Positions 1 to 64,000 of a stretch of 64,000 nucleotides of DNA are shown one piece after another (position 1 is the first letter of the stretch; each line of letters starts with the position of its first letter). The stretch spans positions 64,001 through 128,000 of the forward strand of contig CAXXXD010000003.1 in assembly GCA_963663385.2 (NCBI GenBank). The letters run 5' to 3'. Source of the stretch: Oceanispirochaeta sp. GTDB taxonomy: Bacteria; Spirochaetota; Spirochaetia; DSM-2461. The position numbers and the translations under genes are program-made. The notes under the pieces were generated by a model. It worked only from the letters and a program-made list of their open reading frames with translations. It searched no databases and was not told the DNA's origin.

Positions 1-5
1 AAAAC

Positions 6-23
6 AGTAAGTTCCTACTTACA
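6..23. promoter_or_regulatory. Imperfect palindrome AGTAAG-N6-CTTACA upstream of citC; candidate response-regulator box
   Basis: Same geometry as TGTAGG-N6-CCTACA upstream of tctC and as the GacA/UvrY box TGTAAG-N6-CTTACA. Confidence 0.4.
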
Positions 24-52
24 GATTTAATGGCGGGGTTGAAAATACTTTT

Positions 53-1105
53 ATGTCTACCGAACAGTATGAAACACGAACTATGGATTTAAAACGGGAA
101 TCGGACAGGAAGGCGCTGGAGGCATTTCTTGATAAAGAAGAGCTTACCATGGAACAGGACCTTGACTATGCGGTCTGTCTGTTTGATGAGGATAAAATTA
201 TTGCTTCCGGGTGTGCCGCGGGAAATGTTCTCAAATGCATCGCTGTTGATTCCGATTACCAGGGGCAGGCCCTGACAAACCGGGTTATATCCTATTTACG
301 GCTTAGAGCCTATCATGAAGGTTACACCTCCCTTTTTCTGTTTACAAAACCGAAAAACGAAACCGTATTTTCAGAGCTGGGTTTTTATACCCTGGCGGCT
401 TCTCCCGATGCCATTCTGATGGAAAACAGTCCCGAAGGGTGTGAAAACTATATTGAATCCCTGGAATTCCCTTCAGACGGTATCCCGGCCGCCTCAATTG
501 TAATGAACTGCAACCCCTTTACTCTGGGGCACCGCTATCTGATAGAGACGGCCTGTAAAGAGAACCAAAGGGTTCATCTCTTTGTTGTAAAAGAGGATCT
601 CTCTGTGTTCCCCTTTGCTGCCCGAATGGAAATGATCCGGAAAGGAACGGAGGATCTGAAAAATCTCTTTATTCATGAAGGCCGGGATTATATTATTTCC
701 CGTGCCACTTTCCCGACCTATTTTATCAAGGACAGTAAAATTATAAACGACAGCCATACCCGGATTGATCTGGATCTTTTTGCCGGGAAAATCGCTCCCC
801 CTCTATCAATTGTAAAGCGGTATGTGGGAGAAGAACCATTTGACATTGTAACATCCCGGTACAACCGGATGATGAAGGAAATTCTTCCGGAAAAGGGAAT
901 AGAAGTTGTTGAGATTCCCCGTAAATCGGTGGGAGATAAAGCGGTAAGCGCTACGAAAGTCCGTCGTGCCATGGCAGATGAACAGTGGGACATGCTGAAA
1001 GAGTGGGTGCCCCGTACCACACTGGATTTTCTGCTTTCTCAGGAAGGACGGAAAATCGCAGAAACTATAAGGAAAAGTGCTCGAAAGCTTTTACAGGAGG
1101 AATGA
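53..1105 (+). CDS. citC: [citrate (pro-3S)-lyase] ligase
   Basis: N-terminal GNAT-like domain, IVMNCNPFTLGHRYL and YIISRATFPTYF motifs; upstream of citDEF. Confidence 0.95.
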   Translation: MSTEQYETRTMDLKRESDRKALEAFLDKEELTMEQDLDYAVCLFDEDKIIASGCAAGNVLKCIAVDSDYQGQALTNRVISYLRLRAYHEGYTSLFLFTKPKNETVFSELGFYTLAASPDAILMENSPEGCENYIESLEFPSDGIPAASIVMNCNPFTLGHRYLIETACKENQRVHLFVVKEDLSVFPFAARMEMIRKGTEDLKNLFIHEGRDYIISRATFPTYFIKDSKIINDSHTRIDLDLFAGKIAPPLSIVKRYVGEEPFDIVTSRYNRMMKEILPEKGIEVVEIPRKSVGDKAVSATKVRRAMADEQWDMLKEWVPRTTLDFLLSQEGRKIAETIRKSARKLLQEE

Positions 1106-1139
1106 TAAAAAGTCTTCATAGGCTAGTGGATTGATACAA

Positions 1140-1310
1140 TGTTCTAAACATCGTTTAGAACAGCCAGGTTACTGTTCGCCATTTTTACTGGTCTCCGAGA
1201 CCGTACAGGAGAATGAAGAGCCGTGACCGAAACATTCAATGGTCTTCGAGACCGGATAGGAGAATGGAATCAATTCACCGTACAGGCGCTGTTTTAGGCA
1301 ATAGGAGCGA
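1140..1310 (+). ncRNA. Candidate IS110 bridge/guide RNA in the left non-coding end
   Basis: Perfect 10-bp hairpin 1140-1162, then two 27-nt near-identical hairpin modules (1189-1215, 1240-1266; 24/27 identical); position matches known IS110 bridge RNAs. Confidence 0.6.
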
Positions 1311-1314
1311 AGGT

Positions 1315-2427
1315 ATGAAGATGAGTATCGGAGTGGATCTGCACAAATCCCAGTTAACAGTCTGTTTCCTGAGTGATGATAGAAGCATTTGTGAATCAGG
1401 AATGTATCCGACCTCTGAGGACGGTTACAGAGCATTTCTTGAGAAAGCAGTGTCCTATACAGAAGAGGGCCTTGATGTTAGGGCTGCAGTGGAATCAACA
1501 GGAAATGCCCGGTTCTTCCGTAACAAGCTATTGCTAGCAGGGATTGAGGTGGTGGTTGTGAATACACTGAAATTCAAAGTTGTAAATGAATCAGTGAAAA
1601 AGACGGATAAGCATGATGCCAGAACTCTAGCAGAGTTCTTGGAAAAAGATATGCTTCCCGAATCACAGCTTTGTTCTCAGGAGAGTGAGGATATCCGTAG
1701 AGTTCTTAAATCCAGAACTATCCTTGTTAAATCAGTCGTATCTTTGAAGAATCAGGTTCACGGACTGCTTCTAGGGTATGGAATTGAAACAAAAAGAGCT
1801 GCGCTGCAGAGTAAAAAAGAAAGGCAGCGCATCCTCATCGGTCTCGTGGACCATAGGAGTTTCGGAAGCGCTGCCAAAGCGATAGAACCGCTGCTTTCTA
1901 CGATAGATCAGGTTTCGAACCAGGTCAAGCAGTTAGAGAAAGTCCTGCTGGAACTTGTAAAGGAAGATGAGGATGTACAGTTATTGCAGACGATCCCGGG
2001 AGTCGGATTGATAACGGCATCGACTATTAGGGCCTATACGGATGATATCAAGCGGTACGCCAGTGCCAAGAAGTATTCGGCTTATGCCGGTCTTGTACCA
2101 TGGGTGCAGAACTCCAATGAGACGATTCATCATGGGCATATAACAAAGAGAGGGGCTGTAGAACTGAGAACGGCATTTGTTCAGTGTGTTATGGGAATGG
2201 TTAGAACTCGGAAAACGACTGGCAATTACCGTATCATGACGAAGTACAGAGCGATGAAGAAGAACAAGGGCAGCGGCACGAGTATTATCGCCTCTGCAAG
2301 AAAGATGAGTACGGTAGTGTACTCCATATTGAAAACCCGTGAACCCTTTGATCCGTTGAAGATGGTTCCGGATGATAAGTACTTGAAGATGCAGGCGGCT
2401 GCATTCAATGCCGTAAAAACTGGGTAA
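1315..2427 (+). CDS. IS110-family transposase/recombinase (DEDD_Tnp_IS110 + Transposase_20)
   Basis: IGVDLHK, AVESTG and KTDKHDA catalytic motifs; TIPGVGLITA and YAGLVP..NS motifs; start moved from 1213 to 1315 using SD AGGAG at 1303-1307. Confidence 0.95.
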   Translation: MKMSIGVDLHKSQLTVCFLSDDRSICESGMYPTSEDGYRAFLEKAVSYTEEGLDVRAAVESTGNARFFRNKLLLAGIEVVVVNTLKFKVVNESVKKTDKHDARTLAEFLEKDMLPESQLCSQESEDIRRVLKSRTILVKSVVSLKNQVHGLLLGYGIETKRAALQSKKERQRILIGLVDHRSFGSAAKAIEPLLSTIDQVSNQVKQLEKVLLELVKEDEDVQLLQTIPGVGLITASTIRAYTDDIKRYASAKKYSAYAGLVPWVQNSNETIHHGHITKRGAVELRTAFVQCVMGMVRTRKTTGNYRIMTKYRAMKKNKGSGTSIIASARKMSTVVYSILKTREPFDPLKMVPDDKYLKMQAAAFNAVKTG

Positions 2428-2486
2428 TCCGGTTCAATTGTAAGCTTGTTAATAGGCTTATGATTGACTTTTTATAGGAGTAGAGA

Positions 2487-2783
2487 ATGAAAATTGTAAA
2501 AACGGGTATGGCCGGATCTCTCGAATCCAGTGATGTCCTGATAACTGTCGACAGCAATCACGGTAAAGGGCGTGACGTCAGCCTGAGCAGTATTGTCAAA
2601 AGACAGTATGGAAAACAGATCCTGAAAGTGGTTGATGATACCCTGGATACCCTGTCCATCAAGGATGTGAAAGTCCGTCTGGAAGACAAGGGCGCCCTGG
2701 ACTGTACGATCCGGGCCCGGCTTGAAGCGGCCGTCTACCGGGCTGCCGGAAGTGAAACCTATCCCTGGGAGAACCTGTCATGA
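2487..2783 (+). CDS. citD: Citrate lyase acyl carrier protein (gamma)
   Basis: AGSLESSD attachment motif, DKGALDCTIRAR. Confidence 0.95.
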   Translation: MKIVKTGMAGSLESSDVLITVDSNHGKGRDVSLSSIVKRQYGKQILKVVDDTLDTLSIKDVKVRLEDKGALDCTIRARLEAAVYRAAGSETYPWENLS

Positions 2784-3682
2784 AACTCAGACGAACCATG
2801 CTCTATGTGCCCGGCAATAATGCGGGGATGATGAAAGACGCCCATATCTACCGCTCCGATTCTGTCATGTTTGATCTGGAAGATTCGGTATCCCTGACGG
2901 AAAAGGATTCGGCCCGCTTCCTTGTGTTTAATGCCCTGACCACCCTGGACTACGGCGGAATTGAAACGGTTGTGCGCATCAATGGTCTGGATACGCCCTA
3001 CGGCCGGGAGGATATCAGGGCAATGGTCCGGGCAAGACCGGATGTGATCCGGCTCCCGAAAACCGAGACCCCTCAGGATGTACTGGATGTGGAAGCACTG
3101 ATAGAGAAAGAGGAAAAAGCGTCGGGCCTTGAAGTTGGAACCATTCTGATGATGGCGGCCATTGAAGGCCCCCTGGGAGTTCTCAATGCCTATGAAATCG
3201 CCACGTCTTCCAAACGGCTGATCGGTATAGCTCTGGGGGCTGAGGACTATGTTACCAGCATGAAAACCACCCGTTCCCCCGAAGGAATCGAGATCCTTTT
3301 CGCCCGTTCCCAGATTGTCGCGGCGGCCCGTGCGGCGGGTATCTATGCTCTGGATACGGTTTATTCGGATGTGAATGACGAAGAGGGATTTATCAATGAA
3401 GTGAAACTGATCAAACAGCTGGGGTTCGACGGGAAATCGGTTATTTCTCCCCGGCAGATACTCCCGGTTCATGATATTTTCTGTCCTACCGATAAGGAAA
3501 TCGACCACTCCATCCGGGTTATTCAGGCCATAAAGGAAGCGCAGCAGAAAAATTCCGGTGTCATCTCCCTTAACGGGAAGATGGTGGACAAACCCATTGT
3601 AGACCGGGCCCGCCGGGTTCTGGAGATGGCGAATGCATCGGGGATCCGGGTAAATGAACTGGAGGAGTACTGTAATGAGTAA
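2780..3682 (+). CDS. citE: Citrate lyase beta subunit (citryl-ACP lyase)
   Basis: LRRTMLYVPG, FDLEDSV, VVRIN, GAEDY, GFDGKSVI. Confidence 0.95.
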   Translation: MKLRRTMLYVPGNNAGMMKDAHIYRSDSVMFDLEDSVSLTEKDSARFLVFNALTTLDYGGIETVVRINGLDTPYGREDIRAMVRARPDVIRLPKTETPQDVLDVEALIEKEEKASGLEVGTILMMAAIEGPLGVLNAYEIATSSKRLIGIALGAEDYVTSMKTTRSPEGIEILFARSQIVAAARAAGIYALDTVYSDVNDEEGFINEVKLIKQLGFDGKSVISPRQILPVHDIFCPTDKEIDHSIRVIQAIKEAQQKNSGVISLNGKMVDKPIVDRARRVLEMANASGIRVNELEEYCNE

Positions 3683-5216
3683 AAATGCTATCGGCCGGGA
3701 GATCCCTGCTGAAATTGACGGTAAAGAACTGCTTCCCTTCGAGGGCGCGTTTAAACGAACGCCTCTGGTCCGTCAGGATAAGGGAAACAGACAGCTTCCG
3801 CGACTGAACAAGCTGGTGGATACGATTGAACAGGCGGTATTGAAAACGGGATTGAAAGACGGTATGACCATCTCTTTTCATCACCATTTCCGTTCGGGGG
3901 ACTATATCCTGAATATGGTTATGGATGTTGTCTCCAATCTGGGAATCAGGGATCTGACCATCGCATCCAGTTCACTGACCACGGTACATGATGAACTGAT
4001 CCGGCATATTGAGAAGGGAACGGTAAGCCAGCTGATCACCAGCGGTCTGCGGGGAAAGCTGGCCCAGTTTATTTCTGCCGGTAAAATGGAAAAACCCGTT
4101 CTCTTCCACAGCCATGGCGGCCGTGCCAGGGCAATAGAAGTGGGGCAGATCAGGATTGATGTTGCCTTTCTGGGGGTCCCTTCCTGTGATGTCTATGGAA
4201 ATGCCAACGGTTATACCGGTCCTTCCGCCTGCGGTTCCCTGGGGTATGCCAAAGTGGATGCCAAACACGCCAGCAAGGTTGTTCTGATCACCGACTATCT
4301 GGCCGATTATCCCAACACTCCCTTCAGTATCGACCAGGACCTTGTGGATTACATTGTAAAAGTAGACGCCGTGGGCGACCCGGAGAAGATCAGTACCGGA
4401 GCCACCCGGATAACCAAGGATCCCCGGGATCTGCTGATTGCCCGGAATGCGGCGGATTTTATCGTTGCCAGTCCCTACTTTGAAGACGGTTTTTCCATGC
4501 AGACCGGATCGGGCGGCGCTTCTCTGGCTACGACCCGGTTTCTGACGGAACAGATGGAAAAAAGAGGAATTACCTGCAGCTGGGCCCTTGGCGGAATTAC
4601 CAGTCAGATGGTTAAAATGCATGAGGCGGGGCTGATCGGTAAGCTGCTGGATGTGCAGAGCTTTGATCAGGAAGCCATCGCCTCTATCGGCAGAAACCGT
4701 CTTCATACGGAGATTGACGCCTCCTACTATGCCAATCCCCTGAATAAAGGCTGCGCTGTCAATAAACTGAACGTGGTTATTCTCAGTGCACTGGAGATCG
4801 ATCTGGACTTTAATGTGAATGTCCTGACCGGTTCGGACGGTGTTATTATGGGAGCCTCCGGCGGTCACTCGGATACGGCCATCGGCTCGGGACTCTCCGT
4901 GGTCGTGGCTCCGCTGATACGGGGACGGACCTCCACTGTTACGGAGAAGGTCCTGACCGTTATAACCCCCGGGGAGAGTGTGGATGTTTTTGTTTCCGAC
5001 AGGGGCATTGCCATCAATCCGCGCCGGAAGGACCTTCTGGAGCATTTCAGCCGAGTCCGTCTTCCCTTCTGTACCATGGAGGAACTGCTGGACAGGGCGG
5101 AACGGCTTGTGGGAAAACCGGACCCCATTGAATTTACAGACCGTATTGTCGGTCTGGTGGAATATCGGGACGGAACAATTATCGATACGGTCCGGCAGGT
5201 GAAGGCGCTGGATTAA
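3675..5216 (+). CDS. citF: Citrate lyase alpha subunit (citrate:acetyl-ACP transferase)
   Basis: GMTISFHHHFRSGD, QTGSGGASLA, GASGGHSDTA, YRDGTIID; start set at 3675 after GGAGG. Confidence 0.95.
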   Translation: MSKNAIGREIPAEIDGKELLPFEGAFKRTPLVRQDKGNRQLPRLNKLVDTIEQAVLKTGLKDGMTISFHHHFRSGDYILNMVMDVVSNLGIRDLTIASSSLTTVHDELIRHIEKGTVSQLITSGLRGKLAQFISAGKMEKPVLFHSHGGRARAIEVGQIRIDVAFLGVPSCDVYGNANGYTGPSACGSLGYAKVDAKHASKVVLITDYLADYPNTPFSIDQDLVDYIVKVDAVGDPEKISTGATRITKDPRDLLIARNAADFIVASPYFEDGFSMQTGSGGASLATTRFLTEQMEKRGITCSWALGGITSQMVKMHEAGLIGKLLDVQSFDQEAIASIGRNRLHTEIDASYYANPLNKGCAVNKLNVVILSALEIDLDFNVNVLTGSDGVIMGASGGHSDTAIGSGLSVVVAPLIRGRTSTVTEKVLTVITPGESVDVFVSDRGIAINPRRKDLLEHFSRVRLPFCTMEELLDRAERLVGKPDPIEFTDRIVGLVEYRDGTIIDTVRQVKALD

Positions 5217-6067
5217 TGACGCAAGCGCTCCCTGTTCAGATCCGCCCGGCCTCTCTGGCCGCCCGTTCCATGGTAGAGGAGGTTCTTCTCTCTCCCAAAC
5301 CGGGACTGGTGGATGCCCTGGACAACGGCGCTCACCCGGATATGGATCTGTCCCTGTTTCTGGCAAGCGCAGAAACTGTTCGGCCCTATCTGGAGGAAAT
5401 CGAACGGGTGACTCCCTCTGAAGGGGATTCCCGGAGCATACTCGAAGTAATCCGGCCTGTGGGGATCCTGGCGGAACAGGCCATGTTTAAGGCTACCGGG
5501 GGTGTGAATACCCATAAAGGCCAGATTTTTTCGCTGGGGATCTGTACGGCGGCGGCCAAACGGACTCCGGGAGGGGCTCTGTGTGTTCTGGACGAAGCAT
5601 CCCGTATCTGCTCAGGCATAAGCGGAGAGCTTCATATTTCTCCCGGTCCGGCGGATGAATCAGTCAGTAATGGTCAGAAGGCTTTTCAAAAGTACGGAAG
5701 CACCGGGATAAGGGGCGAAGCAGAGAGGGGCTTTCCCTCTGTCCGCTGCCATGCCCTGCCAGCCTACCGGCGTATCCTGGCCTGTGGCGGAAACAGGGAG
5801 GAAGCGGCTCTGGAAGCCCTTATGACCCTTATGACGGTTGCGGAGGACAGCAATGTCCTTCACCGCCGCGGTATGGAAGGGCTTGCTATACTGAGAAGTC
5901 TGGCCGGGGAATTCCTTCTCTCCGGAGGTATGCTCCGGAAGGATGCCTTTTCCTGCCTGAAGGAGATGAATTCCCTTTTTATCCGGGAAAATATCTCTCC
6001 CGGAGGCTGTGCCGATCTTCTGGCGCTGACCCTCTTTCTTGCTGCTCTGGAGGACGACCATGGATAA
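5216..6067 (+). CDS. citG: Triphosphoribosyl-dephospho-CoA synthase
   Basis: SPKPGLVD, GAHPDM, ATGGVNTHKG, ISPGGCADLL. Confidence 0.93.
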   Translation: MTQALPVQIRPASLAARSMVEEVLLSPKPGLVDALDNGAHPDMDLSLFLASAETVRPYLEEIERVTPSEGDSRSILEVIRPVGILAEQAMFKATGGVNTHKGQIFSLGICTAAAKRTPGGALCVLDEASRICSGISGELHISPGPADESVSNGQKAFQKYGSTGIRGEAERGFPSVRCHALPAYRRILACGGNREEAALEALMTLMTVAEDSNVLHRRGMEGLAILRSLAGEFLLSGGMLRKDAFSCLKEMNSLFIRENISPGGCADLLALTLFLAALEDDHG

Positions 6068-6572
6068 ACTGGTTACCCTGCCGGAAATGCTGGCGGCCAG
6101 GGAGGAGCGTTTTGCCGTAAGACGGGTGTTTTTTCAGAAGGAATCCAATACCCCTGCTTTACTGCAGATAACAGTTAATAGTCCCGGTCCGGGTAAAAAC
6201 AGTGATAAAATCCGTCATATATTCGATACCTGTATAATGCTGATAGGGAAAGAGTTTCCTTCGGCAAAGGTTCTTCCCGTTTCATCCCGAAATAAAAACA
6301 GCGGACCCGAGGGGTTTATCAGCCTTTGTGAACCGGCCCGGGAGATTAAAGAGGTTGTCTGCCGTCTGGAGGAAGAACACCCCCTGGGGCGGTTGTGGGA
6401 TATCGATGTTTTTACCACTCCCGTCAGTTCGGTTTCCCGGCAGGATATCGGCCTGGATGAACGAAAATGTTTTCTGTGCGGCGATTCCGCCCATGCCTGT
6501 GCCCGATCGAAGAAGCATTCCCTGGAGGAGGTCCTCAGTTATATTGATGCCCTTTACAGGGATCACGCGTGA
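6060..6572 (+). CDS. citX: Holo-ACP synthase (apo-citrate lyase phosphoribosyl-dephospho-CoA transferase)
   Basis: EMLAAREER, LEEEHPLGRLWDIDV, RKCFLC..CARSKKHS; start set at 6060. Confidence 0.92.
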   Translation: MDKLVTLPEMLAAREERFAVRRVFFQKESNTPALLQITVNSPGPGKNSDKIRHIFDTCIMLIGKEFPSAKVLPVSSRNKNSGPEGFISLCEPAREIKEVVCRLEEEHPLGRLWDIDVFTTPVSSVSRQDIGLDERKCFLCGDSAHACARSKKHSLEEVLSYIDALYRDHA

Positions 6573-6620
6573 ATGTTTCGGACTATGCGAGTTAATTGTT
6601 CCATAGTAAGATGGATGGTA

Positions 6621-9600
6621 ATGAAAAGCCGGTTCATTCTCTTCTGTTTTCTTATCCCTTCACTCCTTCTTTCTGCTGCTGAACCGGGTAAAAGGAGTTA
6701 TCACTTCTCCTATCTGACCATGGACCAGGGGCTTTCAAGCAATGCGGTATACTGTATGCTTCAGGACTCTTCCGGGTATATGTGGTTTGGTACTTTCAGC
6801 GGACTCAACCGGTACGACGGCCGGAGCACCCAGGTTTTCAGACCCCGTATCGGCGATTCCGGCAGCCTCGGCAGTTCTGTTATTTTCTCTCTTCTGGAAG
6901 ACAGGGACGGCCGGCTCTGGGTCGGTACGGATGGAGGAGGCCTGAGTCTGTTCAACCGGGAGACCCTGGATTTTTCCTCTTTCCGTAATGATCCGGACAA
7001 TCCCCTCAGCCTGTCAAGTAATCAGGTTTTCGCTCTGGAGGAGGATCATTCCGGCCGTCTCTGGATAGGTACGGCAGGAGGAGGACTCTGCCTCTACCGG
7101 GGGGAGGGGCTCTTCTTCATACTAGACCAGGAGAATTCCTCCCTGGTCAGCAACAGAATCCGGACCCTTTACTGTGATAAAGAGGGAATCCTCTGGATCG
7201 GAACCGAAAAAGGACTGTCCCTTTATGATACGGAATCCGGGCATTTCCTATCTTCCGACTCCGTAACAGGCATGCCCCTGCTGGACAATCTTTTTATACG
7301 GGATATAAAAGCCGACGCCCTGGGGAATGTCTGGCTTGGTACGGAAAAAGGTCTCTTTCTGTTTAATAGGAAGGAGGGCGTTTTATCTTCCTTCTCCCTT
7401 CCCCGGGAAGTCTCAGTCCGCTCAATCAGCCTGGACAGTATGAGCCTCTGGATTGGAACGGAGCGTTCGGGTGTTCTCATATATGACTTTATGAAGGACT
7501 CCTGGGATACCCTGCGCTCAACCGGAAAGGACGGTTCTCTCAGTTATGATAAAATCCGCAGCCTTTACAGGGATCATAACGGTCTTGTCTGGATTGCTAC
7601 CAGAGGAGGCGGGGTTAACCTCTACAATCCGGCGGTCTCTCTGATGGAAACCCATAATGAACTGAAGGATATCCGTAATATGGTTGAACGGAGGGACGGA
7701 TCCATCTGGATCGGTACCGACGGGAGCGGAATCGGTGTACTGGACAGACAGAGCGGCCGGATAAAATCCTGCGTCCTCAGCCCTTCTGATTCTCAGTCGG
7801 ATAACGACCATGTTTACTCATTTATGGAGGATTCCGGGGGCACTCTCTGGATCGGTACCGACGGGAGCGGCCTTTATCGTCTGCCCCCTGGAAAATCACC
7901 GGAGGAGGCGGAGCATTTCCCTCTGCATAACCCGGATACGGGAGCTTCCAGGCGAATGACTGTCTGGGCGATACTGGAGGATGCCGATGGGAATGTCTGG
8001 GTCGGGACAGAAGGTGAGGGCCTTTATGTGATACAGGGGGATAATATCAGCCATTACGGACACGAGCCGGAAGATCCCGAAAGCCTGAACGGCAATGCCG
8101 TCCGTTGTCTTTTTGAAGATTCCCGGGGCAAAATCTGGGTTGGAACCTGGGACGGCGGCCTGAACCTGTATAAACGGAATACCGGTAAATTCAAAAGATT
8201 TGTCCGTTCCGCATCTCTTCCCGGAAGCCTGAGCGATAACAGCGTTAATGTTATCCTGGAAGACTCTTCCGGCCGGCTCTGGGTGGGAACCTCCGGCGGC
8301 GGTGTGGACATTTATGATCCGGGAGAGGGGCGTTTTCAGAATATTTCCACTCAGGACGGACTGGCCGGAGACAATATATACGGTATTCTGGAAGACGGCC
8401 GGAAAAATATCTGGTTATCCACAGATACAGGGCTTTCCCGTATAGGACCGGGAATTGACTCTGTATTGAACTACAGCCGGGCTGACGGTCTTCTGGCAAA
8501 TGAGTTTTCCCAGAATGCCTACTTCAAAGCTTCCGACGGAACCCTTTTCTGGGGCGGTCCCAGGGGGATCTCCTCGTTTCATCCCTCTGCTCTGTCCGGA
8601 GAGAGCCATCCTTCGGATATTGTTATAACAGGTTTAAGTATTCACAATATTCCCATAGGCATTGGAGAGGAATATGATGGCCGGGTTCTCCTTGATAAGG
8701 ATGTATCCCTGAAGGAGGAGATTATCCTGCCCTATACAGCCAATAATCTGAGTTTCCGTTTTTCCATCCTCTCCTATATTGATCCCACCAAGCATCACTA
8801 TTCGGTACAGTTGATAGGCCTGGAGGAGCATCCCCGGTTTCTGGGGAACCGTAATGAAGTCAGCTATGCCCTGATTCCTCCCGGTGACTACACCCTGAAG
8901 CTGACCGGAACGGATCATAACGGGCTTCATACCACTCAGGAAAAGGAGCTGCATATCCGGGTTCTGGCGCCTTTCTGGATGAATCCGCTGTTCCTGTCTT
9001 TTTCATTGCTCTTCGTTTTTTCCCTTTTTGCTCTGGGATTCTGGCTCCGCCTCCGGTTCCTCCATAAAAACAATGAACAGCTCCGGAACTTCACCATGCA
9101 TATGGAGAAGGCAAGGGAAGAGGAAAGGAAATCCGCGGCCAGAGAGTATCATGATGAACTGGGACAGCAGCTGACTGCCATGAAATTCGATCTTTTCTGG
9201 CTTAACGGGCACCCCCAGGCGGAAGAGGGCGTTCGCAGGGAAAAAATCGCCTCCCTGCTGGATGTGGTAAACGATGCCATCGGATCGGTCAGGTCCATAT
9301 CAACCAATCTGCGTCCCAAGGTGCTGGATAACCTCTCTTTGAAGGAGGCGCTTGAGTGGCAGAGCCGCCGTTTTACCAAAAGGACTGCCATCCCGCTGGC
9401 TCTGGATATACATATGGAGACTCCTTTAATGAGGAATGATCCTGACGGAGAGGTGAAAACAGCGGTTTTCCGTATGTATCAGGAGATTCTTACCAATGTT
9501 ATCCGGCACTCCGGAGCCGATGCTGTTGAAGTTCGAATCACCCGGGACCGTGAGGAATTCCGTCTTATGGTCCGGGATAACGGCATAGGAATCGGAAAAT

Positions 9601-9737
9601 TTGATATAAATAAGAATAACTCTTTCGGATTGATCGGTATACGGGAACGCTGCCGTCATCTGAACGGCCGGTTTCTGATTGATAATCATCCCGAGGGAGG
9701 AACGGTGGTAAGGATTATCCTGCCTCTGAAGGAGTGA
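6621..9737 (+). CDS. Sensor histidine kinase: periplasmic beta-propeller repeats + Y_Y_Y, one TM helix, HisKA_3/HATPase
   Basis: Many ED..G.LWIGT..GG repeats; H-box AREYHDELGQQLT; QEILTNVIRH, DNGIG, FGLIGIRER; start uncertain (6573-6621). Confidence 0.88.
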   Translation: MKSRFILFCFLIPSLLLSAAEPGKRSYHFSYLTMDQGLSSNAVYCMLQDSSGYMWFGTFSGLNRYDGRSTQVFRPRIGDSGSLGSSVIFSLLEDRDGRLWVGTDGGGLSLFNRETLDFSSFRNDPDNPLSLSSNQVFALEEDHSGRLWIGTAGGGLCLYRGEGLFFILDQENSSLVSNRIRTLYCDKEGILWIGTEKGLSLYDTESGHFLSSDSVTGMPLLDNLFIRDIKADALGNVWLGTEKGLFLFNRKEGVLSSFSLPREVSVRSISLDSMSLWIGTERSGVLIYDFMKDSWDTLRSTGKDGSLSYDKIRSLYRDHNGLVWIATRGGGVNLYNPAVSLMETHNELKDIRNMVERRDGSIWIGTDGSGIGVLDRQSGRIKSCVLSPSDSQSDNDHVYSFMEDSGGTLWIGTDGSGLYRLPPGKSPEEAEHFPLHNPDTGASRRMTVWAILEDADGNVWVGTEGEGLYVIQGDNISHYGHEPEDPESLNGNAVRCLFEDSRGKIWVGTWDGGLNLYKRNTGKFKRFVRSASLPGSLSDNSVNVILEDSSGRLWVGTSGGGVDIYDPGEGRFQNISTQDGLAGDNIYGILEDGRKNIWLSTDTGLSRIGPGIDSVLNYSRADGLLANEFSQNAYFKASDGTLFWGGPRGISSFHPSALSGESHPSDIVITGLSIHNIPIGIGEEYDGRVLLDKDVSLKEEIILPYTANNLSFRFSILSYIDPTKHHYSVQLIGLEEHPRFLGNRNEVSYALIPPGDYTLKLTGTDHNGLHTTQEKELHIRVLAPFWMNPLFLSFSLLFVFSLFALGFWLRLRFLHKNNEQLRNFTMHMEKAREEERKSAAREYHDELGQQLTAMKFDLFWLNGHPQAEEGVRREKIASLLDVVNDAIGSVRSISTNLRPKVLDNLSLKEALEWQSRRFTKRTAIPLALDIHMETPLMRNDPDGEVKTAVFRMYQEILTNVIRHSGADAVEVRITRDREEFRLMVRDNGIGIGKFDINKNNSFGLIGIRERCRHLNGRFLIDNHPEGGTVVRIILPLKE

Positions 9738-9741
9738 GACT

Positions 9742-10380
9742 GTGCATAAGCTTCTAATTGTTGATGATCATCCACTGGTACGGAAAGGACTCTGTCAGAT
9801 TCTCCGGGAGGAAATCCCCCTTGCCGTACTGGATGAGCTTTTTAACGGGAATGATGTGCTTCCCAGAGTGGAAGAGACTGCCTACGATGTGATCATACTG
9901 GATATTTCCCTGCCGGGAAAAGACGGATTGGAAGTATTGAAGGATCTCCATTTCTACCATCCCGGAATTCCCGTGCTGATCCTGAGCATTCAGCCTGAGA
10001 GCCAGTATGCCCTCCGGGCATTGAAACTGGGCGCTTCGGGGTGTCTGAACAAGGCTTCGGCTCCGGAGGAACTGGTGGATGCGGTTCGTCAGGTTTTACG
10101 GGGCGGGCGCTATCTTTCTCCAAAGGTAAGCCAGCTGCTTCTGGAGGACTACCAGAATGTCCATGCCGACGAACCCCATACACATCTGTCCGAACGGGAG
10201 TATCAGGTCATGATTATGCTTGCATCGGGGATGACTTCGAGTGAAATTTCGGAGCAGCTGAACCTCAGTATCAAGACGGTAAGCACCTACAGGTCCCGGC
10301 TGCTGCAGAAGATGAATCTGAAGAATAATGCTCAGTTAACTTACTATGCGGTAAAGCATAATCTTATATCCGGAACCTGA
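9742..10380 (+). CDS. NarL/UvrY-type response regulator (REC + LuxR HTH)
   Basis: IVDDHPLVRKG, LDISLPG, LSEREYQV..LSIKTVSTYRSRL; GTG start. Confidence 0.92.
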   Translation: MHKLLIVDDHPLVRKGLCQILREEIPLAVLDELFNGNDVLPRVEETAYDVIILDISLPGKDGLEVLKDLHFYHPGIPVLILSIQPESQYALRALKLGASGCLNKASAPEELVDAVRQVLRGGRYLSPKVSQLLLEDYQNVHADEPHTHLSEREYQVMIMLASGMTSSEISEQLNLSIKTVSTYRSRLLQKMNLKNNAQLTYYAVKHNLISGT

Positions 10381-10398
10381 TTTCCGAACTCTCTGTTT

Positions 10399-10467
10399 TG
10401 TAGGAGAAATCCTACAGACCTTTCCTTTCACCTCCTACATCCCATTCCTGAATTCCCCTTTTACAAT
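10399..10467 (+). promoter_or_regulatory. tctC promoter: palindrome TGTAGGA-GAAA-TCCTACA, extra half-site and -10 box
   Basis: Perfect 7-4-7 inverted repeat 10399-10416, TCCTACA again at 10433-10439, TACAAT at 10462-10467. Confidence 0.65.
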
Positions 10468-10526
10468 ATTTTCAGATTGAGCTGAGAAACCGGTTCATAT
10501 ACCAAAAGATTCAAAGGAGATTTGTT

Positions 10527-11534
10527 ATGCGAAAGGGAAAAATTTTTTCCATTATCCTGACCCTGATTTTTGCCTTATCCATGGGACTGGCTGCAGAAGG
10601 ACAGAGCGAAGATTCTGCCAAAGGGAATCCTGCGTACCCCAAGGGTGTTCTTGATTTTGTAGCTCCCGGCGGGGCAGGCGGCGGTTGGGACCTGACCATC
10701 CGTACAACTGCCAAGGTTCTGAAAGACACGGGTCTGGTAAAAGTTCCCATGCCTGTCAGAAACAACCCCGGTGCAGGCGGTTCCGTTCATCTTACCAGTC
10801 TGCAGGAGAAAAAAGGTTCAGACAAAATCATTACGGTATATTCCTCTCCTCTTATTCTGACACAGCTGAACGGCACAACAGATCTTGGGTATCAGGATGT
10901 GACACCCCTGGCTTCACTGATAGCAGACTATGCCGTGTTTGTTGTAGCCGCAGACTCTCCCTATCAGACTATGGCCGATCTGATGGATGCTCTCAAAAAA
11001 GATATTAAAAGTGTAAAAATCGGCGGCGTTTCTTCAGTCGGTTCCATGGATCATATTCAGTTCCTGATGATGGCCAAGGCCGCGGGGATCAGTAATCTGG
11101 ATGAAATCGACTATGTCAGCTTTGATGATTCCGCTACGGCACAGGTTCTGGGAGGGCATATCGACATGTTTTCAACAGGGCTGTCCGAAGTTCTCGGGCT
11201 GATCGAAAGCGGCGACCTGAGGGCCCTTGCCCAGACGGCTGATCATCGTGTTGGAGAAGGCGTTGTGGGAGAAATCCCCACCTGTATAGAACAGGGCATT
11301 AATGAAACTTTTGTAAACTGGAGAGGCCTGTTCGGTACACCTGATATGCCCGACTATGCCGTTGAATACTGGAGAAACACTCTGGCTGAAATGGTTAAGA
11401 CTCCCGAATGGAAAGCAGCCTGTGATACAAACGGGTGGGACGATGCCTATCTGGATGCTCCTGAATTTGATGCTTTTCTGGCAAAAGTCAACGAAAACTA
11501 TAAGACCATTCTGTCTGACATCGGAATGTATTAA
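10527..11534 (+). CDS. tctC: Tripartite tricarboxylate transporter substrate-binding protein
   Basis: Signal peptide, APGGAGGGWD, NNPGAGG, NWRGLF. Confidence 0.9.
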   Translation: MRKGKIFSIILTLIFALSMGLAAEGQSEDSAKGNPAYPKGVLDFVAPGGAGGGWDLTIRTTAKVLKDTGLVKVPMPVRNNPGAGGSVHLTSLQEKKGSDKIITVYSSPLILTQLNGTTDLGYQDVTPLASLIADYAVFVVAADSPYQTMADLMDALKKDIKSVKIGGVSSVGSMDHIQFLMMAKAAGISNLDEIDYVSFDDSATAQVLGGHIDMFSTGLSEVLGLIESGDLRALAQTADHRVGEGVVGEIPTCIEQGINETFVNWRGLFGTPDMPDYAVEYWRNTLAEMVKTPEWKAACDTNGWDDAYLDAPEFDAFLAKVNENYKTILSDIGMY

Positions 11535-11607
11535 TTGAAAGGAAAGGGACTGTCAAAAGGCTGTTTAACCCGGCTTTTCTGATGGTCCCTTTATACTGGA
11601 GGAAACT

Positions 11608-12078
11608 GTGAGTTTATCTTTATTGCCGTCCCTGATGTGTTTTGTTCTGGGGGTGGTTTATACCACAGCGACATTTATGCTGCCTGATGCTTCCGTGGGA
11701 AGAGCGTACGAACCTAAAATCTTTCCCATGATGCTGGGATTCGCCCTGATTATTCTGTCTCTCAGCCTTCTGGCAAGAGAATTCAAAGCGCAGAAAACAG
11801 AACAGAAGAAAGAAAAGCTTCCTTTATATAAAGAAGCCGGATTCCGTAAAATCCTGTTAACCTGTCTGTTTTCTGTCATTTATGCCATGTTATTCGATAA
11901 AATCGGATATGTGATCAGCACGGTTATTTTTCTGGAACTGGAACTGGTGCTGTTCAACGGCAGAAAAAACTGGAAAGTCAATACGGCTGTTGCTCTTCTG
12001 TTCAGCCTGTTTATCTATATTGTGTTTTCCAAGCTCCTGGGTGTCTATCTTCCCCTGACGCCGGGCATTTGGATTTGA
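11608..12078 (+). CDS. tctB: Tripartite tricarboxylate transporter small permease
   Basis: Four to five TM helices, P..FP motif, F..LLGV.LP C-terminus; lies between tctC and tctA. Confidence 0.88.
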   Translation: MSLSLLPSLMCFVLGVVYTTATFMLPDASVGRAYEPKIFPMMLGFALIILSLSLLAREFKAQKTEQKKEKLPLYKEAGFRKILLTCLFSVIYAMLFDKIGYVISTVIFLELELVLFNGRKNWKVNTAVALLFSLFIYIVFSKLLGVYLPLTPGIWI

Positions 12079-12088
12079 GGTAATAAGT

Positions 12089-13591
12089 ATGGAAACATTA
12101 TCATTTCTGCTGGATGGATTTATGGTCGCCCTGACCCCTATGAATCTGATATGGGTCACAATCGGCGGTTTTCTTGGAACCATCATAGGTATGCTCCCCG
12201 GTCTGGGACCGGCAACAGGCGTTGCGGTACTCCTTCCCCTTACCTTTTCAATGGGTCCGACCGCTGCCCTCATTACCATGGGCGGCGTATATTACGGCGC
12301 CATGTACGGTGGTTCAAGAGCGTCTATCCTGATCAACACACCGGGTGACGGAGCTGCCGTTGCTGCAACTTTTGACGGTTACCCCATGACTTTAAAGGGA
12401 CGGGCCGAGTCTGCTCTGGCCGTCTCGGCAATCGCCTCTTTTATCGGCGGAGTCTTTGCAACCTTCTGTATGGTTGTCATTGCCATCCCCGTGGCCCGGT
12501 TTGCCCTGAAGTTCGGCCCCGCCGAATACTTCATGCTCTTTATATTCGCTCTTTCCGCCACCGCATCCATGACGGAAGGCAATCGTTTGAGAGGTTTTAT
12601 CGCTACCATCCTGGGGCTGATGATCGCTACTATCGGTATAGACGGTCAGTCCGGGGTAAGCCGTTTTACCATGGGCATACTGGAACTGCAGAGCGGAATT
12701 GATTTTCTGATTGTGATAATTGCCGTGTATGCTCTGGGTGAGGTTTTCAAGAGCTTTAAAAATATCGATACAGGCAACACAAATGTGCAGAAGAAGTTCG
12801 GCCGGATATGGCTCTCCAGGGAAGAATGGAAACGTTCTGTGTGGCCCATTCTGAGAAGCGCTCCTGTCGGATTTTTTGTGGGAGCTCTTCCCGGCGCCGG
12901 TGGTACAATGGCTTCACTCATGTCCTATAACAATGAGAAACAGATTTCCAAACATCCCGAGGAATTCGGAAAAGGGGCAATCGAGGGGCTTGCTGCTCCC
13001 GAATCCGCCAATAATGCGGCTTCCGTGGGTGCCATGATTCCTATGCTGACCCTGGGGATCCCCGGTTCGGGGACGACAGCGGTAATGATGGGGGCCCTTC
13101 TTCTGTTAGGTTTGCAGCCGGGCCCCATGCTCTTTCAGCAGCAGCCTCTGATTATCTGGGGACTTATTGCCAGTATGTTTGTCGGGAATGTCATTCTGGC
13201 CGTGATGAATATACCTCTGGCGGGACTGCTTGTAAGGGTTCTCTCCGTCCCGCCCAAAATTCTTTACCCGATTGTACTGGGACTGGCATTTGTCGGGGCT
13301 TACGCCATCAGCTACAGTGTTATGGATTTTTACCTGCTCGTTCTGTTTGGACTTGCCGGATACTTTATGAGCAAGACAAAGTTCCCCGCCACCCCCATGA
13401 TCCTGGCGGTTATCGTTGGAAACAATATGGAACAGTCCTTCAGACGGGCCTATAAAATCGCGGATGGAGATATCGGTATCTTTTTCGGCTCTCCCATCTG
13501 TCTGATTCTGTTTGCTTTAACAGTCTTCTCAGTTGCCTATCCAATCATCCGGGGATTGCTGAATAAAAGGCGGGCTACGGTTTCCGCCTGA
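12089..13591 (+). CDS. tctA: Tripartite tricarboxylate transporter large permease
   Basis: GMLPGLGP, ILINTPG, APESANNA, LTLGIPGS. Confidence 0.93.
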   Translation: METLSFLLDGFMVALTPMNLIWVTIGGFLGTIIGMLPGLGPATGVAVLLPLTFSMGPTAALITMGGVYYGAMYGGSRASILINTPGDGAAVAATFDGYPMTLKGRAESALAVSAIASFIGGVFATFCMVVIAIPVARFALKFGPAEYFMLFIFALSATASMTEGNRLRGFIATILGLMIATIGIDGQSGVSRFTMGILELQSGIDFLIVIIAVYALGEVFKSFKNIDTGNTNVQKKFGRIWLSREEWKRSVWPILRSAPVGFFVGALPGAGGTMASLMSYNNEKQISKHPEEFGKGAIEGLAAPESANNAASVGAMIPMLTLGIPGSGTTAVMMGALLLLGLQPGPMLFQQQPLIIWGLIASMFVGNVILAVMNIPLAGLLVRVLSVPPKILYPIVLGLAFVGAYAISYSVMDFYLLVLFGLAGYFMSKTKFPATPMILAVIVGNNMEQSFRRAYKIADGDIGIFFGSPICLILFALTVFSVAYPIIRGLLNKRRATVSA

Positions 13592-13616
13592 TCCATTAAA
13601 AATCCAACTCCTTTTT

Positions 13617-13652
13617 ATCCCGGTGAAACCCTCCGTTTTCACCGGGATTTTT
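13617..13652 (+). terminator. Rho-independent terminator after tctA
   Basis: 12-bp stem ATCCCGGTGAAA/TTTCACCGGGAT followed by a T run. Confidence 0.8.
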
Positions 13653-13729
13653 GCGTAAAAGCGGGATAGTTCTTTTAAAAAACGCAAAAAACGCTTGCAT
13701 GCTTTATACGCTCTATCTACTATGGAGTT

Positions 13730-15334
13730 ATGAAAAAAACAATTCGTAAAGATAATATTGATGGGAATTTTGAGCTGGCTGTTAAAGTTCCTTTACTGAA
13801 AAAAATTCTGATAATCCTGTTTTTCCTCTCTTTCCTGATTATTGCGCAGGATGTGCTGAAGAGAGCAGTACTGGAGTCCTTTATTCTACACGGAGTTCTT
13901 CCTCTGGTGATATTGTCAGCCCTCATGGGGATCCGAAAAGAGTATTATACTGTAACGAGTAATCTGTTTTTTTCGCTCTGTGTTATCATCCTTGTTTTAC
14001 TGCGGATTCGGACAGGTTACGAAGGACCGCAATCTCTCCCGCTTTTTGCCGTTATCATCGGCTCCTTTGTTGTATTTGCCTCTGTTTTTGTTACCCCCGG
14101 GATGATGAAAACCCTGATAGGGATTTACGATGTCACTTTTATTCTATTTATTATTCTCTCTTTTTTTCAGATCTCTGCCAGGGGGCTGGAAGATAAGGTT
14201 AATCTCCAAATCCTCTATCCCTCCATTGCGGTTATTACCATCTCCACAGGTCTTGTCTTTATACGAAGGATCTCAGATACACTTCTCTCCCGGGTAAAAC
14301 GGACCCTTGAAGATGTCGAGTCAATGAATGAAAAAAACCACAATATTATGACAGAGGCAGCTCTTCAGCTGGATAAAGCGGATATCCTGCTGCATGAAGC
14401 CAGGGAAACAGCCAGCGCCGGAACGGAGATAGAGATGAATGTCAAGAATCTCAATAACCGGATTCAGGATCAGAACAACCGTTTTACCCACACCGAGGAG
14501 GAGCTCGGGCTTGTTCGTAACAGTATGGATACTCTTTTTTCTCTTTCCCGGAATCAGAGCGATCAGATTCATGAATCAGGTTCGGCCATTGAGGAAATGG
14601 CTGCGTCGATTAACAATGTTACCGTTATTATTCATGAAAAGACAAAAGGGATTGATCATCTGCTTTCCAAATCACGGGAAGGGGATGTTGTTGTTAATCA
14701 GACAAGAGACGCTTTCGGGAAAGTTACCGAAAGGCTCGGTTCCATTGCGGACATGACCAGGATGATTTCCAAAATAGCCGCACAGACCAATCTGCTGGCA
14801 ATGAATGCGGCTATTGAGGCAGCCCATGCCGGAGATGCCGGAAGAGGTTTTTCCGTAGTGGCTTCGGAGATCCGCAACCTGGCGGAATCCAGCTCCCGTA
14901 ATGCCAAGGATATTGCCGATACAACAAAAGATCTGGTGAGTTCCATCCATACTGCGGATAAAGAGATTGATTCGACCAGTAAATCCTTTTCAGAAATACA
15001 CGATGAGATTAATGAGCTGTCTCATGCCATTTCGGAAATCGAAATAAGTGCTTCAGAGCTGAACTCCGGAACTGCGGAAATTCTGAGTTCAACAGGACAG
15101 TTAACCTCCATCACCGGTGATATGAATCGTCAGCTGGAGAATGTCCGGGAACATCATGGCGCTATTGTTGCGGATATGGGTGAAGTTTCCCGTATTTCCG
15201 GAGAGTTAAATACGGGTATGGAAGAGATCGAAGTCGGCATAACACTGATACGGGAGTCAATCCATAAAATCAGCGAGCTGTCCAGTGAGCTGAAGACTCA
15301 GAGTGAAGTTCTGAATCAGGAGTTTAATAATTAG
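13730..15334 (+). CDS. Methyl-accepting chemotaxis protein with a multi-TM N-terminus
   Basis: [38 protein letters not shown] signalling hairpin; several hydrophobic N-terminal segments. Confidence 0.92.
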
Positions 15335-15515
15335 AAGTGAAATCCAGCCGCTGCCCGGGACGGGATCTCCTAAATACTAGAGGAAGAAGCCGAAAAAGAG
15401 TGTATTAACCTGGCTGAAAATCAGATTATGACAAATCAGGCCGGATTTTAATCTACCGAGTGAAAAATCTGTTTGTTTACTTGAAAAAAAAGAGAATGGT
15501 AGGTATATATAATAT

Positions 15516-15533
15516 TATTAGCCACCCCTAATA
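15516..15533. promoter_or_regulatory. DtxR/MntR/TroR-like operator upstream of zupT
   Basis: Perfect TATTAG-N6-CTAATA directly after TATAAT (15508-15513). Confidence 0.55.
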
Positions 15534-15568
15534 GCGAGCTGAACTAAAATCAATTTGAAGGAGTAATT

Positions 15569-16378
15569 ATGGATACCGGAAATATCATGTTTGCATTGGG
15601 ACTGACCATTTTTGCGGGACTCTCGACAGGTATAGGGAGCCTGATGTCCCTGCTATCAAAGAAATTCAATCCCAAATTCCTGGCGGCATCTCTTGGCTTT
15701 TCTGCCGGTGTGATGATCTATGTCTCTCTGGTTGAGATATTTGTAAAAGCAAAGGATGCTCTGGAGGCTTATTACGGCCCTAAACAGGGCTATACCTATA
15801 CAACTTTAGCTTTTTTTGCCGGGATAGCAGTGATTGCCATAATTGACAAGCTCATACCTTCCTATGAGAACCCTCATGAAATAGGAAATATTAATCAGGA
15901 AGTACCCGGAAAGTCGGGGAACGATCAGAAGCTGATGCGCATGGGCCTGTTTTCCGCCCTGGCTATTGGTATTCATAACTTCCCCGAAGGTCTGGCCACA
16001 TTCATGGGCGCTTTAACAGATCCCACCCTTGGTATCAGTATTGCGGTCGCCATCGCCATCCACAATATTCCCGAAGGAATCGCTGTTTCAGCTCCCATCT
16101 ACTACGCAACCCAAAGCCGCCGAAAGGCTTTCTGGCTCTCTTTTCTTTCCGGCTTCGCCGAACCGGTGGGGGCCCTGATCGGATTCTTCCTTCTGCGAAA
16201 CCTCTTTAACGAGGCCACCTTCGGTATAATATTTGCCGGTGTAGCCGGTATTATGGTTTATATCTCTCTGGATGAACTCCTTCCTACAGCGGAAGAATAC
16301 GGGGAACACCATATTGCCATCGGGGGATTGATAGGCGGTATGGCCGTTATGGCGGCCAGCCTGCTTCTGTTTATCTGA
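15569..16378 (+). CDS. zupT: ZIP-family divalent metal transporter ZupT
   Basis: GFSAGVMIYVS, IHNFPEG and IHNIPEG, SLDELLP. Confidence 0.92.
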   Translation: MDTGNIMFALGLTIFAGLSTGIGSLMSLLSKKFNPKFLAASLGFSAGVMIYVSLVEIFVKAKDALEAYYGPKQGYTYTTLAFFAGIAVIAIIDKLIPSYENPHEIGNINQEVPGKSGNDQKLMRMGLFSALAIGIHNFPEGLATFMGALTDPTLGISIAVAIAIHNIPEGIAVSAPIYYATQSRRKAFWLSFLSGFAEPVGALIGFFLLRNLFNEATFGIIFAGVAGIMVYISLDELLPTAEEYGEHHIAIGGLIGGMAVMAASLLLFI

Positions 16379-16387
16379 TCCGGAGAT

Positions 16388-16490
16388 CCCCTTAATCCTC
16401 TCCACCCTCGGTTCCGCTCGGGTATCCGGGGAGGGGACATAATGTAATTACTTCTCCCCTTGAGGGGAGAATGAGAGGGGTTCGGAGAGG
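16388..16490. repeat. REP-like C-rich/G-rich palindromic element between convergent genes
   Basis: Hairpin TCTCCCCT-TG-AGGGGAGA plus ATGAGAGGGGTTCGGA (16453-16486) and CCCCTTAATCC, both shared with 51404-51570. Confidence 0.6.
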
Positions 16491-16495
16491 ACTTA

Positions 16496-17344
16496 TTAAT
16501 CTTCGGACTCTTCCATCAGTTTTATCCACTCGTTTTCGTCCCGGGGGATGAATTTCATAAGAAATCCGCCCTGGTGGCAGAAAACGGGATTTTGAGGATT
16601 GGCCAGATTGAAATTCACCCGGTCATGCCCCCAGTTGGTCCTGAAGAAGACTCGGTTCTCAGGCACTCTTTCATCATGGGAGTAAATGGCATCCACTTCA
16701 TTCTCATCCACGATTTTTCCATCTACTGCCCGGATTGCCGAGGCCAGTTCGGCAGGAGGCTGGGCATGATAGATCAGAACTGTCAAACCGCCGATTTTCC
16801 GTATTTCCGTATGATGCTCCGTCTCCAGCCATTCGGAGGCTCTTTTTTTAGCCCTTTCAAAACGGATTTTATCCTCCAGGCCTTCCCTGAAGAGGGTCAG
16901 AATCATTTTGGGATTTTTCTCAAAACTTTTCAGCAGCAGCTTCTGACTGAAGGACCAGTAGTGCTGGGTTTCGCTGACCGCTTCGTAGTCGTCCAGAACC
17001 CTGAGGCCACCCGTATCAACCCTGGATACCAGACGGATATAGTCGGCCAGTTCCGATTCCTGCAGAAGCGGGAAAAGGCTCTCAAAAACCAGAAGAGCGG
17101 CGCTGCCCAGGGTGCTGTCCTGATGGTGATCAAAGAGCCTGCCCTCAGGATGAAAAACCATTCCGCAGTCAAGGAACCAGTCCTCTTCCGAATAATTTCC
17201 GCTGCCGACCATTCCCGCGGCTTCCTGAGAGGGGATACGCAGTATCTCGGCAGGCTCCTCACCCAGGTGGATGGAGAGGAGGGCTGAAGCCAGCAGCTCA
17301 TCCATATGAGCCTTTCTGTCGTGTGTCACTATTCTATAAGCCAT
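16496..17344 (-). CDS. MYG1-like (DHH-fold) metal-dependent hydrolase, putative exonuclease
   Basis: IVTHDRKAHMDE, FLDCG, FDHHQ, VDTG and FCHQGGF motifs; start set at MAYRIV (17344), overlapping the upstream stop. Confidence 0.75.
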   Translation of the reverse strand: MAYRIVTHDRKAHMDELLASALLSIHLGEEPAEILRIPSQEAAGMVGSGNYSEEDWFLDCGMVFHPEGRLFDHHQDSTLGSAALLVFESLFPLLQESELADYIRLVSRVDTGGLRVLDDYEAVSETQHYWSFSQKLLLKSFEKNPKMILTLFREGLEDKIRFERAKKRASEWLETEHHTEIRKIGGLTVLIYHAQPPAELASAIRAVDGKIVDENEVDAIYSHDERVPENRVFFRTNWGHDRVNFNLANPQNPVFCHQGGFLMKFIPRDENEWIKLMEESED

Positions 17345-18797
17345 TCTTTTTTTCCTTTTCGACAGCCCTGAAAAGGGCTTCATGAAGTTTTACCATTGCC
17401 AGGGTATCCCGGGCGCAGTAGTCAAGGAGATCCTTTCTCAATCCCGGTATCTGTTCATCCGGGATATCCCCCCGGGCCATCCCGGCATAAGCCGCCAGGG
17501 CGGATGAACCGTTTCCTATGGAAAGGTCATCATAATGCATATCCGGAACCAGGGCGGGCAGGGTTTTTTTTATGGATGTTCTTCCTTTAAACTCGGGGTG
17601 GTAAATCCCGTTTTTAATGATCTTCTCCAGATCCACCAGACGGGGAACCAGGGCCTTCAGGCTTTCTGTCAGTTCCGGGAAAAGGGAAGCCAGCTTTCCT
17701 ATGGTGCTCTGTTCAAAACCGGAATAGACAACAATACTGCCCGATCCCTTCAGGTCATGAATCAGTTTCTCCGCCAGATCTTTTCTGCAGTCCCTGTCCG
17801 TTTCCGCCAGGAACTCCCTGTGATCCGTCACTTCCCCTATCTCCGAACAGATATGAACAGAGTACTGGGTGACAATCTGCTGATAGGGCAGGGTGTCCGG
17901 AAAGAGGGGAATGGCCGTCATGGTTGTTTCAAAATCCAGGTAGAAGGCCGGCCATTCAATGCATTCAAGCATACTTTCCAGTTCTGACGATACAATGGTT
18001 CTGTTTTCCAGAAGACTCCGTTTCATCATTTCCTGATGAGGGGTCAGTTCCATCTGTTCCGGCAGATCGCGGATCATGCTGATTCCCTTGTCTATAAGTT
18101 TGTCATAGACTTTGCGGGAGAGAAAGGGCAGGCTGATAATGTGCTCATGAACGGGAAAATCAAAACAGTTTGAAGAGTATTCACACTTTTTACAGGAGGG
18201 ACCGAAAGGGGCTTCCGGTCTGTCTGTGTCCAGCAGCATCTGTTCTATCCATGGCGCTGAGCGGAGAAACTCCCCGGTGCGCAGCCTGACTGGTTTGGTA
18301 TGATCAACTGCCTGGAACAGATTTTCCACGTTCTGATCAATGGTATATTCCCTTGACAGAAGCCAGAGGATTCTGTCCTGCGCTGCATAACCGCACATCT
18401 CCATTACCATGGAGGTATAAGCCAGGTCGGCAATAAACAGGGCCTTATCTCTAATGCTGGATTTTACCTCAACAAGGTTCCAGCAGCCGTTTTTTTTATG
18501 AAGGATATCGGCTCTTGCCCTGTAGCTGCCGCAGCAGAATGCCGCTTCATACAGTACGGTTCCATCGGGAGAACCCATAAGGGATTCGGTTATCCGGGCG
18601 GCCCGGACCATATCCTTCTCTTCAATAAGGATCCCTTCCGGATAGATCAACCTGGCCAGTTTTCCTATTTCCCTGCCCTGTTCGATTTTAAACTCATCTG
18701 CTCTGTCCATTGTAACCCGTTCCGGCCTATGCACAGACTGCCAGGCATAACTCGGGCAGGATAATGCATCAAGAAACAGGTTTTTCGTAATCCCCAT
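17334..18797 (-). CDS. DUF2779-like protein: Cas4/RecB-like PD-(D/E)XK nuclease fused to an RNase H-like DEDD domain
   Basis: SCPSYAW, RADIL..VEVKSS, CKKCEYSSNC, YLDFET, LVDLE, YCARDT. Confidence 0.8.
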   Translation of the reverse strand: MGITKNLFLDALSCPSYAWQSVHRPERVTMDRADEFKIEQGREIGKLARLIYPEGILIEEKDMVRAARITESLMGSPDGTVLYEAAFCCGSYRARADILHKKNGCWNLVEVKSSIRDKALFIADLAYTSMVMEMCGYAAQDRILWLLSREYTIDQNVENLFQAVDHTKPVRLRTGEFLRSAPWIEQMLLDTDRPEAPFGPSCKKCEYSSNCFDFPVHEHIISLPFLSRKVYDKLIDKGISMIRDLPEQMELTPHQEMMKRSLLENRTIVSSELESMLECIEWPAFYLDFETTMTAIPLFPDTLPYQQIVTQYSVHICSEIGEVTDHREFLAETDRDCRKDLAEKLIHDLKGSGSIVVYSGFEQSTIGKLASLFPELTESLKALVPRLVDLEKIIKNGIYHPEFKGRTSIKKTLPALVPDMHYDDLSIGNGSSALAAYAGMARGDIPDEQIPGLRKDLLDYCARDTLAMVKLHEALFRAVEKEKKNGL

Positions 18798-18856
18798 GTC
18801 CCGATTGTATCAGGACAGGAGAAATAGTTCATCCCTCAGGAGGAATTAACGGGTAA

Positions 18857-20917
18857 TCAGAATTCTACAAAACTATCTTCATGACTTGCGGTATATTCAA
18901 TCTCTGTCATTTCCTTCGGCAGTTGAGATTTCGGCTGAGACTGGAATCCGGATACAGGATTATATTCCACTTCTGTCTTCTTCTTTCTTTTCCCCGCAGG
19001 ACTTCTTCCATTCTGTATAAGCGGAGTAGTCTCCGAGGCATCAATTTTGAAAAAGGAGATAAGCTGTTTGAGGTTCTCCGCCTGGGAGGAGAGCTCTTCC
19101 GCCATGGCGGCTGCTTCCTCGGATGCAGATGCATTCTGCTGGATCACCGTATCCAGCTGGTTGATAGCCTGACTGACCTGACTGGCTCCGGATTTCTGCT
19201 CCTTGCTGGAGGCGCTTATCTCCTGTATCAGATCGGCGGTATTCTTGATCTTCGGAACAATCTCCTGCATCAGCTCTCCCGTCCTGATGGCCTGATGGAC
19301 GCTGCTGCCGGCCAGTTCGGATATTTCATTGGCGGCAGTCTTGCTGCTGGAAGCCAGTTTCCCCACTTCCGCTGCTACAACGGCAAATCCTTTTCCATGT
19401 TCTCCCGCCCTTGCCGCCTCTATAGCGGCATTCAGACTGAGCATATTGGTAGAGCGGGCAATCTCTTCTATAATGCTGATCTTTTCGGAGATATTCTTCA
19501 TGGCTTCCACGGTCTCCAGAACAGAACTCCCTCCCTGTTCCACCACATTTGCCGCTTCCCGGGAGATGCTCTCGGTTTGTACCGAGTTATCCGAGTTCTG
19601 TTCAATATTGGCTCCCATCTGCTCCATGGAGGAGGATATCTCCTCAGCCGAAGCGGCCTGCTCGGCGGCGCCCTGTGAAATCTGCTGAGCCGTGGAACTG
19701 AGCTGGATGCTGCCGTCGGCCACGTTGTCCGCCCCCCGGATAACCTGGGAGACAACCTCTGTCAGGCTTCTTTTCATATGATTCAGGGCATCCGCCAGCT
19801 GTCCTATTTCATCCTTCTGATTCAGGTCCACTGTAACAGTCAGGTCTCCGCTTGATAGTTTCTCCGCAAAAGCTACTCCCTTGAGAAGGGGCACCGTAAT
19901 CCCTCTGGCTATTATGTATGCCAGGAGTATCCCGATCACAAACGCAATAACACTCATTATCAGGACACCCTGTCTTGTTATAATGGCAGCCTCAATCATC
20001 TGCTGATCGGTCATCAGGTTGCTGCGGACTTCACTTCTCAATTCACCCAGAATCGTTTGAACTCCGACCAGGGACGGCTGGGTTTTTTCCGTAAAAATAC
20101 GGTTGGCTTCATTCATATTAATCAGATCGTCTTCTGCCAGTGCTTTCAGATTGCGCAGGTGTTCGAGTGTGCGTTCCAGCAGAGGATACGTTGTATTGGT
20201 GAAGAAAGCAATTCCCGCTGTATTGCTCCTTTTCATCTGCTGTTCAAGGGTAACAGCCGATTCATGGAGTTGTTCGTGAACAGCTATCATCCGGTCCCAC
20301 TCCGCTTGAAATTCCGGTCCGGCTTCCCGGTAGATCTTCTCCGCTTCGGGTGACTGGAGCCACTGCCCCAGTTCACACTTGTCCGGATTTTTTTCTACGG
20401 AAAGGGATGTCTTTTTTGCCAGCAGCGCCGACTGTATGGTTTCCGCCCAGACATGGTGGTCGTTTGCCCTGGCTGCCATCAGGCCGGGCAGCATGGGATC
20501 GGCCTGCCTGAAAATCGACTTTATTTCCGAGGCGGATTCATGGAGTAGTCTATGGGGCTCTTCGATGTTTTTCAGTATAGGTTCCAGTGAAGGAATCATA
20601 CTGACTGCTTCTTCCCTCTCCTTTCCATAGAGCCATTTACCGAAGGCGCACTGATGATCGTCCATTTCCACATTCAGTTCGGTTATGTTTTTGTCTGTCA
20701 GCAGGGCGTTGACTTCCTGCATCCAGTTAAGATGATCCACCTCTTTCTGAGCCAGGGACGCATCCAGTTTATTCCCCTCAATGACTTCCCCTGCATTATC
20801 CAGGATCTGTGAAATCCCCAGAAAGGCCCAGACGGCAATCGCTGTCAGAAGGAGTATAATCATACCGAACCCGATATACATTTTTTTAGAAATTTTGATA
20901 TCTTTCCACCCGTTCAT
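18857..20917 (-). CDS. Methyl-accepting chemotaxis protein with two CZB-like domains, HAMP and MA domain
   Basis: DHLNW..CAFGKW..H..LH and DHHVW..CELGQW..H..LH between two TM helices; [37 protein letters not shown]. Confidence 0.9.
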
Positions 20918-20953
20918 TATTTTCCCCCGAAAAATCCCCTGTATAAACAGTAA

Positions 20954-20982
20954 ATTATAAAAGAGTGAGTATCCGAAATCAA
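20954..20982 (-). promoter_or_regulatory. Sigma70-type promoter of the CZB chemoreceptor gene
   Basis: TTGATT-17-TATAAT on the minus strand. Confidence 0.65.
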
Positions 20983-21074
20983 ATATTTATTATTAAATTA
21001 CTACTTTTACTAATTCATAATTCAAAGAGATAACTTATTGAAAAAAGGGGAAGAATGTTTAATTGATATGGTCA

Positions 21075-22448
21075 CTACCAGGTGTATGTTACAACAGGTG
21101 TGCTGTGAAAGTTATTGATACAGGACACATTCATCAGATCCACCTCGCTGGTCTGTACCGTTTCAAAGTGAAGGTAAAGGTCATCCGGGATAGCCGGGTC
21201 TATATCAAAAATATGAATGGGCGCTGCTGTTCCGTTGAGATAAGCGCCGACCTTGTCATTTCTAATAATAAAATGCAACTCATCCCAAACCGCAGGAGCC
21301 AGACCGACGGGCCAGCTGTCGGAAGTCATTTCCACATCTTCTACAAAAGATTTTACTATCATATCTGCCGAACGAAGCTCTACTGTAATCCTCGTGCCAA
21401 AATCATCTATATCTTTTTTCAGATGGAGTCTGACTATGGGTTCGGCCGGAAAGGCCAGTGCCGTATGCAGCATTTTAAAGTATATTATTTTATTTTCCCC
21501 CACCTGATAACCGTCCAGAGAGAAGGTGGCGGGAGTGGTTAAATTGGCAGCGTTTAGTTTTACATAATAATCCGGGGCCATGCCGTATTCAAAAGAAAAT
21601 AATGAACCGTTTTCCGTATGGTAGTTGAAAAGATCATCATCTGTGGTGTTTGTTGTTCCCGGTTGTCCGTTCATGGTATCGGGATTTAATACAAATTCTC
21701 CCTTCAGTGTGAAATTCTCATACCTTACAGAGCCGTCATAGTCATTCAGATCTATTTGAGCATACCGGGTGACTGTTGTCAGTCCCTCCTGCCAGGGGTT
21801 ATCCGCCCAGTCGGGATGGGCTGAATTCTCTGCCCGCATCCACATGACATACTTACCTCTTTTGATGGAGGGAAAGCTTCCGCTTCTGTAACTGCCGGTG
21901 CCTTCTTTCAGTTCAAAGTAGAAGAGGGTTTCGTCTTCCGGGTTGTAAAGCCAGGCTCCCACATAGGCCGGATTCCGGCCGTCTGCAACCATTTCACTAA
22001 TATCCGCTTCCAATACCAGCCCGTTAATATCCTGTGAGAACGGATCGGGCATTTCCAGAGAGTTGTTCTCATTCAAGCTCCAGACATAAGTACTGCCGAT
22101 TCCTGTATCGAAGGCAAAGGCAGCTCCGGAGGTTTCCGTATAGGTATGTTCCACCCGTGCCTCCGCTTCCCAGTACCCTTCGGTTAATTCCAGGGCCGCC
22201 GTTGCCGTTTTATTTGCGGTATCGCAGGTCATCGTTCCGGTAAACTCTTCTCCGGTTTCAACATTCCGGATCGTATAGGCGGCTGTATCGATTGAATAAT
22301 CTCCCGTCCAGGGGAGCGAGAGGGCAACACTGCAGGTGGATATTTCATCTTCGCCTTCTGTTTTATCCTCTTCCGAATCGTCTTCCGTCTGAAATTCACA
22401 GGCCAGGAAAAGGAGAAGAAGGATGTATAACAGATATCGAACTTTCAT
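21075..22448 (-). CDS. Hypothetical acidic beta-rich lipoprotein
   Basis: Signal peptide with lipobox LFLAC followed by an acidic linker; no recognisable catalytic motif. Confidence 0.7.
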   Translation of the reverse strand: MKVRYLLYILLLLFLACEFQTEDDSEEDKTEGEDEISTCSVALSLPWTGDYSIDTAAYTIRNVETGEEFTGTMTCDTANKTATAALELTEGYWEAEARVEHTYTETSGAAFAFDTGIGSTYVWSLNENNSLEMPDPFSQDINGLVLEADISEMVADGRNPAYVGAWLYNPEDETLFYFELKEGTGSYRSGSFPSIKRGKYVMWMRAENSAHPDWADNPWQEGLTTVTRYAQIDLNDYDGSVRYENFTLKGEFVLNPDTMNGQPGTTNTTDDDLFNYHTENGSLFSFEYGMAPDYYVKLNAANLTTPATFSLDGYQVGENKIIYFKMLHTALAFPAEPIVRLHLKKDIDDFGTRITVELRSADMIVKSFVEDVEMTSDSWPVGLAPAVWDELHFIIRNDKVGAYLNGTAAPIHIFDIDPAIPDDLYLHFETVQTSEVDLMNVSCINNFHSTPVVTYTW

Positions 22449-22513
22449 ATGGGATTTACCCTCTATTATAATATATCACTTAATATTAAATTAAAATGAA
22501 GGATTTTGTCTCG

Positions 22514-22551
22514 AAAAAAAAAGCACAAATGACTTGAACATTTGTGCTTTT
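22514..22551 (-). terminator. Rho-independent terminator
   Basis: 13-bp stem AAAAGCACAAATG/CATTTGTGCTTTT; long T run on the minus strand. Confidence 0.8.
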
Positions 22552-22700
22552 CACTTTGAGCTGATACTCAACTCCATCTTTTACAAGACAGTACGTTTTA
22601 TACTGACAACAGAAACGCTACTCTGTAAGGTGGTTCACTTTCCTTATTCATAATATATTCAAAACTCCTTTCAATATCAGAATTTTGTTCTCATGAACAT
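22514..22700 (-). ncRNA. Candidate ~190-nt small RNA or small-peptide mRNA (17-aa ORF at 22651-22598)
   Basis: TTGCAT-17-TATATT promoter (22735-22707), internal hairpins, own terminator. Confidence 0.5.
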
Positions 22701-22817
22701 ATTTTGAATATAGTCTCTTCCAGAGCAGAATGCAAATTTTTTTGATGAAATTCTTTGCTGTTTCCCAATGGAAATAGAGTAAAATCTTTTTTTATCAGGA
22801 ATTATTCTATAGAAAAA

Positions 22818-23600
22818 TTATCTGATAAAACCCGTAAAATTATAGATACAAATAGTAATGATGACAGCCATTACTCCTATAAAAAGCTTATCTACTTCTT
22901 TATGGGTCATCCTGTGTGATAAATGGGAGCCCAGGATTCCTCCGCTGATGCCGCCGATAATCATAAGAAGCAGTATGGCCGGTTCAAAATGGGGTACATT
23001 CCCGGCCAGAATGGTAAATATCAGGTTTGTTACCTGAGAAAAAAATATAATAAAGATTGAACAGAGGGCGGCTGTTTTGGAGTCCATGGAAAAGAAGAAG
23101 TAGAGAACGGCCAGATTGATCGGTCCGCCGCCGATGCCCAGGAAGGATGCAATCCCCCCCAGAATCAGACCGATAAAAACCGTAAACAGGCTGCCGTCTT
23201 TATGAAAAGGTCTGATTTTATCTTTACAGATGGTGAAGAACAGCACCCCCAGGGTAATAACAGCAAGCATAAGTGACTGAGTTGCGCCCACTACCCGTTC
23301 ATTCCCAAAACCGGATTTTACTATATCGAACAGCATCTTACCCAGAAAGCCGCCTATAACACCTCCCAGTGCCATCAGGGTACCGATGCGTTTATTCAGT
23401 TTGACAGGGGATTTTCTGCTGCGAATCAGGGTTACTGTTGTCATGGAAAGGACTGTGCTGCCGGAAAGAAAGCTGATAGTGCTCACACCGAAAGAACTTA
23501 TCCCGTCCAGAACCGGTTTGATTATGACTCCTCCCCCTATTCCGCTGATTGCTCCTACGATTGATGCTCCCAGGCTGATGAAAAAGTATAGTACCGGCAT
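22818..23600 (-). CDS. TauE/SafE (TSUP) family membrane transporter
   Basis: Duplicated GIGGG motif (GAISGIGGGVIIKP, FLGIGGGP); about 8 TM helices. Confidence 0.88.
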   Translation of the reverse strand: MPVLYFFISLGASIVGAISGIGGGVIIKPVLDGISSFGVSTISFLSGSTVLSMTTVTLIRSRKSPVKLNKRIGTLMALGGVIGGFLGKMLFDIVKSGFGNERVVGATQSLMLAVITLGVLFFTICKDKIRPFHKDGSLFTVFIGLILGGIASFLGIGGGPINLAVLYFFFSMDSKTAALCSIFIIFFSQVTNLIFTILAGNVPHFEPAILLLMIIGGISGGILGSHLSHRMTHKEVDKLFIGVMAVIITICIYNFTGFIR

Positions 23601-23747
23601 GAAGTTCGTCCCCTTTTCTGAGCATAGTATCTCAGGTTGCAGGAATTATTCCAGCGGAAGGGGAGAAAATCTTGTCATTTCAGTGATTCAGGTTATACTG
23701 GTAAAGGTCTTTATTGTATAGAAAATCAGGAAAGAGAATGGGAATAA

Positions 23748-24959
23748 ATGAACGGGAATCCTTCAGACCACATTGATGTAGTCGTTGTGGATGATAGTCA
23801 GGATATTCTTGATATCCTTGATATCATTCTTGGTGATTACGGCTATAATGTCAGAACCTACGATTCAGCGGAGGCTGTTCTCAGGGATGTCCCCTTATCT
23901 TTTATCCCCGATCTTTTTCTTCTTGATGTGAATCTGCCCGGTATGAGCGGTCTGGCTCTTTGCCGCAGCTTCAAGGAGACCCCTGTTCTGAATCTGGTTC
24001 CTGTGATTTTTATCAGTGGCCTCATGGAGGATTCTGATAAAAAAGAGGGATTCGAAGCGGGGGGCGAAGACTATATTACCAAACCTTTTTCAAAGTCGGA
24101 TGTCCTTGCCAGAGTTAAGACTCATATGAAACTCAGGAAATCCCTGCAGGAATTACAGCTTCTTAATACCGATCTGGAATCCCGTATTGTAGAGAGAACC
24201 CGGGAACTGCAATCGGCCAAGGAGGAGGCGGAAAGGGCCAACCGGGCAAAAACGGAATTCCTGTCCAATATCAACCATGAAATGCGAACTCCCCTGAACG
24301 GGATTCTGGGAATGCTGAATCTGTTACGGGATATTTCGATGGATCAGGAGGGAGCCTCCTACCTCTCTCTGGCCGAGTATTCAGCCAATCATTTGTCTGT
24401 TATAATCCGTGACATACTGGATTATTCACAACTTGAAACACACCGTATGATTTTTCATTACAACCCTGTAGACATAGGGGAAATGATAAGAAAACTGTGT
24501 ACTATTCAAAGGGACGACGCCCAGGCAAAAGGACTGGATATCCACATCGTTTCTCCGGATACGGAATCCCTTTTTACAGGAGATGAAACACGTCTGTATC
24601 AGATCCTGACCAACCTTCTATCCAACTCCGTTAAATACTCGCGAAAAGGGACTATTACAATCCGATACAGGGTTGAAGACGACCTTTATGTTGAAGTTCA
24701 GGATCAGGGAATCGGTATCCCTCCGGATAAAATGGAGGATATTTTTCTTCCATTCCTGCAGCTTGATGCTTCCTATACGAAAGAGAACAAGGGAATCGGT
24801 CTGGGGCTTTCCATAACACGTAATCTGGTAAAGTCCATGGATGGTTCCATTGGTTTAAAATCCGACAGCAATGGAACCTGTTTTACGATTATTATTCCTG
24901 ATAAAAAAGTCTCTTCGGTTCCCCTGGCACTTGAGGGAACAGAATTTCACTATCAATAG
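23748..24959 (+). CDS. Cytoplasmic hybrid kinase (REC-HisKA-HATPase)
   Basis: VVDDS, LDVNLPG, YITKPF; NINHEMRTPLNGI; NLLSNSVKY, DQGIGI, GIGLGL. Confidence 0.9.
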   Translation: MNGNPSDHIDVVVVDDSQDILDILDIILGDYGYNVRTYDSAEAVLRDVPLSFIPDLFLLDVNLPGMSGLALCRSFKETPVLNLVPVIFISGLMEDSDKKEGFEAGGEDYITKPFSKSDVLARVKTHMKLRKSLQELQLLNTDLESRIVERTRELQSAKEEAERANRAKTEFLSNINHEMRTPLNGILGMLNLLRDISMDQEGASYLSLAEYSANHLSVIIRDILDYSQLETHRMIFHYNPVDIGEMIRKLCTIQRDDAQAKGLDIHIVSPDTESLFTGDETRLYQILTNLLSNSVKYSRKGTITIRYRVEDDLYVEVQDQGIGIPPDKMEDIFLPFLQLDASYTKENKGIGLGLSITRNLVKSMDGSIGLKSDSNGTCFTIIIPDKKVSSVPLALEGTEFHYQ

Positions 24960-25048
24960 GCAGAGCTTTTCCTTTCTTTCCGATTCCTGTAGAATAAATA
25001 AAAATACATAAAATTGGTCGAATCCAAGGTCACAAACAAGGAACGTGT

Positions 25049-27271
25049 ATGAAATCAACAATTATTTATACAAAAACGGATGAAGCGCCGGCTCTGGCAA
25101 CTTATTCATTACTGCCGATTGTTCAAAGTTATGCAAAAGCTGCCGGAATTACTGTAGAAACACGGGATATCTCACTGGCTGCCCGTATCCTGGCAGTATT
25201 CCCCGAATATCTTGAGGATGAGCAGAAGGTTCCGGATGACCTGGATGAACTGGGTAAACTGGTAAACCGACCTGAGGCCAACATAATAAAACTCCCCAAT
25301 ATCAGCGCTTCCATTCCCCAGTTAAAAGCGGCTGTAAAAGAACTGCAGGATAAGGGATTCAAGCTTCCCGAATACCCGGAAGAACCTCAGACTCCCGAGG
25401 AGCAGGAAATCAGGAAGCGTTACGATAAGGTTAAAGGCAGCGCTGTTAACCCTGTCCTGAGAGAAGGGAACTCCGACCGCCGGGCGCCGAAAGCTGTAAA
25501 ACAGTACGCTATGAAACACCCTCACTCTATGGGAGAGTGGAGTAAGGACTCCAAATCACATGTTGCCAGTATGGATCAGGGGGATTTTTACGGGAGTGAG
25601 AAGTCCATAATTCTGGATAAAGCCTGTACGGCAAGAATTGAACTGCTTGATACTTCCGGCAGTACAACAGTCCTGAAGGAGAGCCTTCCTCTTATTGAAG
25701 GCGAAATCCTGGATGCGGCGGTGTTAAGCCGGAAGGCCCTGCGGTCGTTTCTGGAAAAGGAGATCGCCGATGCCAAGAGACAGGATGTTCTCCTCTCTGT
25801 TCATCTGAAGGCAACCATGATGAAAGTATCGGATCCTATTATCTTCGGTCATGCGGTATCGGTATTTTTTAAAGATGTTTTTGAAGAGTATCGGGATCTT
25901 TTTGCCGAACTGGGTGTTGATCCCAATAATGGAATGGGTGACCTCCTTCATAAACTGCAGACCCTTCCTGATGCGGAAAGAAGCGAGGTGGTCGGAGCCA
26001 TAAAAGCGGCTTATGATGAAGGACCGGAACTGGCTATGGTCAATTCCGATCTGGGAATAACAAACCTGCATGTTCCCAGCGACGTGATTATTGATGCCTC
26101 CATGCCGGCGGCTATCCGCTCCTCCGGGAAGATGTGGGGCCCCGATGGCAAGCTCAAGGATATGAAAGCCATTATTCCGGACAGGTCTTACGCCGGTGTT
26201 TATCAGGCTGCCATTGACTACTGCAAGGAACACGGCGCTTTTGATCCTACCCTTATGGGCAGTGTTTCCAATGTAGGATTAATGGCACAGAAAGCGGAAG
26301 AGTACGGATCTCATGACAAGACTTTTCTGATTCCGGTAAACGGCACAGTCCGGGTTGTCAGGGAAGACGGTGCTGTTCTGCTGGAAATTCCTGTGGAGGA
26401 GGGGGATATCTACCGCTCCTGCCAGGCCAAGGATGCTCCCATCCGGGACTGGATAAAACTGGCTGTAAAACGGGCTGTCGCAACTGGGACTCCTGCCGTT
26501 TTCTGGCTGGATGAAAACAGGGCTCACGACAGAAACCTGATCGAAAAAGTTAATAAATACCTTCCTGAACACAATACGGACGGTCTGGATATCAGGATTA
26601 TGTCTCCAGACAAGGCAACCCGTTTCTCTATGGAGCGGATCAGCAGGGGAGAAGATACCATATCTGTAACCGGAAATGTTCTACGGGATTATCTGACGGA
26701 CCTTTTTCCCATACTGGAAGTGGGAACAAGCGCCAAAATGCTGTCGATCGTTCCCCTTATGAACGGAGGAGGACTGTTTGAAACCGGAGCTGGAGGCTCT
26801 GCTCCCAAGCATGTGCAGCAGTTTGTGCAGGAAGGGCACCTCCGATGGGATTCTCTGGGCGAGTTCCTTGCCCTGGCTGTATCCTTAGAGCATCTGGCAG
26901 GGGCCTGTAATAATCCTCAGGCTAAAATCCTGGGCGAGACACTGGATAGGGCTACCGGGCAGGTTCTGGAAAACAATAAAGCCCCTTCCCGGAAAAAGGG
27001 AGAGCTGGATAACAGAGGCAGTCATTTCTACCTGGCCATGTACTGGGCGCAGGCTCTGGCAGAGCAGAATGATGATGACGATCTGAAGAATATATTTAAG
27101 AGCGTGGCCGGGGAACTTGCCGAAAAGGAGAGCCTGATACTGAAGGAACTGAATGACGTTCAGGGTGAAGCCGTTGATCTGGGCGGTTATTACTATGCTG
27201 ATGAAAAACTGATTTCTCAGGCAATGAGACCCAGCAGCACCTTTAATACAATTCTGGACGGATTACAGTAA
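25049..27271 (+). CDS. icd: Monomeric NADP-dependent isocitrate dehydrogenase
   Basis: [58 protein letters not shown]; 740 aa. Confidence 0.97.
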
Positions 27272-27307
27272 CTGTTACTTCTCTGATTAAATATCGCTAT
27301 TAACTAG

Positions 27308-27341
27308 AGGCTGAGTATCTGCACAGGCAGGTACTCAGCCT
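27308..27341. terminator. Probable bidirectional terminator between icd and the XRE gene
   Basis: 15-bp stem AGGCTGAGTATCTGC/GCAGGTACTCAGCCT with one G-U pair. Confidence 0.65.
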
Positions 27342-27364
27342 TATTGATTAAGGGAGGAGGGTCA

Positions 27365-27835
27365 TTAAAGTTTTCTTCCCAGTTTTTTTTCAACCTGTTT
27401 TTTTTCCCATTCAGGGCCAAAAAGTCTGATAGGACTGAATACCCTTACTCCATGAGTGAGTATGCCGATTCCCCAGCCCATGGCCGGCCATTTCGCCCAT
27501 ATATATCTAGGTTCGAAAATCAGATTCCCTGCAAATAAAAGGGCGATAACTCCCAGGTAGGTAAATAGATGTCCGTAAAATCCCTTTTCATTCTGTACCT
27601 GTTTAAATGCCCGCTCTTCTTCCAGTGATACGGTATTCTTATCCATATTATTCTCCTCCAGCTGAAAATCAGAAATTTCCATATTAAATACAGCAGCAAG
27701 GCATTTAAGGGATTCCAGTCCGGGTTTTGCACCCCGTTCAATTCTCTGAATCGTTCTGGTACTTAACCCGCTGAACTCAGCCAGCTCTGACTGGGACCAG
27801 CCCCTTTGAAGTCTCAATTTTTTAATAATCAGCAC
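27365..27835 (-). CDS. XRE-family HTH regulator with C-terminal 2TM domain
   Basis: LRLQRGWSQSELAEFSGLSTRTIQRIERG; GFYGHL..WP..GWGIG..H 2TM motif; GTG start at 27835 after AGGAGG. Confidence 0.88.
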   Translation of the reverse strand: MLIIKKLRLQRGWSQSELAEFSGLSTRTIQRIERGAKPGLESLKCLAAVFNMEISDFQLEENNMDKNTVSLEEERAFKQVQNEKGFYGHLFTYLGVIALLFAGNLIFEPRYIWAKWPAMGWGIGILTHGVRVFSPIRLFGPEWEKKQVEKKLGRKL

Positions 27836-27981
27836 ATTCTGCCTCCTGCTGTATCTCTGTTGGGAAGATAGGATAATTATATATCTGATCATACGACAAA
27901 TGGACGACAATGATGAGACTGTCGAATAAATGACGGGTTATCCGAGGTAATCAGGATTCCCGGGGACGCTTTTGGAAAACT

Positions 27982-28452
27982 TTATTCTATTTCAGAATCC
28001 AAAAATCCATTTTCCCTGAGAATCCTATTCCATTCACCTTTGTTCATTTCATTACTATTAATGATATTTTCTTCAAGCCACTTGGTAAGACCTGAAATAC
28101 GAACAGCCGTCTCATGATTTATGGAATGTTCTATACGACAAGCCTGATTCTCAACCCATGCACCCTCCAGACCCAGGATTCTGTTCAGAAACCGGAGAAT
28201 TATTTTGTGTCTGCTCAAGATGCATTTTGCAACCTTTCTGCCTTTTTCTGTAAGAGTTATATATGAGTTTTTTTCATATTCAATAAATCCTGCTTTTTTC
28301 AGATTCTTCAGTGCACCGGTAACAGACGGCATTTTTACCGAAAGCCTCTCGGAAATATCTTTAACCCTTGCTACTCTGTTTTTTTCTTCAAGTATCAGGA
28401 TTGTTTCAAGATAATCTTCCTGACTGGGAGACAGCTGCTTGATATTATTCAT
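27982..28452 (-). CDS. DtxR/MntR-family metal-dependent repressor
   Basis: SQEDYLETI, RVKDIS..L.VKMPSVT, LTEKG, ACRIEH. Confidence 0.9.
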   Translation of the reverse strand: MNNIKQLSPSQEDYLETILILEEKNRVARVKDISERLSVKMPSVTGALKNLKKAGFIEYEKNSYITLTEKGRKVAKCILSRHKIILRFLNRILGLEGAWVENQACRIEHSINHETAVRISGLTKWLEENIINSNEMNKGEWNRILRENGFLDSEIE

Positions 28453-28458
28453 ATTTAA

Positions 28459-28487
28459 AAGCTAACATTATTAGATTTTCCTATCAA
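28459..28487 (-). promoter_or_regulatory. Leaderless-type promoter of the DtxR/MntR gene with a probable autoregulatory operator
   Basis: TTGATA-17-(TG)TAGCTT, 6 nt, then ATG; TTAG-N6-CTAT at 28471-28484 within the promoter. Confidence 0.55.
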
Positions 28488-28566
28488 GATTGATAACAAC
28501 CCATGCATATCATCTCTGCATTAAAATTACTGAAAAATAGCCTGAATCTATCAGGATTTGCAGCAA

Positions 28567-29187
28567 TCAGGGATTGTGGACAAATCTATGGCTGTTTCCC
28601 AGCATCAGGGATTCAATAGTATAAACCTTTCCCAGCCTGTCAAACTCTACCTTCCAGATTTCTCCATTATTGGGGAAGGCTTTAGGATAGAGGGGCAGGG
28701 TATTTTCCAGTATCCCGCGAATCATCCGGAAGGCGACAGCATGGGTTACAATCAGTATACTTTCCGGTTCCGGCTGATTTTCCATATCCCGGAAAAAGCT
28801 GTGAAGCCTCTGGGCGATCATTTCGTAAGATTCGCCCCCTTCCGGGATCCAGTCCCAGCGCTTCAGGGCATCCATCTCGTAATCGCTGTGGTTTTTTACC
28901 TCATCGTAGGACATTCCGGAGAATTTCCCCAGTTCCTGTTCAGACAGGCGTTCATCCTCATCTATTTTCAGCGAATAAACTCTGGAAAAGGATTCCGCAG
29001 TCTGTCGGGCCCGCACCAGAGGAGAGGATATTATCCGGTCAATTCTGACAATTCCCTTCAATTCATCTGCTATAAGATCCGCATCTGCTTTTCCGTCTGC
29101 TGTAAGGGGGAAGGGGCCGCGGCTGGCCAGGATCCTGGCTTTATTGGCTTCGCTTTCTGCGTGACGTATCATATATAGTGTTTTCAT
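28567..29187 (-). CDS. Histidine phosphatase family protein
   Basis: IRHAES, SSPLVRARQTA, GGES, IVTHA. Confidence 0.88.
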   Translation of the reverse strand: MKTLYMIRHAESEANKARILASRGPFPLTADGKADADLIADELKGIVRIDRIISSPLVRARQTAESFSRVYSLKIDEDERLSEQELGKFSGMSYDEVKNHSDYEMDALKRWDWIPEGGESYEMIAQRLHSFFRDMENQPEPESILIVTHAVAFRMIRGILENTLPLYPKAFPNNGEIWKVEFDRLGKVYTIESLMLGNSHRFVHNP

Positions 29188-29304
29188 AGGGAGATTGTAG
29201 GATTAATGTCTCTTTATTGGAATAAGGGAGCTTCCCTTTTTAATATAAAAAAATCCATATATAGCTATCAGGGTGTTGACCTGGTAAAACAAATGTGAAA
29301 CTAT

Positions 29305-29328
29305 TATAGGGTAGGGGGGTATCCTATA
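29305..29328. promoter_or_regulatory. Probable CsoR operator overlapping the csoR RBS and start codon
   Basis: TATAGG..G-tract..CCTATA pseudo-palindrome; G-tract operators are typical of the CsoR/RcnR family. Confidence 0.5.
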
Positions 29329-29618
29329 TGGCTAAAGAAACAAGAAAAGCACATCATCCGTATGAAACAAAGGCTAATATGATTACCAGGCTGAACCGGA
29401 TAGAAGGGCAGATTCGGGGAATAGCCCGGATGATTGAAGAGGATATCTACTGTGATGACATTCTGAATCAGTTTAAAAGTGTCGATTCCGCAATAAACGG
29501 TGTGCGGAAAACCCTGCTGGAAGCGCATATGAAAAGTTGTGTGGTTCATCAGATTCAAAGCGGCCAGCTGGAAGTAATTGATGAACTTTTGGCAACTATC
29601 GGAAAAATGACGAAATAA
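29328..29618 (+). CDS. csoR: Copper-sensing repressor CsoR
   Basis: [23 protein letters not shown] copper ligands; adjacent to copA. Confidence 0.9.
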
Positions 29619-29637
29619 ATTCCCCCCGGGAGGTTTT

Positions 29638-32121
29638 ATGGAAATTTTGCAACTTGATATAAAGGGCATGACCTGTGCATCCTGCGTGGCGCATGTAGAA
29701 AAAGGTATAAAAAAGCTTGAAGGGATCGATATGGCATCGGTTAACCTTGCCACAGAAAAAGCTACGATCAGTTACGACCCCGATAATGTGGAGGCGGCTG
29801 CTATTATCCGGGCTGTTATGGATGCTGGGTACAGGGCTGCTGAAGCTGCAGACATTCCTGCTGATGAGGCCGAGGTTGAGAGGAAACAGGGTGAAAGGCG
29901 ATTGAAATACAAAATAACCCTTTCGGGCTTTTTGAGTGCGCCATTGCTGCTGGCAATGTTTGCTGCGATATTTCGTATAGATGCCCTTATGTTCCTGCAT
30001 AATCCCCTGCTTCAGCTTGCATTGGCTACCCCGGTACAGTTTTATGTGGGGCGTCAGTTTTACCTGACAGCATGGAAAACCCTTAAGGCAGGAAATCCGG
30101 GGATGGATCTGCTGGTTGTTATGGGAACTTCTTCAGCCTATTTTTTCAGTATTTTTAACGGTTTCTTTGCTTCATCCAGAGGAATTGAAAGTACGGGGCT
30201 TTATTTTGAAGCTTCCGCCATTATTATAACCCTGGTTCTTCTGGGAAAATTCCTGGAGGCCAGGGCAAAGGGAAAAACTTCACAGGCAATCCGCAAGCTG
30301 ATGGATCTGCAGCCGAAATATACGAGAGTCGAGAGGGACGGAGGTGCTATACAGGTTCCTGTAAGCGATGTACAGCCGGGGGATATTATCCTTGTCAGAC
30401 CGGGAGAGCGGATTCCCGTGGATGGTGAAATCCTGAGCGGTCATACCTCTGTGGATGAAAGCATGATCACCGGAGAGAGCATGCCCGTTGAAAAAAGGGA
30501 AGGAGATTCCGTTGTCAGCGGTACTATCAACTCCTATGGTTCAATCCGCTACAGAGCGGTCCATACCGGTAAGGATTCTGTTCTGGCCAGGATTATTGCC
30601 GTAGTGGAAGCGGCTCATGGGTCCAAGGCTCCCATTCAGAAACTGGCGGATAAGGTTGCTTCCGTTTTTGTTCCAACCGTACTGGGGATTGCCCTGGCGG
30701 TCTTCCTGATCTGGTGGCTCGCTGCGGGATCGTTTTCCAGCGCTGTTGTGGCAGCCGTTGCGGTTCTTGTCATCGCCTGTCCCTGTGCGCTGGGCCTGGC
30801 TACGCCTACGGCTATAATGGTTGGTACAGGTATGGGTGCGCAGCGGGGCATTCTTATTAAAAACGGAGAAGTACTGCAGCTGGCGGGTAAACTGGATGCT
30901 GTTGTTCTGGATAAGACCGGGACTATAACCCAGGGGCGTCCCGAGCTGCAGAAAATTATCCCCGTAGTAAGGGGAGGGACGGAGGTCGTACTATCCGAGG
31001 AAGAGCTGCTCATCACTGCCGCATCTCTGGAACAGAACTCCGAACATCCCCTGGCAATGGCAATTGTTGATACGGCAGAGGACAGAGGCCTGGATCTGAA
31101 GAATTGCAGTGATTTCTCAGCAGTTCCCGGTAAGGGTATCAGGGGTAACATTGAAGGGAACTCCTATCTGATGGGGACGGAGGTTCTGATAACATCAGCC
31201 GGTATAACCATTGAGCCCATACTGGATGAAAAGAGAAAGCTGGAGGAAGAAGGGTATACGGTTATGATTCTGGCTTCCAATGAATCTGGTGATTTCCGGA
31301 TCTCGGGGCTGTTCGCTGTGGCAGACCGCATCAAGGAGAGTTCTGCTGCCGGAGTGGCTGCCCTGAAGGAGATGGGCCTTAAGGTTTATATGATTACGGG
31401 GGATAACGCAAGAACCGCCCGTGCTATAGCCGGTAAAGCCGGAATAGAGAATATCCTCTCGGATGTTCTTCCTGAAGGAAAGGCAGAGGAAATCCGGAGG
31501 ATGCAGAAAAAGGGACTGACTGTGGCTATGGTTGGGGACGGGATTAACGATGCGCCTGCCCTGGCTCTGGCTGATGTGGGGGTAGCCATGGGGCAGGGGA
31601 CGGATATTGCCATGGAAACGGCGGATATCACCCTGATGAGAGGGGATCTGAGAGAGATTGCTGCAGCTATTCAGCTCTCCCGCAAAACCATGCAGAAAAT
31701 CCGGCAGAATCTGTTCTGGGCTTTTTTCTATAACAGTATCGGTATTCCCTTTGCCGCGTCGGGGCTGCTGAACCCGGTTATTGCCGGAGCTGCCATGGCT
31801 TTCAGTTCTGTTTCGGTTGTTTCAAACTCTCTCAGTTTAAAGAAATTCAGATTTATGGCGGATCATGGAACCGGCAGAGAAAACCGGGAATCAGAAAAAG
31901 ACAATAAGGTGGATAATATGGAAAGGATTATTACAGTGGAAGGTATGAGCTGCAATCACTGTAAAATGAGCGTGGAGAAGGCGGCGTCTGCTGTGGCAGG
32001 TGTGGAGAAGGCGGTTGTAAATCTTGAGAAAAAGGAACTTTATATAAAGATAGGGGATGGCAGCCGGGTTATTGAAGAAGTAAAAGCTGCCGTTACCGAA
32101 GCCGGATTCAGGGTTCTTTAG
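29638..32121 (+). CDS. copA: Cu(+)-exporting P1B-type ATPase with N- and C-terminal HMA domains
   Basis: [37 protein letters not shown]-terminal GMSCNHC. Confidence 0.95.
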
Positions 32122-32279
32122 TATTTTGTGTTCACCCCTTTTCCCTTTAAGGTGATTAAGTTTAATTATCCTGCACTCTGAAGATTGTGCAGGATTCATC
32201 ATGTTAAGTATGAGGAATGCAGTATTACGGGACAGTCAGGGCACTGAAACGGCATAAGACCGCAATTCTGAAATATTTC

Positions 32280-32325
32280 TTGACAACTTATTAAACAAGA
32301 TTTAATATCATGATAAATAAGTTGT
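32280..32325 (+). promoter_or_regulatory. Sigma70 promoter and overlapping operators of the sugar operon
   Basis: TTGACA-17-TAATAT; palindromes TATTAAA-N5-TTTAATA (32289-32307) and ACAACTTATT-N23-AATAAGTTGT (32283-32325). Confidence 0.65.
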
Positions 32326-32335
32326 GTGAGTATGT

Positions 32336-33235
32336 ATGAATATTGTTGGTATTGATATTGGCGGGACGAAGATAGCCTTCGGTTTAATTCAGGATGGCTG
32401 TTTAAAAAAACAGAGCAGGATTAATACAGATCCCGCCGGATCCTTTCAGGAAAAGATGCGCGAATTATCCCGGGGCATTATTGAGATTACAGAAGGCCTT
32501 ATCATAGACGGAATAGGGATCGGTTGTGCCGGCCCTCTGGATCCGTTGAAAGGAACTATAGAAAACCCCTATACACTGCCGGCGTGGCAGGGGGCGAATC
32601 CTGTAGCGTTCTTCAGGAAGAAATTCTCCGTTCCTGTTCTACTGGATAATGATGTCAATGCCGCATTGGCAGGGATTGCCCACTTTGAATATCCGGATTT
32701 GAAAAACGCGGTAATGCTGACATTCGGGACAGGAATAGGCGGCGCTGTTCTGATAGACGGGGAACTTTTCCGTATAGGTGCCAAACGTCATCCCGAGTTG
32801 GGTCACATCCCTGCCGGACAGGGGGAGATGAGCTGCTATTGCGGTATCAGCGGCTGTCTCGAAAGCCAGGTTTCGGGTAAACGCTTTTCCCGAATGGTTG
32901 AGGAAGAGGGGTATCGGGGGCTGGACGATTATTATGAGCTTCTGGAAAGGGGAGATAAAAAGGCTCTGAATCTGGCGGAACATGTTGCTGCCATTATCGA
33001 TCAGGGGCTGATGACATACAAGATAATATTTGAACCTGATGCCTTTGTTCTGGGTGGTGGATTTATGGACAGATTTTTCCCCTGGTACGTGAAGCTGCAT
33101 AATCCGTCTGTTACTTTTTCTGAATTCTACAGGAACAGGATAAATCTGATCAGGTCTGAAATAAATGGTGATATAGCTGTTCTGGGCGCAGCTGCCCTGA
33201 TGGAATCGCAATTACTTAAACAAAAAGGAAACTGA
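32336..33235 (+). CDS. ROK-family sugar kinase
   Basis: GIDIGGTK, DNDVNAA, GTGIGG, ELGH..CYCG..GCLE. Confidence 0.9.
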   Translation: MNIVGIDIGGTKIAFGLIQDGCLKKQSRINTDPAGSFQEKMRELSRGIIEITEGLIIDGIGIGCAGPLDPLKGTIENPYTLPAWQGANPVAFFRKKFSVPVLLDNDVNAALAGIAHFEYPDLKNAVMLTFGTGIGGAVLIDGELFRIGAKRHPELGHIPAGQGEMSCYCGISGCLESQVSGKRFSRMVEEEGYRGLDDYYELLERGDKKALNLAEHVAAIIDQGLMTYKIIFEPDAFVLGGGFMDRFFPWYVKLHNPSVTFSEFYRNRINLIRSEINGDIAVLGAAALMESQLLKQKGN

Positions 33236-33236
33236 A

Positions 33237-33998
33237 ATGAATAGAGAAATCCAGCTGGGAACAATTAAATTCTGCCTGGCAGATGATTATGATGAAATGA
33301 GCAGGAGTGCGGCACAGATTCTTATCGAACAGGTCAACCGCAGAGCGGATTCTCTGCTCACTATAGCGACCGGTTCGACTCCCGAAGGTCTGTACAGGCA
33401 TTTCTGCCGCAGAGTCCGGGAAGAGAAGCTGAATATTGAGACTCTCCGTTTTCATAAACTGGATGAGTGGGCCGCTCTGAAAAAAGGAGATCCCGCCAGC
33501 TGCGATAGTTTTATCCGGGAGTTCCTGATTGATCCCCTCCATATTCCTGAGGACAGGTACTGGGGGGTAAACAGCGAGGCTGAAGATCCTGAAGGAGAAT
33601 GTATGCGTATTGCAGAACGGCTGCAGCGTGAAGGACCTTCGGATCTTTGCATTTTAGGTCTAGGGGCAAACGGTCATCTGGGTTTGAATGAACCGGATAC
33701 TTTTCTGTCTCCCTATACGCATATGATTGATTTAAGTGAGCAATCCAAATCTCATACCATGCTGAGTAGTGCTGAGTCGAAGGTTTCCCGCGGAATGACC
33801 ACAGGGATGGCTGAAATCCTACAGGCCGGGCAGATCCTGTTTCTTGTCAGCGGTGAACATAAATCCGGGCAATTCAAAAGGTTCATGTCCGGAAAGGTCA
33901 GCACGGAATTCCCGGCATCATTCCTGTGGCTTCATCCCCATGTAACATGTGTCTGCGATAGGGCTGCCGCATCATTGGTGGAGTGGGAGACCTGTTGA
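33237..33998 (+). CDS. NagB/AgaI-like hexosamine-6-phosphate isomerase/deaminase
   Basis: ATGSTP, LDEW, ILGLGANGHLGLNEP, PASFLWLH. Confidence 0.85.
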   Translation: MNREIQLGTIKFCLADDYDEMSRSAAQILIEQVNRRADSLLTIATGSTPEGLYRHFCRRVREEKLNIETLRFHKLDEWAALKKGDPASCDSFIREFLIDPLHIPEDRYWGVNSEAEDPEGECMRIAERLQREGPSDLCILGLGANGHLGLNEPDTFLSPYTHMIDLSEQSKSHTMLSSAESKVSRGMTTGMAEILQAGQILFLVSGEHKSGQFKRFMSGKVSTEFPASFLWLHPHVTCVCDRAAASLVEWETC

Positions 33999-34489
33999 AT
34001 GCGTAAGGTTCAAAATCAGAAAGAGATGAAATTGAATAATCTCGTCAATATTCTTGATTACCTTAAAAAAAACGATATTGCGGTTAAATCGGTTCTGGCC
34101 AGGGAACTGGGGCTGAGTGTAGTAACCATTACCAGGATCTGTGATGATCTGGCAGAGGCCGGGATCCTTGAGTACACCGGGGAGAGAGAGTCGACGGGTG
34201 GACGTAAACCTGTAGGGGTTTGTCTGATTCCAGATTCCAGAGTGATAATCGCTCTGGATCTGAGTGAAAAGGATCAGGCATATCTCGGGGTTATGAACAT
34301 GGCTTATGAAGAAGTCGCTTCGGAGGTTGTCCGGATTTCGGACAGATGGAATCTGAATGATTTTCTGCAGGCCCTTAAAGGGAAATTGGAGGCATTGCAG
34401 GAACTGCAGATGACCGTAATCTTGTTATTATCGGCTGTTGCGAACAGTTCTATCAGTACTGGATTAAAGAGGATCAGATTATTCAGTAA
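33999..34489 (+). pseudogene. ROK-family repressor with internal deletion and frameshift
   Basis: HTH plus STGGRKP plus first ROK strands, then the frame degenerates near 34405; another frame reads ADDRNLVIIGCCEQF..IQ-stop(34489), resembling a ROK C-terminus. Confidence 0.65.
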
Positions 34490-34531
34490 TTATTTTATCA
34501 GATTGGTTTCTGATAAATTAAGGAGGATTAT

Positions 34532-35770
34532 ATGTTAAGAAAAATGTGTTTACCCGTAATGATGGTATTGCTGGTAAGTGGAACTCTATTTGCCGGCGGG
34601 CAGAAAGAAGCAGCCGATGGACAGGTTAAACTGACTGTTCTGGCGCCCTGGGCAGATCAGGAGCTGGAATCGTTTATGCCGGTTCTTACGGCATATGAAG
34701 AGGCTAATCCGGGAGTGACAATTGAGTACAGAACTGGTAAACCGGAAGATACGGCTACCATTCTGGCCGGACAGTTCGCCGTTAAACGGACTCCGGCTGA
34801 TCTGATTGATACATCTTTTTCCTGGTATATCCGGGAACAGGGTGAAAAGGGGCATCTGATGGATGTCTCAGGGCTTGTTTCCGATGCAGATTTTCTTCCC
34901 GGTGCACTGGATATGGTAAAAGTCAGCGGTGTTCCCTATGGGGCTCCCAGTGTGGGCGGTGTTACAATTACTGAGTACCGTAAGTCTTTCTTCAGGGAGA
35001 AGAATCTTCCCGATCCTGCTTCCCTCGGCAGCTGGGATGAGTACCTGGCATTACTGGATAAAATCCAGCTTATTCCGGGAGTAGACGGTGCCATAGGCAG
35101 CGGCGGTGGTGTAGGCTGGACATTCACCAGCATTATTGAAACCTATATTATTACTTTCGGCGGGGTGGAAATGCACAAGGCTCTGACCGAAGGGACGATG
35201 AAGTGGACCGATCCTTCAGTGCGGAATATTTTTGTGGAAAGACTTCTGCCCATGCTGCAGAAGGGATATTTCGGTGAACCCGATGAATTCGATGCTGTTC
35301 TGAAAGCCATGTGGAATGGCAAGCACGGGATGTATGTGGGGGACAGTACGGATAACCTTATGCTGTCACCTGCCGAAGACCGGGGTGTTTTCCTTCTTCC
35401 CGGACAGAAAGGCACAATACTATGGAACGATTTCTGGTTCGCCCCTAAATATTCTGAAAATCCTGAAGAAGCACAGAAGCTGTTCACGTTCCTGGCAACG
35501 GAAGGGCAGGTCATGCAGATCAAGGGCGGAGGGCGAATAGCTACTTATGCCAAAGTACCTGTGGATGCTTACCCTGCTTCTGAAAGGGAAGTTTTCTCCG
35601 TAATCCGGAATGCAGCCGTACGGCCCGATATGGATGATACGATTGGTGGGAAATTTCAGTCTGTTATCTGGGACCAGCTCGGGCTTATCTGGTCAAAACC
35701 GGATGTAACGACTCTTGATAGAGTTCTTGATGAGATACAGAAAGCCTCTGATGATACTTTAGATAAATAA
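34532..35770 (+). CDS. Sugar ABC transporter substrate-binding protein
   Basis: Signal peptide ending LFAGGQKE, 412 aa, upstream of two CUT1 permeases. Confidence 0.88.
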   Translation: MLRKMCLPVMMVLLVSGTLFAGGQKEAADGQVKLTVLAPWADQELESFMPVLTAYEEANPGVTIEYRTGKPEDTATILAGQFAVKRTPADLIDTSFSWYIREQGEKGHLMDVSGLVSDADFLPGALDMVKVSGVPYGAPSVGGVTITEYRKSFFREKNLPDPASLGSWDEYLALLDKIQLIPGVDGAIGSGGGVGWTFTSIIETYIITFGGVEMHKALTEGTMKWTDPSVRNIFVERLLPMLQKGYFGEPDEFDAVLKAMWNGKHGMYVGDSTDNLMLSPAEDRGVFLLPGQKGTILWNDFWFAPKYSENPEEAQKLFTFLATEGQVMQIKGGGRIATYAKVPVDAYPASEREVFSVIRNAAVRPDMDDTIGGKFQSVIWDQLGLIWSKPDVTTLDRVLDEIQKASDDTLDK

Positions 35771-35821
35771 AAGTATAGCCGGGCTGATAAAACAGCCCGG
35801 GATTCTATACAGGTGGTAATT

Positions 35822-36700
35822 ATGAAAAAAAGAATTTCAAGGGATACGGTTATTCTGATAGCGCCCTCATTGATCCTGGTTGCGGTATTCCTTGTATATC
35901 CCATGTTCAGCAGTATCGGTATGAGTTTTTTTTCCGATTCCAATGAGTTTGCAGGACTTAAAAATTATATTGATGTATTTCAGGACAGCCGGATAATCAA
36001 TTTGAGAGGTTTTATTGATGGGCCTCCCTTCGGGGCTCTGATTCATAATCTGATCTGGATTGTGATACATCTTCCCATGACCATTTTTCTCGGGCTGATT
36101 TTTGCCCTTTTATTCCGGAACATTCCCGGCGGCGGAATTATCCAGTCTATTATCTTTATGGGTATGGTCGTACCTATGGTTATAGGCGGTGTAATTGTTC
36201 GCTTCATGTTTTCAAAAAACGCCGGAATGATCAGTCATTTCATGGGATTTCTGGGGATCGATTTATTGAACACTACCTGGATTGCTCACCCGGGGACTGC
36301 CCTGATTGCTCTGATTCTGATAAGTGTCTGGTTATGGACAGGATACTGTATGATTGTGTACCTGGCAGCCCTTACAACTATACCTGTTTCCTATTATGAA
36401 GCGGCCCGGATAGACGGCGCAAACAAATGGCAGCAGTTTAAAAACATTACATTTCCCATGCTTATGTCGGCAACGGGTGTCATTATCGTTATGACTATCC
36501 TGTGGGAACTGAAACTGTTTGATCTGGTATATGCCTCCACCGGCGGCGGCCCGGGAGGAGCAACAAATGTAATGGCTCTGGAAATGTACTTGACATCATT
36601 CAAGTTTCTCGAATATGGAAAAGGAACAGCTATTGCTACTATTTTAACTCTCATAACAGCTGTTCCCATAGCATTTTCTGTCAGAAAGGGACTGGATTGA
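35822..36700 (+). CDS. Carbohydrate ABC transporter permease
   Basis: YEAARIDGANKWQQFKNITFPML EAA loop; FDLVY..TGGGPG. Confidence 0.92.
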   Translation: MKKRISRDTVILIAPSLILVAVFLVYPMFSSIGMSFFSDSNEFAGLKNYIDVFQDSRIINLRGFIDGPPFGALIHNLIWIVIHLPMTIFLGLIFALLFRNIPGGGIIQSIIFMGMVVPMVIGGVIVRFMFSKNAGMISHFMGFLGIDLLNTTWIAHPGTALIALILISVWLWTGYCMIVYLAALTTIPVSYYEAARIDGANKWQQFKNITFPMLMSATGVIIVMTILWELKLFDLVYASTGGGPGGATNVMALEMYLTSFKFLEYGKGTAIATILTLITAVPIAFSVRKGLD

Positions 36701-37551
36701 TGAGAGGTTTCAGATTAAAAAAGAATAAAGCCCTGAAAGGATTCAACACCCTATTCTGCTGGTTTCTCGGATTTGTCTGGGTTCTGCCATTTCTGGGACT
36801 GGTTATGGCATCTGTCAGACCGGGAGAGGAGCTGATTAATGGATGGTGGGTCCTGGATCAATTTTCCTTTTCACTGAAGAACTATTTTGATGTGCTGTTT
36901 ACGGCCTCTATTCCTTTAGCCAGGCCGATGCTGAATTCGCTGATTATATCCTTACTGGGAAGTATAATTCCGATTTTTTTCGGATTTTCTGCAGGCTATG
37001 CTTTTGCGCGGAACTATATTCCGGGGAAAAAGACTATTATGGTCATTCTGCTGAGTATCATGGCAATCCCTCTTCAGATGATATCAGTTCCCATATTCAA
37101 AATGATGAATGCCATGTATGTGCTGGACACCATCTGGAGCGTAACCATTCTGAATACAGCTACCTCCATACCATGGATTATATTTTTTATTATGAATTTT
37201 ATTATGGCCCAGCCTCTGGAAGTTGAGGAAGCTGCCAAAATAGACGGCTGCAATACCTATCAGATACTGCGCAGTATTGTACTTCCTCAAACCTGGCCGG
37301 CATTTATATCTGTATTTGTGCTTCAGTTTGTCTGGTGCTGGGTAGATTTCTTTCTGCCTCTGCTGTTTCTCTATTCGCCTGACAAGTATACGGCAGTACA
37401 GGTCATTCCCATGCTGAGAGGCCAATTCGTGACAGACTGGGGACGCCTGTCAGCAGCTTCCGTGCTGGTTACGTCAGTTCCCCTGGGAGTTTTTCTTATG
37501 CTTCAAAAATACTATATAGCCAGCTCTGTGGGCTGGGTACCGGATAAATAA
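36697..37551 (+). CDS. Carbohydrate ABC transporter permease
   Basis: EEAAKIDGCN..IVLP EAA loop; AGYAFAR. Confidence 0.92.
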   Translation: MMRGFRLKKNKALKGFNTLFCWFLGFVWVLPFLGLVMASVRPGEELINGWWVLDQFSFSLKNYFDVLFTASIPLARPMLNSLIISLLGSIIPIFFGFSAGYAFARNYIPGKKTIMVILLSIMAIPLQMISVPIFKMMNAMYVLDTIWSVTILNTATSIPWIIFFIMNFIMAQPLEVEEAAKIDGCNTYQILRSIVLPQTWPAFISVFVLQFVWCWVDFFLPLLFLYSPDKYTAVQVIPMLRGQFVTDWGRLSAASVLVTSVPLGVFLMLQKYYIASSVGWVPDK

Positions 37552-37563
37552 GGAGATAATAGA

Positions 37564-38979
37564 ATGCATAATATGATGCGTGTCTTTACAGATACAACAA
37601 TAACGGAAGAGTATTACAATGCGGTGATAGAAGGTGCTGCACGGTTACTGTCAGAGGATGGAATCGGCTGCACCTCTTCCAGGGCCAAGGTTTTTCTATC
37701 GGAGAATCTGAATGGTGTGCGTTATACGGAAGATAAGGTTTATTTTTCCAGGGAACTGATCTATACGTTTCTGGAAGAGCTAAAGCAGAACTTCAGGAAA
37801 TGTAATCCCCTGGAGAAACCTCTGGATCACGGGGAATCCTGGTCCTGTCTGAATTATTATGACGGGGAAACCGATCAGATCCGTCCCGCCAAAGAGGAGG
37901 ATCTGATAAGGATTCTCAGATTCCTTGATGCCTATGGCGTCAAGGGGAAGGTTCCGCCTGTGGCTTTGAGTGAATTCCCTGCTTCACTCCGGGATTTGCA
38001 CAGCACAAGAATCTGTCTGGAGAACTCTCCGGTATACGGGGCTCCCACCCATACTCCGGAAGCTGAAGAAGCGCAGATCTATGCCGATATGGCCCAGGTG
38101 GTCAATCGCAGGATGTGGGTGTTGGCTATGCTGGTTATCAATCCTATGAAATTTGACGACAAGGTTCTCGATTTTGTCATTGATCAAAGGTTCAATCCTC
38201 ATTTTGATATTGAAATGGTCAGCGGGCTTCCTTCGCCGGGCAGTACAAGTCCGCTGGTTTTCCCGGCGGTGCATATACAGGGCATGGCGGAGGATCTGGC
38301 CTCATCCCTGTTTATGAAAGCTTCCATGAATATCTATGAACCCGCCTACCTGCGGGGGGATCCTTTCGATATGCGATATGCCAACTATGCCATTGCCGGT
38401 CCCGAGTATATCATGCTTGATATGGCGAACAGAAAGCTCTATGAATGGATGAGCGGTTCACCCCGCTGGTGGGGGTATCTGCTGACTATGAGTAAGAAGC
38501 CGGATGTTCAGGCCGCTCATGAGAGAACAATCAGCTGCTGGCTTCAGGCTCTTAACGGCGCTACATACTTTAAGGGAAGCGGTCAGATGGCATCCGATGA
38601 GGTATACAGTATGGAGCAGGTTGTCATCGACCGTGCCATTGTCAGGAATGTGGACCGTCTCCGGACCGGATTGACCCCTAAAATGGACGTGGATGAGAGT
38701 CTGGAACTTATACGGGAGGGACTGTCCGAAGGCAATTACCTGGCCCATGACAGCACATTGTCTGAATTCCGGGATTTCTTTACGGATAACCCCCTTTTCC
38801 CGGCTTCGAATCTCGGTCAGTGGCGGGAGAAGGGAGAGCCCTCGATATTGGATAAAGCCGGTGAGGAGATCCGCAGGCAGTGTGAGAAAACCCCTTTTGC
38901 CAGGAGCAAAGAGGACATCAGGGAACTCCGGGACATCTGCCGACGCGGTGAATCGGTTATACTTAAAAACTCAAGATAG
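37564..38979 (+). CDS. MttB-superfamily (trimethylamine methyltransferase-like) protein without pyrrolysine
   Basis: GSTSPL, GPE, SKKPDVQAAHE, GQM..D..YSMEQVVID, GNYL.HDSTL and W...G C-terminal motifs; no in-frame TAG. Confidence 0.75.
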   Translation: MHNMMRVFTDTTITEEYYNAVIEGAARLLSEDGIGCTSSRAKVFLSENLNGVRYTEDKVYFSRELIYTFLEELKQNFRKCNPLEKPLDHGESWSCLNYYDGETDQIRPAKEEDLIRILRFLDAYGVKGKVPPVALSEFPASLRDLHSTRICLENSPVYGAPTHTPEAEEAQIYADMAQVVNRRMWVLAMLVINPMKFDDKVLDFVIDQRFNPHFDIEMVSGLPSPGSTSPLVFPAVHIQGMAEDLASSLFMKASMNIYEPAYLRGDPFDMRYANYAIAGPEYIMLDMANRKLYEWMSGSPRWWGYLLTMSKKPDVQAAHERTISCWLQALNGATYFKGSGQMASDEVYSMEQVVIDRAIVRNVDRLRTGLTPKMDVDESLELIREGLSEGNYLAHDSTLSEFRDFFTDNPLFPASNLGQWREKGEPSILDKAGEEIRRQCEKTPFARSKEDIRELRDICRRGESVILKNSR

Positions 38980-38991
38980 AGGAAATGCATA

Positions 38992-40362
38992 ATGGATAAA
39001 CTGAAAATTATTATCATCGGAGCGGGGAGCCGCGAATTCAGCAGGGGACTGATCCATGATCTTTTTCTGGAAGAGGATCTGTTTAAGGGTAGAGAAGTTA
39101 CCCTGGGACTATGTGATATTGATGAGGATGCTCTCAAAGTAATGACGGGTTATGCCGAAAGGGTTAACGCATTGTTCCGGAATCCCCTCAAAATAGAATC
39201 CTCAATCGACAGGACAAAAGTTTTGGAAGGGGCGGATTATGTTCTTGTTGCCGTTGAACAGAGCAGGATGGATCTGTGGGAACAGGATTTCAGGGTTCCC
39301 CAGGCATTCGGTTTCAAACAGGTCTATGGGGAAAACGGGGGACCGGGGGCCCTGTTTCATACCCTGAGGAACTATAACATCTATTTTCCCATCCTTGAGG
39401 ACATAGAGAAGATCTGTCCGGATGCATTGATCATCAATTTCACCAATCCCGAAGCCCGTATCCTTACGGCGATACTGAGGCACACTAAACTGAAAGCCAT
39501 CGGTCTGTGCCACGGTTTTTACGATTTTTATAACTTCATAGCAAAGGTTTTCGACCGCCCCTATGAAGAGTTTGATATCCGTACGGCCGGTATGAACCAT
39601 CTCTTTACTTTTTATAGAATTGAAGAGAAGGGCAGCGGCCGGGATATGATTCCCCTGCTGAAGCAAAAGCTGAAGGAGCAGCCCGAGCTGCTGCCCCCTC
39701 TGTCTCGTTATGTCTGGGAAAACTTCGGAGTGATCGGTATTGATTCGGATCATCATATAGGTGAGTATTTTTCCTATGCCCATGATTTTACGGGATTGCA
39801 GTGGGAGTTCGGTATTGAGAAACGCAGGATACTGCAGGATAAAAGATTTGTTGATTCCAACGTTGCCTTTCAGGCCTGGCGTTACAATGTGGATGTGGCG
39901 GAATATCTTGACGGTTCCTATGGCAGAAAGATTAACGATCAGCTGGAAGGCCGGGCAGAGCTGTCTCCGGGTGATATTGTTTCTTCCGGTGAACTGGCTG
40001 TGCCTGTTATTGCCGATATCGTTCTGGACAGAAAACGCTGGCGGGCAGCGGTTAATGTACTGAATACGGACGGGTATATTGTGAATCTGGATTCTGATGC
40101 CTGTATTGAAGTGCCGGCTGTAGTGGATAAGGAGGGAGTCCACCCGGAAAGAATCGGATCTCTGGATGAAGGACTGGCCGCTCAGATCAGACTTCAGAAC
40201 TCCATACAGAAAATCATATCCGATGCCTGGATGACAAAATCGAGAAAGCTGCTGCTCCAGGCCCTGCTGCTTGATCCTGTTGTGGACTCAGCTGTTAATG
40301 CAGAGAAAATGCTGGACTATATGCTGGATCTTCAGAAGGATTACATCCCCGAATTCAACTGA
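38992..40362 (+). CDS. Family 4 glycoside hydrolase (NAD+/Mn2+-dependent, alpha-galactosidase/glucosidase-like)
   Basis: IIGAGS, GENGGPG, INFTNP, GLCHG, AGMNH, ALLLDP. Confidence 0.92.
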   Translation: MDKLKIIIIGAGSREFSRGLIHDLFLEEDLFKGREVTLGLCDIDEDALKVMTGYAERVNALFRNPLKIESSIDRTKVLEGADYVLVAVEQSRMDLWEQDFRVPQAFGFKQVYGENGGPGALFHTLRNYNIYFPILEDIEKICPDALIINFTNPEARILTAILRHTKLKAIGLCHGFYDFYNFIAKVFDRPYEEFDIRTAGMNHLFTFYRIEEKGSGRDMIPLLKQKLKEQPELLPPLSRYVWENFGVIGIDSDHHIGEYFSYAHDFTGLQWEFGIEKRRILQDKRFVDSNVAFQAWRYNVDVAEYLDGSYGRKINDQLEGRAELSPGDIVSSGELAVPVIADIVLDRKRWRAAVNVLNTDGYIVNLDSDACIEVPAVVDKEGVHPERIGSLDEGLAAQIRLQNSIQKIISDAWMTKSRKLLLQALLLDPVVDSAVNAEKMLDYMLDLQKDYIPEFN

Positions 40363-40368
40363 TTGAAA

Positions 40369-41721
40369 TCAGGATCGCCCCTTGTTCACGGCGTTTATGG
40401 AAAGATCGAAAACAACCTGATCCGGCACCAGGTTTCGGACGGTCAGATCACCGCCGTGCTTGCGGGCGATCATTCTGGTTATGGAGAGTCCCAGTCCGCT
40501 GCCGCCTCTATCCTGGGTTTTTCTCCAGTAACGGGTAAAAAGATGAGGTAGATCCTCTTTCGCAATCTGTCCCTTGTTTCTGACTTCGATGATATCGCAT
40601 CCGGTTTTCTCATGGCTGAATATGCTAATATCGATAACGAGGCCTGTTCCGTAAAGGATGGCATTCTGGATAAGGTTGCTTATCCCTCTCATCAGAAGGA
40701 TCGGATCCCCCCATATTTCCTTTCTTTCAATATCCGTATAGATCACTATTCCCTTCTCTTCGGCCAGAGGAATAAAACGGTCTAAAAGAGGGGTTATCAG
40801 ATCTCTTTCTGTCTGCAGGAACTGGCAGTTATGGCTGCCCAGGGTATCCTCCAGCTTATATAAAACTGACATATCGTCTATAAGCTGGTTCAGGTAGCCT
40901 AACTCTCTGTAAAAGTGATCAAAACGCTCTTCAGACAGTTTCATGGCTCCCAGTTCCACTGCTTCCAGTTGATTATACAGGCCCGCTATGGGACCTTTCA
41001 GGTCGTGGGTCAGTTCCTGAAGTCTGTGGTTTGCCCGTTCATCCTTTAAAATCAGCTGTCTTTGCAGATTTTCGGCAGCCTTTACTATCTGCTGTGATTC
41101 CCTGATTCTGGCGTCGGGAAACTGTATATCCCTCTTCCCGTCTGCCAGTTGAGAAATCGTATCGGATATTTTTCCGATGTTGACTGTCAGCTTTCTGGAT
41201 CCCAGATAGGCTGCTCCGATTATCAGGGGGAACGTGATGATCAGAACAAGAAGGATAAGATACATGGATTGTTTAATTATCTGAAAAAGGGATGGTTTTT
41301 CGATAAGTTTTTCAGGGGAGGAGAAAACCTCTATATAAGCAGGATCAATACCTTCAATCCCAAGGGAGTGCAATTCCCGGCCCTGACGGGACAACCGTTT
41401 TTCATCCATGCCGGGAGGGATCTCTCCCTTCTCCTGGAGAATATTGTAATCCCAGTCGTAAATCCGGATAAAGGAAACCACGGACAGTATATTGTCCAGA
41501 AAAAAAGTATACTGTTTTTCGGGGATACTCTCAAATGTCCACTCTTCACCGTATCCTCTTAAAGCTATTTGAATTTTGGCTATATCCGATTCTTCCTCTT
41601 TCTCGAGAATGCTGTGCATCAGAAACCGGATAGATATTGTACTGACTCCGGCAAACAGAATAAGATTGAACGTTAATAACAGCATAAAAAACGTGAACAG
41701 TCTGGTAAAGGCATTATGCAT
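40369..41721 (-). CDS. Membrane sensor histidine kinase (HAMP-HisKA-HATPase)
   Basis: Two TM helices, THDLKGP, NLIQNAILY, GSGLGL. Confidence 0.9.
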   Translation of the reverse strand: MHNAFTRLFTFFMLLLTFNLILFAGVSTISIRFLMHSILEKEEESDIAKIQIALRGYGEEWTFESIPEKQYTFFLDNILSVVSFIRIYDWDYNILQEKGEIPPGMDEKRLSRQGRELHSLGIEGIDPAYIEVFSSPEKLIEKPSLFQIIKQSMYLILLVLIITFPLIIGAAYLGSRKLTVNIGKISDTISQLADGKRDIQFPDARIRESQQIVKAAENLQRQLILKDERANHRLQELTHDLKGPIAGLYNQLEAVELGAMKLSEERFDHFYRELGYLNQLIDDMSVLYKLEDTLGSHNCQFLQTERDLITPLLDRFIPLAEEKGIVIYTDIERKEIWGDPILLMRGISNLIQNAILYGTGLVIDISIFSHEKTGCDIIEVRNKGQIAKEDLPHLFTRYWRKTQDRGGSGLGLSITRMIARKHGGDLTVRNLVPDQVVFDLSINAVNKGRS

Positions 41722-42409
41722 CGTGGGTTACTCCGGTAAAACGGAATCCGAATCCCCTGACCGCTTCAATCCATTCGGGACTGTTCAGTTTGTTCCGGAT
41801 ATTTTTTATATGGGAATCGATAGTTTTCAGGCTTTTTTCATCCGAGAGATACCAGAGGGATTTCTGAATCTGTTCCCTGGAGAGTATGGCTCCGTCATGG
41901 GAAATCAGGCTGTTTAAAATCTCCCACTCCGTAGGGGTCAGTTTAACAGGTTCATTATTAAGCTTTACCTTGTGATTGTCCGTATTTATTTCCAGCAGGT
42001 CATTATTCAATTGCCAGACAGGATTTCCGTTGTTCTGGACTGTATCGCAGGAATTCCGTTTCAGAATGCCCTGAACTCTCAGAATCATCTCCTTAAGGGA
42101 AAAAGGCTTCACTATATAGTCCGCCGCTCCCAGTTCCAGCCCGATTATCCGATCGGACTCCTCATTTTTACTGGTAAGAAAGAGGAAGGGAACTGTTCTT
42201 TTTGAGAAAATCTTCCTGGCAAAGATAAATCCGTTTCCATCCGGCAGGGTTACATCTATTATGGCCAGATCGGGCATCTCCTTTTCCAGGGCTGTTTCTG
42301 CATCCTTGATGGTCGGGCAGGATGTGACCTTGTAATCATTGAGTATCAGGTAGTTTTCCACCGCTTCCCGGATGGAGGCAGAGTCTTCAATTAGCAGAAT
42401 CGTATACAT
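41714..42409 (-). CDS. OmpR/PhoB-family response regulator
   Basis: LIEDS, IDVTLPDG, DYIVKPF, LTPTE, IDSHIKNIRNKL, VRGFGFR. Confidence 0.93.
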   Translation of the reverse strand: MYTILLIEDSASIREAVENYLILNDYKVTSCPTIKDAETALEKEMPDLAIIDVTLPDGNGFIFARKIFSKRTVPFLFLTSKNEESDRIIGLELGAADYIVKPFSLKEMILRVQGILKRNSCDTVQNNGNPVWQLNNDLLEINTDNHKVKLNNEPVKLTPTEWEILNSLISHDGAILSREQIQKSLWYLSDEKSLKTIDSHIKNIRNKLNSPEWIEAVRGFGFRFTGVTHDA

Positions 42410-42480
42410 GCCTAGTATTCTCTTCCAGATTCAGTTGATGATCAATCAGTTGGGCTGTTATGTTCCTGTATCGTTCATGT

Positions 42481-42499
42481 TTTTACAAAGATTTTACAA
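42481..42499. promoter_or_regulatory. OmpR-family-type tandem direct repeat upstream of the response regulator
   Basis: TTTTACAA repeated with an 11-bp period (42481, 42492). Confidence 0.45.
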
Positions 42500-42526
42500 T
42501 TAAATACATCTAATGCGACCTGATCG

Positions 42527-42561
42527 AAAAAACCGCCCCGATAATTACATCGGGACGGTTT
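42527..42561 (-). terminator. Rho-independent terminator of the porin-like gene
   Basis: Stem AAACCGCCCCGAT/ATCGGGACGGTTT (one mismatch), T run on the minus strand. Confidence 0.75.
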
Positions 42562-42589
42562 GCTATAGAATTAGATTATACTGTTCAAA

Positions 42590-43741
42590 TTAGAAAGAAG
42601 CTTTTACGTACATATAAACGTTGCCGGCTCTCTCGCCATCGTCATCAGTGAACTTACCGCAGTAACCCCAGTTATCGGATTCAAGGGTATAACCTGCGCC
42701 GTAGGTTACGTTGTCGATATAGAGTTCAGCACCGACTTCGTAGAAAACTACGTCTTCAAAGTCGTCATCACCGGCATCCAGTACAGAACCTACCGCACCG
42801 TTAACAGCTACCATTTCGGAAAGGGCATACTGAGCGTTTACAGCGGCCACTGTTTCTTCGGCAAAATCTCCCCATTCATCGCTGTCGGAATCACTGCTCC
42901 AGACACCGACACCGGCGGTAAGAGCATCATAGGTATAAACTACAGAACCACCGAAGTGAGTAATATATTCAGTTTCAGTATCAGTATCCCAGCTGGCATA
43001 CTCAAAACCGGCACCTACAGTCAGACCTTCCATAGCTGCAACAGCCGCATTGGCACCGAATATGTAGGGGTCGTCTGCATCAGCAGGAACATATTTTGAA
43101 TAGTCCCAGCTCCCTGTTGTAAAATTGTTCAGGTAGTACGCGGAAAGGTCTACCATGTCGGCGAAATTTCCGTAGAAGTTGGCACCAATCGCCTGATCTT
43201 CGTACATTACGAGGTCCAGATTCATGGTTTCGGCAAATCCGAAGCTGGCTTTGGTCATAAGAGTTCCGGGATCCAGTTCTCCGTCTCTGTCGAAGTCACA
43301 ATAGGTCAGGTCATTGTATTCAACAGGATCAAAATCGCTGATTCCGAAAGTAACAGCCAGAGAAACAGGTCCGTTTACACCAAGCGCTCCGGTTACATCC
43401 TGAGTCAAAGTTACTTTGTTCATGTTAACGGGTGTATCAGCAGATCCGTTTTTCTCACCATATACTGCGTCGCCATTCTCATCATAACCTAATACTTCGC
43501 GGTCAGTTACAAAGGGGCCGCTCAAATCTGTTTCAGCTTCAAATTCGGCGCTGACGGAAGTGTATTCTCCCACAGTTGCTCCCAGGTCCAGCACAACATC
43601 GTTAGTATCAATGGCTTCGGCATAATCGTCAGCATTGAACATCCAGTAGTAGTTGACTTCTCCGGAGGCAGTAACTTCAGCAAAAGCAGGTGCCGCCAGA
43701 ACCATAAATGAAGCAAGTAAAACTAAAATTGTCTTTTTCAT
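42590..43741 (-). CDS. Outer-membrane beta-barrel/porin-like protein
   Basis: Signal peptide AFA, alternating aromatic beta strands, C-terminal VYMYVKASF. Confidence 0.72.
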   Translation of the reverse strand: MKKTILVLLASFMVLAAPAFAEVTASGEVNYYWMFNADDYAEAIDTNDVVLDLGATVGEYTSVSAEFEAETDLSGPFVTDREVLGYDENGDAVYGEKNGSADTPVNMNKVTLTQDVTGALGVNGPVSLAVTFGISDFDPVEYNDLTYCDFDRDGELDPGTLMTKASFGFAETMNLDLVMYEDQAIGANFYGNFADMVDLSAYYLNNFTTGSWDYSKYVPADADDPYIFGANAAVAAMEGLTVGAGFEYASWDTDTETEYITHFGGSVVYTYDALTAGVGVWSSDSDSDEWGDFAEETVAAVNAQYALSEMVAVNGAVGSVLDAGDDDFEDVVFYEVGAELYIDNVTYGAGYTLESDNWGYCGKFTDDDGERAGNVYMYVKASF

Positions 43742-43877
43742 ATGGTATCTCCATAGTTTTATTTTTGCAGGGGCATCCCTGCTTTATGGAAATAATAGTA
43801 GGTCGGTCCATAGGATACCGTATGAAGCGAATATAGGAATCTATTTTACGAATATGAAGAGACATTGCAGGATGAGT

Positions 43878-45410
43878 TCAGATCCTCTTCACAGTCCTCT
43901 CCTTCAGTCTTTCCGCCAGTTCGGATTCGGTCTGTTCCAGGAATTCAATAACCGTTTTTTCCACGGTTCGGCCGGTATGGTTCAGAATCTCCGCGGCAAT
44001 ACGGGTTCCGTCCCTGTCTTTTTCCAGGTCCGTTCCCATCTGCTCCAGTTTTAATAGCAGATTCTTTTTAATCAGCATAAGGGTTTTCGGTGCGATCCTA
44101 TCGGTCTGGCTGATTCGCTGCATTAATTCCACCTGTTTCTCCGCAGGGAACATTTCAAAAAGTCTTACGGCGGGAACAGTGTCGAGTCTTGACAGGATCA
44201 GGGCTGATAATTGTAATAAATCATCCTGAAGGATGAGATAGAGATTGGGGATCTGATCTATACCTATAGCATCCAGCCCTGTAAGTTCCTGCGAGACAGG
44301 TTTATTCCCGGGCTGTCCCAGAAGAAGCTGATTATTCAGATAATCCTGGCCGTCCTTCAGCAGATCGATTTTTTGCATGAAAAGGTCATTTGTCCTATCC
44401 AGTTTCGCTGCCAGCCTTGTCAGCTCTTCTGTCAGTTTATCAGGCCGGTCCATTTTCTTTTTCAGTACTGTATCCCGGTTGACTAACCGCTTGAACTGTT
44501 CCGGGATACTCAGTAGAAGGCACCCTTTTGCTTTTTTAAACTTTCCATTCAGAAGGGGCGTTCCTCCCATCCTTATATAGGCATCTCCCGTTTTAAAGGA
44601 TTTAAGGGGCAGAAGGCTTCCTTTTTTCAGCCGGCCCAGAGTTTTCAGATTTACAGGACCGGCTTCATGAACCAGCACTGTGTCCAGATTGAGAGAAAGT
44701 GTCTTTTCTGCCATTTCCGCTGTGCCAGTCTTCTCCAAATTATTATACCAGCGCCGGGAAAGTTTATGCATTATGGGTTCCAGAGTCAGGTAGGGCAGGC
44801 AGAATGTAAGATGTCCTCTGCATTCTCCCATTTCGATATCCAGGGTTACGGTAACAACCATCTCCGAAGGGGGGACAATCTGCATAAAAAGGGGATTCTG
44901 CTCCATTCCTCCCATCTCGGGAGTCATGTCGAAGATACTTTTCCATGACTCCTTCAGGCTCATTATAAGCCGGCAGAACAGCTCCCGAACCAATTCGTAA
45001 CCTATGGCGCTAAGTTCCCTGTTGAAATTCTGTTCGGTACCTTTTCCTCCCAGAAGACGGTCGCAGAAGGCCGTGGTAATCTCCGGACTGAGCTCCATCA
45101 TGGTTGAACAGATAAGAGGTTTATAATTAACAAGGCCCATAATGGTCGGGCTTTCCAGAGAGGAGATAAAATCACCGAAGTTTACCTGGTCTACAGAATT
45201 TAAATGAACTTTTACCTGTTCCCGCATCCGGGCGGACAGCACAACTTCGCCAAGGCGGCTAAAGGTTTCATAAACAACGGCTATTGTCCGAATCTGTTCT
45301 TTCGAGAGTTTATCCGGCCGGCGGAAATCGTAATACGCCAGCCTGCATTCCCTGTCTTTCCGGTTTGTCCGCGGAAGCAGTTCTGAGGTCCTGATTACAG
45401 ACTGTTTCAT
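43878..45410 (-). CDS. FliM-like protein fused to a C-terminal FliG middle-domain region
   Basis: YDFRRPDKLSKEQIRTI, LLGGKG, EQNPLFMQIVPPSEMV, PYLTLEPI (FliM); ALILSRL..AAEILN..VEKTVIEFLE..ELAE (FliG); ATG overlaps the fliN stop. Confidence 0.8.
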   Translation of the reverse strand: MKQSVIRTSELLPRTNRKDRECRLAYYDFRRPDKLSKEQIRTIAVVYETFSRLGEVVLSARMREQVKVHLNSVDQVNFGDFISSLESPTIMGLVNYKPLICSTMMELSPEITTAFCDRLLGGKGTEQNFNRELSAIGYELVRELFCRLIMSLKESWKSIFDMTPEMGGMEQNPLFMQIVPPSEMVVTVTLDIEMGECRGHLTFCLPYLTLEPIMHKLSRRWYNNLEKTGTAEMAEKTLSLNLDTVLVHEAGPVNLKTLGRLKKGSLLPLKSFKTGDAYIRMGGTPLLNGKFKKAKGCLLLSIPEQFKRLVNRDTVLKKKMDRPDKLTEELTRLAAKLDRTNDLFMQKIDLLKDGQDYLNNQLLLGQPGNKPVSQELTGLDAIGIDQIPNLYLILQDDLLQLSALILSRLDTVPAVRLFEMFPAEKQVELMQRISQTDRIAPKTLMLIKKNLLLKLEQMGTDLEKDRDGTRIAAEILNHTGRTVEKTVIEFLEQTESELAERLKERTVKRI

Positions 45411-45652
45411 CACTGCCCCCTTTCATTGTAAATTTCAGTAATTCGCAAGCCGTAGTGTTCGTCAATAATGACGACCTCTCCCCGGGCAACTTTTTCGCCT
45501 GCTGCAATCAGATCTACCGGTTCTCCCGCTATCCTGCTTAGTTCTATAATGCTGCCTTCTCCCATGGAGGACAGATCTTCCAGACTGAGATTGTTGTCAC
45601 CCAATACAACCTGTACGGGAATTTTAACTTCACTGACCTTTCCCAATTTCAT
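45410..45652 (-). CDS. fliN: FliN/SpoA-domain flagellar switch protein
   Basis: VQVVLG..GSIIEL..AGEPVD..ARGEVVIIDEHYGLRITEI. Confidence 0.85.
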   Translation of the reverse strand: MKLGKVSEVKIPVQVVLGDNNLSLEDLSSMGEGSIIELSRIAGEPVDLIAAGEKVARGEVVIIDEHYGLRITEIYNERGQ

Positions 45653-45663
45653 AACAACTCCCT

Positions 45664-45915
45664 TTAACCTTTATGAATTTCCTGCACTTTGAAATAATAC
45701 CTTCCCCATCTGCGGATGATTCGGCCTCTGGCAACAGGCATTCCGTTGGTTTCAAGCAATACATTCTTTCTTCCCTTGCCGGGAAAGGAGAGTTCTCCCG
45801 AAGCAAGGGCTTTATCCAGTTTTTCAGGGCTGAAATGTTTCCGGCTCAGGACCAGATCCGTCCGCACGAAGAGTTTCTCCGCCAGCACAGAATCTTTCAG
45901 AAATGTTTTCAGCAT
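45664..45915 (-). CDS. Small degenerate SpoA/FliN-like protein
   Basis: NG..VARG.I...G.Y.FKVQEI resembles the SpoA C-terminal half; SD AGGAG. Confidence 0.55.
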   Translation of the reverse strand: MLKTFLKDSVLAEKLFVRTDLVLSRKHFSPEKLDKALASGELSFPGKGRKNVLLETNGMPVARGRIIRRWGRYYFKVQEIHKG

Positions 45916-46014
45916 ATCAGGACTCCTTAATGATTATTCGGAAAAGGGTAATATTCCCGGAGCTTGCTCCGTGATAATCCGATTATAATGTCGCAGAAAG
46001 CGACGACTTTGCCG

Positions 46015-46052
46015 AACAAGAATCTCCGTCCCCCGGGACGGAGATTCTTGTT
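46015..46052. repeat. Perfect 18-bp inverted repeat in a divergent intergenic region
   Basis: AACAAGAATCTCCGTCCC-CC-GGGACGGAGATTCTTGTT. Confidence 0.8.
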
Positions 46053-46385
46053 ATCCTACGCCGTATTCGAAAATATAAGAAAAATGGCGGAGGATTGTTC
46101 ATTATTAGACAGTATAAGTCAGAAAACCGGGCGATTCTTATACTATTTTGCAGATAGTTTCTGACAATTCCGGAACCCGGGCCTGTCCGGGGCTATACAT
46201 AAAACCGGGAACATGTTATCTTCACTTCTCATCTCGTTGAATTTCCGGTTAACAACTCATTTCTATAAATCACCTGGACTGGAGCAGATAACTACTGCGG
46301 GCTGATTTGGTAAACCTCACCTGAAACTCAGGATATCCTGGGATAGCGAGGTATGCCTTTATCTACATCATGACAGGAGATAATC

Positions 46386-47666
46386 ATGAATTTTAATAAA
46401 CTGGGCCTTTGCCCGGAGATCCTCGAAGCGGTTGAAGCGAGAGGCTATCAGAATATGACCCCCATCCAGGCTCAGGCCATCCCCGCCATTCTGCAGGGAA
46501 AGGATGTACTGGGAGGTGCACAGACCGGTACGGGCAAAACCGCCGCTTTCGCTCTTCCCATACTGGAAATGCTGGATGCCGCTCCTGTTTCCCGTGGAAG
46601 GCGAAAGCCCAGAGCCCTCATCCTGACTCCCACCAGAGAACTGGCTGATCAGGTGGGCGAGAGCTTCAGGGTATACGGGAAATACCTCTCCCTGCGCAGT
46701 GCCGCCATATACGGCGGGGTCAGTATCAATCCCCAGATTTCCGTTCTTAAAAAAGGTATGGATATTGTTATTGCCACCCCCGGACGGCTTCTGGACCACC
46801 TTGACCAGAAGACCATAAACCTTTCCGAAATCGAGATTCTGGTTCTGGACGAAGCGGACCGAATGCTGGATATGGGATTTATACGCGATATACAGCGTAT
46901 CCTTAAATTCCTGCCTCCGGAGAGGCAGAACCTGATGTTTTCCGCCACCTACGAAAAGGAAATCAGAAAACTGGCGGGCAGTCTGTTAAATGACCCCGTC
47001 TCGGTAGAGGTGGCCAAACGGAATACAGCCGCAGAAATGGTGGAACAGAAGGTTCATCATATAGACAAAACCCAGAAACGCCATCTTCTGGCTCATTTGA
47101 TCAAAACCGGAGGCTGGTATCAGGTCCTGGTTTTTGTCCGGACAAAGCATGGAGCCAACCGCCTGGCCAAACAGCTCTTAAAAGAAAATATTCCCTCAGC
47201 CGCCATTCACGGCGATAAAAGTCAGGGAGCCAGAACCCGGGCGCTCACTCAGTTCAAACAGGGCGATCTTCAGGCTCTGATTGCAACAGATGTGGCTGCC
47301 CGGGGGATACACCTGGAAGAGCTGAGCCATGTTGTAAACTTCGATCTGCCTCAGGTTCCAGAAGACTATGTTCATAGGATAGGACGGACCGGTAGGGCCG
47401 GAAAATCCGGTACGGCTATCTCATTTGTTTCTCCCGACGAGATAAAACAGATACAGAGGATTGAAAAACTGTTGAAAAACCGGATCCCCCTGGAAGATGT
47501 AAAAGGATTCATCCCTGTGGAAGTTGACACCCAGCACCGGAACAGTAACGATTCCCGGAGCAGATATTCCGGATCTTCCGGTGAAGGATTAAACCGGCGG
47601 GATGCAGGTACAGCCGCGGGTAATTATCGGAATCACCGCAGAAAGGGAAGAAAAAAAACAGCCTAA
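46386..47666 (+). CDS. rhlE: DEAD-box RNA helicase, RhlE-like
   Basis: Q motif [38 protein letters not shown]. Confidence 0.9.
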
Positions 47667-49063
47667 TGGCTGAAGTGGCAGTTTTTGCCCCTGTCTTTTG
47701 CCCTGTAGAGGGCTTCATCTGCCAGAGCGATAACCTTTTCCAGGTTCAGGTTCCCCCTGGGAACACGGGTTGCCATGCCGATTGAGACGGTTTGCTGCAT
47801 CTTCAGCTCCGGTATTTTCATCTCCCTGATCTGTATAAGAATCCTGTCGGCTATACTCCGGGCGGTCTGAAGGTCTGTCTGGGGAAGGAGGATGCAGAAT
47901 TCCTCCCCCCCGTACCGGCAGAGCATATCGGATTTCCGGATGCCCTCCTGGAAGATCCGGGCTGATTCCTTCAGTACTGCATCTCCCGTTTCATGTCCGT
48001 ACTGGTCATTAACCTGCTTAAAATCATCCAGATCCAGCATCATTACTGTAAGCGGCCAGTCATAGCGTCCGGCCTGGTGAACCAGGTGTATGCCATTCTC
48101 ATAAAACCACCGGCGGTTATGGACACCTGTCAGGGGATCGATTGTGGCCATCTTATATATCTGTTCATGCTGCCTTGCATTGTTTATGGCAATGGCTATA
48201 AAATCAGCGAATCCTGCTGCCTGCCGCAGATGGTCTTCCTCAAATCGGCCGGGGCCTGCCAGGTTGCAGGATATAAGCCCCAGAGTCTTCTCTTTCAGTA
48301 TCAGGGGAACTCCAATCCAGGAGCTGATCTCCTGATGAAGGCAGGCGGCCTCCATGTGGGATCTCACCGTTAAATCATGAACAAGCTGAGCTTTCCCTTC
48401 TGTAATGACCCGGCCGTTCGGGGTTTCTGAATCAGCCGAAATAACGGGAGGAGCAATATCTCCCCATCCCCTGGTTCCGATACAGTGAAGGTCATTCCCC
48501 TTCAGCAGCTGAACAGAGGCAAGAGTATAGGGAACAACCTTGCCGACCTGCTCCAGAATAATCTCTACGCTCTGTTTCAAATCCAGTACGGATGTTACCG
48601 CTTTCCCTGCTGCCTGAAGGGTCTCCAGTTCGAGGGTTTTCTTACGGGATTCCCGGAGCGCTTCGGAAAGCTTCTGTTCAGACTCTTTTAACGCTGTAAT
48701 GTCTCGGTCTGATCCCAGAAAAAGAGCCGGATTGCCGAATTTACCACGGGAAAGGAATATCCCGGAATTGTAGATCCATCTATACTCTCCCTTCACAGTT
48801 CTAACCCGGTAGATGACATCGAATTTATCTGTTTCATTGGCTATGATGCTGCTCATGGCATCTTCGGCTTTCTCCCTGTCATCAGGGTGCAGAAGGTTTA
48901 GCCAGTTTCTATCCGCCATATCCTCTTCGGTATAGCCGAAGTTTTTCCAGAGTTCATTGGCGAAGGATTCTCCTGTTTCGTAGTTGTGAAGAAAGATGCC
49001 TAGTTTGGCCAGTACTGTCTGAAACTCCCTGATCGGGATATCTCCTGAAGCTTCTAAGGGCAT
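47663..49063 (-). CDS. Diguanylate cyclase (PAS-GAF-GGDEF)
   Basis: LHPDD PAS, GAF WIGVPL, DPLTG, DLDDFK.VND.YGH..GD, RKSD I-site, RYGGEEF. Confidence 0.93.
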
Positions 49064-49144
49064 GGATCTTCTCCTTATAATAGTTGAATCCTTATTGAAT
49101 AATCATAGTTAATTCCAGCGGTTAAGTAAATCGAGGGGGCGGTA

Positions 49145-51373
49145 TCAGTCGAATTTCCCCGCGATATCCCGGTCTATTACGTACATGCACACCTCTTTCG
49201 CCCCGTTTTCCGTATACTTGTAGCGGCTCATGAGTTTATGGATCAGAAAAGTGACATCCTTACGGATTTTCTTGTCATGGCTTTCAAAGTTTTTTGTCCC
49301 GTACTCTTTAACAGCATTGCGGAAGCTGTCGCTCTCCTTGAAAGGTTCCAGCGCTCCGGACTTCAGGTTGCGACTGTACATTTCCAGCAGATCCCTGTAG
49401 AGAACGGTCTGGCTCAGTTTCTTTTTCTCCACCTGAATCTCGGCAGCAGTAGAAGAAATATACCGTTGCTGGATCTCGTTGCGAAAAATTTTCCTTTTTT
49501 TATCGTCCGGCTTCCCTTCAATCAGAAAATCCTCAATGCTGTGAAGAAAATCCTCGCTCACCTCTACAATCTGATTGGTATAACTGTTCTTTTCCACTGC
49601 GCCGATATCAAAGTTCATACTGAATATGTAGTTCTGAATATCCTTTGATATCCTGTTCCGGTTGTAGAAGTAGAGACACTCCTTAACCTGCTGGAGTATG
49701 GTGTAGTCATAGGAATCCACAAGGGATTCCAGGAATTTCTCCGGGATCCTCTCCTTGATATCCTCATTTTTATTGAAAAAATCAAGGAGCATCTGCATAT
49801 TTATCAATTTTTCGCTTTTGGAATGGTAGAAAAAGAAATCATGGAACAGGCGGATGGACTCCCGTCCTGTGATCCCCTGAAAACCCTCGTTTTCCCCTTC
49901 CGAGAGAATCTTCCGGCGGATGGCTGCTTTAAAAGTCCGCCGGTCCTCATCCTTAATCCACTCCGGGATGATCCCCGCATAGATGTACATCTTAAGCAGC
50001 AGGAGCTGGGGGTCGCAGAACTGGCTGTATTTACTTGTGTCCCCGATCCATTCGTGAAGGGCCGGAGATTCCCGGTTCAGGCGGGAGGCTATAATCACCC
50101 TGGCAAAATCTTCCAGAATCTGGGGAAGGAAACGGTTTTTTATCCTTAATCCAAGAATATTGCAGTAGATCTGCACTTCCGTCTTATAATCCAGAACATA
50201 GGGCATCTTGATATAGATAATACGGTCCTTCAGGGCCTGGTTATCCTCCATAAACTTTTTGTCCTGCGGATTGATCAGACCCAAATAGAGGGTTTTGATA
50301 TTTTCCTCGATGGATTCCACCTTATGAATCCCGTCGCTGACAATGCCGTGAAGATCCAGCAGCCTGTTTTTATTATGCTGTTTTACATCCATTACCACAT
50401 AGATGCCGTTATTGGTCCGGGCATGTTCCGAGTGAATAACCCTTATAAGGTTAGAGTCTCCGAAAAGCTCATCCAGGGCCTGCTGAACCGCAGGATTGGC
50501 CACTGGTTTGTTTAAAATCACATCCCCCGGATTAAAGACGGAAATTCCCTCTCCCAGACGGCGGCTGTAGGGCATCCTGCGGGGATGAATCATATTGATT
50601 ACATCTTTGGGGGAGCCCGTATGATCAATCAGGGCCTTGTAGAGAGAGGTGCATACGGTACAGGGTTCGTCTTTAAAAATCCATTTATACTTTTTTTCTG
50701 TAAAAAGTTTTATTTTAAAATCTTCATCGTCAATCAGATTGTACAGAAACTCTTTTCTCTGCTCTTTCGGTATCTGGAGAATCGGCGGGTCGTGGTTCGG
50801 ACAGTTTAAAACTACCGCATCGTGGGAGAGAAGGGGCCGTATCTGCAAATTATTGTTTTGCTGCATCTCCTTGAGAAAACGCATCTGTTCCGGAAACAGG
50901 GATTTTTCAATCCGCCAGGTCGTATCGTAAATTTCACCTTCATCGGTTTTCATATAGGATTCGAAACGGTCCAGAAAATTCTTTAAAAAAGTGCTCTTGC
51001 CGCTCCCCGGAGGGCCTTCAAATATATAGATTTTGTTCCGGTCCACCACCTGGTCGAAGGAGTTGATAAGAGCCATAAACCGGTTTCCGAAGAGGCGGTC
51101 CGCAAAGTAGGGGGATTCGCTTTCCCTGATAAAAAGGTCTGTAAAATTGTAGGCCATGTAGCTGACGGTTTCCGGGTCATCAGGGAACTCATCCACTCCC
51201 GGAGGAACATAGTAGAGAACCATATCGTGAACCAGCTGAAAAATATCCCGCAGAAGCGTCCTGGGCCGGTCCTTCAGTTTTTCCAGATAGTCGGAAAAGG
51301 ATATTTTAACCAGCTGCTTCTCCCTGCTGAGATTCCGGTACAGTTCATTCAGGTTTTCCTCTACTCCGGCCAT
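49145..51373 (-). CDS. PrkA/YeaG-family AAA+ protein (second paralogue)
   Basis: GPPGSGKST Walker A, ARTNNGIYV, YVLDYKTE; start set at 51373 after GGAGG. Confidence 0.8.
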   Translation of the reverse strand: MAGVEENLNELYRNLSREKQLVKISFSDYLEKLKDRPRTLLRDIFQLVHDMVLYYVPPGVDEFPDDPETVSYMAYNFTDLFIRESESPYFADRLFGNRFMALINSFDQVVDRNKIYIFEGPPGSGKSTFLKNFLDRFESYMKTDEGEIYDTTWRIEKSLFPEQMRFLKEMQQNNNLQIRPLLSHDAVVLNCPNHDPPILQIPKEQRKEFLYNLIDDEDFKIKLFTEKKYKWIFKDEPCTVCTSLYKALIDHTGSPKDVINMIHPRRMPYSRRLGEGISVFNPGDVILNKPVANPAVQQALDELFGDSNLIRVIHSEHARTNNGIYVVMDVKQHNKNRLLDLHGIVSDGIHKVESIEENIKTLYLGLINPQDKKFMEDNQALKDRIIYIKMPYVLDYKTEVQIYCNILGLRIKNRFLPQILEDFARVIIASRLNRESPALHEWIGDTSKYSQFCDPQLLLLKMYIYAGIIPEWIKDEDRRTFKAAIRRKILSEGENEGFQGITGRESIRLFHDFFFYHSKSEKLINMQMLLDFFNKNEDIKERIPEKFLESLVDSYDYTILQQVKECLYFYNRNRISKDIQNYIFSMNFDIGAVEKNSYTNQIVEVSEDFLHSIEDFLIEGKPDDKKRKIFRNEIQQRYISSTAAEIQVEKKKLSQTVLYRDLLEMYSRNLKSGALEPFKESDSFRNAVKEYGTKNFESHDKKIRKDVTFLIHKLMSRYKYTENGAKEVCMYVIDRDIAGKFD

Positions 51374-51403
51374 TTTGACCTCCCTCACTCCTTAATCGTC
51401 CTC

Positions 51404-51570
51404 GGCCTCCCCATTATCCCCTCAATGGGAGGGGAACCGAATTGACGTCTCCCCTTTGGGGAGATTGAGAGGGGCTCGGATGGTTAACCCTCACCCCTTA
51501 ATCCCCCTGGTCGTAAACTACGTTTACTGCTCTGGCATGCATCCGGCCTCTCCCAGAGGGAGAGGGGGTT
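51404..51570. repeat. Cluster of REP-like palindromes within the prkA operon
   Basis: TCTCCCC-TTT-GGGGAGA (51448-51464) plus TTGAGAGGGGCTCGGA, CCCCTTAATCC and CTCTCCC-AGA-GGGAGAG (51548-51564). Confidence 0.65.
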
Positions 51571-51572
51571 TT

Positions 51573-53174
51573 TTACAATTGTTTGCGGCTTATCTTCCGG
51601 TCTTTCATGGTGTAACAGACCCTCTGTTTCATCAGTATCGTTTCCTCCCCTTTCTTTTCGTAGTACATTTCTGTCGTTTCCAGTTTTACAGGGTTTCCCC
51701 ACAGGTATTCCAGTCCCATCATGGTGTTGGGGATATACTCCTTCATAAGCGGTTTCCCCTCGTCCCGGTGACACAGGTAGAGGGTATTCTCATCGGTCTT
51801 CTCCTTATCAACCCGGATATCCGGAGGGTGCCAGAGGCTGTCCAAAAGCATGGCCCTGTATGCATCGGCCCCCTTGCTTTTTATGACATACTCCCAGGTC
51901 TGCCGGGGCGCATTCAGCCGTTTTTCAACCGTATAGAGTTTGTTGCGGTTGATAAAATCCTGATCGACAAAGCGGTTTATCAGTGTAAAATCGCAATACT
52001 CCTCCCGCAGCTTAAACAGAAAATCCGTTCCCTTGCCGGTATTCCGGTTGTACCGCTTCCGGTCTTCTATCTCGTGCAGTTTTTCAAACTCATAACTGAT
52101 CCGTCCTTTTTCGGCCAGGTCCTCAATATACTCCATCAGACGCATCCCGATGGCATAGGGGTTCAGCCCTATCCGGGGGAGGGATGTCACCATGGCATGA
52201 ACCCTGGCAAAGTCCACTTCATGTCCGCATATTCTTTTATCTTTGAGAAAGAGCCGCTCGTGCCAGTAACTGGCCCAGCCTTCATTGAAGATATGGTCCC
52301 GTCTCTGGGGATCGAAATAGAGGGCCGTGTCCCGCACTACATGGATAACCGATTTCATCCATCGGTTTTCCTCTTTCTGCAGAAAAGGGGAGGCATTGAG
52401 GATATATTCCAGAACATCCCGGGAGACGGTTTCTTTCTTCTGTTTGTATCTTTCGAAGAATGAATCGAATTCGGGATAGAGGGATTTGGCTTCCGTGAAG
52501 AAGAGGGATTCTCCTGTTTCAGGAGACGCCTTCTGCAGTTCGTTATAGCGTTTCAGGTTTTTCAGGTACTCCCCGTGAGAGACCTTCCTGATATCCTGAA
52601 GAAAGCTGTCAAAGTAGAAATCCATCTGCGGACTGTAGCGGCCTGTGTTTTGTGTGTGGAGGGCTGACAGTACTCTATAGAACCCGAGGATATTGTCTGC
52701 TCCCCGGGCAAATTCGATAATATAATCCACCCAGCGGCCGTATTCCGACCGCAGCCGGGCAATAAGCCGCTTATCCGCCCGGGCCCGTCCCAGAAAATCA
52801 TCTCCCCAGGTATGTTTAAAGAAGGTGTTGTTCTGGAAAAAGTCGATATGCCCCAGAACATGGTAGAAGATCATCACATTGAGCCAGTCCGGGTTGTTGT
52901 CGTTATAGAACGAAACGGCCGGGCGTGTATTGATAACCGTCTCGTAGGGATTGGTGGGGTAGAGCTTGTACTTTCCCTTCTCCTGGAGCACCCTGACATC
53001 ATGAACCCAGTAGTCGTAGATGGTGGGGATCATCATTTTGGGGGAGAGTTCCAGCATATCCTGATTGGTAACGACGTACTCCAGGGTTTCATTGTCAAAA
53101 CGAAGGCCTTCGTCCCGGGCGCGTTGTTTGCACTCTTCCATTATGGCTTTTACATGCTGATCTACCAGGGTCAT
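51573..53174 (-). CDS. SpoVR/YcgB-family protein
   Basis: YETVINT.P, HVLGHIDFFQNN, FNEGWASYWH, NPYAIG, YLWG.PV.LET. Confidence 0.92.
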   Translation of the reverse strand: MTLVDQHVKAIMEECKQRARDEGLRFDNETLEYVVTNQDMLELSPKMMIPTIYDYWVHDVRVLQEKGKYKLYPTNPYETVINTRPAVSFYNDNNPDWLNVMIFYHVLGHIDFFQNNTFFKHTWGDDFLGRARADKRLIARLRSEYGRWVDYIIEFARGADNILGFYRVLSALHTQNTGRYSPQMDFYFDSFLQDIRKVSHGEYLKNLKRYNELQKASPETGESLFFTEAKSLYPEFDSFFERYKQKKETVSRDVLEYILNASPFLQKEENRWMKSVIHVVRDTALYFDPQRRDHIFNEGWASYWHERLFLKDKRICGHEVDFARVHAMVTSLPRIGLNPYAIGMRLMEYIEDLAEKGRISYEFEKLHEIEDRKRYNRNTGKGTDFLFKLREEYCDFTLINRFVDQDFINRNKLYTVEKRLNAPRQTWEYVIKSKGADAYRAMLLDSLWHPPDIRVDKEKTDENTLYLCHRDEGKPLMKEYIPNTMMGLEYLWGNPVKLETTEMYYEKKGEETILMKQRVCYTMKDRKISRKQL

Positions 53175-54370
53175 TCTTCTATCAGCTCCTTTATACTGTC
53201 CACAACCTGCCCCTCATCGGAATCCTCCTTCAGGGTGGAGAGACGGAGCCTGTCCTTTCTGCTTTCCAGGAATCCGGATTTTTCCAGATACTTTTCGGCT
53301 GTCGTCTGCCCCGGCTGCCGGTAGGGTGCCGCAACCACTGTTATGCCGATACGGTTGGCGTAGGTCAGCATTTTTTCCAGGGCTTTGACTGCTTCATCTC
53401 CGCTGGAGTCCAGGTCGTCCCCGTCTGTTCCATGAAAAATGTAGATATTGTAATCCCGGGCCAGGGTCTCTTTTTCTACAATCTCATTGACAAATTTGTA
53501 GGCCGAGGCGATAAAAGTTCCTCCTGCGATGCTGAGGTTGTAATAGGTATAGAAGTCGGGCACTTCCTTTGCCTCGTCATCGTGGAGGATAAAGCGGGTC
53601 TCCACCTGTTTTTCATACTGGTAGGACAGCCAGCTGTAGATCATCAGATGCTGAGAGGTTACAATCTCTGTCGGTTTGCCGTACATGGATGCCGAATAGT
53701 CCCTGATAAAAAACACCAGAGCCTGGGCCTCATAGTCCTTCTCCCGGGAGAGAACACGGTAGACCTTGTCCCGCGGATCCACCAGGAACTTCGATGAATC
53801 GATATTGTTGATGTCCGGTACCCTTCCCAGGGCCTGATTAGTCCGCACAATTCTTTTTAGGGTTGCTTTTTTATCCAGAAACTGCCCGAAACCGCGGTTT
53901 TTATCGGTCATCTCATAGCGGTAGCGGGTAAAGGTTTTTTTCTTGCCCCGGTCCTGCAGGTTGGGCAGTTTAAACTTTTCCGTCAGGATCTTGCCCAGGT
54001 CGTAGGCGGAGGAACTTACCTCATGTTCGCTCCCTCCTCCCTGTCCGGCTCCTCTGTCCCCCTCTCCCTCTTCCTGATGGACGGGGACTTCTCCCAGGAC
54101 TTCGCCCTCTTCGCCGTCCCCGGCTCCACCGGTCTTTTCGTTTTCGCTGCTGTTGTCCTTAAAGCGGATCGTATCGTGGTAGAACTTCTCCTCGTCCACG
54201 GTGGGAACGATGATTATCTTGTCCTTTCCCGCTTTCCCCGGACGGAAGATGCGCCCCAGTCGGATCTTCCGGGGAAAACCGTCCTTTTCCCGCTGTTTAT
54301 CCCTGTCCAGAAGGTCGTCAATGGATTTCAGAGCCTTGTGATAGTAGCTGTTCCGATCCTTATCCGCCAT
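53171..54370 (-). CDS. YeaH/YhbH (DUF444) vWA-like protein
   Basis: Gly-rich G.G.G region, LPNL, DYSASM MIDAS, GGT.IASAY, FHGTDGD. Confidence 0.9.
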   Translation of the reverse strand: MADKDRNSYYHKALKSIDDLLDRDKQREKDGFPRKIRLGRIFRPGKAGKDKIIIVPTVDEEKFYHDTIRFKDNSSENEKTGGAGDGEEGEVLGEVPVHQEEGEGDRGAGQGGGSEHEVSSSAYDLGKILTEKFKLPNLQDRGKKKTFTRYRYEMTDKNRGFGQFLDKKATLKRIVRTNQALGRVPDINNIDSSKFLVDPRDKVYRVLSREKDYEAQALVFFIRDYSASMYGKPTEIVTSQHLMIYSWLSYQYEKQVETRFILHDDEAKEVPDFYTYYNLSIAGGTFIASAYKFVNEIVEKETLARDYNIYIFHGTDGDDLDSSGDEAVKALEKMLTYANRIGITVVAAPYRQPGQTTAEKYLEKSGFLESRKDRLRLSTLKEDSDEGQVVDSIKELIEE

Positions 54371-54385
54371 ATAAAACCTTCTATT

Positions 54386-56443
54386 TCAGGATTCATCCTC
54401 CAGGGTCGTGTAATACTCCAGTGTCTTTTCCGCACAGGTCCGGCAGTAGTTCAGTTTCCCTATCATGGTATCCATCAACCGGTTGTAGAGCTTCTGGTTC
54501 TCTTCATCCGTCCGGTTGGCCAGGGCTCCCACCAGGCTCCCGGCGCTGCCGATATCCGAGTTAAGCCGAACTTCCGTCACCGCCATAACCAGCTCCAGAT
54601 TATCCATGAAATTGTAGTTTTTCTCTGTGGCGATCTTCTGACCGTAGAGCTTGCGGATAGTGGTCCGGAAGGATTCCCGCTGTTCTTTCGTTTTCAGTCC
54701 CATCCTTTCTTCCACGCTTTCGATATACCGCTCGTCAATCTTGATCGCCGTCAGTTCCCCCGTCTGCGGATCCGGGTACTTCCACATTTTGTCGGATCCC
54801 AGGGTTTCCGCGTCGATTCCCACAATCATATTCACATAGTTCATCACGCTTTTCTCTATGGCCTTGGGCTCGTCCATATAGGCGTCGAAAATCTCAACCT
54901 TGATCTTTTCCTTGTAGAGCCCCTGGGCAATTTTCAGATCCTCCAGATACTTGGCCCGGTCTCCCGGTTCCTGTATATAGTCCAGAATGATGGTTTTGAG
55001 GGCTTTGAAAATGTCCTTGGCAAACATGCATTCCCCCTCATTGGTTTCCGAGCTTTCCAGTACCAGCTGAATGGCCCGCCCCAGGTTCCTCTGTCCCAGG
55101 CCCTTCTGACCGAAGCGTTTGGTAATATCCGCTTCGGACTGAAGATCGTCAATAATCTCCCGGAGGGATTTGATGCTCTTTTCTCCCGCCACTTCCCCGG
55201 CAGCCAGCTTCATCATCTCGATGGGGGTCATCTTGTCTGAGCGGGGCAGGCGGCTCAGGGTGACCGCAATGGATGAGGCGTAGTTGAAATTCGGGTCAAT
55301 GTGCAGGGATGACTTGCTGAAGGTTGTCTTCTCCCTTCCCCCCAGAGCGTATCCTGTCAGATCCGACTGCAGTTTGTAATCGGTGTTGTGGGACACATAG
55401 CACAGGCGGCAGCGGTCAACGATAGGGGCCTCTTCCCTCTCCGACAGGAACTTGTTGAACTCGGCGTTATTGCTGGTGGCGATGATCAGGGTGTCTATGG
55501 GCCATTTGAAACCGTCCAGTTCAATGGTCCTGTTCTGAATGACCCCCAGGTATATCTGGACCAGGTCTCTCTTGTTTTTGAAAATCTCATCGCTGAAATG
55601 GATTCCCCCTCCGGCCACCCTGGCCAGAGCCCCTCTTCTCAGGTCGAAACGGTAGGGGTTGTTGGTATCGGAGATATGGAGCAGACGCTGGATGGATTCC
55701 TCTCCCAGAAGGTCAACGGAGGAGGAGGTTATTTTATCCTTTGCGGGGTATTTCCCCGTCACGGTTCCCAGTGTTTCGCTTAAGGGGACGGGTACTATAG
55801 TGATGAATCCCTTCATGGCCTCTACATCCCCGCCTGTATAGCGGCGCAGATCTTCCAGAATATAGGAGGAGCAGGCCCCCAGGGGAGCGTAGTTGGCATA
55901 AAGCGCTTCCAGGGCTTCATCCCCGAATCCCAGTTTTCCCAGCCAGGTACGGTTTTCCTCTTTCGTCTCATAGAGGTTCATGGCCAGTCGCATGGGGTCC
56001 TCATAGGTCTGGGACTCTATACGCCCTATCATGCCGTAGGTTTCCAGTTTGTCCAGGTTATTGAACCGGAAGGTATAGCGGTGACACTCCGGCAGTGCCA
56101 GATAGCTGCGGTAGAGGGAACAGAGGTATTCCACAAAAAAAGTTTTTCCATTTCCCGGTTCCCCGATCAGAACATAGGCCATCTCCGAGGAGGATCCGTT
56201 TTCCGCGGCGTCTTTTACATAGCTGACAAAACTGTTGATCTCGTCGTACATGCCGATTATATGCTTGGGCCCCTGTCGGAAAACCTTGAAATCGTAGGTT
56301 GTCCGTCCGTTGACTTTGACTTTTTCTATCATCTCCGGATCATCCAGAATCAGGTGACAGAGCGATTGGTAGATGTTCTCGAATTTTCTCTTTCCGGAAA
56401 TAACCTGTTTGACGTGATAATCCAGGCTTAAATTCTCAGCCAT
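54386..56443 (-). CDS. prkA: PrkA/YeaG-family AAA+ protein
   Basis: GEPGNGKT, DEIFK, IIATSN, DRC; first gene of the prkA-yeaH-spoVR operon. Confidence 0.85.
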   Translation of the reverse strand: MAENLSLDYHVKQVISGKRKFENIYQSLCHLILDDPEMIEKVKVNGRTTYDFKVFRQGPKHIIGMYDEINSFVSYVKDAAENGSSSEMAYVLIGEPGNGKTFFVEYLCSLYRSYLALPECHRYTFRFNNLDKLETYGMIGRIESQTYEDPMRLAMNLYETKEENRTWLGKLGFGDEALEALYANYAPLGACSSYILEDLRRYTGGDVEAMKGFITIVPVPLSETLGTVTGKYPAKDKITSSSVDLLGEESIQRLLHISDTNNPYRFDLRRGALARVAGGGIHFSDEIFKNKRDLVQIYLGVIQNRTIELDGFKWPIDTLIIATSNNAEFNKFLSEREEAPIVDRCRLCYVSHNTDYKLQSDLTGYALGGREKTTFSKSSLHIDPNFNYASSIAVTLSRLPRSDKMTPIEMMKLAAGEVAGEKSIKSLREIIDDLQSEADITKRFGQKGLGQRNLGRAIQLVLESSETNEGECMFAKDIFKALKTIILDYIQEPGDRAKYLEDLKIAQGLYKEKIKVEIFDAYMDEPKAIEKSVMNYVNMIVGIDAETLGSDKMWKYPDPQTGELTAIKIDERYIESVEERMGLKTKEQRESFRTTIRKLYGQKIATEKNYNFMDNLELVMAVTEVRLNSDIGSAGSLVGALANRTDEENQKLYNRLMDTMIGKLNYCRTCAEKTLEYYTTLEDES

Positions 56444-56536
56444 GCAGCCCTCCCCCGGGAGACAGTGCAGCGCAGACAGCTTGAGTCCCTGCTTTAAAGT
56501 CTAAATCAGTTCGGAACGGAAGTAAAATTCCCGATG

Positions 56537-56552
56537 ACTAACTAAAGTTAGT
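56537..56552. promoter_or_regulatory. Palindromic box 1, ACTAAC-TAAA-GTTAGT
   Basis: Identical to 59696-59711; lies upstream of TACAAT (56577-56582). Confidence 0.7.
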
Positions 56553-56615
56553 ATTCTCTTCACGGGGAGCAGGGGGTACAATTACTGTATCAAATAAGTA
56601 ATCAAGTGATGTGTT

Positions 56616-56861
56616 ATGGTATTGTCAAAGAGATCCTTACAGCCCCCTGTCGGGGTATTCAGAAGTCATAGAATCCCGGGAATACTTAAAAGCGATCTGA
56701 AATATCTGTTGATAAAAGATCAGCCCGTTACCTGTTTCTGCTGCGGCATGGAACTGGAATCCCGGGAGGTCGGGGTTATCGCAAAGGGGCATACAAGGGT
56801 TGCCTGCAGTTGCAGAAATGCTTCCTGTATTCACTATTTAATGGAGAATTTCCATGAATAA
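56616..56861 (+). CDS. Small Cys-rich hypothetical protein (possible zinc ribbon)
   Basis: CFCC and CSC...C motifs; its stop overlaps the next start. Confidence 0.5.
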   Translation: MVLSKRSLQPPVGVFRSHRIPGILKSDLKYLLIKDQPVTCFCCGMELESREVGVIAKGHTRVACSCRNASCIHYLMENFHE

Positions 56862-58047
56862 ACTGTATGCCCGCATCGCCCGGGTGGCGGTAAAATATGC
56901 TGTGTGCAGGCGGATCCGGAATTTCTTCGGATCAGGTTACGGTCAGTTCTGCATACACTGGCTGCACCATAAAGACCTCCTTTCTCCCCTTGAAGAAATC
57001 GAGGATGCTCACTTTATTCCGGTTTTCAACGAGTCGGATTCTCCCGCCATCCAGTCTCTGCAGGCCTATCAGTTCAACCTGTCCATCTCCTATAAAAGAA
57101 GGGCCCGGACAATTACAGGCATATACTACAGGGCTCTGGAAGCGGCTCTGCTGAGGGGGTTCGCCTGTTCCATGGGATCCGAAGCCGAGGAGGCCTTCTA
57201 TACTTATTACGCTCCCGCAACAGACCGGAATCCCGAACTGAAGCGGGTATACAATCAGATGATTTCTCTGGATAAACAGAATCTCCTTCGCACTGTCTTT
57301 CTCACAGAACTGGATTACCTGCCCGCTGACGGGAGGGATTACAGCGAGGATCTGGCGGGGCTTCTGGATTACCTGGAAGATCCCTCAAGGGGGGAGTGCT
57401 ACCTGAAAGGTCCTATCCGTATAGGCCTGCTCCCGCGGGATCCCCAGGTTATTCTCTCTGTGTATCAGAGAGCTGTCTGTGAACGTTTCTACAGAGTCGG
57501 AGTGCCCAATATCCTGCCGGCCAGCAGACGCCAGATTGATTATAGAACCTTCAGCAATCTTGTTCTTGATGCTGATCTCAGACCGGGGGGGACCTTTACG
57601 GGACGGATGGTGATGTCGGGTCCCGGCGCTTCCGTATTTGACCGGAACGGTTTAAGAGGGGTTCTTTACAGGGAGGAGTACAGCTGGAGTCTCCGGGAGT
57701 GCAGACTGAAGGAATTCTTTGAGGGTGAGGAGTGTACTCTGGCCATAAAAAGCATCGACTGGGTAAGGGGGCGCATCCTTCTGACCGGCAGGGGCAGGGA
57801 AACAGATCCCAGGGAACGGGCCGGTTTTCCGGAGGTGTATTCCATTGCCAATGTCCGTGTGGTAGAAGAAAATCACTGCTATATGCTTGGTTTGTACGGC
57901 AAAGAGTTTGAAGTTATTCTGCCCAAGAGCGAGCTTTTACCGGATCGGTTCGGTTCCGTTCATAATATGATAGGCAGGGATTATAAGGTGATGATCTATC
58001 ACAAGGACAGGGATTCCCGTCTATACGGGAGCATCAGAAAACTGTAG
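56854..58047 (+). CDS. Hypothetical protein with two C-terminal S1-like OB folds
   Basis: G.L...EYSW..FEGEE....IKSID...GRILLT and ILPKSEL..IG....V.I..SIR patterns; SD GGAG. Confidence 0.65.
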   Translation: MNKLYARIARVAVKYAVCRRIRNFFGSGYGQFCIHWLHHKDLLSPLEEIEDAHFIPVFNESDSPAIQSLQAYQFNLSISYKRRARTITGIYYRALEAALLRGFACSMGSEAEEAFYTYYAPATDRNPELKRVYNQMISLDKQNLLRTVFLTELDYLPADGRDYSEDLAGLLDYLEDPSRGECYLKGPIRIGLLPRDPQVILSVYQRAVCERFYRVGVPNILPASRRQIDYRTFSNLVLDADLRPGGTFTGRMVMSGPGASVFDRNGLRGVLYREEYSWSLRECRLKEFFEGEECTLAIKSIDWVRGRILLTGRGRETDPRERAGFPEVYSIANVRVVEENHCYMLGLYGKEFEVILPKSELLPDRFGSVHNMIGRDYKVMIYHKDRDSRLYGSIRKL

Positions 58048-58059
58048 AAATCCAGGACC

Positions 58060-58944
58060 CTAGAAATTCCATTTGCATTTATCCAGCAGTTCCTGACGGG
58101 AACGTACTTCCATTTTTTTAAATATTTTACTGAAGTACTGTTTTATTGTTCCGGTGGTTGTTCCGAGGTTGTGGGCAATCTCTTTGTTGGTCAGATGGGG
58201 GCTCTGGCAGAACTCCCGGATAATCGCTTCCTCACTGGGGGTAATTTTAAACTTTTTCAGATCCACAGGTTTTCTGGAAAGCCCGAGCTTCTCTATCCGT
58301 TCCTCCAGCTCTTCTATGCGGAACGCTTTGCTCTGTATCTCCTGATGATGCTCCCGGATTTCTTCTTCCAGCTGTTTTTTTTCCTTCTCCATAGCGGAAA
58401 AGGTCTCCTGTGTGGTCTTTTCGAACTTGAGAATATGGTTTATTTCGCTGGTGTATATCAGGTAGATAATGGTCAGGAAGAATATGAGGTACAGGGTTAT
58501 ATTTATGCTTGACCCTATATGGTCGTCCCCCGATACGGATATGGAGAATTCCAGAAAAACCATTGTGAACAGGCCCAGCAGGATTAGTTTCTTCCGGGTA
58601 TGTTTCTCCAGAAGTCCGTAGCGGTAGGCAAGCATCAGTGAGAGCATGATAAATCCCATTCCGTGAAAAGCATCATACTGATCCATCAGGGACAGAGCCC
58701 CGTTAATAAGAAAAATGGCAATCTGCAGGTACTGAATCAGGGGGCTCTGTATTTTTCTGGTAAAAAACAGGATAAGCGAAAACAGAAAGATAAACAGGAA
58801 TGACGGGAAAATCAATGCTTCCAGTACGGTCGCATGCCACGTAGATACCAGTAAGATGAAGTTTACCATACTTACGGCGAAGCCAATCAGGGCTACAAAC
58901 AGGGACACCCTTTTTTGTATTTCAATGTTTTCGCTTTTTTTCAT
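58060..58944 (-). CDS. Membrane-anchored LuxR-family one-component regulator (about 6 TM, coiled coil, HTH)
   Basis: Hydrophobic N-terminal ~165 aa; ITPSE..TNKEIA..L..T.GTIK.Y..KIFKKM.V.SRQEL. Confidence 0.85.
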   Translation of the reverse strand: MKKSENIEIQKRVSLFVALIGFAVSMVNFILLVSTWHATVLEALIFPSFLFIFLFSLILFFTRKIQSPLIQYLQIAIFLINGALSLMDQYDAFHGMGFIMLSLMLAYRYGLLEKHTRKKLILLGLFTMVFLEFSISVSGDDHIGSSINITLYLIFFLTIIYLIYTSEINHILKFEKTTQETFSAMEKEKKQLEEEIREHHQEIQSKAFRIEELEERIEKLGLSRKPVDLKKFKITPSEEAIIREFCQSPHLTNKEIAHNLGTTTGTIKQYFSKIFKKMEVRSRQELLDKCKWNF

Positions 58945-58987
58945 AATACTATATTTTAAAATGGTTATTGAATTTTGTTAAACAATA

Positions 58988-59554
58988 TTATACATCCCAA
59001 TATGATTCAATCCCCGGGCCTATATCCAGTATTTCATCCATTTTGGGGCAGGACACGGAAAGGACCTCTTTTCTCAGATTTTCATTGGCGTTTTCAAATT
59101 TCCATGCGCCCATATTAATGGGGTTGTACTTTCTGTTCCGTTTGTCCTCTACGCTGTCCATTTTGTGGTCCGCCAGCATGGCCAGGGCCAGGATATTCAT
59201 CCCCCTTTTTATAATAATCTCATTCCCTCCGTCAAAGTGACTGATCCGTTCGAGTCGGGTGAACAGGTTGTCGTTATCGGAAAAATTATGAAGAAAAATG
59301 TCCTTTCCTCTATCCGAGGCGGCTATTACATATGTGGCAAGATGAGAGAGCGCTATCCGCTGAGGATTGCGGCAGTCGGCCAGAAAGGGGAGGGCCGCAA
59401 CCAGTTTCATTATTTTATGACTGGTCATTCTGGCCCTTTTCATTGGAGAGAAATGAAAGAGAGTCGAAATCCTGTCAACCATATCGATCCACTGTTCTTC
59501 TGTGAAGAGCGCTTCCTGTGGAGGTTCAGCCTTTAATTTTTTTTCCTGAATCAT
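58988..59554 (-). CDS. Hypothetical alpha-helical protein with an acidic D...D...D....KYNP motif
   Basis: 188-aa ORF with SD AGGAG; family not recognised with certainty. Confidence 0.75.
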   Translation of the reverse strand: MIQEKKLKAEPPQEALFTEEQWIDMVDRISTLFHFSPMKRARMTSHKIMKLVAALPFLADCRNPQRIALSHLATYVIAASDRGKDIFLHNFSDNDNLFTRLERISHFDGGNEIIIKRGMNILALAMLADHKMDSVEDKRNRKYNPINMGAWKFENANENLRKEVLSVSCPKMDEILDIGPGIESYWDV

Positions 59555-59694
59555 AATATTCTCCTGAATGTTTGAGGATAACTATATTGTAAGACGCGGA
59601 ATATTAGCTGTACAGACTCGGAATCGCTGATATTGACAGGTTCAAAAACAGGTTTCTTTATCTCTTTTTAGTATAAGTAAATACTGTTTTAATG

Positions 59695-59712
59695 TACTAA
59701 CTAAAGTTAGTA
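59695..59712. promoter_or_regulatory. Palindromic box 2, TACTAAC-TAAA-GTTAGTA
   Basis: Perfect 7-4-7; centre at about -40.5 relative to a minus-strand TATACT -10 (59675-59670). Confidence 0.7.
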
Positions 59713-59758
59713 GGAATGAGGCCGTATTTTACGGGGTTTTACAGCTGTTTTTGAGGGT

Positions 59759-59774
59759 ACTAACCAAAGTTAGT
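59759..59774. promoter_or_regulatory. Palindromic box 3, ACTAAC-CAAA-GTTAGT
   Basis: One substitution relative to boxes 1 and 2; centre 63 bp from box 2. Confidence 0.7.
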
Positions 59775-60032
59775 CGGTTATATGCTTTTGCAGAACGGGA
59801 AACAGGCATAAAATAGCGAGTGCCTTCAATAAAGGACCGGTGTAAGCCTTTGATGTCCGGGTTTATTTTACACCATTCGTTTTGCAGGCATATTTAAATT
59901 TTGTAATTGTTATTATAGAGAATATTGGTATACTAATCAAGGCGTTTGTTCCCGTTATTTGAGAATATTGTTTATTAGTGTTTATTCTGTGTGTAGTGAT
60001 TTGGTGGTTGGGGACGTTGCAGTGAGATTGAA

Positions 60033-60200
60033 GCAGGAAAAACCCTTTATTCTCATATTGATATTAATGAATATATAAGAGAGTCAGTTAAAGAAAAATC
60101 ATTTGCAAAATGGTTTGCAGAAAAAGTCTCTACTCATCCGCATTTAACAAAACGTATTAGATACATTTTGGAAATCGGAAAAGAAAATGCTGCCATATAA
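60033..60200 (+). pseudogene. 3' remnant of an M48 (HtpX-like) metallopeptidase gene
   Basis: Frame lacking a start reads AGKTLY..WFAEKVSTHPHLTKRI..stop; STHP...KRI is the M48 C-terminal motif; absent from the ORF track. Confidence 0.65.
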
Positions 60201-60301
60201 AAAGTTATAGATTGTCAGTTTCAACTGATCATGATCTTTATAATTATAGGGATCATGACACTAACGGCAATCAGCAGAAATCCATGTTAAAGGAGAAATA
60301 C

Positions 60302-61213
60302 ATGAAAAATAAACTGGATTCTGAAGACTATAGGAAATATACAACAAGAAGCGAATATGACAAAGCAATTCATACCCTAGAAGGCCTGTTATCAGGAATA
60401 TCAATAGATAATAAAATAGACAAACAAGAACTGCAGGAATTAAAAAATTGGTGCAGTGACAATAATAAATTCCTGAAGAAACAACCGTTTAAAGACCTTA
60501 TCCCCTATATCATAGAAGCTCTGGAAGATGATTATCTGGATGAGGAAGAGCACAATAACATAATCCAGATGTGCAAGTATTTTAAAAGCGGCAGCAAGTA
60601 TTACGACATAGTGACATCCGACCTGCAAAGGCTGCAGGGGATAATGCACGGAATTATGGCAAATAATGAAATCTCTGATGAAGAGATACACGAACTGGAT
60701 ACCTGGATTGAGCAAAATGATCATCTGATAGGCTTATACCCCTATGATGAACTTTACAGTCTTTTACTTGCCGTACTGGAAGACAATATTATTACGGATA
60801 CGGAAAGAAATATTCTTAAAGTATTCTTTAGCGATTTTATTCCGGAAAGAGATTCCTCTACAATCGATTATCCCGAAATAGAAAAATTGAAATCTGCAAT
60901 TATCATTCCTGGTTTAACAACCAGTAACCCGGATATTGTATTTCAGGATAAAGTATTTTGTATATCCGGAAAGTTCAGGGACAATAAAAGAAGTGATATT
61001 GCACAAATGATTACGGATCTTGGCGGTACTTTTAAAAGTGGAATGAGTAAGGACGTTGATTATCTGATAGTTGGAACAGAAGGAAACCCAGCATGGGCCT
61101 TTTCCTGCTATGGAAGAAAGATAGAATACGCCACAAATCAAAGAAAACAGGGTAGTCGAATCCAGATAGTGAGAGAAGAAGACTTTATCGATGCCTATGA
61201 GGATAATTTATAA
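60302..61213 (+). CDS. BRCT-domain protein with duplicated TerB-like helical N-terminus
   Basis: GLLSGISIDNKI..E and GIMHGIMANNEI..E repeats; FCISGKF..GG....S..VDYLIVG..W..YGRKIE; start set at 60302 after AGGAG. Confidence 0.8.
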   Translation: MKNKLDSEDYRKYTTRSEYDKAIHTLEGLLSGISIDNKIDKQELQELKNWCSDNNKFLKKQPFKDLIPYIIEALEDDYLDEEEHNNIIQMCKYFKSGSKYYDIVTSDLQRLQGIMHGIMANNEISDEEIHELDTWIEQNDHLIGLYPYDELYSLLLAVLEDNIITDTERNILKVFFSDFIPERDSSTIDYPEIEKLKSAIIIPGLTTSNPDIVFQDKVFCISGKFRDNKRSDIAQMITDLGGTFKSGMSKDVDYLIVGTEGNPAWAFSCYGRKIEYATNQRKQGSRIQIVREEDFIDAYEDNL

Positions 61214-61321
61214 ACACAACGAAAGATTACATCATATTTGAAGGGATTTTATTACTTATTGAAACAGGGAATTAAATACAGCTGTAATGAAAACATTAAG
61301 AAAATGTAAAGAAATGAAATC

Positions 61322-62137
61322 ATGGATCTGAAACGTATATACAAAATCATTGAACCGGCAGAAGGCGGCGATAAAGCCAGCAGAATATTCGATATCTCAA
61401 TCATACTCCTGATTATCATCAACATCTTTGCCGTAATATTAAATTCTTTTTCCAATCTTACTCCGGGTACAGCCGGGGTACTGGATTTTATAGAGATCGT
61501 ATCCATCGTGATATTCACAGCGGAATATCTGTTGCGGCTGATAACGGCGGCTTACAAATTTTCCCATGGGAAAGCCTGGATGCCCTATCTCCTGTATATC
61601 TGTTCGCCTATGGCAGTTATAGATCTTCTGGCCATATTGCCTTTTTATCTGCCCTTTATAATCCGGGTCGACCTGAGAGTCCTGAGAATGTTAAGGCTGG
61701 TACGTTTGCTTCGTATACTCAAATTGAACCGGTATACAAAATCCATGAAACTGCTGGGAAGGGTAATAAAAAGAAAGAAGGAAGAACTGCTGGTTACTGT
61801 ATTTATAACAGGAATCCTTATGCTCCTGGCCTCCTCCATGATGTATTACATCGAAAATGAAAGCCAGCCCGATGCCTTTTCCAATATCATAGCTTCTTTC
61901 TGGTGGGCCATCGCCACCCTGACCACAGTTGGATACGGCGATGTATATCCCGTTACCTTTCTGGGGAAAATCATGGCCGGTCTGATCGCCTTTCTGGGAA
62001 TTGGATTAGTGGCCCTGCCGACCGGTATTATAAGTTCGGGGTTTATAGAAGAAGTAGAGAGCCGGAAAATGATAAGGAAGGGCAGATCCCGAGTTAAAAT
62101 CAAAAGGAGAAAGAGGAAACGGAGATTAGAAATCTGA
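61322..62137 (+). CDS. Voltage-gated-type potassium channel (ion transporter)
   Basis: S4 LRVLRMLRLVRLLRILK; selectivity filter TTVGYGD. Confidence 0.93.
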   Translation: MDLKRIYKIIEPAEGGDKASRIFDISIILLIIINIFAVILNSFSNLTPGTAGVLDFIEIVSIVIFTAEYLLRLITAAYKFSHGKAWMPYLLYICSPMAVIDLLAILPFYLPFIIRVDLRVLRMLRLVRLLRILKLNRYTKSMKLLGRVIKRKKEELLVTVFITGILMLLASSMMYYIENESQPDAFSNIIASFWWAIATLTTVGYGDVYPVTFLGKIMAGLIAFLGIGLVALPTGIISSGFIEEVESRKMIRKGRSRVKIKRRKRKRRLEI

Positions 62138-62304
62138 TTCCTGCTTTACTATAAGTGGTAATTCATAGGTCAGTATACAGTGTTTGCTGTATTGCATTGT
62201 GCATAATATCGGGAAGATACAGCGGTATAGTACGATGATGGATAATCAGAATCATCCTAAAGTTTTTTTAGATTCTAATAATTATACAAGGAATATAAAA
62301 TCAA

Positions 62305-63945
62305 ATGAAAAAAGGGACATATATCTCACTATTCTTATTGCTTTCATTAATCTCATGTACATCATTCAGACCTCAGGTAACAGAGGAAGAAGCACTGAAT
62401 TCATTCAGGTTAATTGAAGATGGAAATCTTATAGAGATTAAAAAACTGATAAAACGGGGAATGGATCCCAATTTTCAAGCAGCATTCGGTTTAACACCAT
62501 ATCAGTATGCTATAGAAAAGAATCAGGTAGAGATCGTATATTACCTGACAGATCATGGTGCAAATATCAATTACAGTAATTCCTTAGGGCTCGACTCCTT
62601 ATTAATGGCTATCAGCTATGATCATAAGGAGTTAGCTGAATTCTTAATTGATCAAGGTACTAATCTCTCATCAACAGATATCCAGGGATGGACGCCCCTG
62701 ATATATGCTATTAAACAGAATATGCCGGATCTGGCAATAAAACTTATTGATAGAGGCGCAACAATTTATGGGACAACCAATCAGGATTGGACTCCTTTAT
62801 TATTTTCTGTACGAACAAAACAGGAAGAGGTTTCCTGGAAGCTGATAGAGGAAGGTGCAGTTATAGATCAACCTTCAGATCTCGGGTGGACACCTTTGAT
62901 GTTTGCTCTGGAATATGAACAACCTGATATTGCAAAAGAACTAATAGTACGAGGTGCAGACATCCGTCAGCAAATTTCTTCAGGGCATACACCTCTAATG
63001 TTATCAATAAAAAACAGTTATTATAAACTGGCGGAATATATGATTCAGCATAATGCGGATGTTAATGCAATAACCTCCTCAAACTGGACTCCGCTTATAT
63101 ATGCATTACAATACAATCAGCCTGATATTGCCAGGATGCTTATTGAAAAGGGCGCAGAGGTTAATGTCGCCAATGAAAATGGCTGGACTCCTCTTATTTA
63201 TGCGCTGAGAAACTATCATACGGAAATCGCTTATGAACTCCTGGAGAAAGGTGCTGATATAAACTCTGTAAGTTCTGATGGTTGGACCACACTGATGTTC
63301 TCACTGAGATATAACCAACCAGAGATTGCTCGGCTTCTTATCGAGATGGGCGCGGAAGTTAATACAGTAGATAATGATCATTGGTCTCCATTGATGTACG
63401 CCTTAAGAAATGATCAGCCAGAAAATGCGAGGCTTTTAATTGAAATGGGAGCAGAAATAAATATGCATAATGATTATGGCTGGACACCGCTTCTGTATGC
63501 TTTGAAGTATCATCAACCAAATAATGCACAACTACTTATCGAGAATGGAGCAGACCTGGATTACAAAGGTGACGATGATTGGACACCTTTAATGTTTGCA
63601 TTGAGATATAATCAGCCGGAGAATGCAAGGCTTCTTATTGAGAAAGGTGTCGAAATAAATGCTAGAGATGATAAAAACAGGACACCTCTTATGTTGGCTC
63701 TGAGTTTTAATCAACCGGAATGTGCACAACTCCTAATTGAAAGAGGAGCAGATGTAAATGCAAGCAATGATGAAGGTTGGACACCATTAATGTTCGCAGC
63801 TTGTTATTCACACCCAGATATAGTTACTACTCTTTTAGAAAGAGGTGCATATCTTGAATTGAAAAATAATAAAGGGAGGACCGCTATGGATATTGCGGAT
63901 ATCTATAACAAAGCAGAGGTTATCGATATTTTCAATAATCTATAG
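62305..63945 (+). CDS. Ankyrin-repeat lipoprotein (about 15 repeats)
   Basis: Lipobox LSLISC; 33-aa GWTPL..A...LI..GA..N repeats. Confidence 0.93.
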   Translation: MKKGTYISLFLLLSLISCTSFRPQVTEEEALNSFRLIEDGNLIEIKKLIKRGMDPNFQAAFGLTPYQYAIEKNQVEIVYYLTDHGANINYSNSLGLDSLLMAISYDHKELAEFLIDQGTNLSSTDIQGWTPLIYAIKQNMPDLAIKLIDRGATIYGTTNQDWTPLLFSVRTKQEEVSWKLIEEGAVIDQPSDLGWTPLMFALEYEQPDIAKELIVRGADIRQQISSGHTPLMLSIKNSYYKLAEYMIQHNADVNAITSSNWTPLIYALQYNQPDIARMLIEKGAEVNVANENGWTPLIYALRNYHTEIAYELLEKGADINSVSSDGWTTLMFSLRYNQPEIARLLIEMGAEVNTVDNDHWSPLMYALRNDQPENARLLIEMGAEINMHNDYGWTPLLYALKYHQPNNAQLLIENGADLDYKGDDDWTPLMFALRYNQPENARLLIEKGVEINARDDKNRTPLMLALSFNQPECAQLLIERGADVNASNDEGWTPLMFAACYSHPDIVTTLLERGAYLELKNNKGRTAMDIADIYNKAEVIDIFNNL

Positions 63946-64000
63946 ATTTTTGGAGCTCGGATAATTGATTTACTCCTGAATTGCCTGATGTAAATATAAT

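Follow-up and report, generated by a model that had tools for sequence, protein, structure and literature searches.

The segment 1095-2480 of the window, by which we mean the whole 64,000-nucleotide stretch of Oceanispirochaeta DNA that was analyzed, is one of ten active-looking IS110-family copies. The account which best explains the whole of the data, and to which we assign a probability of about 80%, is that this segment is an IS110-family element with a left end that gives rise to a bridge/seeker RNA, the two modules of which read the donor and the target DNA. Judged from its own sequence and from that of its homologues, the 215-nt left end very likely encodes a guide RNA of this type on the + strand.

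Element ends, copies and insertion site

The ten copies found in the Oceanispirochaeta genome carry at most two internal differences from the copy in the window. When they were aligned together with their flanks, the sequence common to all ten extended from one AGGAG (1095-1099) to another (2476-2480), so that the element plus one AGGAG measures 1381 bp. A 1386-base unitig of public run X2 corresponds exactly to 1095-2480 and has a depth of 411, as against 18-31 for the flanking contigs. The empty site is represented by one contig of run X6, of depth 2, which joins the two flanks and skips 1381 bases; since this is the element and one AGGAG, there is no target duplication beyond the shared core. 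Position 1094 is T in this depth-2 contig and C in the occupied site. No circle-junction joint was reported among the assembled contigs of four public runs.

A preliminary description of this DNA had set the left end at TCTTCAT/AGGCT (approximately 1117/1118) and the right end at 2475, and had taken ATAGGAG for the target's core and right flank and ATGAAGA for the complement of the left flank, both of which, in an IS621-type reading, would be target guides. These motifs do exist (ATAGGAG at 1256-1262 and 1301-1307; ATGAAGA at 1213-1219), and ATAGGCT is found near both ends, which is probably what caused the misplacement of some 20 bp. However, the sequence common to the ten copies reaches 1095 and 2480, the limits of the unitig are these same two positions, and the empty site skips 1381 bases rather than the approximately 1358 bp which the earlier ends imply. 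With the left boundary at 1095, TCTTCAT lies inside the element and not in its left flank, and it is internal in every copy and in the majority of close homologues. ATAGGAG corresponds to the two terminal nucleotides of the right end followed by AGGAG, and is a donor guide. For ATGAAGA no pairing partner exists outside the element; its ATG is the 3′ strand of the short stem that closes module 1, and its AAGA leads on into a basal stem. Since the ends were misplaced, the circle junction derived from them is also wrong, being ruled out by the alignment of copies and by the empty-site contig. We accord the IS621-type reading with those ends virtually no chance of being correct.

On the + strand, the left AGGAG (1095-1099) is a host Shine-Dalgarno sequence as well as the shared "core" at the left junction, and strand exchange must take place within or adjoining it. 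It is followed by GAATG (1100-1104), with which the element begins and which in the circle makes up the right half of the donor site, and by the left subterminal inverted repeat ATAAAAAGTC (1105-1114), which over its 10 bp is 100% complementary to the right subterminal inverted repeat GACTTTTTAT (2466-2475). The right AGGAG (2476-2480) serves as the Shine-Dalgarno sequence of citD, the ATG of which is at 2487. The non-coding ends are unequal, with 215 nt upstream (1100-1314) and 53 nt downstream (2428-2480) of the recombinase gene. The latter includes a right-end hairpin (2441-2460, + strand), overlapped by a terminator-like hairpin (2434-2467) that is followed by a run of T. By eye, the right ends of homologues possess a hairpin at the place equivalent to 2441-2460.

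The right-end hairpin lies just upstream of a -35-like hexamer, TTGACT (2464-2469, + strand), and a -10-like hexamer, TAAAAA, is found by eye at 1106-1111 with TG before it at 1103-1104. In the circle these hexamers are 17 bp apart, made up of 11 nt from the right end (2470-2480) and 6 nt from the left (1100-1105); both lie inside the subterminal repeats and are conserved. By analogy with IS621, TTGACT and TGaTAAAAA would form in the circle an extended -10 promoter for the RNA and the recombinase, and transcription would start near 1118, just before the closing stem P1. A promoter scan of the linear sequence gave nothing on the + strand at the element ends, which is as expected given that the hexamers are adjacent only in the circle. 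An integrated copy could use the promoter of the host gene, since the element is always in the orientation of that gene.

All ten copies have an ATG 6-8 nt beyond the right AGGAG, opening a reading frame of 98 to more than 502 amino acids, and in all ten the element has the same orientation as this downstream host gene. The left flank ends with AC in eight of the copies, and with GC and AA in the other two. From these data the target comprises a Shine-Dalgarno site and the spacer that follows it, approximately AC-AGGAG-(A-rich N6-8)-ATG. The insertion in the window lies between citC (53-1105), the stop codon of which is now derived from the element, and citD (from 2487), which was called by its match to Pfam ACP/MdcD (6.4e-28). 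The citC-citD junction is intact in all eight same-genus relatives with a match.

Elsewhere in the genome there are 1427 AGGAG-N5-8-ATG sites, 140 of which contain the full ACAGGAG; ACAGGAG itself occurs 1462 times, and only eight of these are occupied left junctions. The first 6 nt of the spacer hold 3.8 A at the ten occupied sites and 2.0 A at the 1427 others (p = 9e-5), a test of A-richness that by its nature cannot set a pairing register. The same comparison revealed no T-richness (p = 0.72). Because AGGAG is present on both sides of the insert, the downstream gene retains its Shine-Dalgarno sequence, and operons, in this case citC/citDEF, are interrupted in a defined way, the sequence being supplied again at the right end. 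A natural target as near to universal as the Shine-Dalgarno sequence may explain both the spread of the element over distant phyla and the large number of landing sites. Literature searches found no paper tying bridge or seeker RNAs to Shine-Dalgarno targets, one hit employing the term in regard to a riboswitch. Large surveys of bridge RNA diversity exist, and their data and supplements may well include this family.

Fold and conservation of the probable left-end RNA

Folded as a + strand RNA, 1100-1320 attains -68.0 kcal/mol (z = -3.80), and none of 200 shuffled sequences was as good; the - strand folds less well (z = -2.14), and 5 of its 200 shuffles do as well or better. A scan of 900-2700 against Rfam 15, which may hold no bridge RNA model, gave no relevant match (best E value 4.5). 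RNAfold predicts a closing stem (P1) between 1126-1135 and 1269-1278, within which lie a 5′ stem-loop and two modules, all on the + strand. The stem-loop (1140-1162) was already noted in the preliminary description and is as reported there, with 1140-1149 and 1153-1162 forming 10 bp at 100% complementarity. Module 1, the putative target-binding loop (1167-1228), rests on two basal stems (1167-1172/1223-1228 and 1174-1177/1218-1221) and contains a short CA/TG stem, the strand TTTTTAC (1182-1188), a capping hairpin (1189-1203) and the strand ACAGGAG (1205-1211). Module 2, the putative donor-binding loop (1233-1266), consists of CATTC (1233-1237), a capping hairpin (1240-1254) and ATAGGAG (1256-1262). 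The near-identity of the modules, first noted for 1189-1215 and 1240-1266, is that of direct repeats, 84% identical over 32 nt when aligned in register (1184-1215 and 1235-1266), and each is capped by a GGTCT..AGACC hairpin.

Twenty-nine complete left ends of the closer clade were aligned, leaving out the decayed or incomplete loci L041, L043, L062, L065, L066 and L071 and further copies from the same genomes. The same architecture is present in all 29. RNAalifold finds 26 pairs, 12 of them with compensatory change. In a 35-pair structure of our own specification, 93.6% of the cells are paired, as against 30-47% when the partner is slid by one to three columns. Twelve of its pairs exhibit changes on both sides, compared with 7.3 in shuffled alignments (1 of 500 as high), and its covariation score is 0.271 compared with 0.164 (none of 500 as high). 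Compensatory changes are found in P1 and in both capping hairpins: in the five P1 pairs 1126-1130/1274-1278 four have changed on both sides and 95% of the cells are paired, and in the capping hairpin of module 2 this is true for three of the six pairs. A ten-nucleotide repeat, ACCGTACAGG (1200-1209 and 1277-1286), is not conserved in the homologues and was taken to be due to chance.

The pairs that close the capping hairpins are U-G in 28 of the 29 sequences for one hairpin and in all 29 for the other. On the other strand these would be A-C, which places the RNA on the + strand. A minus-strand RNA was rejected on this account, on account of its weaker fold, and because its guides would point outward from the core.

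These data also bear on whether the modules might act as DNA, that is, as subterminal binding sites for the recombinase with no RNA involved. IS110 and IS1111 elements do carry subterminal repeats, and the two modules are direct repeats. Against this, compensatory changes maintain both the hairpins and the long-range stems, the conserved U-G pairs are strand-specific, and the strands of the loops covary with sequences outside the modules, for which protein-binding repeats have no need. The family is, moreover, named RNA-guided by NCBIfam. We consider it very improbable that the modules act in this way.

Loop strands and their proposed DNA partners

The 3′ strand of module 2, ATAGGAG, does not vary, and in every homologue that could be parsed it reproduces the final 2 nt of the right end together with AGGAG. 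The 5′ strand of this module, CATTC, is the complement of the 5 nt with which the element begins. Over 10 distinct combinations, 4.20 of 5 positions are Watson-Crick pairs, as against 3.48 after permutation, and 1 of 10,000 permutations was as high; it should be noted that the permutation tests here and below treat related elements as independent. The two sequences change together in the homologues, giving GTATG/CATAC, GCACG/CGTGC, GCATG/CATGC and GAGCG/CGTTC. The possible partner of CATTC within the RNA does not follow these changes, the pair 173/201 being broken in 9 of 29 sequences, and thus the strand tracks the DNA. A conserved RNA stem between CATTC and GAATG (1233-1237/1262-1266) was rejected, as its inner pairs are disrupted in 7 and in 9 of the 29 sequences, and no compensatory change is seen in them.

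In module 1 it is again the 3′ strand that carries the AGGAG. Of the 3 nucleotides that precede it, 2.00 on average agree with the left flank, compared with 1.20 after permutation (26 guide types), and none of 5000 guide permutations was as high. By position, the match is 0.95 at -1 (z = 7.0), 0.78 at -2 (z = 5.4) and 0.26 at -3. The signal being present at -1 and -2 and absent at -3, the guide is 7 nt in length, and in the window it is ACAGGAG; its sequence being that of the top strand, it would anneal to the bottom strand.

The 5′ strand of module 1 (TTTTTAC in the window) is variable and U-rich. Compared with the right flank and anchored at the core, it gave nothing significant at any of nine offsets for 23 guide types once multiple testing was allowed for (best z = 2.0), and a position-by-position scan against this flank revealed no diagonal. 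Anchored at the ATG, there is a modest excess (2.49 versus 1.97 of 6; z = 2.6; 18 of 3000 permutations as high). We read the U-rich strand as one that may pair loosely with the A-rich spacer. The alternative that it is a sense copy of the left flank, where TTTTAC occurs, was discarded because members of the L011 family have the same strand and other left flanks.

Covariation with, or matching to, DNA is thus seen for three of the four strands, namely the 3′ strand of the target loop and both strands of the donor loop, the 3′ one of which is invariant and matching. The preliminary description had suggested such an analysis of homologous left ends against their target sites; the remaining strand, the 5′ strand of module 1, gives no clear signal across families. 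Its more general claim, that an IS110 left end encodes a bridge-type RNA with a 5′ hairpin and modules for target and donor, is upheld by the compensatory pairs and by the covariation of loops and flanks. AGGAG is contained in the 3′ strand of either module. The 5′ strands terminate in AC-U or AA-U, and it is only in module 1 of some members that they complement the last two bases of the core; in IS621 all four guides contain the core dinucleotide. The two bases past AGGAG (AA, AT, AC or AG) were considered as handshake-guide positions of the IS621 kind and rejected, since they track neither donor nor target in any recognizable way.

We infer the following scheme, which covers transcription, protein binding, the exact crossover, the register of the fourth strand and the catalytic steps. 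Module 2 would read the donor, that is, the joined ends of the excised circle, with AUAGGAG (right end plus AGGAG) pairing with the bottom strand and CAUUC pairing with the left-end GAATG of the top strand. Module 1 would read the target, where ACAGGAG represents 2 nt of the left flank and the AGGAG of the host Shine-Dalgarno sequence, and where loose pairing would be expected between UUUUUAC and the A-rich stretch that separates the Shine-Dalgarno sequence from the ATG. By analogy with IS621, the DEDD/Ser recombinase to which the RNA would be bound may then exchange strands within or beside AGGAG. The element would in this way land co-directionally with the gene, between its Shine-Dalgarno sequence and start codon, and AGGAG would flank it on both sides.

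Recombinase, leader pairing and relation to known systems

The recombinase gene (1315-2427, + strand) specifies a protein of 370 amino acids and is preceded by a Shine-Dalgarno sequence, AGGAG, at 1303-1307. The protein matches Pfam PF01548 (DEDD_Tnp_IS110, the RuvC-like N-terminal domain; 8.7e-21) and PF02371 (Transposase_20, the C-terminal Tnp domain; 4.6e-19), and scores 228 bits against NCBIfam NF033542, "IS110 family RNA-guided transposase," for which the cut-off is 140. Its C-terminal domain aligns with the transposase chains of IS621 and ISCro4 (E value about 1e-15). In the alignment with IS621 the residues E, D and D are found in vESt, ktD and khD, and a Ser in vqnSn lies opposite yeSg; by analogy, these would be the catalytic residues.

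Four nucleotides upstream of the recombinase Shine-Dalgarno sequence is a candidate switch segment (1288-1299, + strand) which is complementary to 1153-1164, the 3′ arm of the 5′ stem-loop. Among the 29 left ends the cognate duplex of these segments averages -17.9 kcal/mol and non-cognate duplexes -10.2 kcal/mol, and none of 5000 permutations was as low; in 28 of 29 the local hairpin is no more stable than this duplex. Because this pairing crosses P1, it implies a pseudoknot or an alternative fold. The predicted probability that the Shine-Dalgarno sequence is unpaired rises from 0.44 for the leader alone to 0.87 when the equivalent of 1288-1299 is withheld, in 29 of 29 left ends, a rise that is in part trivial, as 12 of about 40 nt are taken away and the others are thereby freed. 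We hypothesize that the transcript may alternate between serving as guide and serving as messenger, and the conserved pairing between 5′ hairpin and leader suggests a link between the folding of the guide and the synthesis of the recombinase.

One might go further and suppose that the left-end RNA is mainly a cis-acting leader for translation of the recombinase, and that its matches to the flanks are secondary. The conserved pairing of the 5′ hairpin with the segment upstream of the Shine-Dalgarno sequence, and the predicted gain in accessibility in every left end, are what such a leader would exhibit. Yet this supposition does not account for the way in which the loop strands vary together with the target flanks and with the ends of the element, part of the accessibility result is trivial, and the roles of leader and guide can coexist. 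We therefore regard a predominantly regulatory role as unlikely, and retain the guide RNA as the preferred interpretation.

A scan for relatives, limited to one genome per species, revealed 76 loci with 79% down to 32% identity. According to their records these belong to Spirochaetia, Desulfobacterales, Lentisphaeria, Dehalococcoidales, candidate phyla and others. Plasmid and E. coli records gave no subgroup name beyond "IS110 family transposase." The right-end motif TTGAC(T/A)T(T/A)TTATAGG(A/G)G is present in 58 of 86 loci. Complete homologous left ends begin with G-N3-GATAAA directly after (A/G)GGAG, and GATAAA is kept in all 29 of those aligned.

The likeness to IS621 is considerable. In both, the RNA is specified by an extended non-coding stretch at the left, ahead of the gene for a DEDD/Ser recombinase with an alignable C-terminal domain; it consists of a 5′ stem-loop, a target loop and then a donor loop, these being internal loops with hairpin caps; and one strand of each loop reads bottom-left DNA and the other top-right DNA. 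The IS621 promoter is split over the right and left ends, as is the one predicted for the present element. According to two reports on IS621 (PMC11208160, PMC11208158), the 5′ strand of each loop pairs with the bottom-left DNA over 8-9 nt and the 3′ strand with the top-right DNA over 4-7 nt, about a CT core. In the present element this order is reversed, the 3′ strand (7 nt) being assigned to the bottom left and the 5′ strand (approximately 5-6 nt) to the top right, and it was in this respect that the remark of the preliminary description on a departure of the loops from the IS621 model proved well founded. Geometrically, the reversal of the guides is equivalent to turning the DNA through 180 degrees. 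Further differences are that target and donor share 5 nt (AGGAG) and not the dinucleotide CT, that the 5′ strands lack clear coverage of the core, that there is an extra closing stem around the 5′ hairpin and both loops, that the subterminal inverted repeat is of 10 bp and not 2-3 bp, and that the target is a Shine-Dalgarno site and not a REP sequence. On the strand opposite the recombinase gene, the final AG of AGGAG reads CT, which is the IS621 core.

In IS1111-type seekRNAs the match to the top strand lies 5′ of that to the bottom strand, and in the IS110-type ISEc21 it lies 3′, a reversal which PMC11187229 gives as the distinction between the two types. The present order is that of the IS1111 type (ISEc11, ISKpn4, ISPa11). 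The 10-bp subterminal inverted repeat is also within the IS1111 range, given as 7-17 bp in PMC11208160, and the target matches overlap at the insertion point as in IS1111 elements. Unlike those elements, the RNA is encoded upstream of the recombinase gene, and the likeness to IS1111 is one of RNA and ends. Almost all IS1111 members have their long non-coding region downstream of the gene, with a few exceptions such as ISMtsp17 (PMC11187229). ISMtsp17, an element of the IS1111 clade, resembles the present one in combining IS1111 features with an upstream non-coding region.

Doran et al., in 1997, are said to have reported that the IS900/IS901/IS902 group of mycobacteria inserts between ribosome-binding site and start codon in one orientation, reportedly with the transposase gene antiparallel to the target gene. 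The present element shares with this group its family and its insertion between ribosome-binding site and start codon, and differs in being co-directional with the gene in 10 of 10 copies. The hed ORF is described in PMC8141618 as having neither a ribosome-binding site nor a start codon of its own. Literature searches found no bridge RNA analysis of the IS900/IS901/IS902 group.

The bridge/seeker RNA is thus of a known kind, and its reversed guide order, its upstream position and the Shine-Dalgarno target are variant features. As bridge and seeker RNAs underlie programmable recombinases, natural variants reveal where the design tolerates change, and the combination of short 7-nt guides, a 5-nt shared core, reversed order and an upstream RNA bears on the relation between the IS110 and IS1111 layouts. 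A bolder proposal, which we hold to be possible but rather doubtful, is that we are dealing with a cross-phylum clade which homes to Shine-Dalgarno/start-codon junctions in the orientation of the gene, and which, by producing an IS1111-type guide order from an upstream RNA, would be a missing link between IS110 and IS1111. In this proposal the 5′ stem-loop would also be an arm of a conserved three-way alternative pairing, such that the transcript is either a folded bridge RNA, with translation of the recombinase shut off, or an open messenger.

A distant clade, with 32-35% protein identity over most of the query, includes 11 copies in one Lentisphaeria genome. By eye, it has the same layout with other sequences. 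Its right ends terminate in TTTATCAT followed by AGGAG, and its left ends begin with ATGGT followed by ATGATAAA; the strands of module 2 are ACCGT and TATAGGAG. The 3′ strand of module 1, GAAAGGAG, matches flanks ending in AAAGGAG, these features likewise having been identified by eye.

A possible alternative pairing of the 5′ hairpin with the recombinase leader

The segment at 1288-1299, just upstream of the Shine-Dalgarno sequence of the recombinase gene (1315-2427), is complementary to 1153-1164, which forms the 3′ half of the 5′ hairpin (1140-1162) of the bridge RNA. This complementarity is specific within each of the 29 homologues (−17.9 versus −10.2 kcal/mol), with 0 of 5000 permutations reaching a value as low, and the resulting duplex equals or exceeds the local hairpin in stability in 28 of the 29. 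The pairing crosses the closing stem P1 (1126-1135 with 1269-1278); it could switch the transcript between guide and messenger forms.

One base 5′ of stem P1, at position 1125, the window copy carries A; T is found in all nine other copies in the genome and in all four of the sequencing runs compared. Within the recombinase gene, the stretch at 1840-1859 reads GGTCTCGTGGACC and then ATAGGAG, like the hairpin of a loop module followed by its 3′ guide, a likeness which may be due to chance.

Flanks and junctions in homologous elements

Fifteen of the homologous loci (L011-L024 and L029) are copies residing in one Spirochaetia genome. Their module-1 guide, which is the target guide, is TTTAGGAG, and the left flank is TATAGGAG in 7 of the 15 copies; these seven flanks are closer to the donor guide ATAGGAG, and to the right end of the element itself, than to the target guide. 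The pattern recalls “half-match” recombination, a term used in a 2026 preprint.

At a further locus, L039, the right junction contains a first right end and then a second, partial one, with half of the hairpin and TTGACTTTTTATAGGAG. The doubled end looks like what remains after a tandem insertion into the right junction of the element itself, the sequence of which differs by one base from the target guide.

The left flank and the end of citC

Position 1094, the −1 position of the left flank, is an apparent T in an empty-site contig (depth 2) assembled from public run X6 versus C in the occupied site of the window, the left junctions reading TTTTAT-AGGAG and TTTTAC-AGGAG, respectively. This is exactly a position specified by the guide. 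A native ATAGGAG is present at the citC-citD junction in three of eight relatives of the same genus. The element now provides the stop codon of the citC frame (53-1105), a TGA (CAG GAG GAA TGA); prior to insertion the frame would have terminated two codons beyond the same point, or earlier if 1094 was T.

Repeats near the element ends

A direct repeat is located near both ends of the element, at 1115-1135 (TTCATAGGCT..) on the left and at 2449-2468 (TTAATAGGCT..) on the right, and (G)TG(G)ATTGA follows each copy. By eye, the homologues show this direct-repeat pattern with other letters. On the right, the repeat copy forms the 3′ arm of a conserved hairpin (2441-2460). It was probably this repeat that misled the preliminary description as to where the element ends.

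Another public run, X9, yielded short contigs of high depth (summed depth up to about 160) over window positions 1072-1118, in which a copy of the subterminal repeat, inverted, directly follows the start of the left end. They may represent a miniature form derived from a related element that resides in a different organism.

Follow-up and report, generated by a model that had tools for sequence, protein, structure and literature searches.

A divergent MttB-type protein encoded in sugar import and breakdown operons of several anaerobes may demethylate sugars without oxygen, which would be an undescribed reaction. Methylation of sugars stands in the way of the usual catabolic enzymes. In the literature that we searched, which mostly excluded subscription journals, no report was found of an MttB homolog in a sugar pathway or of corrinoid-dependent sugar demethylation, and the only route found for the removal of sugar methyl groups was an O2-dependent P450. 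How the anaerobes of sediments, mats and guts handle methylated sugars is not explained by this O2-dependent route.

If our reading holds, the MttB superfamily, known only for methylamines and quaternary amines, would gain methylated (amino)sugars as a substrate class, and carbohydrate degradation would be tied to cobamide-dependent one-carbon metabolism. The system would also be a concrete one to test, made up of the operon with its binding protein and of a single corrinoid protein and a single activase, and it would caution against concluding from every metagenomic MttB homolog that methylamines or betaines are turned over.

Organization of the operon

Eight co-directional ORFs on the forward (+) strand fill positions 32336-40362, from the start codon of a ROK kinase gene to the stop codon of a GH4 gene. 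They are tightly packed, with inter-ORF spacings of 1, 0, -7 (overlap), 42, -4 (overlap), 12 and 12 nt. With exact coordinates and Pfam and NCBIfam assignments, this bears out the packed operon of ROK kinase, NagB-like enzyme, CUT1 transporter, MttB-like protein and GH4 hydrolase described in an earlier note on this DNA. A promoter-like site, TTGACA-17-TAATAT (32280..32308, + strand; 10/12 match), ends 28 nt upstream of the first gene and is the top-scoring match within 32000-40700. Since the nine promoter-like sites of this interval are not above the number in shuffles (mean 13.2), the promoter call is an argument from placement only.

The first gene (32336..33235) encodes a 299-aa ROK-family sugar kinase (PF00480, 146 bits) without an HTH or other DNA-binding domain; its best NCBIfam models (allose kinase, glucokinase and ManNAc kinase) all scored far under their cut-offs. 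It is followed by the gene of a NagB/AgaI-type hexosamine-6-phosphate deaminase/isomerase (33237..33998; PF01182, Glucosamine_iso), which reached 261.3 bits with the NCBIfam galactosamine-6-P isomerase model, against a cut-off of 271; among solved proteins, B. subtilis NagB (2bkv, E 5.8e-45) is the closest to it. Although this deaminase is present, the operon has no NagA-type deacetylase.

The third gene (33999..34538) encodes a truncated, NagC-like winged-HTH regulator of the ROK type with 179 aa (HTH_24, 21 bits). The protein, called a ROK repressor in the earlier note, is only the N-terminal third of such a repressor and lacks a ROK domain according to Pfam. It matches positions 37-140 of the 399 positions of the NagC model, and its residues 1-132 align, at 27-36% identity, with the N-termini of full-length ROK repressors in loci L010-L013; the homologous repressors of related loci have 388-400 aa. 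There is no room for a ROK domain because the regulator ORF overlaps the start of the next gene.

That gene encodes a CUT1 solute-binding protein (34532..35770; PF01547, SBP_bac_1), and it precedes those of a MalF/UgpA-type permease (35813..36700) and a MalG/UgpE-type permease (36697..37551), both assigned as BPD_transp_1 by Pfam and NCBIfam. The closest solved relatives of the binding protein are the chitin-oligosaccharide-binding proteins NagB2 (E 5e-12) and NagB1 (E 1e-7), which are weak matches. Together, the three proteins make up a CUT1 importer without an ATPase in the window, i.e., the whole 64,000-nt stretch of DNA that was analyzed. CUT1 importers often share an ATPase encoded elsewhere. 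That the window encodes neither an ABC ATPase nor a corrinoid protein, as had been noticed before, was confirmed by the absence of PF00005 (ABC ATPase), PF02310 and PF02607 (corrinoid) from all 48 of its non-overlapping ORFs of at least 100 aa.

The last two genes encode a divergent non-pyrrolysine MttB-superfamily protein of 471 aa (P0001; 37564..38979; PF06253, MTTB), referred to here as the MttB-like protein, and a 456-aa GH4 NAD/Mn-type glycosidase (38992..40362). The latter contains both GH4 Pfam domains, PF02056 at the N-terminus (125.6 bits) and PF11975 at the C-terminus (107.1 bits). The N-terminal dinucleotide-binding GxGS motif, a defining feature of GH4, is found as IIIGAGS at residues 7-13. 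With the NCBIfam alpha-galactosidase subfamily model, the protein scored 262 bits against a cut-off of 486.

Conservation of the clade and of its gene neighborhood

The MttB proteins of sugar loci fall on a single branch (40 rows, SH-aLRT 100, stem length 0.55), whose members come from Spirochaetota, KSB3 and Clostridia. About 30 metagenome proteins are counted in the clade. The clade is too rare for a presence/absence statistic; the following counts show rarity only. Among 401 sampled genomes of the phylum, a member was present in one, namely the genome of this organism (G000; 768 bits, with the next best match at 213 bits), and among 151 genomes of the family of G002 it was present in G002 alone.

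Considering the window and 22 distinct related loci, a GH4 gene was found in 13/23, CUT1 transporter parts in 11/23 and some carbohydrate gene in 19/23, so the proposed linkage of the MttB gene to GH4 and ABC genes proved to be conserved. The same order of genes is found again in unrelated lineages, so that chance alone does not account for the arrangement. In eight other distinct loci (L010, L011, L012, L014, L085, L086, L087 and L089), the MttB gene is followed immediately by that of a GH4 ortholog with 51-63% identity. Orthologs of the CUT1 binding protein show 58-60% identity in L010, L011, L013 and L085-L087 and 50% in L012, and those of the ROK kinase, with 33-34% identity, hold the equivalent position in L010-L012, L086 and L087.

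The amino-sugar genes, i.e., those of the ROK kinase and the NagB/AgaI enzyme, accompany only the closer half of the clade. In the distant half, a Zn-dependent alcohol dehydrogenase and a second, canonical-looking MttB paralog are found instead, and other members neighbor a GH38 (L090) or a GH95 (L100) glycosidase. Such differing neighbors (GH4, GH38 and GH95) fit a modification common to many sugars. The earlier proposal of an undescribed pathway for an N-methylated amino-sugar glycoside is supported in that a demethylation step may belong to a glycoside pathway; its N-methyl amino-sugar specificity is not established, owing to this uneven distribution of the amino-sugar genes.

Family, fold and conserved residues of the MttB-like protein

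Membership in the MTTB family, which had been assigned from the sequence alone, was upheld by both profile and fold comparisons. The protein matched PF06253 with 74.1 bits (E 7.7e-21; cut-off 25) over profile positions 34-475 of 500, and with 72.5 bits in the genome-wide search, while canonical members in the compared loci reached 294-321 bits. It scored 101.6 bits with the equivalog TIGR02369, under the cut-off of 525, and its protein atlas matches were generic MTTB clusters only. The reading frame is uninterrupted, without an in-frame UAG, and Leu307 aligns with the pyrrolysine of MttB (Pyl334), which sets the protein apart from pyrrolysine-type MttB. A Foldseek search with its AF2 model (pLDDT 85.5) gave MttB, MtgB or 4yyc chains as all of the top ten matches (E 6e-22 to 1e-18, TM 0.70-0.74), with MttB 7xcl (E 6e-22) and MtgB 9yce/2qne (E about 1e-20, TM 0.71) as the best. 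As judged from this predicted model, the protein shares the TIM-barrel fold of MttB and MtgB.

Seventeen superfamily columns (D100, R107, D113, E243, D269, D314, E320, G332, F336, G340, E346, S349, E351, D356, T398, F412 and W420) are each kept in at least 27/28 close-clade rows and at least 11/12 distant-clade rows, and the same residues dominate in 15 other MttB homologs that were compared; at the E320 column, 11/12 distant-clade rows have Asp. Three of these invariants are lost in a tandem paralog present in related loci (E346Q, E351A and D356N). Invariants specific to the clade are W93, T148, C151, G221, S227, P234, A235, R290, Q328, G338 and Q341.

Altogether, 52 columns are invariant across 21 sequences of 37-83% identity, and they appear to concentrate at barrel-strand ends, according to the secondary structure of the model. 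Together with the intact reading frame and a gene order conserved across phyla, this clustering makes it highly improbable that the operon carries the protein only as a relic without catalytic activity or as a sensor, even if the truncated regulator gene speaks of some decay at the locus.

MtgB was compared through an alignment to 9yce, whose chain numbering is offset by 2 from that of the paper (PMC13080624). That paper gives Y97, R312, H348 and F356 as the glycine-betaine-binding residues of MtgB. In the MttB-like protein, R312, H348 and F356 are replaced by W302, K337 and D345, and the Y97 loop is absent, unlike in MtgB-type proteins. Thus, of the four MtgB residues that bind trimethylammonium and carboxylate, three can be aligned and none of these is kept (0/3). 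The columns of R312 and H348 (the latter corresponding to MttB Y364) are variable within the clade, and that of F356, or MttB G372, holds Asp (D345). The loop that bears MtgB Y97 and the Gly110-Thr111 corrin contact of MttB is 4-5 residues shorter. The pair Asp345-Glu346 was considered as a clade-specific ammonium-binding site and rejected, since in a far broader radiation the pair is common among the best 150 representatives.

The protein could also be a conventional quaternary-amine demethylase acting on the aglycone of the glycoside, a choline- or betaine-like alcohol freed by the GH4 enzyme, and not on the sugar. The alcohol dehydrogenase and canonical-looking MttB that replace the amino-sugar genes in the distant half of the clade would suit such a role. 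The loss of all alignable trimethylammonium- and carboxylate-binding residues and the tie of the close half to a hexosamine kinase and deaminase make it quite improbable, and we know of no natural quaternary-amine glycoside of sufficient abundance.

Corrinoid machinery

Based on tblastn searches with five corrinoid-protein, two RACo and three URO-D queries, no corrinoid, RACo or MT2 gene was found in any of the 22 related loci; the single match in clade loci was a URO-D gene of L015, situated where the contig ends. As a positive control, the canonical archaeal MttB of L016 adjoins its own corrinoid protein gene. An MT1-type setting with partners encoded alongside is therefore absent from the window and the 22 loci; the genome has the genes of a corrinoid protein and an activase at another site.

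The genome search that the earlier note had called for identified one corrinoid protein and one RACo activase in G000, but no stand-alone MtgA-type pterin-binding (methylcorrinoid:tetrahydrofolate) methyltransferase; Pterin_bind matches were limited to a FolP-like ORF and an 858-aa MetH-like ORF. The stand-alone corrinoid protein has 269 aa (G000:C3:249143-249952), probably starts in reality at Met55, and contains B12-binding_2 and B12-binding domains with DxHxxG, SALLTTT and GGAPV motifs. Its gene is adjoined by that of the RACo activase, and both are located about 146 kb from the operon, co-directional with the genes of a PocR/AraC regulator and of an aldose 1-epimerase, the latter also next to the corrinoid protein gene. 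A second, weak B12-binding candidate is a 301-aa ORF at G000:C2:254.4-254.9 kb (37.8 and 27.9 bits). The predicted complex of the MttB-like protein with residues 55-269 of the corrinoid protein scored 0.17, against a mark of 0.32, and carries no weight either way.

A stand-alone or small corrinoid protein and a RACo activase were present in all six clade genomes examined (this one and five others; three of the six are close relatives), and RACo was present in 1/14 control genomes. In three Sphaerochaeta MAGs, the MttB-clade gene is the sole MTTB match, and the corrinoid module comprises a corrinoid protein, RACo, PocR/AraC, URO-D, CobW and a Met_synt_B12-like gene; in one MAG, it adjoins a sugar ABC operon. 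This co-occurrence is not specific to the MttB clade, because many URO-D homologs could be the real clients: URO-D matches number 29 in G000, 31 in G003, 18 in G005, 8 in G002 and 1 in G001, and many of the URO-D paralogs of G000 sit in sugar loci. G000 also has a non-pyrrolysine MtmB homolog.

These results bear on the possibility that the MttB barrel was adapted to act on the imported sugar in a reaction that needs no cobalamin, such as isomerization, epimerization, elimination or hydrolysis of an N- or O-substituent, with the corrinoid module of the genome serving the URO-D and MtmB homologs only. The absence of corrinoid genes from the related loci, the low family score, the shortening of the loop through which MtgB and MttB touch substrate and corrin, and the eleven clade-specific invariants are all consistent with it, and TIM barrels are often recruited to sugar chemistry. 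It is nevertheless unlikely. The superfamily-wide invariants are all retained, which weakens this alternative as far as the sequences indicate, although the neighboring paralog shows that their loss is possible. The dimerization-loop motif with W420 is kept as well, and 6/6 genomes encode a corrinoid protein and its activase. According to PMC9842639, the dimerization loop of MttB holds the corrinoid protein.

Proposed function and pathway

The MttB-like protein would most likely be MT1, the methyltransferase that recognizes the substrate, in a corrinoid methyl-transfer system of three parts, the other two having their genes at other sites in the genome, and we give an even chance to its being a corrinoid-dependent demethylase of a methylated (amino)sugar. 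We infer the catalytic steps, their order, the substrate and the partnership with the 269-aa corrinoid protein as follows. The CUT1 transporter, energized by an ATPase encoded elsewhere, would import a methylated glycoside, the glycosidic bond of which would be split by the GH4 enzyme. The MttB-like barrel would then move the methyl group from the sugar, or from the released product, to Co(I) of the corrinoid protein, kept reduced by the adjacent RACo activase. Finally, the ROK kinase would phosphorylate the demethylated hexosamine, and the NagB/AgaI enzyme would deaminate it for entry into glycolysis.

In this organism, a methylated hexosamine alpha-glycoside is the most likely substrate. Whether its methyl group is on nitrogen or oxygen is not readable from the sequence; N-methyl is slightly favored over O-methyl because the operon has a deaminase without a NagA-type deacetylase and because, to our knowledge, every characterized MttB-superfamily member demethylates nitrogen.

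Several points count against this corrinoid demethylase. Characterized MttB-family systems are usually clustered with their partner genes, which is not the case here, and a stand-alone methylcorrinoid:tetrahydrofolate methyltransferase was not found. At the sequence level, the shortened Y97/Gly110-Thr111 loop, the variable R312 and H348 columns and the Asp at the F356/G372 column also argue against it. Moreover, the non-pyrrolysine MttB members known to us require a quaternary nitrogen as leaving group, so that the MttB fold would have to perform a new kind of chemistry if the methyl group came from a secondary N-methyl amine or from an aliphatic methyl ether.

More tentatively, and with somewhat more doubt than belief, the single corrinoid protein and RACo activase could serve about 30 substrate-specific methyltransferases of three folds, each encoded in or beside its own sugar-uptake locus, in an O2-free sugar-demethylation network. 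In G000, its members would be one MttB-type, one non-pyrrolysine MtmB-type and up to 29 URO-D-type genes. The G000 assembly has four contigs and is 98% complete, which suggests that a culture of the organism may be at hand.

Comparison with known systems

MtgB of Desulfitobacterium hafniense (PDB 2QNE and 9YCE) is encoded with its corrinoid protein and MtgA, while the neighbors of the MttB-like gene are sugar genes. The two proteins share the Pfam family, the TIM barrel, the lack of pyrrolysine and superfamily invariants such as E243, D269, D314, E351 and D356; they differ in having only about 18% identity, in the three replaced glycine-betaine-binding residues and in the longer Y97 loop of MtgB.

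The best match among solved proteins in both sequence, with 104 bits from the clade profile, and structure is MttB of Methanosarcina barkeri (PDB 7XCL; complex with MttC, 7XCN). A W-x-C motif before the active-site loop and a C-terminal loop with a conserved Trp are common to both, whereas the MttB-like protein has Leu in place of the pyrrolysine, a deletion of Gly110-Thr111 and Asp at the position of Gly372. In PMC9842639, Gly110-Thr111 and Gly372 of MttB are described as hydrogen-bonded to the corrin.

MtcB, MtyB, MtpB and MthB of Eubacterium limosum, compared here by description, are likewise non-pyrrolysine members of the superfamily, and they are reported to feed a shared corrinoid pathway (PMC13080624, PMC8604678 and PMC12155760). 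Their substrates are free quaternary amines, and they are not known from any sugar context.

The URO-D-fold methyltransferases (MtaA/MtbA, aromatic O-demethylases and Mlp of type 1 mlp clusters) use a corrinoid protein and a RACo/Ram activase of the same kind. They belong to another fold and family; they are not related to the MttB-like protein but might be its partners or act in parallel with it. The Sphaerochaeta module of corrinoid protein, RACo, URO-D and CobW resembles clusters described by Kountz and Balskus (PMC10418091).

The P450 6-O-methyl-D-galactose demethylase of marine bacteria would be the functional analog, since it removes a sugar methyl group that blocks catabolism; in PMC6292453, it is described as aerobic and encoded among polysaccharide utilization genes. 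This enzyme has an unrelated fold, depends on O2 and acts oxidatively, with release of formaldehyde, whereas in our proposal the methyl group would be passed on intact and under anoxic conditions.

Organization of the operon

The MttB-like protein (471 aa, 37564..38979, +) is encoded in an operon of eight ORFs (32336-40362, +) with spacings of 1, 0, -7, 42, -4, 12 and 12 nt. It is flanked upstream by a P-type ATPase gene and downstream by a histidine kinase and response regulator pair in convergent orientation. Based on Pfam and NCBIfam models, the operon, all on the plus strand, encodes a ROK kinase of 299 aa that lacks a DNA-binding domain, an SBP_bac_1 binding protein with chitin-oligosaccharide binding proteins as its closest solved relatives (weak matches), two MalFG/UgpAE-type permeases, and the MTTB-family protein itself (PF06253, 74.1 bits; cut-off 25). 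The NagB/AgaI-type deaminase scored 261.3 bits against the cut-off of 271 of the NCBIfam galactosamine-6-P isomerase model, and its closest solved protein is B. subtilis NagB (E 5.8e-45), while the GH4 glycosidase scored 262 bits against the cut-off of 486 of an NCBIfam alpha-galactosidase subfamily model. The earlier note had described such an operon with neither a corrinoid protein nor an ABC ATPase in the window, and this is confirmed, because ABC ATPase and B12-binding domains are absent from all 48 non-overlapping window ORFs (0/48, Pfam). The top-scoring promoter-like site, 5′-TTGACA-n17-TAATAT-3′ (+), ends 28 nt upstream of the first gene, in a region with no overall enrichment of such sites.

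The remaining ORF (33999-34538, +, 179 aa) had been called a ROK repressor. Its alignment with residues 1-132 of the 388-400-aa ROK repressors at the same position in related loci supports a ROK-type regulator, but in truncated form: a winged HTH and the first strand of the ROK domain are followed by an unrelated tail, and the ORF stops within the start of the binding-protein gene. Given this cut-down regulator, sugar-responsive repression of the operon may have been lost.

Elsewhere in the window, a citrate lyase cluster (53-6572, +; CitC ligase, CitE, CitF, CitG and CitX) is followed by a TctCBA tricarboxylate transporter and a two-component system (6573-13591). An IS110-family transposase gene (1213-2427) separates the ligase gene from the rest of the cluster, and a transposase ORF with identical Pfam scores occurs on another contig of the source genome (C2; L112:17773-18987). 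In a 511-aa ORF (43878-45413, -), a FliM domain (residues 28-218) occurs together with a FliG middle domain (392-461), a pairing that is unusual for a flagellar switch protein. A PrkA, DUF444 (YeaH-like) and SpoVR cluster (49145-56443, -) includes a second PrkA-C-terminal paralogue of 747 aa (49145-51388, -).

Genomic context of the related loci

We compared the window with 22 distinct related loci (23 in total), 6 from species genomes and 16 from metagenomes; L088, from the same contig as L012, was counted once, and L086 and L087 are near-duplicates. Neighbours were identified by tblastn with the window proteins and by Pfam on 41 of 74 and 59 of 95 called ORFs in two locus sets. Of the 23 loci, 19 contain at least one carbohydrate gene, the exceptions being L093, L096, L098 and L099. 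A GH4 gene was found in 13/23 loci; in 9 of 12 close-clade loci it immediately follows the MttB gene, and among the other three, L090 stops ~300 nt past the MttB gene. CUT1 transporter parts occur in 11/23 loci, and the ROK kinase and NagB/AgaI pair occurs in six (the window, L010, L011, L012, L086 and L087), with a NagB-like gene also in the KSB3 locus L085. Elsewhere the neighbours include GH38 (L090), GH95 with GHL6 (L100), and a PfkB kinase alongside a GntR/LacI-type regulator (L084). Absences are weak evidence, because many contigs are short.

Upstream of the Sphaerochaeta operon, L010 (1912-3201) and L011 (1895-3214) carry a DUF1537-type four-carbon acid-sugar kinase gene (SBD_N and NBD_C), and a class II aldolase-family gene lies directly downstream in L011 and L012 (12747-13169); taken together, these genes may resemble those of tetronate catabolism.

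In seven distant-group loci, a canonical-scoring MttB gene (308-321 bits, Pfam) precedes the clade member in tandem (L015:4812-7670, L092:1723-4577, L093:206-3060, L094:3548-6402, L095:1614-4468, L096:239-3099 and L098:1-1820). In L093, L096 and L098, this second MttB paralogue and a Zn alcohol dehydrogenase are the only neighbours. The upstream partner forms a separate branch in the tree and lacks three acidic residues that are otherwise invariant in the superfamily (E346Q, E351A and D356N). The tandem pair could form a heteromer.

Phylogeny and distribution of the clade

The clade is rare. A search of 5.8 billion proteins gave 35 matches, with 32 besides the query at 39-83% identity, after which the next two drop to 27% and 23%. 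Searching 1.84 billion cluster representatives with a profile yielded 3213 matches at E <=0.001, with only 4 above 500 bits; among the 123 full-length representatives aligned from the best 150 listed, only the two closest have the full clade-specific residue set. The clade was present in 1/401 sampled genomes of the source phylum (the source genome itself) and in 1/151 genomes of the family of one Sphaerochaeta MAG (G002). In a tree of 61 MttB homologues (quick search, LG+G4, rooted on one archaeal row, several long branches flagged), the 28 close relatives form one branch (SH-aLRT 99) with a distant group of 11 rows as sister; both groups and one further row make up a branch supported at 100, on a stem of 0.55 changes per column.

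Candidate corrinoid partners and other methyltransferases

Using five corrinoid-protein, two RACo and three URO-D queries, tblastn detected no corrinoid protein or RACo in the 22 related loci (253 kb); the corrinoid queries matched nothing but the positive control, the L016 locus of a canonical archaeal MttB and its adjoining corrinoid protein, and the sole URO-D match was at the contig end of L015. The source genome has one RACo gene, outside the window, and one strong stand-alone corrinoid protein (B12-binding_2, 65.7 bits; B12-binding, 96.1 bits) with DxHxxG, SALLTTT and GGAPV motifs, which shares 59-65% identity with its counterparts in four other genomes and 42% with the one in G004. The two genes belong to a one-strand module (C3:249143-253320) that runs RACo, PocR/AraC regulator, corrinoid protein, aldose 1-epimerase and is separated from the operon by ~146 kb. 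A second B12-binding candidate (C2:254.4-254.9 kb) is weak. No stand-alone pterin-binding methyltransferase was found in this genome, the sole matches being a FolP-like ORF and an 858-aa MetH-like ORF.

RACo and a small corrinoid protein occur in all five other clade-holding genomes, and RACo in only 1 of 14 control genomes. In three Sphaerochaeta MAGs, RACo adjoins the corrinoid protein, in a module with PocR/AraC, URO-D, CobW and a Met_synt_B12-like gene; in one MAG this module shares a contig with the MttB operon and neighbours a sugar ABC operon. A URO-D and CobW pair 50% identical to that of Sphaerochaeta lies at a separate place in the source genome.

This co-occurrence with the clade does not settle the matter. 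The clade-holding genomes show a strong expansion of URO-D homologues (29 matches in the source genome, 31 in G003, 18 in G005, 8 in G002 and 1 in G001). In nine source-genome regions (L103-L111, e.g., C2:515000-529000, C2:1017000-1036900, C4:689000-706000 and C3:297000-311000) covering 14 of the 29 matches, most of the URO-D genes adjoin AraC/LacI regulators, CUT1/CUT2 sugar ABC transporters, FGGY kinases or rhamnose genes. The latter include RhaA and a class II aldolase, and several URO-D genes are in tandem pairs. The same genome, in which a search found no MtaB, encodes a 489-aa MtmB-family homologue (C2:1006160-1007629, i.e., L112:8161-9630, -; 318.9 bits) with no in-frame stop, hence a non-pyrrolysine form. 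It sits between enolase and an unannotated 509-aa ORF, beside a locus with a LacI regulator, a binding protein, two permeases and an N-sulfoglucosamine-sulfohydrolase-like sulfatase. The URO-D and MtmB homologues could be clients of the corrinoid module, and the data equally suggest a wider pattern of corrinoid-type methyltransferases built into sugar loci with one carrier protein in common.

Proposed function and comparison with MtgB and MttB

We consider the chances about even that the MttB-like protein is a corrinoid-dependent demethylase of the imported glycoside or of its monosaccharide product. In Oceanispirochaeta sp., the substrate is probably a methylated hexosamine, whose route into glycolysis would be completed by GH4, the ROK kinase and the NagB/AgaI enzyme. 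No published description of such a system was found in the literature searched.

The protein is a genuine superfamily member by HMM and by fold. An AlphaFold model built on 21 relatives (pLDDT 85.5) had MttB (7xcl, E 6e-22), MtgB (9yce, 2qne) and 4yyc as its ten best Foldseek matches, with TM ~0.7. It is the sole MTTB match in the source genome (5.3 Mb, 98% complete) and scored 101.6 bits with the true-MttB equivalog model (cut-off 525). Nothing interrupts its reading frame, and Leu307 takes the position of Pyl334, so it is not a pyrrolysine enzyme. As an alternative function, a conventional quaternary-amine demethylase with an aglycone as its substrate seems improbable to us.

Seventeen columns conserved across other MttB homologues are retained throughout the clade, and 11 more are invariant inside the clade only. 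That the protein is an inert relic is a reading to which we attach very little weight. A cobalamin-independent sugar enzyme, with which the lack of a corrinoid gene in the related loci is compatible, is unlikely but deserves more consideration than this or the aglycone reading; a kept scaffold with a remodelled pocket would suit a methyltransferase for a new substrate more than a barrel recruited to another chemistry. The remaining probability is reserved for functions beyond those named.

Aligning the clade profile onto 9yce and 7xcl, with residue roles taken from PMC13080624 and PMC9842639, shows several differences from these enzymes. MtgB R312 corresponds to the variable position 302 (Asp/Trp/Glu in the close group, Arg/Gln/His in the distant group), and MtgB H348, the MttB Tyr364 column, to position 337 (Lys/His and Ser/Asp/Gly, respectively). 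MtgB F356, the MttB Gly372 column, is replaced by Asp345; the pair Asp345-Glu346 was ruled out as clade-specific by the alignment of wider representatives. The loop with MtgB Y97 and MttB Gly110-Thr111 is 4-5 residues shorter in the clade. Relative to MtgB and MttB, this pattern suggests to us that the catalytic scaffold has been conserved and the substrate pocket remodelled.

Follow-up and report, generated by a model that had tools for sequence, protein, structure and literature searches.

Three copies of one palindrome, ACTAAC-N4-GTTAGT, bracket four genes in a 64-kb stretch of an Oceanispirochaeta genome (the window, meaning the whole stretch of DNA that was analysed). What do these boxes control, and which protein reads them? 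An earlier note on this DNA proposed a self-contained circuit, in which a membrane-bound LuxR-type receptor (TM-LuxR) activates the gene beside it and an RNA-binding output. The parts of that proposal are as described: all three boxes are exact, no further copy occurs in the window at up to two mismatches, and the four open reading frames and the promoter geometry are as follows.

56537..56552, no strand: box 1, ACTAACTAAAGTTAGT; probable activator site of the Cys-ORF/S1-like operon
56577..56582, plus: predicted -10-like hexamer TACAAT; 24 bp separate it from box 1, which is centred at about -44.5
56616..56861, plus: Cys-rich ORF of 81 aa (CxCC ... CxC); a real gene, with a shorter N-terminus than its orthologues
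56854..58047, plus: S1-like protein of 397 aa; a helical N-terminal half and two S1-like repeats
58060..58944, minus: TM-LuxR receptor of 294 aa; about 5-6 transmembrane helices, a coiled coil and a C-terminal LuxR/GerE helix-turn-helix (HTH)
58988..59554, minus: 188-aa protein with the motif DHxxDxxxDxxxxKYNP and Trp186 three residues from its end; proposed signal source
59670..59675, minus: predicted -10-like hexamer TATACT for the 188-aa/TM-LuxR unit; 20 bp separate it from box 2, which is centred at about -40.5
59696..59711, no strand: box 2, ACTAACTAAAGTTAGT; candidate autoregulatory site of the 188-aa/TM-LuxR core
59759..59774, no strand: box 3, ACTAACCAAAGTTAGT; 34 bp before a rightward TAAAAT
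59787..59814, plus: predicted sigma-70-like promoter TTTGCA-16-TAAAAT, pointing to low-GC genes from 60302

A probable small regulon and a conserved gene pair

The circuit is not self-contained, since a whole-genome scan with RCTAACYAAAGTTAGY recovers nine copies at up to one mismatch, six of them outside the window. Exact ACTAAC-N4-GTTAGT pairs number five in the genome against about 0.004 expected from half-site counts, and N4 is the sole spacer to occur when spacers of 0-12 are scanned genome-wide. Long ORFs cover 87% of the genome, and all nine boxes fall between genes; at eight of the boxes a -10-like hexamer lies 20, 24-25 or 34-35 bp away; none was found within 45 bp of the box at C1:39057. 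Since the copies are all intergenic and mostly stand 20-34 bp before a -10 element, the nine-box set is, as read from sequence, a small regulon.

Relatives preserve part of the proposed circuit. Two of 60 relatives (G003 and G007) retain the four genes in the same convergent arrangement, flanked by a box on either side. Homologues of the Cys-rich ORF (26-38% identity, two loci; no Pfam family above cut-off for the 81-aa protein) lie directly upstream of the S1-like gene there. The box upstream of this orthologous operon again stands 24 bp before a -10-like hexamer, TAGGAT in G003 and TAAGAT in G007. A profile of six homologues of the 397-aa protein matched a ribosomal-S1-like ORF in the genome (E=6e-16); its single sequence reached only E=0.13 against the PDB. 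Of 61 genomes, 28 have the 188-aa gene but only 3 the S1-like gene, which does not support the S1-like protein as the general output; it is probably a genus-restricted regulon target. Both relatives keep the box with the Cys-ORF/S1 operon beside a different divergent gene, which does not support the suggested action of box 1 on prkA. In these comparisons the operon is a conserved box target in three of 61 genomes, and prkA simply its neighbour.

A significance of the 63 bp between boxes 2 and 3 is likewise not supported: one box alone occurs there in the two closest relatives, and box 3 fits its own rightward promoter, with a 34-bp spacing to TAAAAT that recurs at four other genomic boxes. Box 3 probably serves this promoter rather than the 188-aa/TM-LuxR core as a second site, and the low-GC genes from 60302 would be transcribed from it. 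A self-contained four-gene circuit with an S1-like RNA-binding output, a DNA loop joining boxes 2 and 3, and perhaps an influence on prkA, accords with the layout retained in G003 and G007, but is rendered highly improbable by the further boxes, the rarity of the S1-like gene, and relatives that lack the second box and differ in the divergent neighbour.

What is conserved is a core of two genes, the 188-aa protein and a multi-transmembrane receptor, not a four-gene cassette. The receptor adjoins the 188-aa homologue in 49 of 59 spirochaete loci (de-duplicated, own locus counted), the ten without an adjacent receptor including three at contig ends. This bears out the synteny that the earlier note had put forward as a check and, with a box upstream, points to positive feedback. 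In G007 and G003 the 12-bp box core precedes the 188-aa homologue by about 157 bp, and in G012, G017, G050 and G018 by 55-140 bp; in G007, TAAAAT occupies the same offset as TATACT. The module is widespread among free-living and rumen spirochaetes, with at least 320 clusters at 50% identity. A mirror-tree comparison of small protein and sensor gave a rho of 0.34, a value set aside as confounded by shared descent.

In the low-GC genomes G013, G018 and G059, the 12-bp core often falls inside ORFs, largely by chance. Seven of the eight RCTAAC-N4-GTTAGY matches in G013 were dropped as operators because they are one repeated stretch, whose flank is presumably the 5' end of 16S rRNA.

The receptor as candidate reader

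TM-LuxR matches GerE above cut-off (E=1.9e-8, residues 251-287), has five hydrophobic segments by hydropathy and no receiver domain match. It is thus a transmembrane one-component regulator, with membrane and DNA-binding domains in one chain and no receiver. Its transmembrane domain is present in a single copy in the genome. Depending on the locus, the same domain is followed by either a histidine kinase or a LuxR HTH. With a profile built from LuxR-type receptors alone, 15 of 16 kinase-side ORFs were recovered at E<1e-3, while no other ORF in the source genome scored better than E=0.014. HATPase_c was present in all five kinase-type receptors tested, and the kinase label changes at least three times on the tree. 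For the transmembrane domain, Atlas gave leads only, namely unnamed clusters at 0.89-0.90 and MASE7/MASE2/MASE6 at 0.87-0.88. Extra orphan receptors, with no 188-aa partner, also exist, for example in G008 and G018.

Spirochaetota are reported to be rich in transmembrane transcription regulators (PMC10269533). ToxR/CadC-like one-component regulators similarly fuse a DNA-binding domain to transmembrane helices (PMC10269533), but differ from the present receptor, which has a multi-pass sensor, a C-terminal LuxR HTH, a dedicated partner gene and a putative autoregulatory box. The available sections of that source name no system combining a multi-pass LuxR sensor with a partner gene.

Covariation between box and recognition helix points to the reader. 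Where the helix is of the K-Q type, the box core (up to one mismatch) lies upstream of the small gene in seven of eight scorable loci, compared with none of 15 other LuxR-type loci, a comparison that does not amount to 23 independent trials because the K-Q loci are kin. None of 11 kinase loci carries it, and at each of the two K-N-H loci another N4 palindrome, TGACAC-N4-GTGTCA/TTA, occurs twice. The box accompanies K-Q receptors across genera, divergent gene layouts included. K-Q receptors without a box are the G030 locus and the orphan receptors in G008 and G018, the 12-bp core being absent throughout G008. Since the box mostly accompanies the K-Q helix and is absent at the other loci scored, TM-LuxR is probably its reader; this agrees with the earlier proposal, as does the placing of the boxes at activator positions.

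Could another regulator read the box, for example NarL-type response regulators beside C4:650693, or LexA? In one case the box precedes a NarL-type response regulator gene by 141 bp, in another it stands before an integron integrase, described as a classic SOS target in the available sections of PMC8876359, and 23 LuxR-type HTH proteins score above cut-off in the genome. Against this, the box tracks K-Q receptors across genera and changes with the recognition helix; none occurs at recA or at lexA (best, five mismatches to the core), which disposes of an SOS (LexA) box; and upstream of intI it is absent at all other integrase loci examined. We consider another reader very unlikely.

The integron box was examined in its own right. 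Among 27 integrase loci (two cut by contig ends and six with an uncertain start), a box lies upstream of intI in the source genome only, and integron control was rejected as a conserved trait. The three integron copies there were counted as one event because of their shared sequence. The box was also rejected as the attI recombination site, a separate attI-like stretch shared by the three copies being present about 140 bp downstream of it. No attC-like site was found in the 26 kb after box 3 of the window, by a scan that found three and one in two true arrays. In the Vibrio cholerae integron, as covered in the available sections of PMC8876359, intI and attI likewise flank the activator site of the CRP-activated cassette promoter Pc, from which cassette expression could be driven. 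The present case differs in that the candidate activator is TM-LuxR and the site is restricted to the source genome among the integrase loci examined.

The 188-residue partner and its tail

The structure model of the 188-aa protein (pLDDT 93.7) is of high confidence up to residue ~180 and of lowest confidence in the last eight residues (pLDDT 69). Isoprenoid synthases and prenyltransferases make up 49 of its best 50 structural matches, led by MoeN5 (Z 8.5, rmsd 4.5, 161 residues aligned), a score to be read with the caveat that Z below about 13 can reflect a common arrangement of helical bundles. The likeness to the MoeN5/trans-isoprenyl diphosphate synthase fold (Z 8.5-7.9, about 160 residues aligned) extends to a second-Asp-motif-like sequence; the differences are a length of about 180 versus 260-330 residues, an rmsd of 4-5 Å, about 10% identity and the lack of a canonical first motif. 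Foldseek gave no significant match to the model (best E 0.46), hhalign against 22 spirochaete polyprenyl synthases did no better than shuffles (probability 0.18), and no family member matched Pfam polyprenyl_synt. A PDB profile search with the family did not support the synthase fold by sequence, Atlas gave no match at 0.9, and DUF5685 was weakly matched by 16 of 131 family members (Pfam; best E 9.6e-5). From the model, the protein is predicted to be a shrunken class I isoprenoid-synthase fold.

A second-Asp-motif-like pattern occurs in 115 of 142 homologues; its family form, (D/G)(Y/H)xxDxxxD...KYNP, is Asp-rich and differs from the ComQ pseudo second motif NDxxx, and its first Asp is Gly in 30 of the 142. 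DDxxD, the first Asp-rich motif, through which ComQ-family enzymes hold Mg and the prenyl donor (10.64898/2026.08.29.745113, available sections), was found in the corresponding region in just six of the 142 homologues, with HxxxD[DN] instead in 85. Arg100, Asp133, Asp137 and Asn144 are 86-99% conserved across homologues. At the C-terminus, Trp lies within the last five residues in 126 of 142 homologues, versus 148 of 3034 control ORFs (4.9%). This column is 99% Trp, and the flanking tail columns are among the most variable.

These features recall the ComQ-ComX-ComP-ComA quorum sensing of Bacillus subtilis, and also StheQ/StheX and PalQ/PalX, as presented in the available sections of their descriptions (PMC5331326, PMC13731918, PMC10853753, 10.64898/2026.08.29.745113): an isoprenoid-synthase-fold protein, here predicted; a C-terminal Trp within a variable peptide region, an invariant Trp being the sole shared feature of ComX pheromones (PMC5331326); and an adjoining gene for a multi-transmembrane sensor with LuxR/NarL-type HTH output, with kinase receptor versions in other loci. 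The locus also differs from them. There are two genes instead of four, the enzyme-like body and Trp tail forming one chain of 170-200 aa; the receptor gene follows directly, with no separate short ComX precursor gene; and sensor and HTH share one chain without a phosphorelay, in place of the ComP kinase and ComA response regulator. Compared with ComQ, the 188-aa family lacks the canonical first DDxxD and is about 100 residues shorter, and the likeness is at the level of predicted fold.

Two other roles for this protein within the same locus deserve consideration. It may be a synthase of a small molecule (a terpenoid or prenylated metabolite), as in CqsA/CqsS-type pairs, its Trp acting as a lid or catalytic residue. 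MoeN5 and terpene synthases among the top structural matches are small-molecule enzymes, the tail may fold back onto the body given the model confidence up to residue ~180, and reading the long neighbouring ORFs of 15 loci by eye brought up no peptidase or exporter that is conserved. However, a Trp one to five residues from the end, between highly variable columns, is more like a peptide pheromone than a packed catalytic segment, and the tail is where the model is least confident. We regard a small-molecule synthase as rather unlikely.

Alternatively, the protein may be a non-catalytic cytoplasmic partner, a pseudo-enzyme with a bound prenyl diphosphate or metal that controls the receptor through direct contact. 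Its Trp tail would hold it to the membrane or the transmembrane domain, and no signal would leave the cell. The scarcity of the canonical first motif, the Gly that opens the second in some homologues, and the lack of a signal peptide, which was sought in the 188-aa protein, are all consistent with this, and strict one-to-one linkage fits a physical partner equally well. Yet the near-invariant Arg, Asp and Asn residues resemble a retained diphosphate/metal site. Systems that signal between cells typically have orphan receptors, which exist here, and positive autoregulation, which is predicted here. A pseudo-enzyme partner is, in our assessment, unlikely.

A possible cell-to-cell signalling module

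The linked receptor, partner and shared box together suggest an undescribed two-gene cell-to-cell signalling system. The best explanation overall, to which we give almost even chances, is a quorum-sensing-like signal-receptor module with positive feedback and a small regulon. Judging by box position and covariation, a TM-LuxR dimer bound to RCTAAC-YAAA-GTTAGY would activate the weak sigma-70 promoters that lie immediately downstream. Its own 188-aa/TM-LuxR unit would be among the targets, giving positive feedback. In addition to the Cys-ORF/S1 operon, the other targets in this genome would be two lipoproteins, a secreted HtrA-like protease and, at the three integron attI copies, the cassette promoter region. 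Its linkage with the receptor makes the 188-aa protein the presumed origin of the signal that the transmembrane domain senses. Its isoprenoid-synthase-like body may prenylate the Trp of its own C-terminal tail, or present it for prenylation; the modified tail would then be cut off, leave the cell and bind the sensors of neighbouring cells. The scarcity of DDxxD, the missing signal peptide and the lack of a conserved peptidase or exporter at the 15 loci read count against it. Such chemistry, with ComQ and ComX in one chain, could go either way even if the rest of the explanation is granted.

We further speculate on a fuller version, doubtful as a whole: a spirochaete two-gene peptide quorum-sensing system. 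One small protein, a ComQ-ComX fusion that prenylates itself and whose metal site is non-canonical, would serve as prenyltransferase and pheromone precursor alike, one membrane protein as receptor and transcription activator, and tail and operator variants would be separate 'languages'. In this genome the circuit would be wired to the cassette promoter of integrons with a Lamassu anti-phage system as first cassette, making defence density-dependent. We found no description in the literature of peptide or prenyl-based quorum sensing in spirochaetes.

With its operator predicted, its candidate reader and the residue for modification named, and its target list short, the module is directly testable at each step. 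If the chemistry is true, ComQXPA-like signalling would have its smallest form here, the prenyltransferase would modify itself, and a membrane one-component receptor would gain a defined ligand. The integron-defence link, seen in this genome only, would, if true, represent a new route to density-dependent phage defence.

The palindromic box across the genome

The earlier note placed ACTAAC-N4-GTTAGT palindromes around a four-gene cassette. In the window, all three boxes lie exactly as claimed, with no further match at up to two mismatches, and all four open reading frames (ORFs) are present.

Boxes and cassette genes (C4 is a contig of this genome; other positions are in the window)
56537: box 1, -10-like hexamer 24 bp away, ahead of the convergent operon (81-aa Cys-rich ORF and 397-aa S1-like ORF, + strand)
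58060-58944, - strand: TM-LuxR, the 294-aa receptor
58988-59554, - strand: small gene, 188 aa
59696: box 2, -10-like hexamer 20 bp away, leftward
59759: box 3, one of five boxes with a -10-like hexamer 34 bp away, here rightward
C4:650693: distant box, -10-like hexamer 25 or 35 bp away

The box motif is real. The whole genome (5.3 Mb, four contigs) holds five exact copies against approximately 0.004 expected, and the two half-sites pair there only across a 4 bp spacer. At up to one mismatch there are nine copies, all sharing the spacer YAAA (consensus RCTAACYAAAGTTAGY) and all intergenic, though long ORFs make up 87% of the genome. The box is not private to the cassette, and a closed four-gene unit, despite its flanking boxes, is scarcely credible. 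A -10-like hexamer stands at a set distance from eight of the nine, and none occurs within 45 bp of the remaining one. Box centres fall near -40, -44 and -54. These places overlap the -35 position or lie upstream of it, as activator sites do; the activator-type placement proposed for box 2 (near -40) and box 1 (near -44) is thus borne out.

Distant boxes precede two lipoprotein genes, an HtrA-like protease gene and three integron promoter/attI copies (C2:1687617, C3:727342 and C4:1177455, all outside the window), and a NarL-type response regulator gene lies on the divergent side of one. In each integron copy the box stands 34 bp before TAAAAT, and it has been retained while its flanks drifted. 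Because downstream sequence is shared, we count the three copies as one event. Attachment-site (attC)-like hairpins follow two of them, and intI adjoins only one; its product is a genuine integron integrase, scoring 380.6 bits with TIGR02249 (cut-off 265). The first three genes past the attI-like site next to this intI are LmuC, LmuB and LmuA, a Lamassu system forming the first cassette. No other locus among 27 integrase loci from the family (two cut by contig ends, six with an uncertain start) has a box upstream of intI, which indicates that the integron wiring is local. Elsewhere, at C1:39057, a box is followed on the same strand by a lipoprotein gene and a second Lamassu system.

Downstream of box 3, a run of low-GC (36-44%) genes (60302-63945, + strand) encodes BRCT-domain, ion-channel and ankyrin-repeat proteins, and no attC-like site was found in it. 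Between the promoter of box 3 and the BRCT gene, a 66-codon open frame without a start (60000-60200, + strand) ends in STHPxLxKRI, a motif that we assign to the C-terminus of M48 (HtpX-like) peptidases; the frame is probably a gene remnant.

The Cys-rich ORF and S1-like gene are, on their conservation, real genes: in two related genomes, G003 and G007, both are kept convergent on TM-LuxR, and there too a -10-like hexamer follows a box at a distance of 24 bp. The C-terminal part of the 397-aa protein matches the genome's ribosomal-S1-like ORF (E=6e-16), and paralogues without an exact box occur in G003 and G007. As the cassette's proposed output, the S1-like gene keeps its box-linked operon in these relatives and loses its core standing, as just 3 of 61 genomes have it; it belongs to the regulon locally and lies outside the core, and its product is perhaps an RNA-binding output. 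The suggestion that box 1 could also act on prkA finds no support: the divergent neighbour in both relatives is a GTPase, presumably TypA. The four-gene operon at 49145-56443 (- strand; prkA, DUF444, spoVR, second prkA) shows nothing unusual and, in relatives, has no tie with the box.

The reader of the box

With 23 LuxR-type HTH proteins above cut-off in this genome, the proximity of TM-LuxR to the box is by itself weak evidence; comparative data are stronger. We scored the core TAAC-YAAA-GTTA (up to one mismatch) upstream of the small gene, and classed receptors as K-Q where these residues follow T/S-V/I in the recognition helix. The core is present at 7 of 8 scorable K-Q loci, which are kin to one another, and at none of 15 other LuxR loci or 11 kinase loci. 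Both loci of the K-N-H class carry instead two copies of TGACAC-N4-GTGTCA/TTA, and a third receptor group has the palindrome TCA(A/T)CC-TTTT-GG(T/A)TGA. Outside the tally are 12 loci with an unclassable helix (a box at one, where a contig end truncates the receptor), nine receptor-less loci (one with a box) and three at contig ends. In the same-genus genome G006, with a K-Q receptor, 10 of 11 core matches are intergenic, so that genome has a regulon as well. The genes behind its boxes include, by eye from N-terminal sequence, an HTH/WYL-like regulator and other genes of defence-island type.

Against TM-LuxR as the reader stand G030, which has a K-Q receptor yet no box upstream of its small gene, and G008 and G018, whose orphan K-Q receptors have no box nearby (G008 lacks the core genome-wide). 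In this genome no box occurs at lexA or recA. Given the covariation with the recognition helix, another regulator as the reader is very unlikely, and TM-LuxR is very probably the reader of the box.

The small gene and its receptor

Synteny of the small gene with TM-LuxR, proposed as a check, is conserved: a receptor gene with three to six TM segments adjoins it in 49 of 59 de-duplicated loci, mostly directly downstream, at times divergent or convergent. The other ten comprise three at contig ends and seven true orphans within approximately 1.5 kb. Small-protein relatives occur in 28 of 61 related genomes, TM-LuxR in 27, and the family in 10 of 301 genomes phylum-wide. At 50% identity it divides into no fewer than 320 clusters; named records come from Oceanispirochaeta, Spirochaeta, Alkalispirochaeta and rumen Treponema, and among ten clusters checked, one was labelled Spirochaetota, one Bacteroidota and the rest bore no taxon.

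In several clades the receptor C-terminus is a histidine kinase, and the small-protein tree requires at least three changes of this label. A profile made exclusively from 23 LuxR-type TM domains recovers, at E<1e-3, 15 of 16 kinase-side ORFs, and its best score on any other ORF of this genome is E=0.014. A sensor domain that retains one partner gene across changes of output would have the look of a signal-receptor pair, and the two genes almost certainly form a functional pair.

TM-LuxR paralogues stand two or three in tandem behind a single small gene or without any (L014/L080 in G030:C142; L118 in G009:C92), and orphan receptors occur in G008, G018 and G037; these are possible eavesdropping receptors. 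Social genes are often interrupted, and the small gene or receptor is broken by stops, frameshifts or insertion sequences at L022 and L165 (G013), L013 (G033), L032 (G022) and L070 (G348). Lipoprotein genes lie divergent from the small gene at L093, L094, L071, L073 and L074, as does, by eye, a C39-peptidase-type ABC exporter at L094; both are targets of a recurring kind.

Predicted fold and candidate signal

The small-protein model, built from 131 sequences, has pLDDT 93.7 (69 over the last eight residues) and pTM 0.89. In a structural comparison with 48,161 solved chains, class I isoprenoid synthases, terpene synthases and UbiA-type prenyltransferases take 49 of the 50 leading places (the exception ranks 48th), and a shallower model gives the same picture. 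The best, MoeN5 (rmsd 4.5, 161 aligned), has a Z of 8.5, and the Z values fall within what the tool counts as common among helical bundles. Foldseek found no significant match with the model. Compared by hhalign with 22 spirochaete polyprenyl synthases, the family scored no better than 20 shuffles, although the alignment that hhalign selected paired H89 with the HDD motif and R100 with the RRG motif.

Among the 142 of 165 retrieved proteins that are 160-230 aa long, P56, R66, H89, D93, R100, G110, G118, D133, D137, K142, Y143, N144, P145 and W186 are conserved. A second-Asp-motif-like pattern occurs in 115. Trp lies within the last five residues in 126, against 148 of 3034 control ORFs, and its flanking columns are among the most variable.

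ComQ-family enzymes are described with an isoprenoid-synthase fold whose first DDxxD is used for Mg and donor (10.64898/2026.08.29.745113; PMC13731918; PMC10853753), and for ComX pheromones an invariant Trp is given as the sole common feature (PMC5331326). The small protein resembles the two joined into a single chain, yet the ComQ motif is not kept: the canonical first DDxxD occurs in only 6 of 142 homologues. By analogy it looks like something that works as ComQXPA does, without being classed as such.

A small-molecule synthase, with the terminal Trp as a lid or catalytic residue, would fit the structural matches and is a minor contender. An intracellular non-catalytic partner, consistent with the rarity of the first DDxxD and with a chain showing no signal peptide or TM segment, is about as unlikely; the conserved R100, D133, D137 and N144 suggest a retained diphosphate/metal site. 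We tentatively rank as most likely a positive-feedback circuit in which the C-terminal Trp peptide of the small protein, prenylated, would be the signal, and which would reinforce itself in a quorum-sensing-like manner. Searches of the open-access full-text literature brought up nothing on the small gene/receptor pair, a fused ComQ-ComX or the box operator. The operator is new here, as are the way it covaries with the recognition helix, its regulon and a local link to integron promoters.
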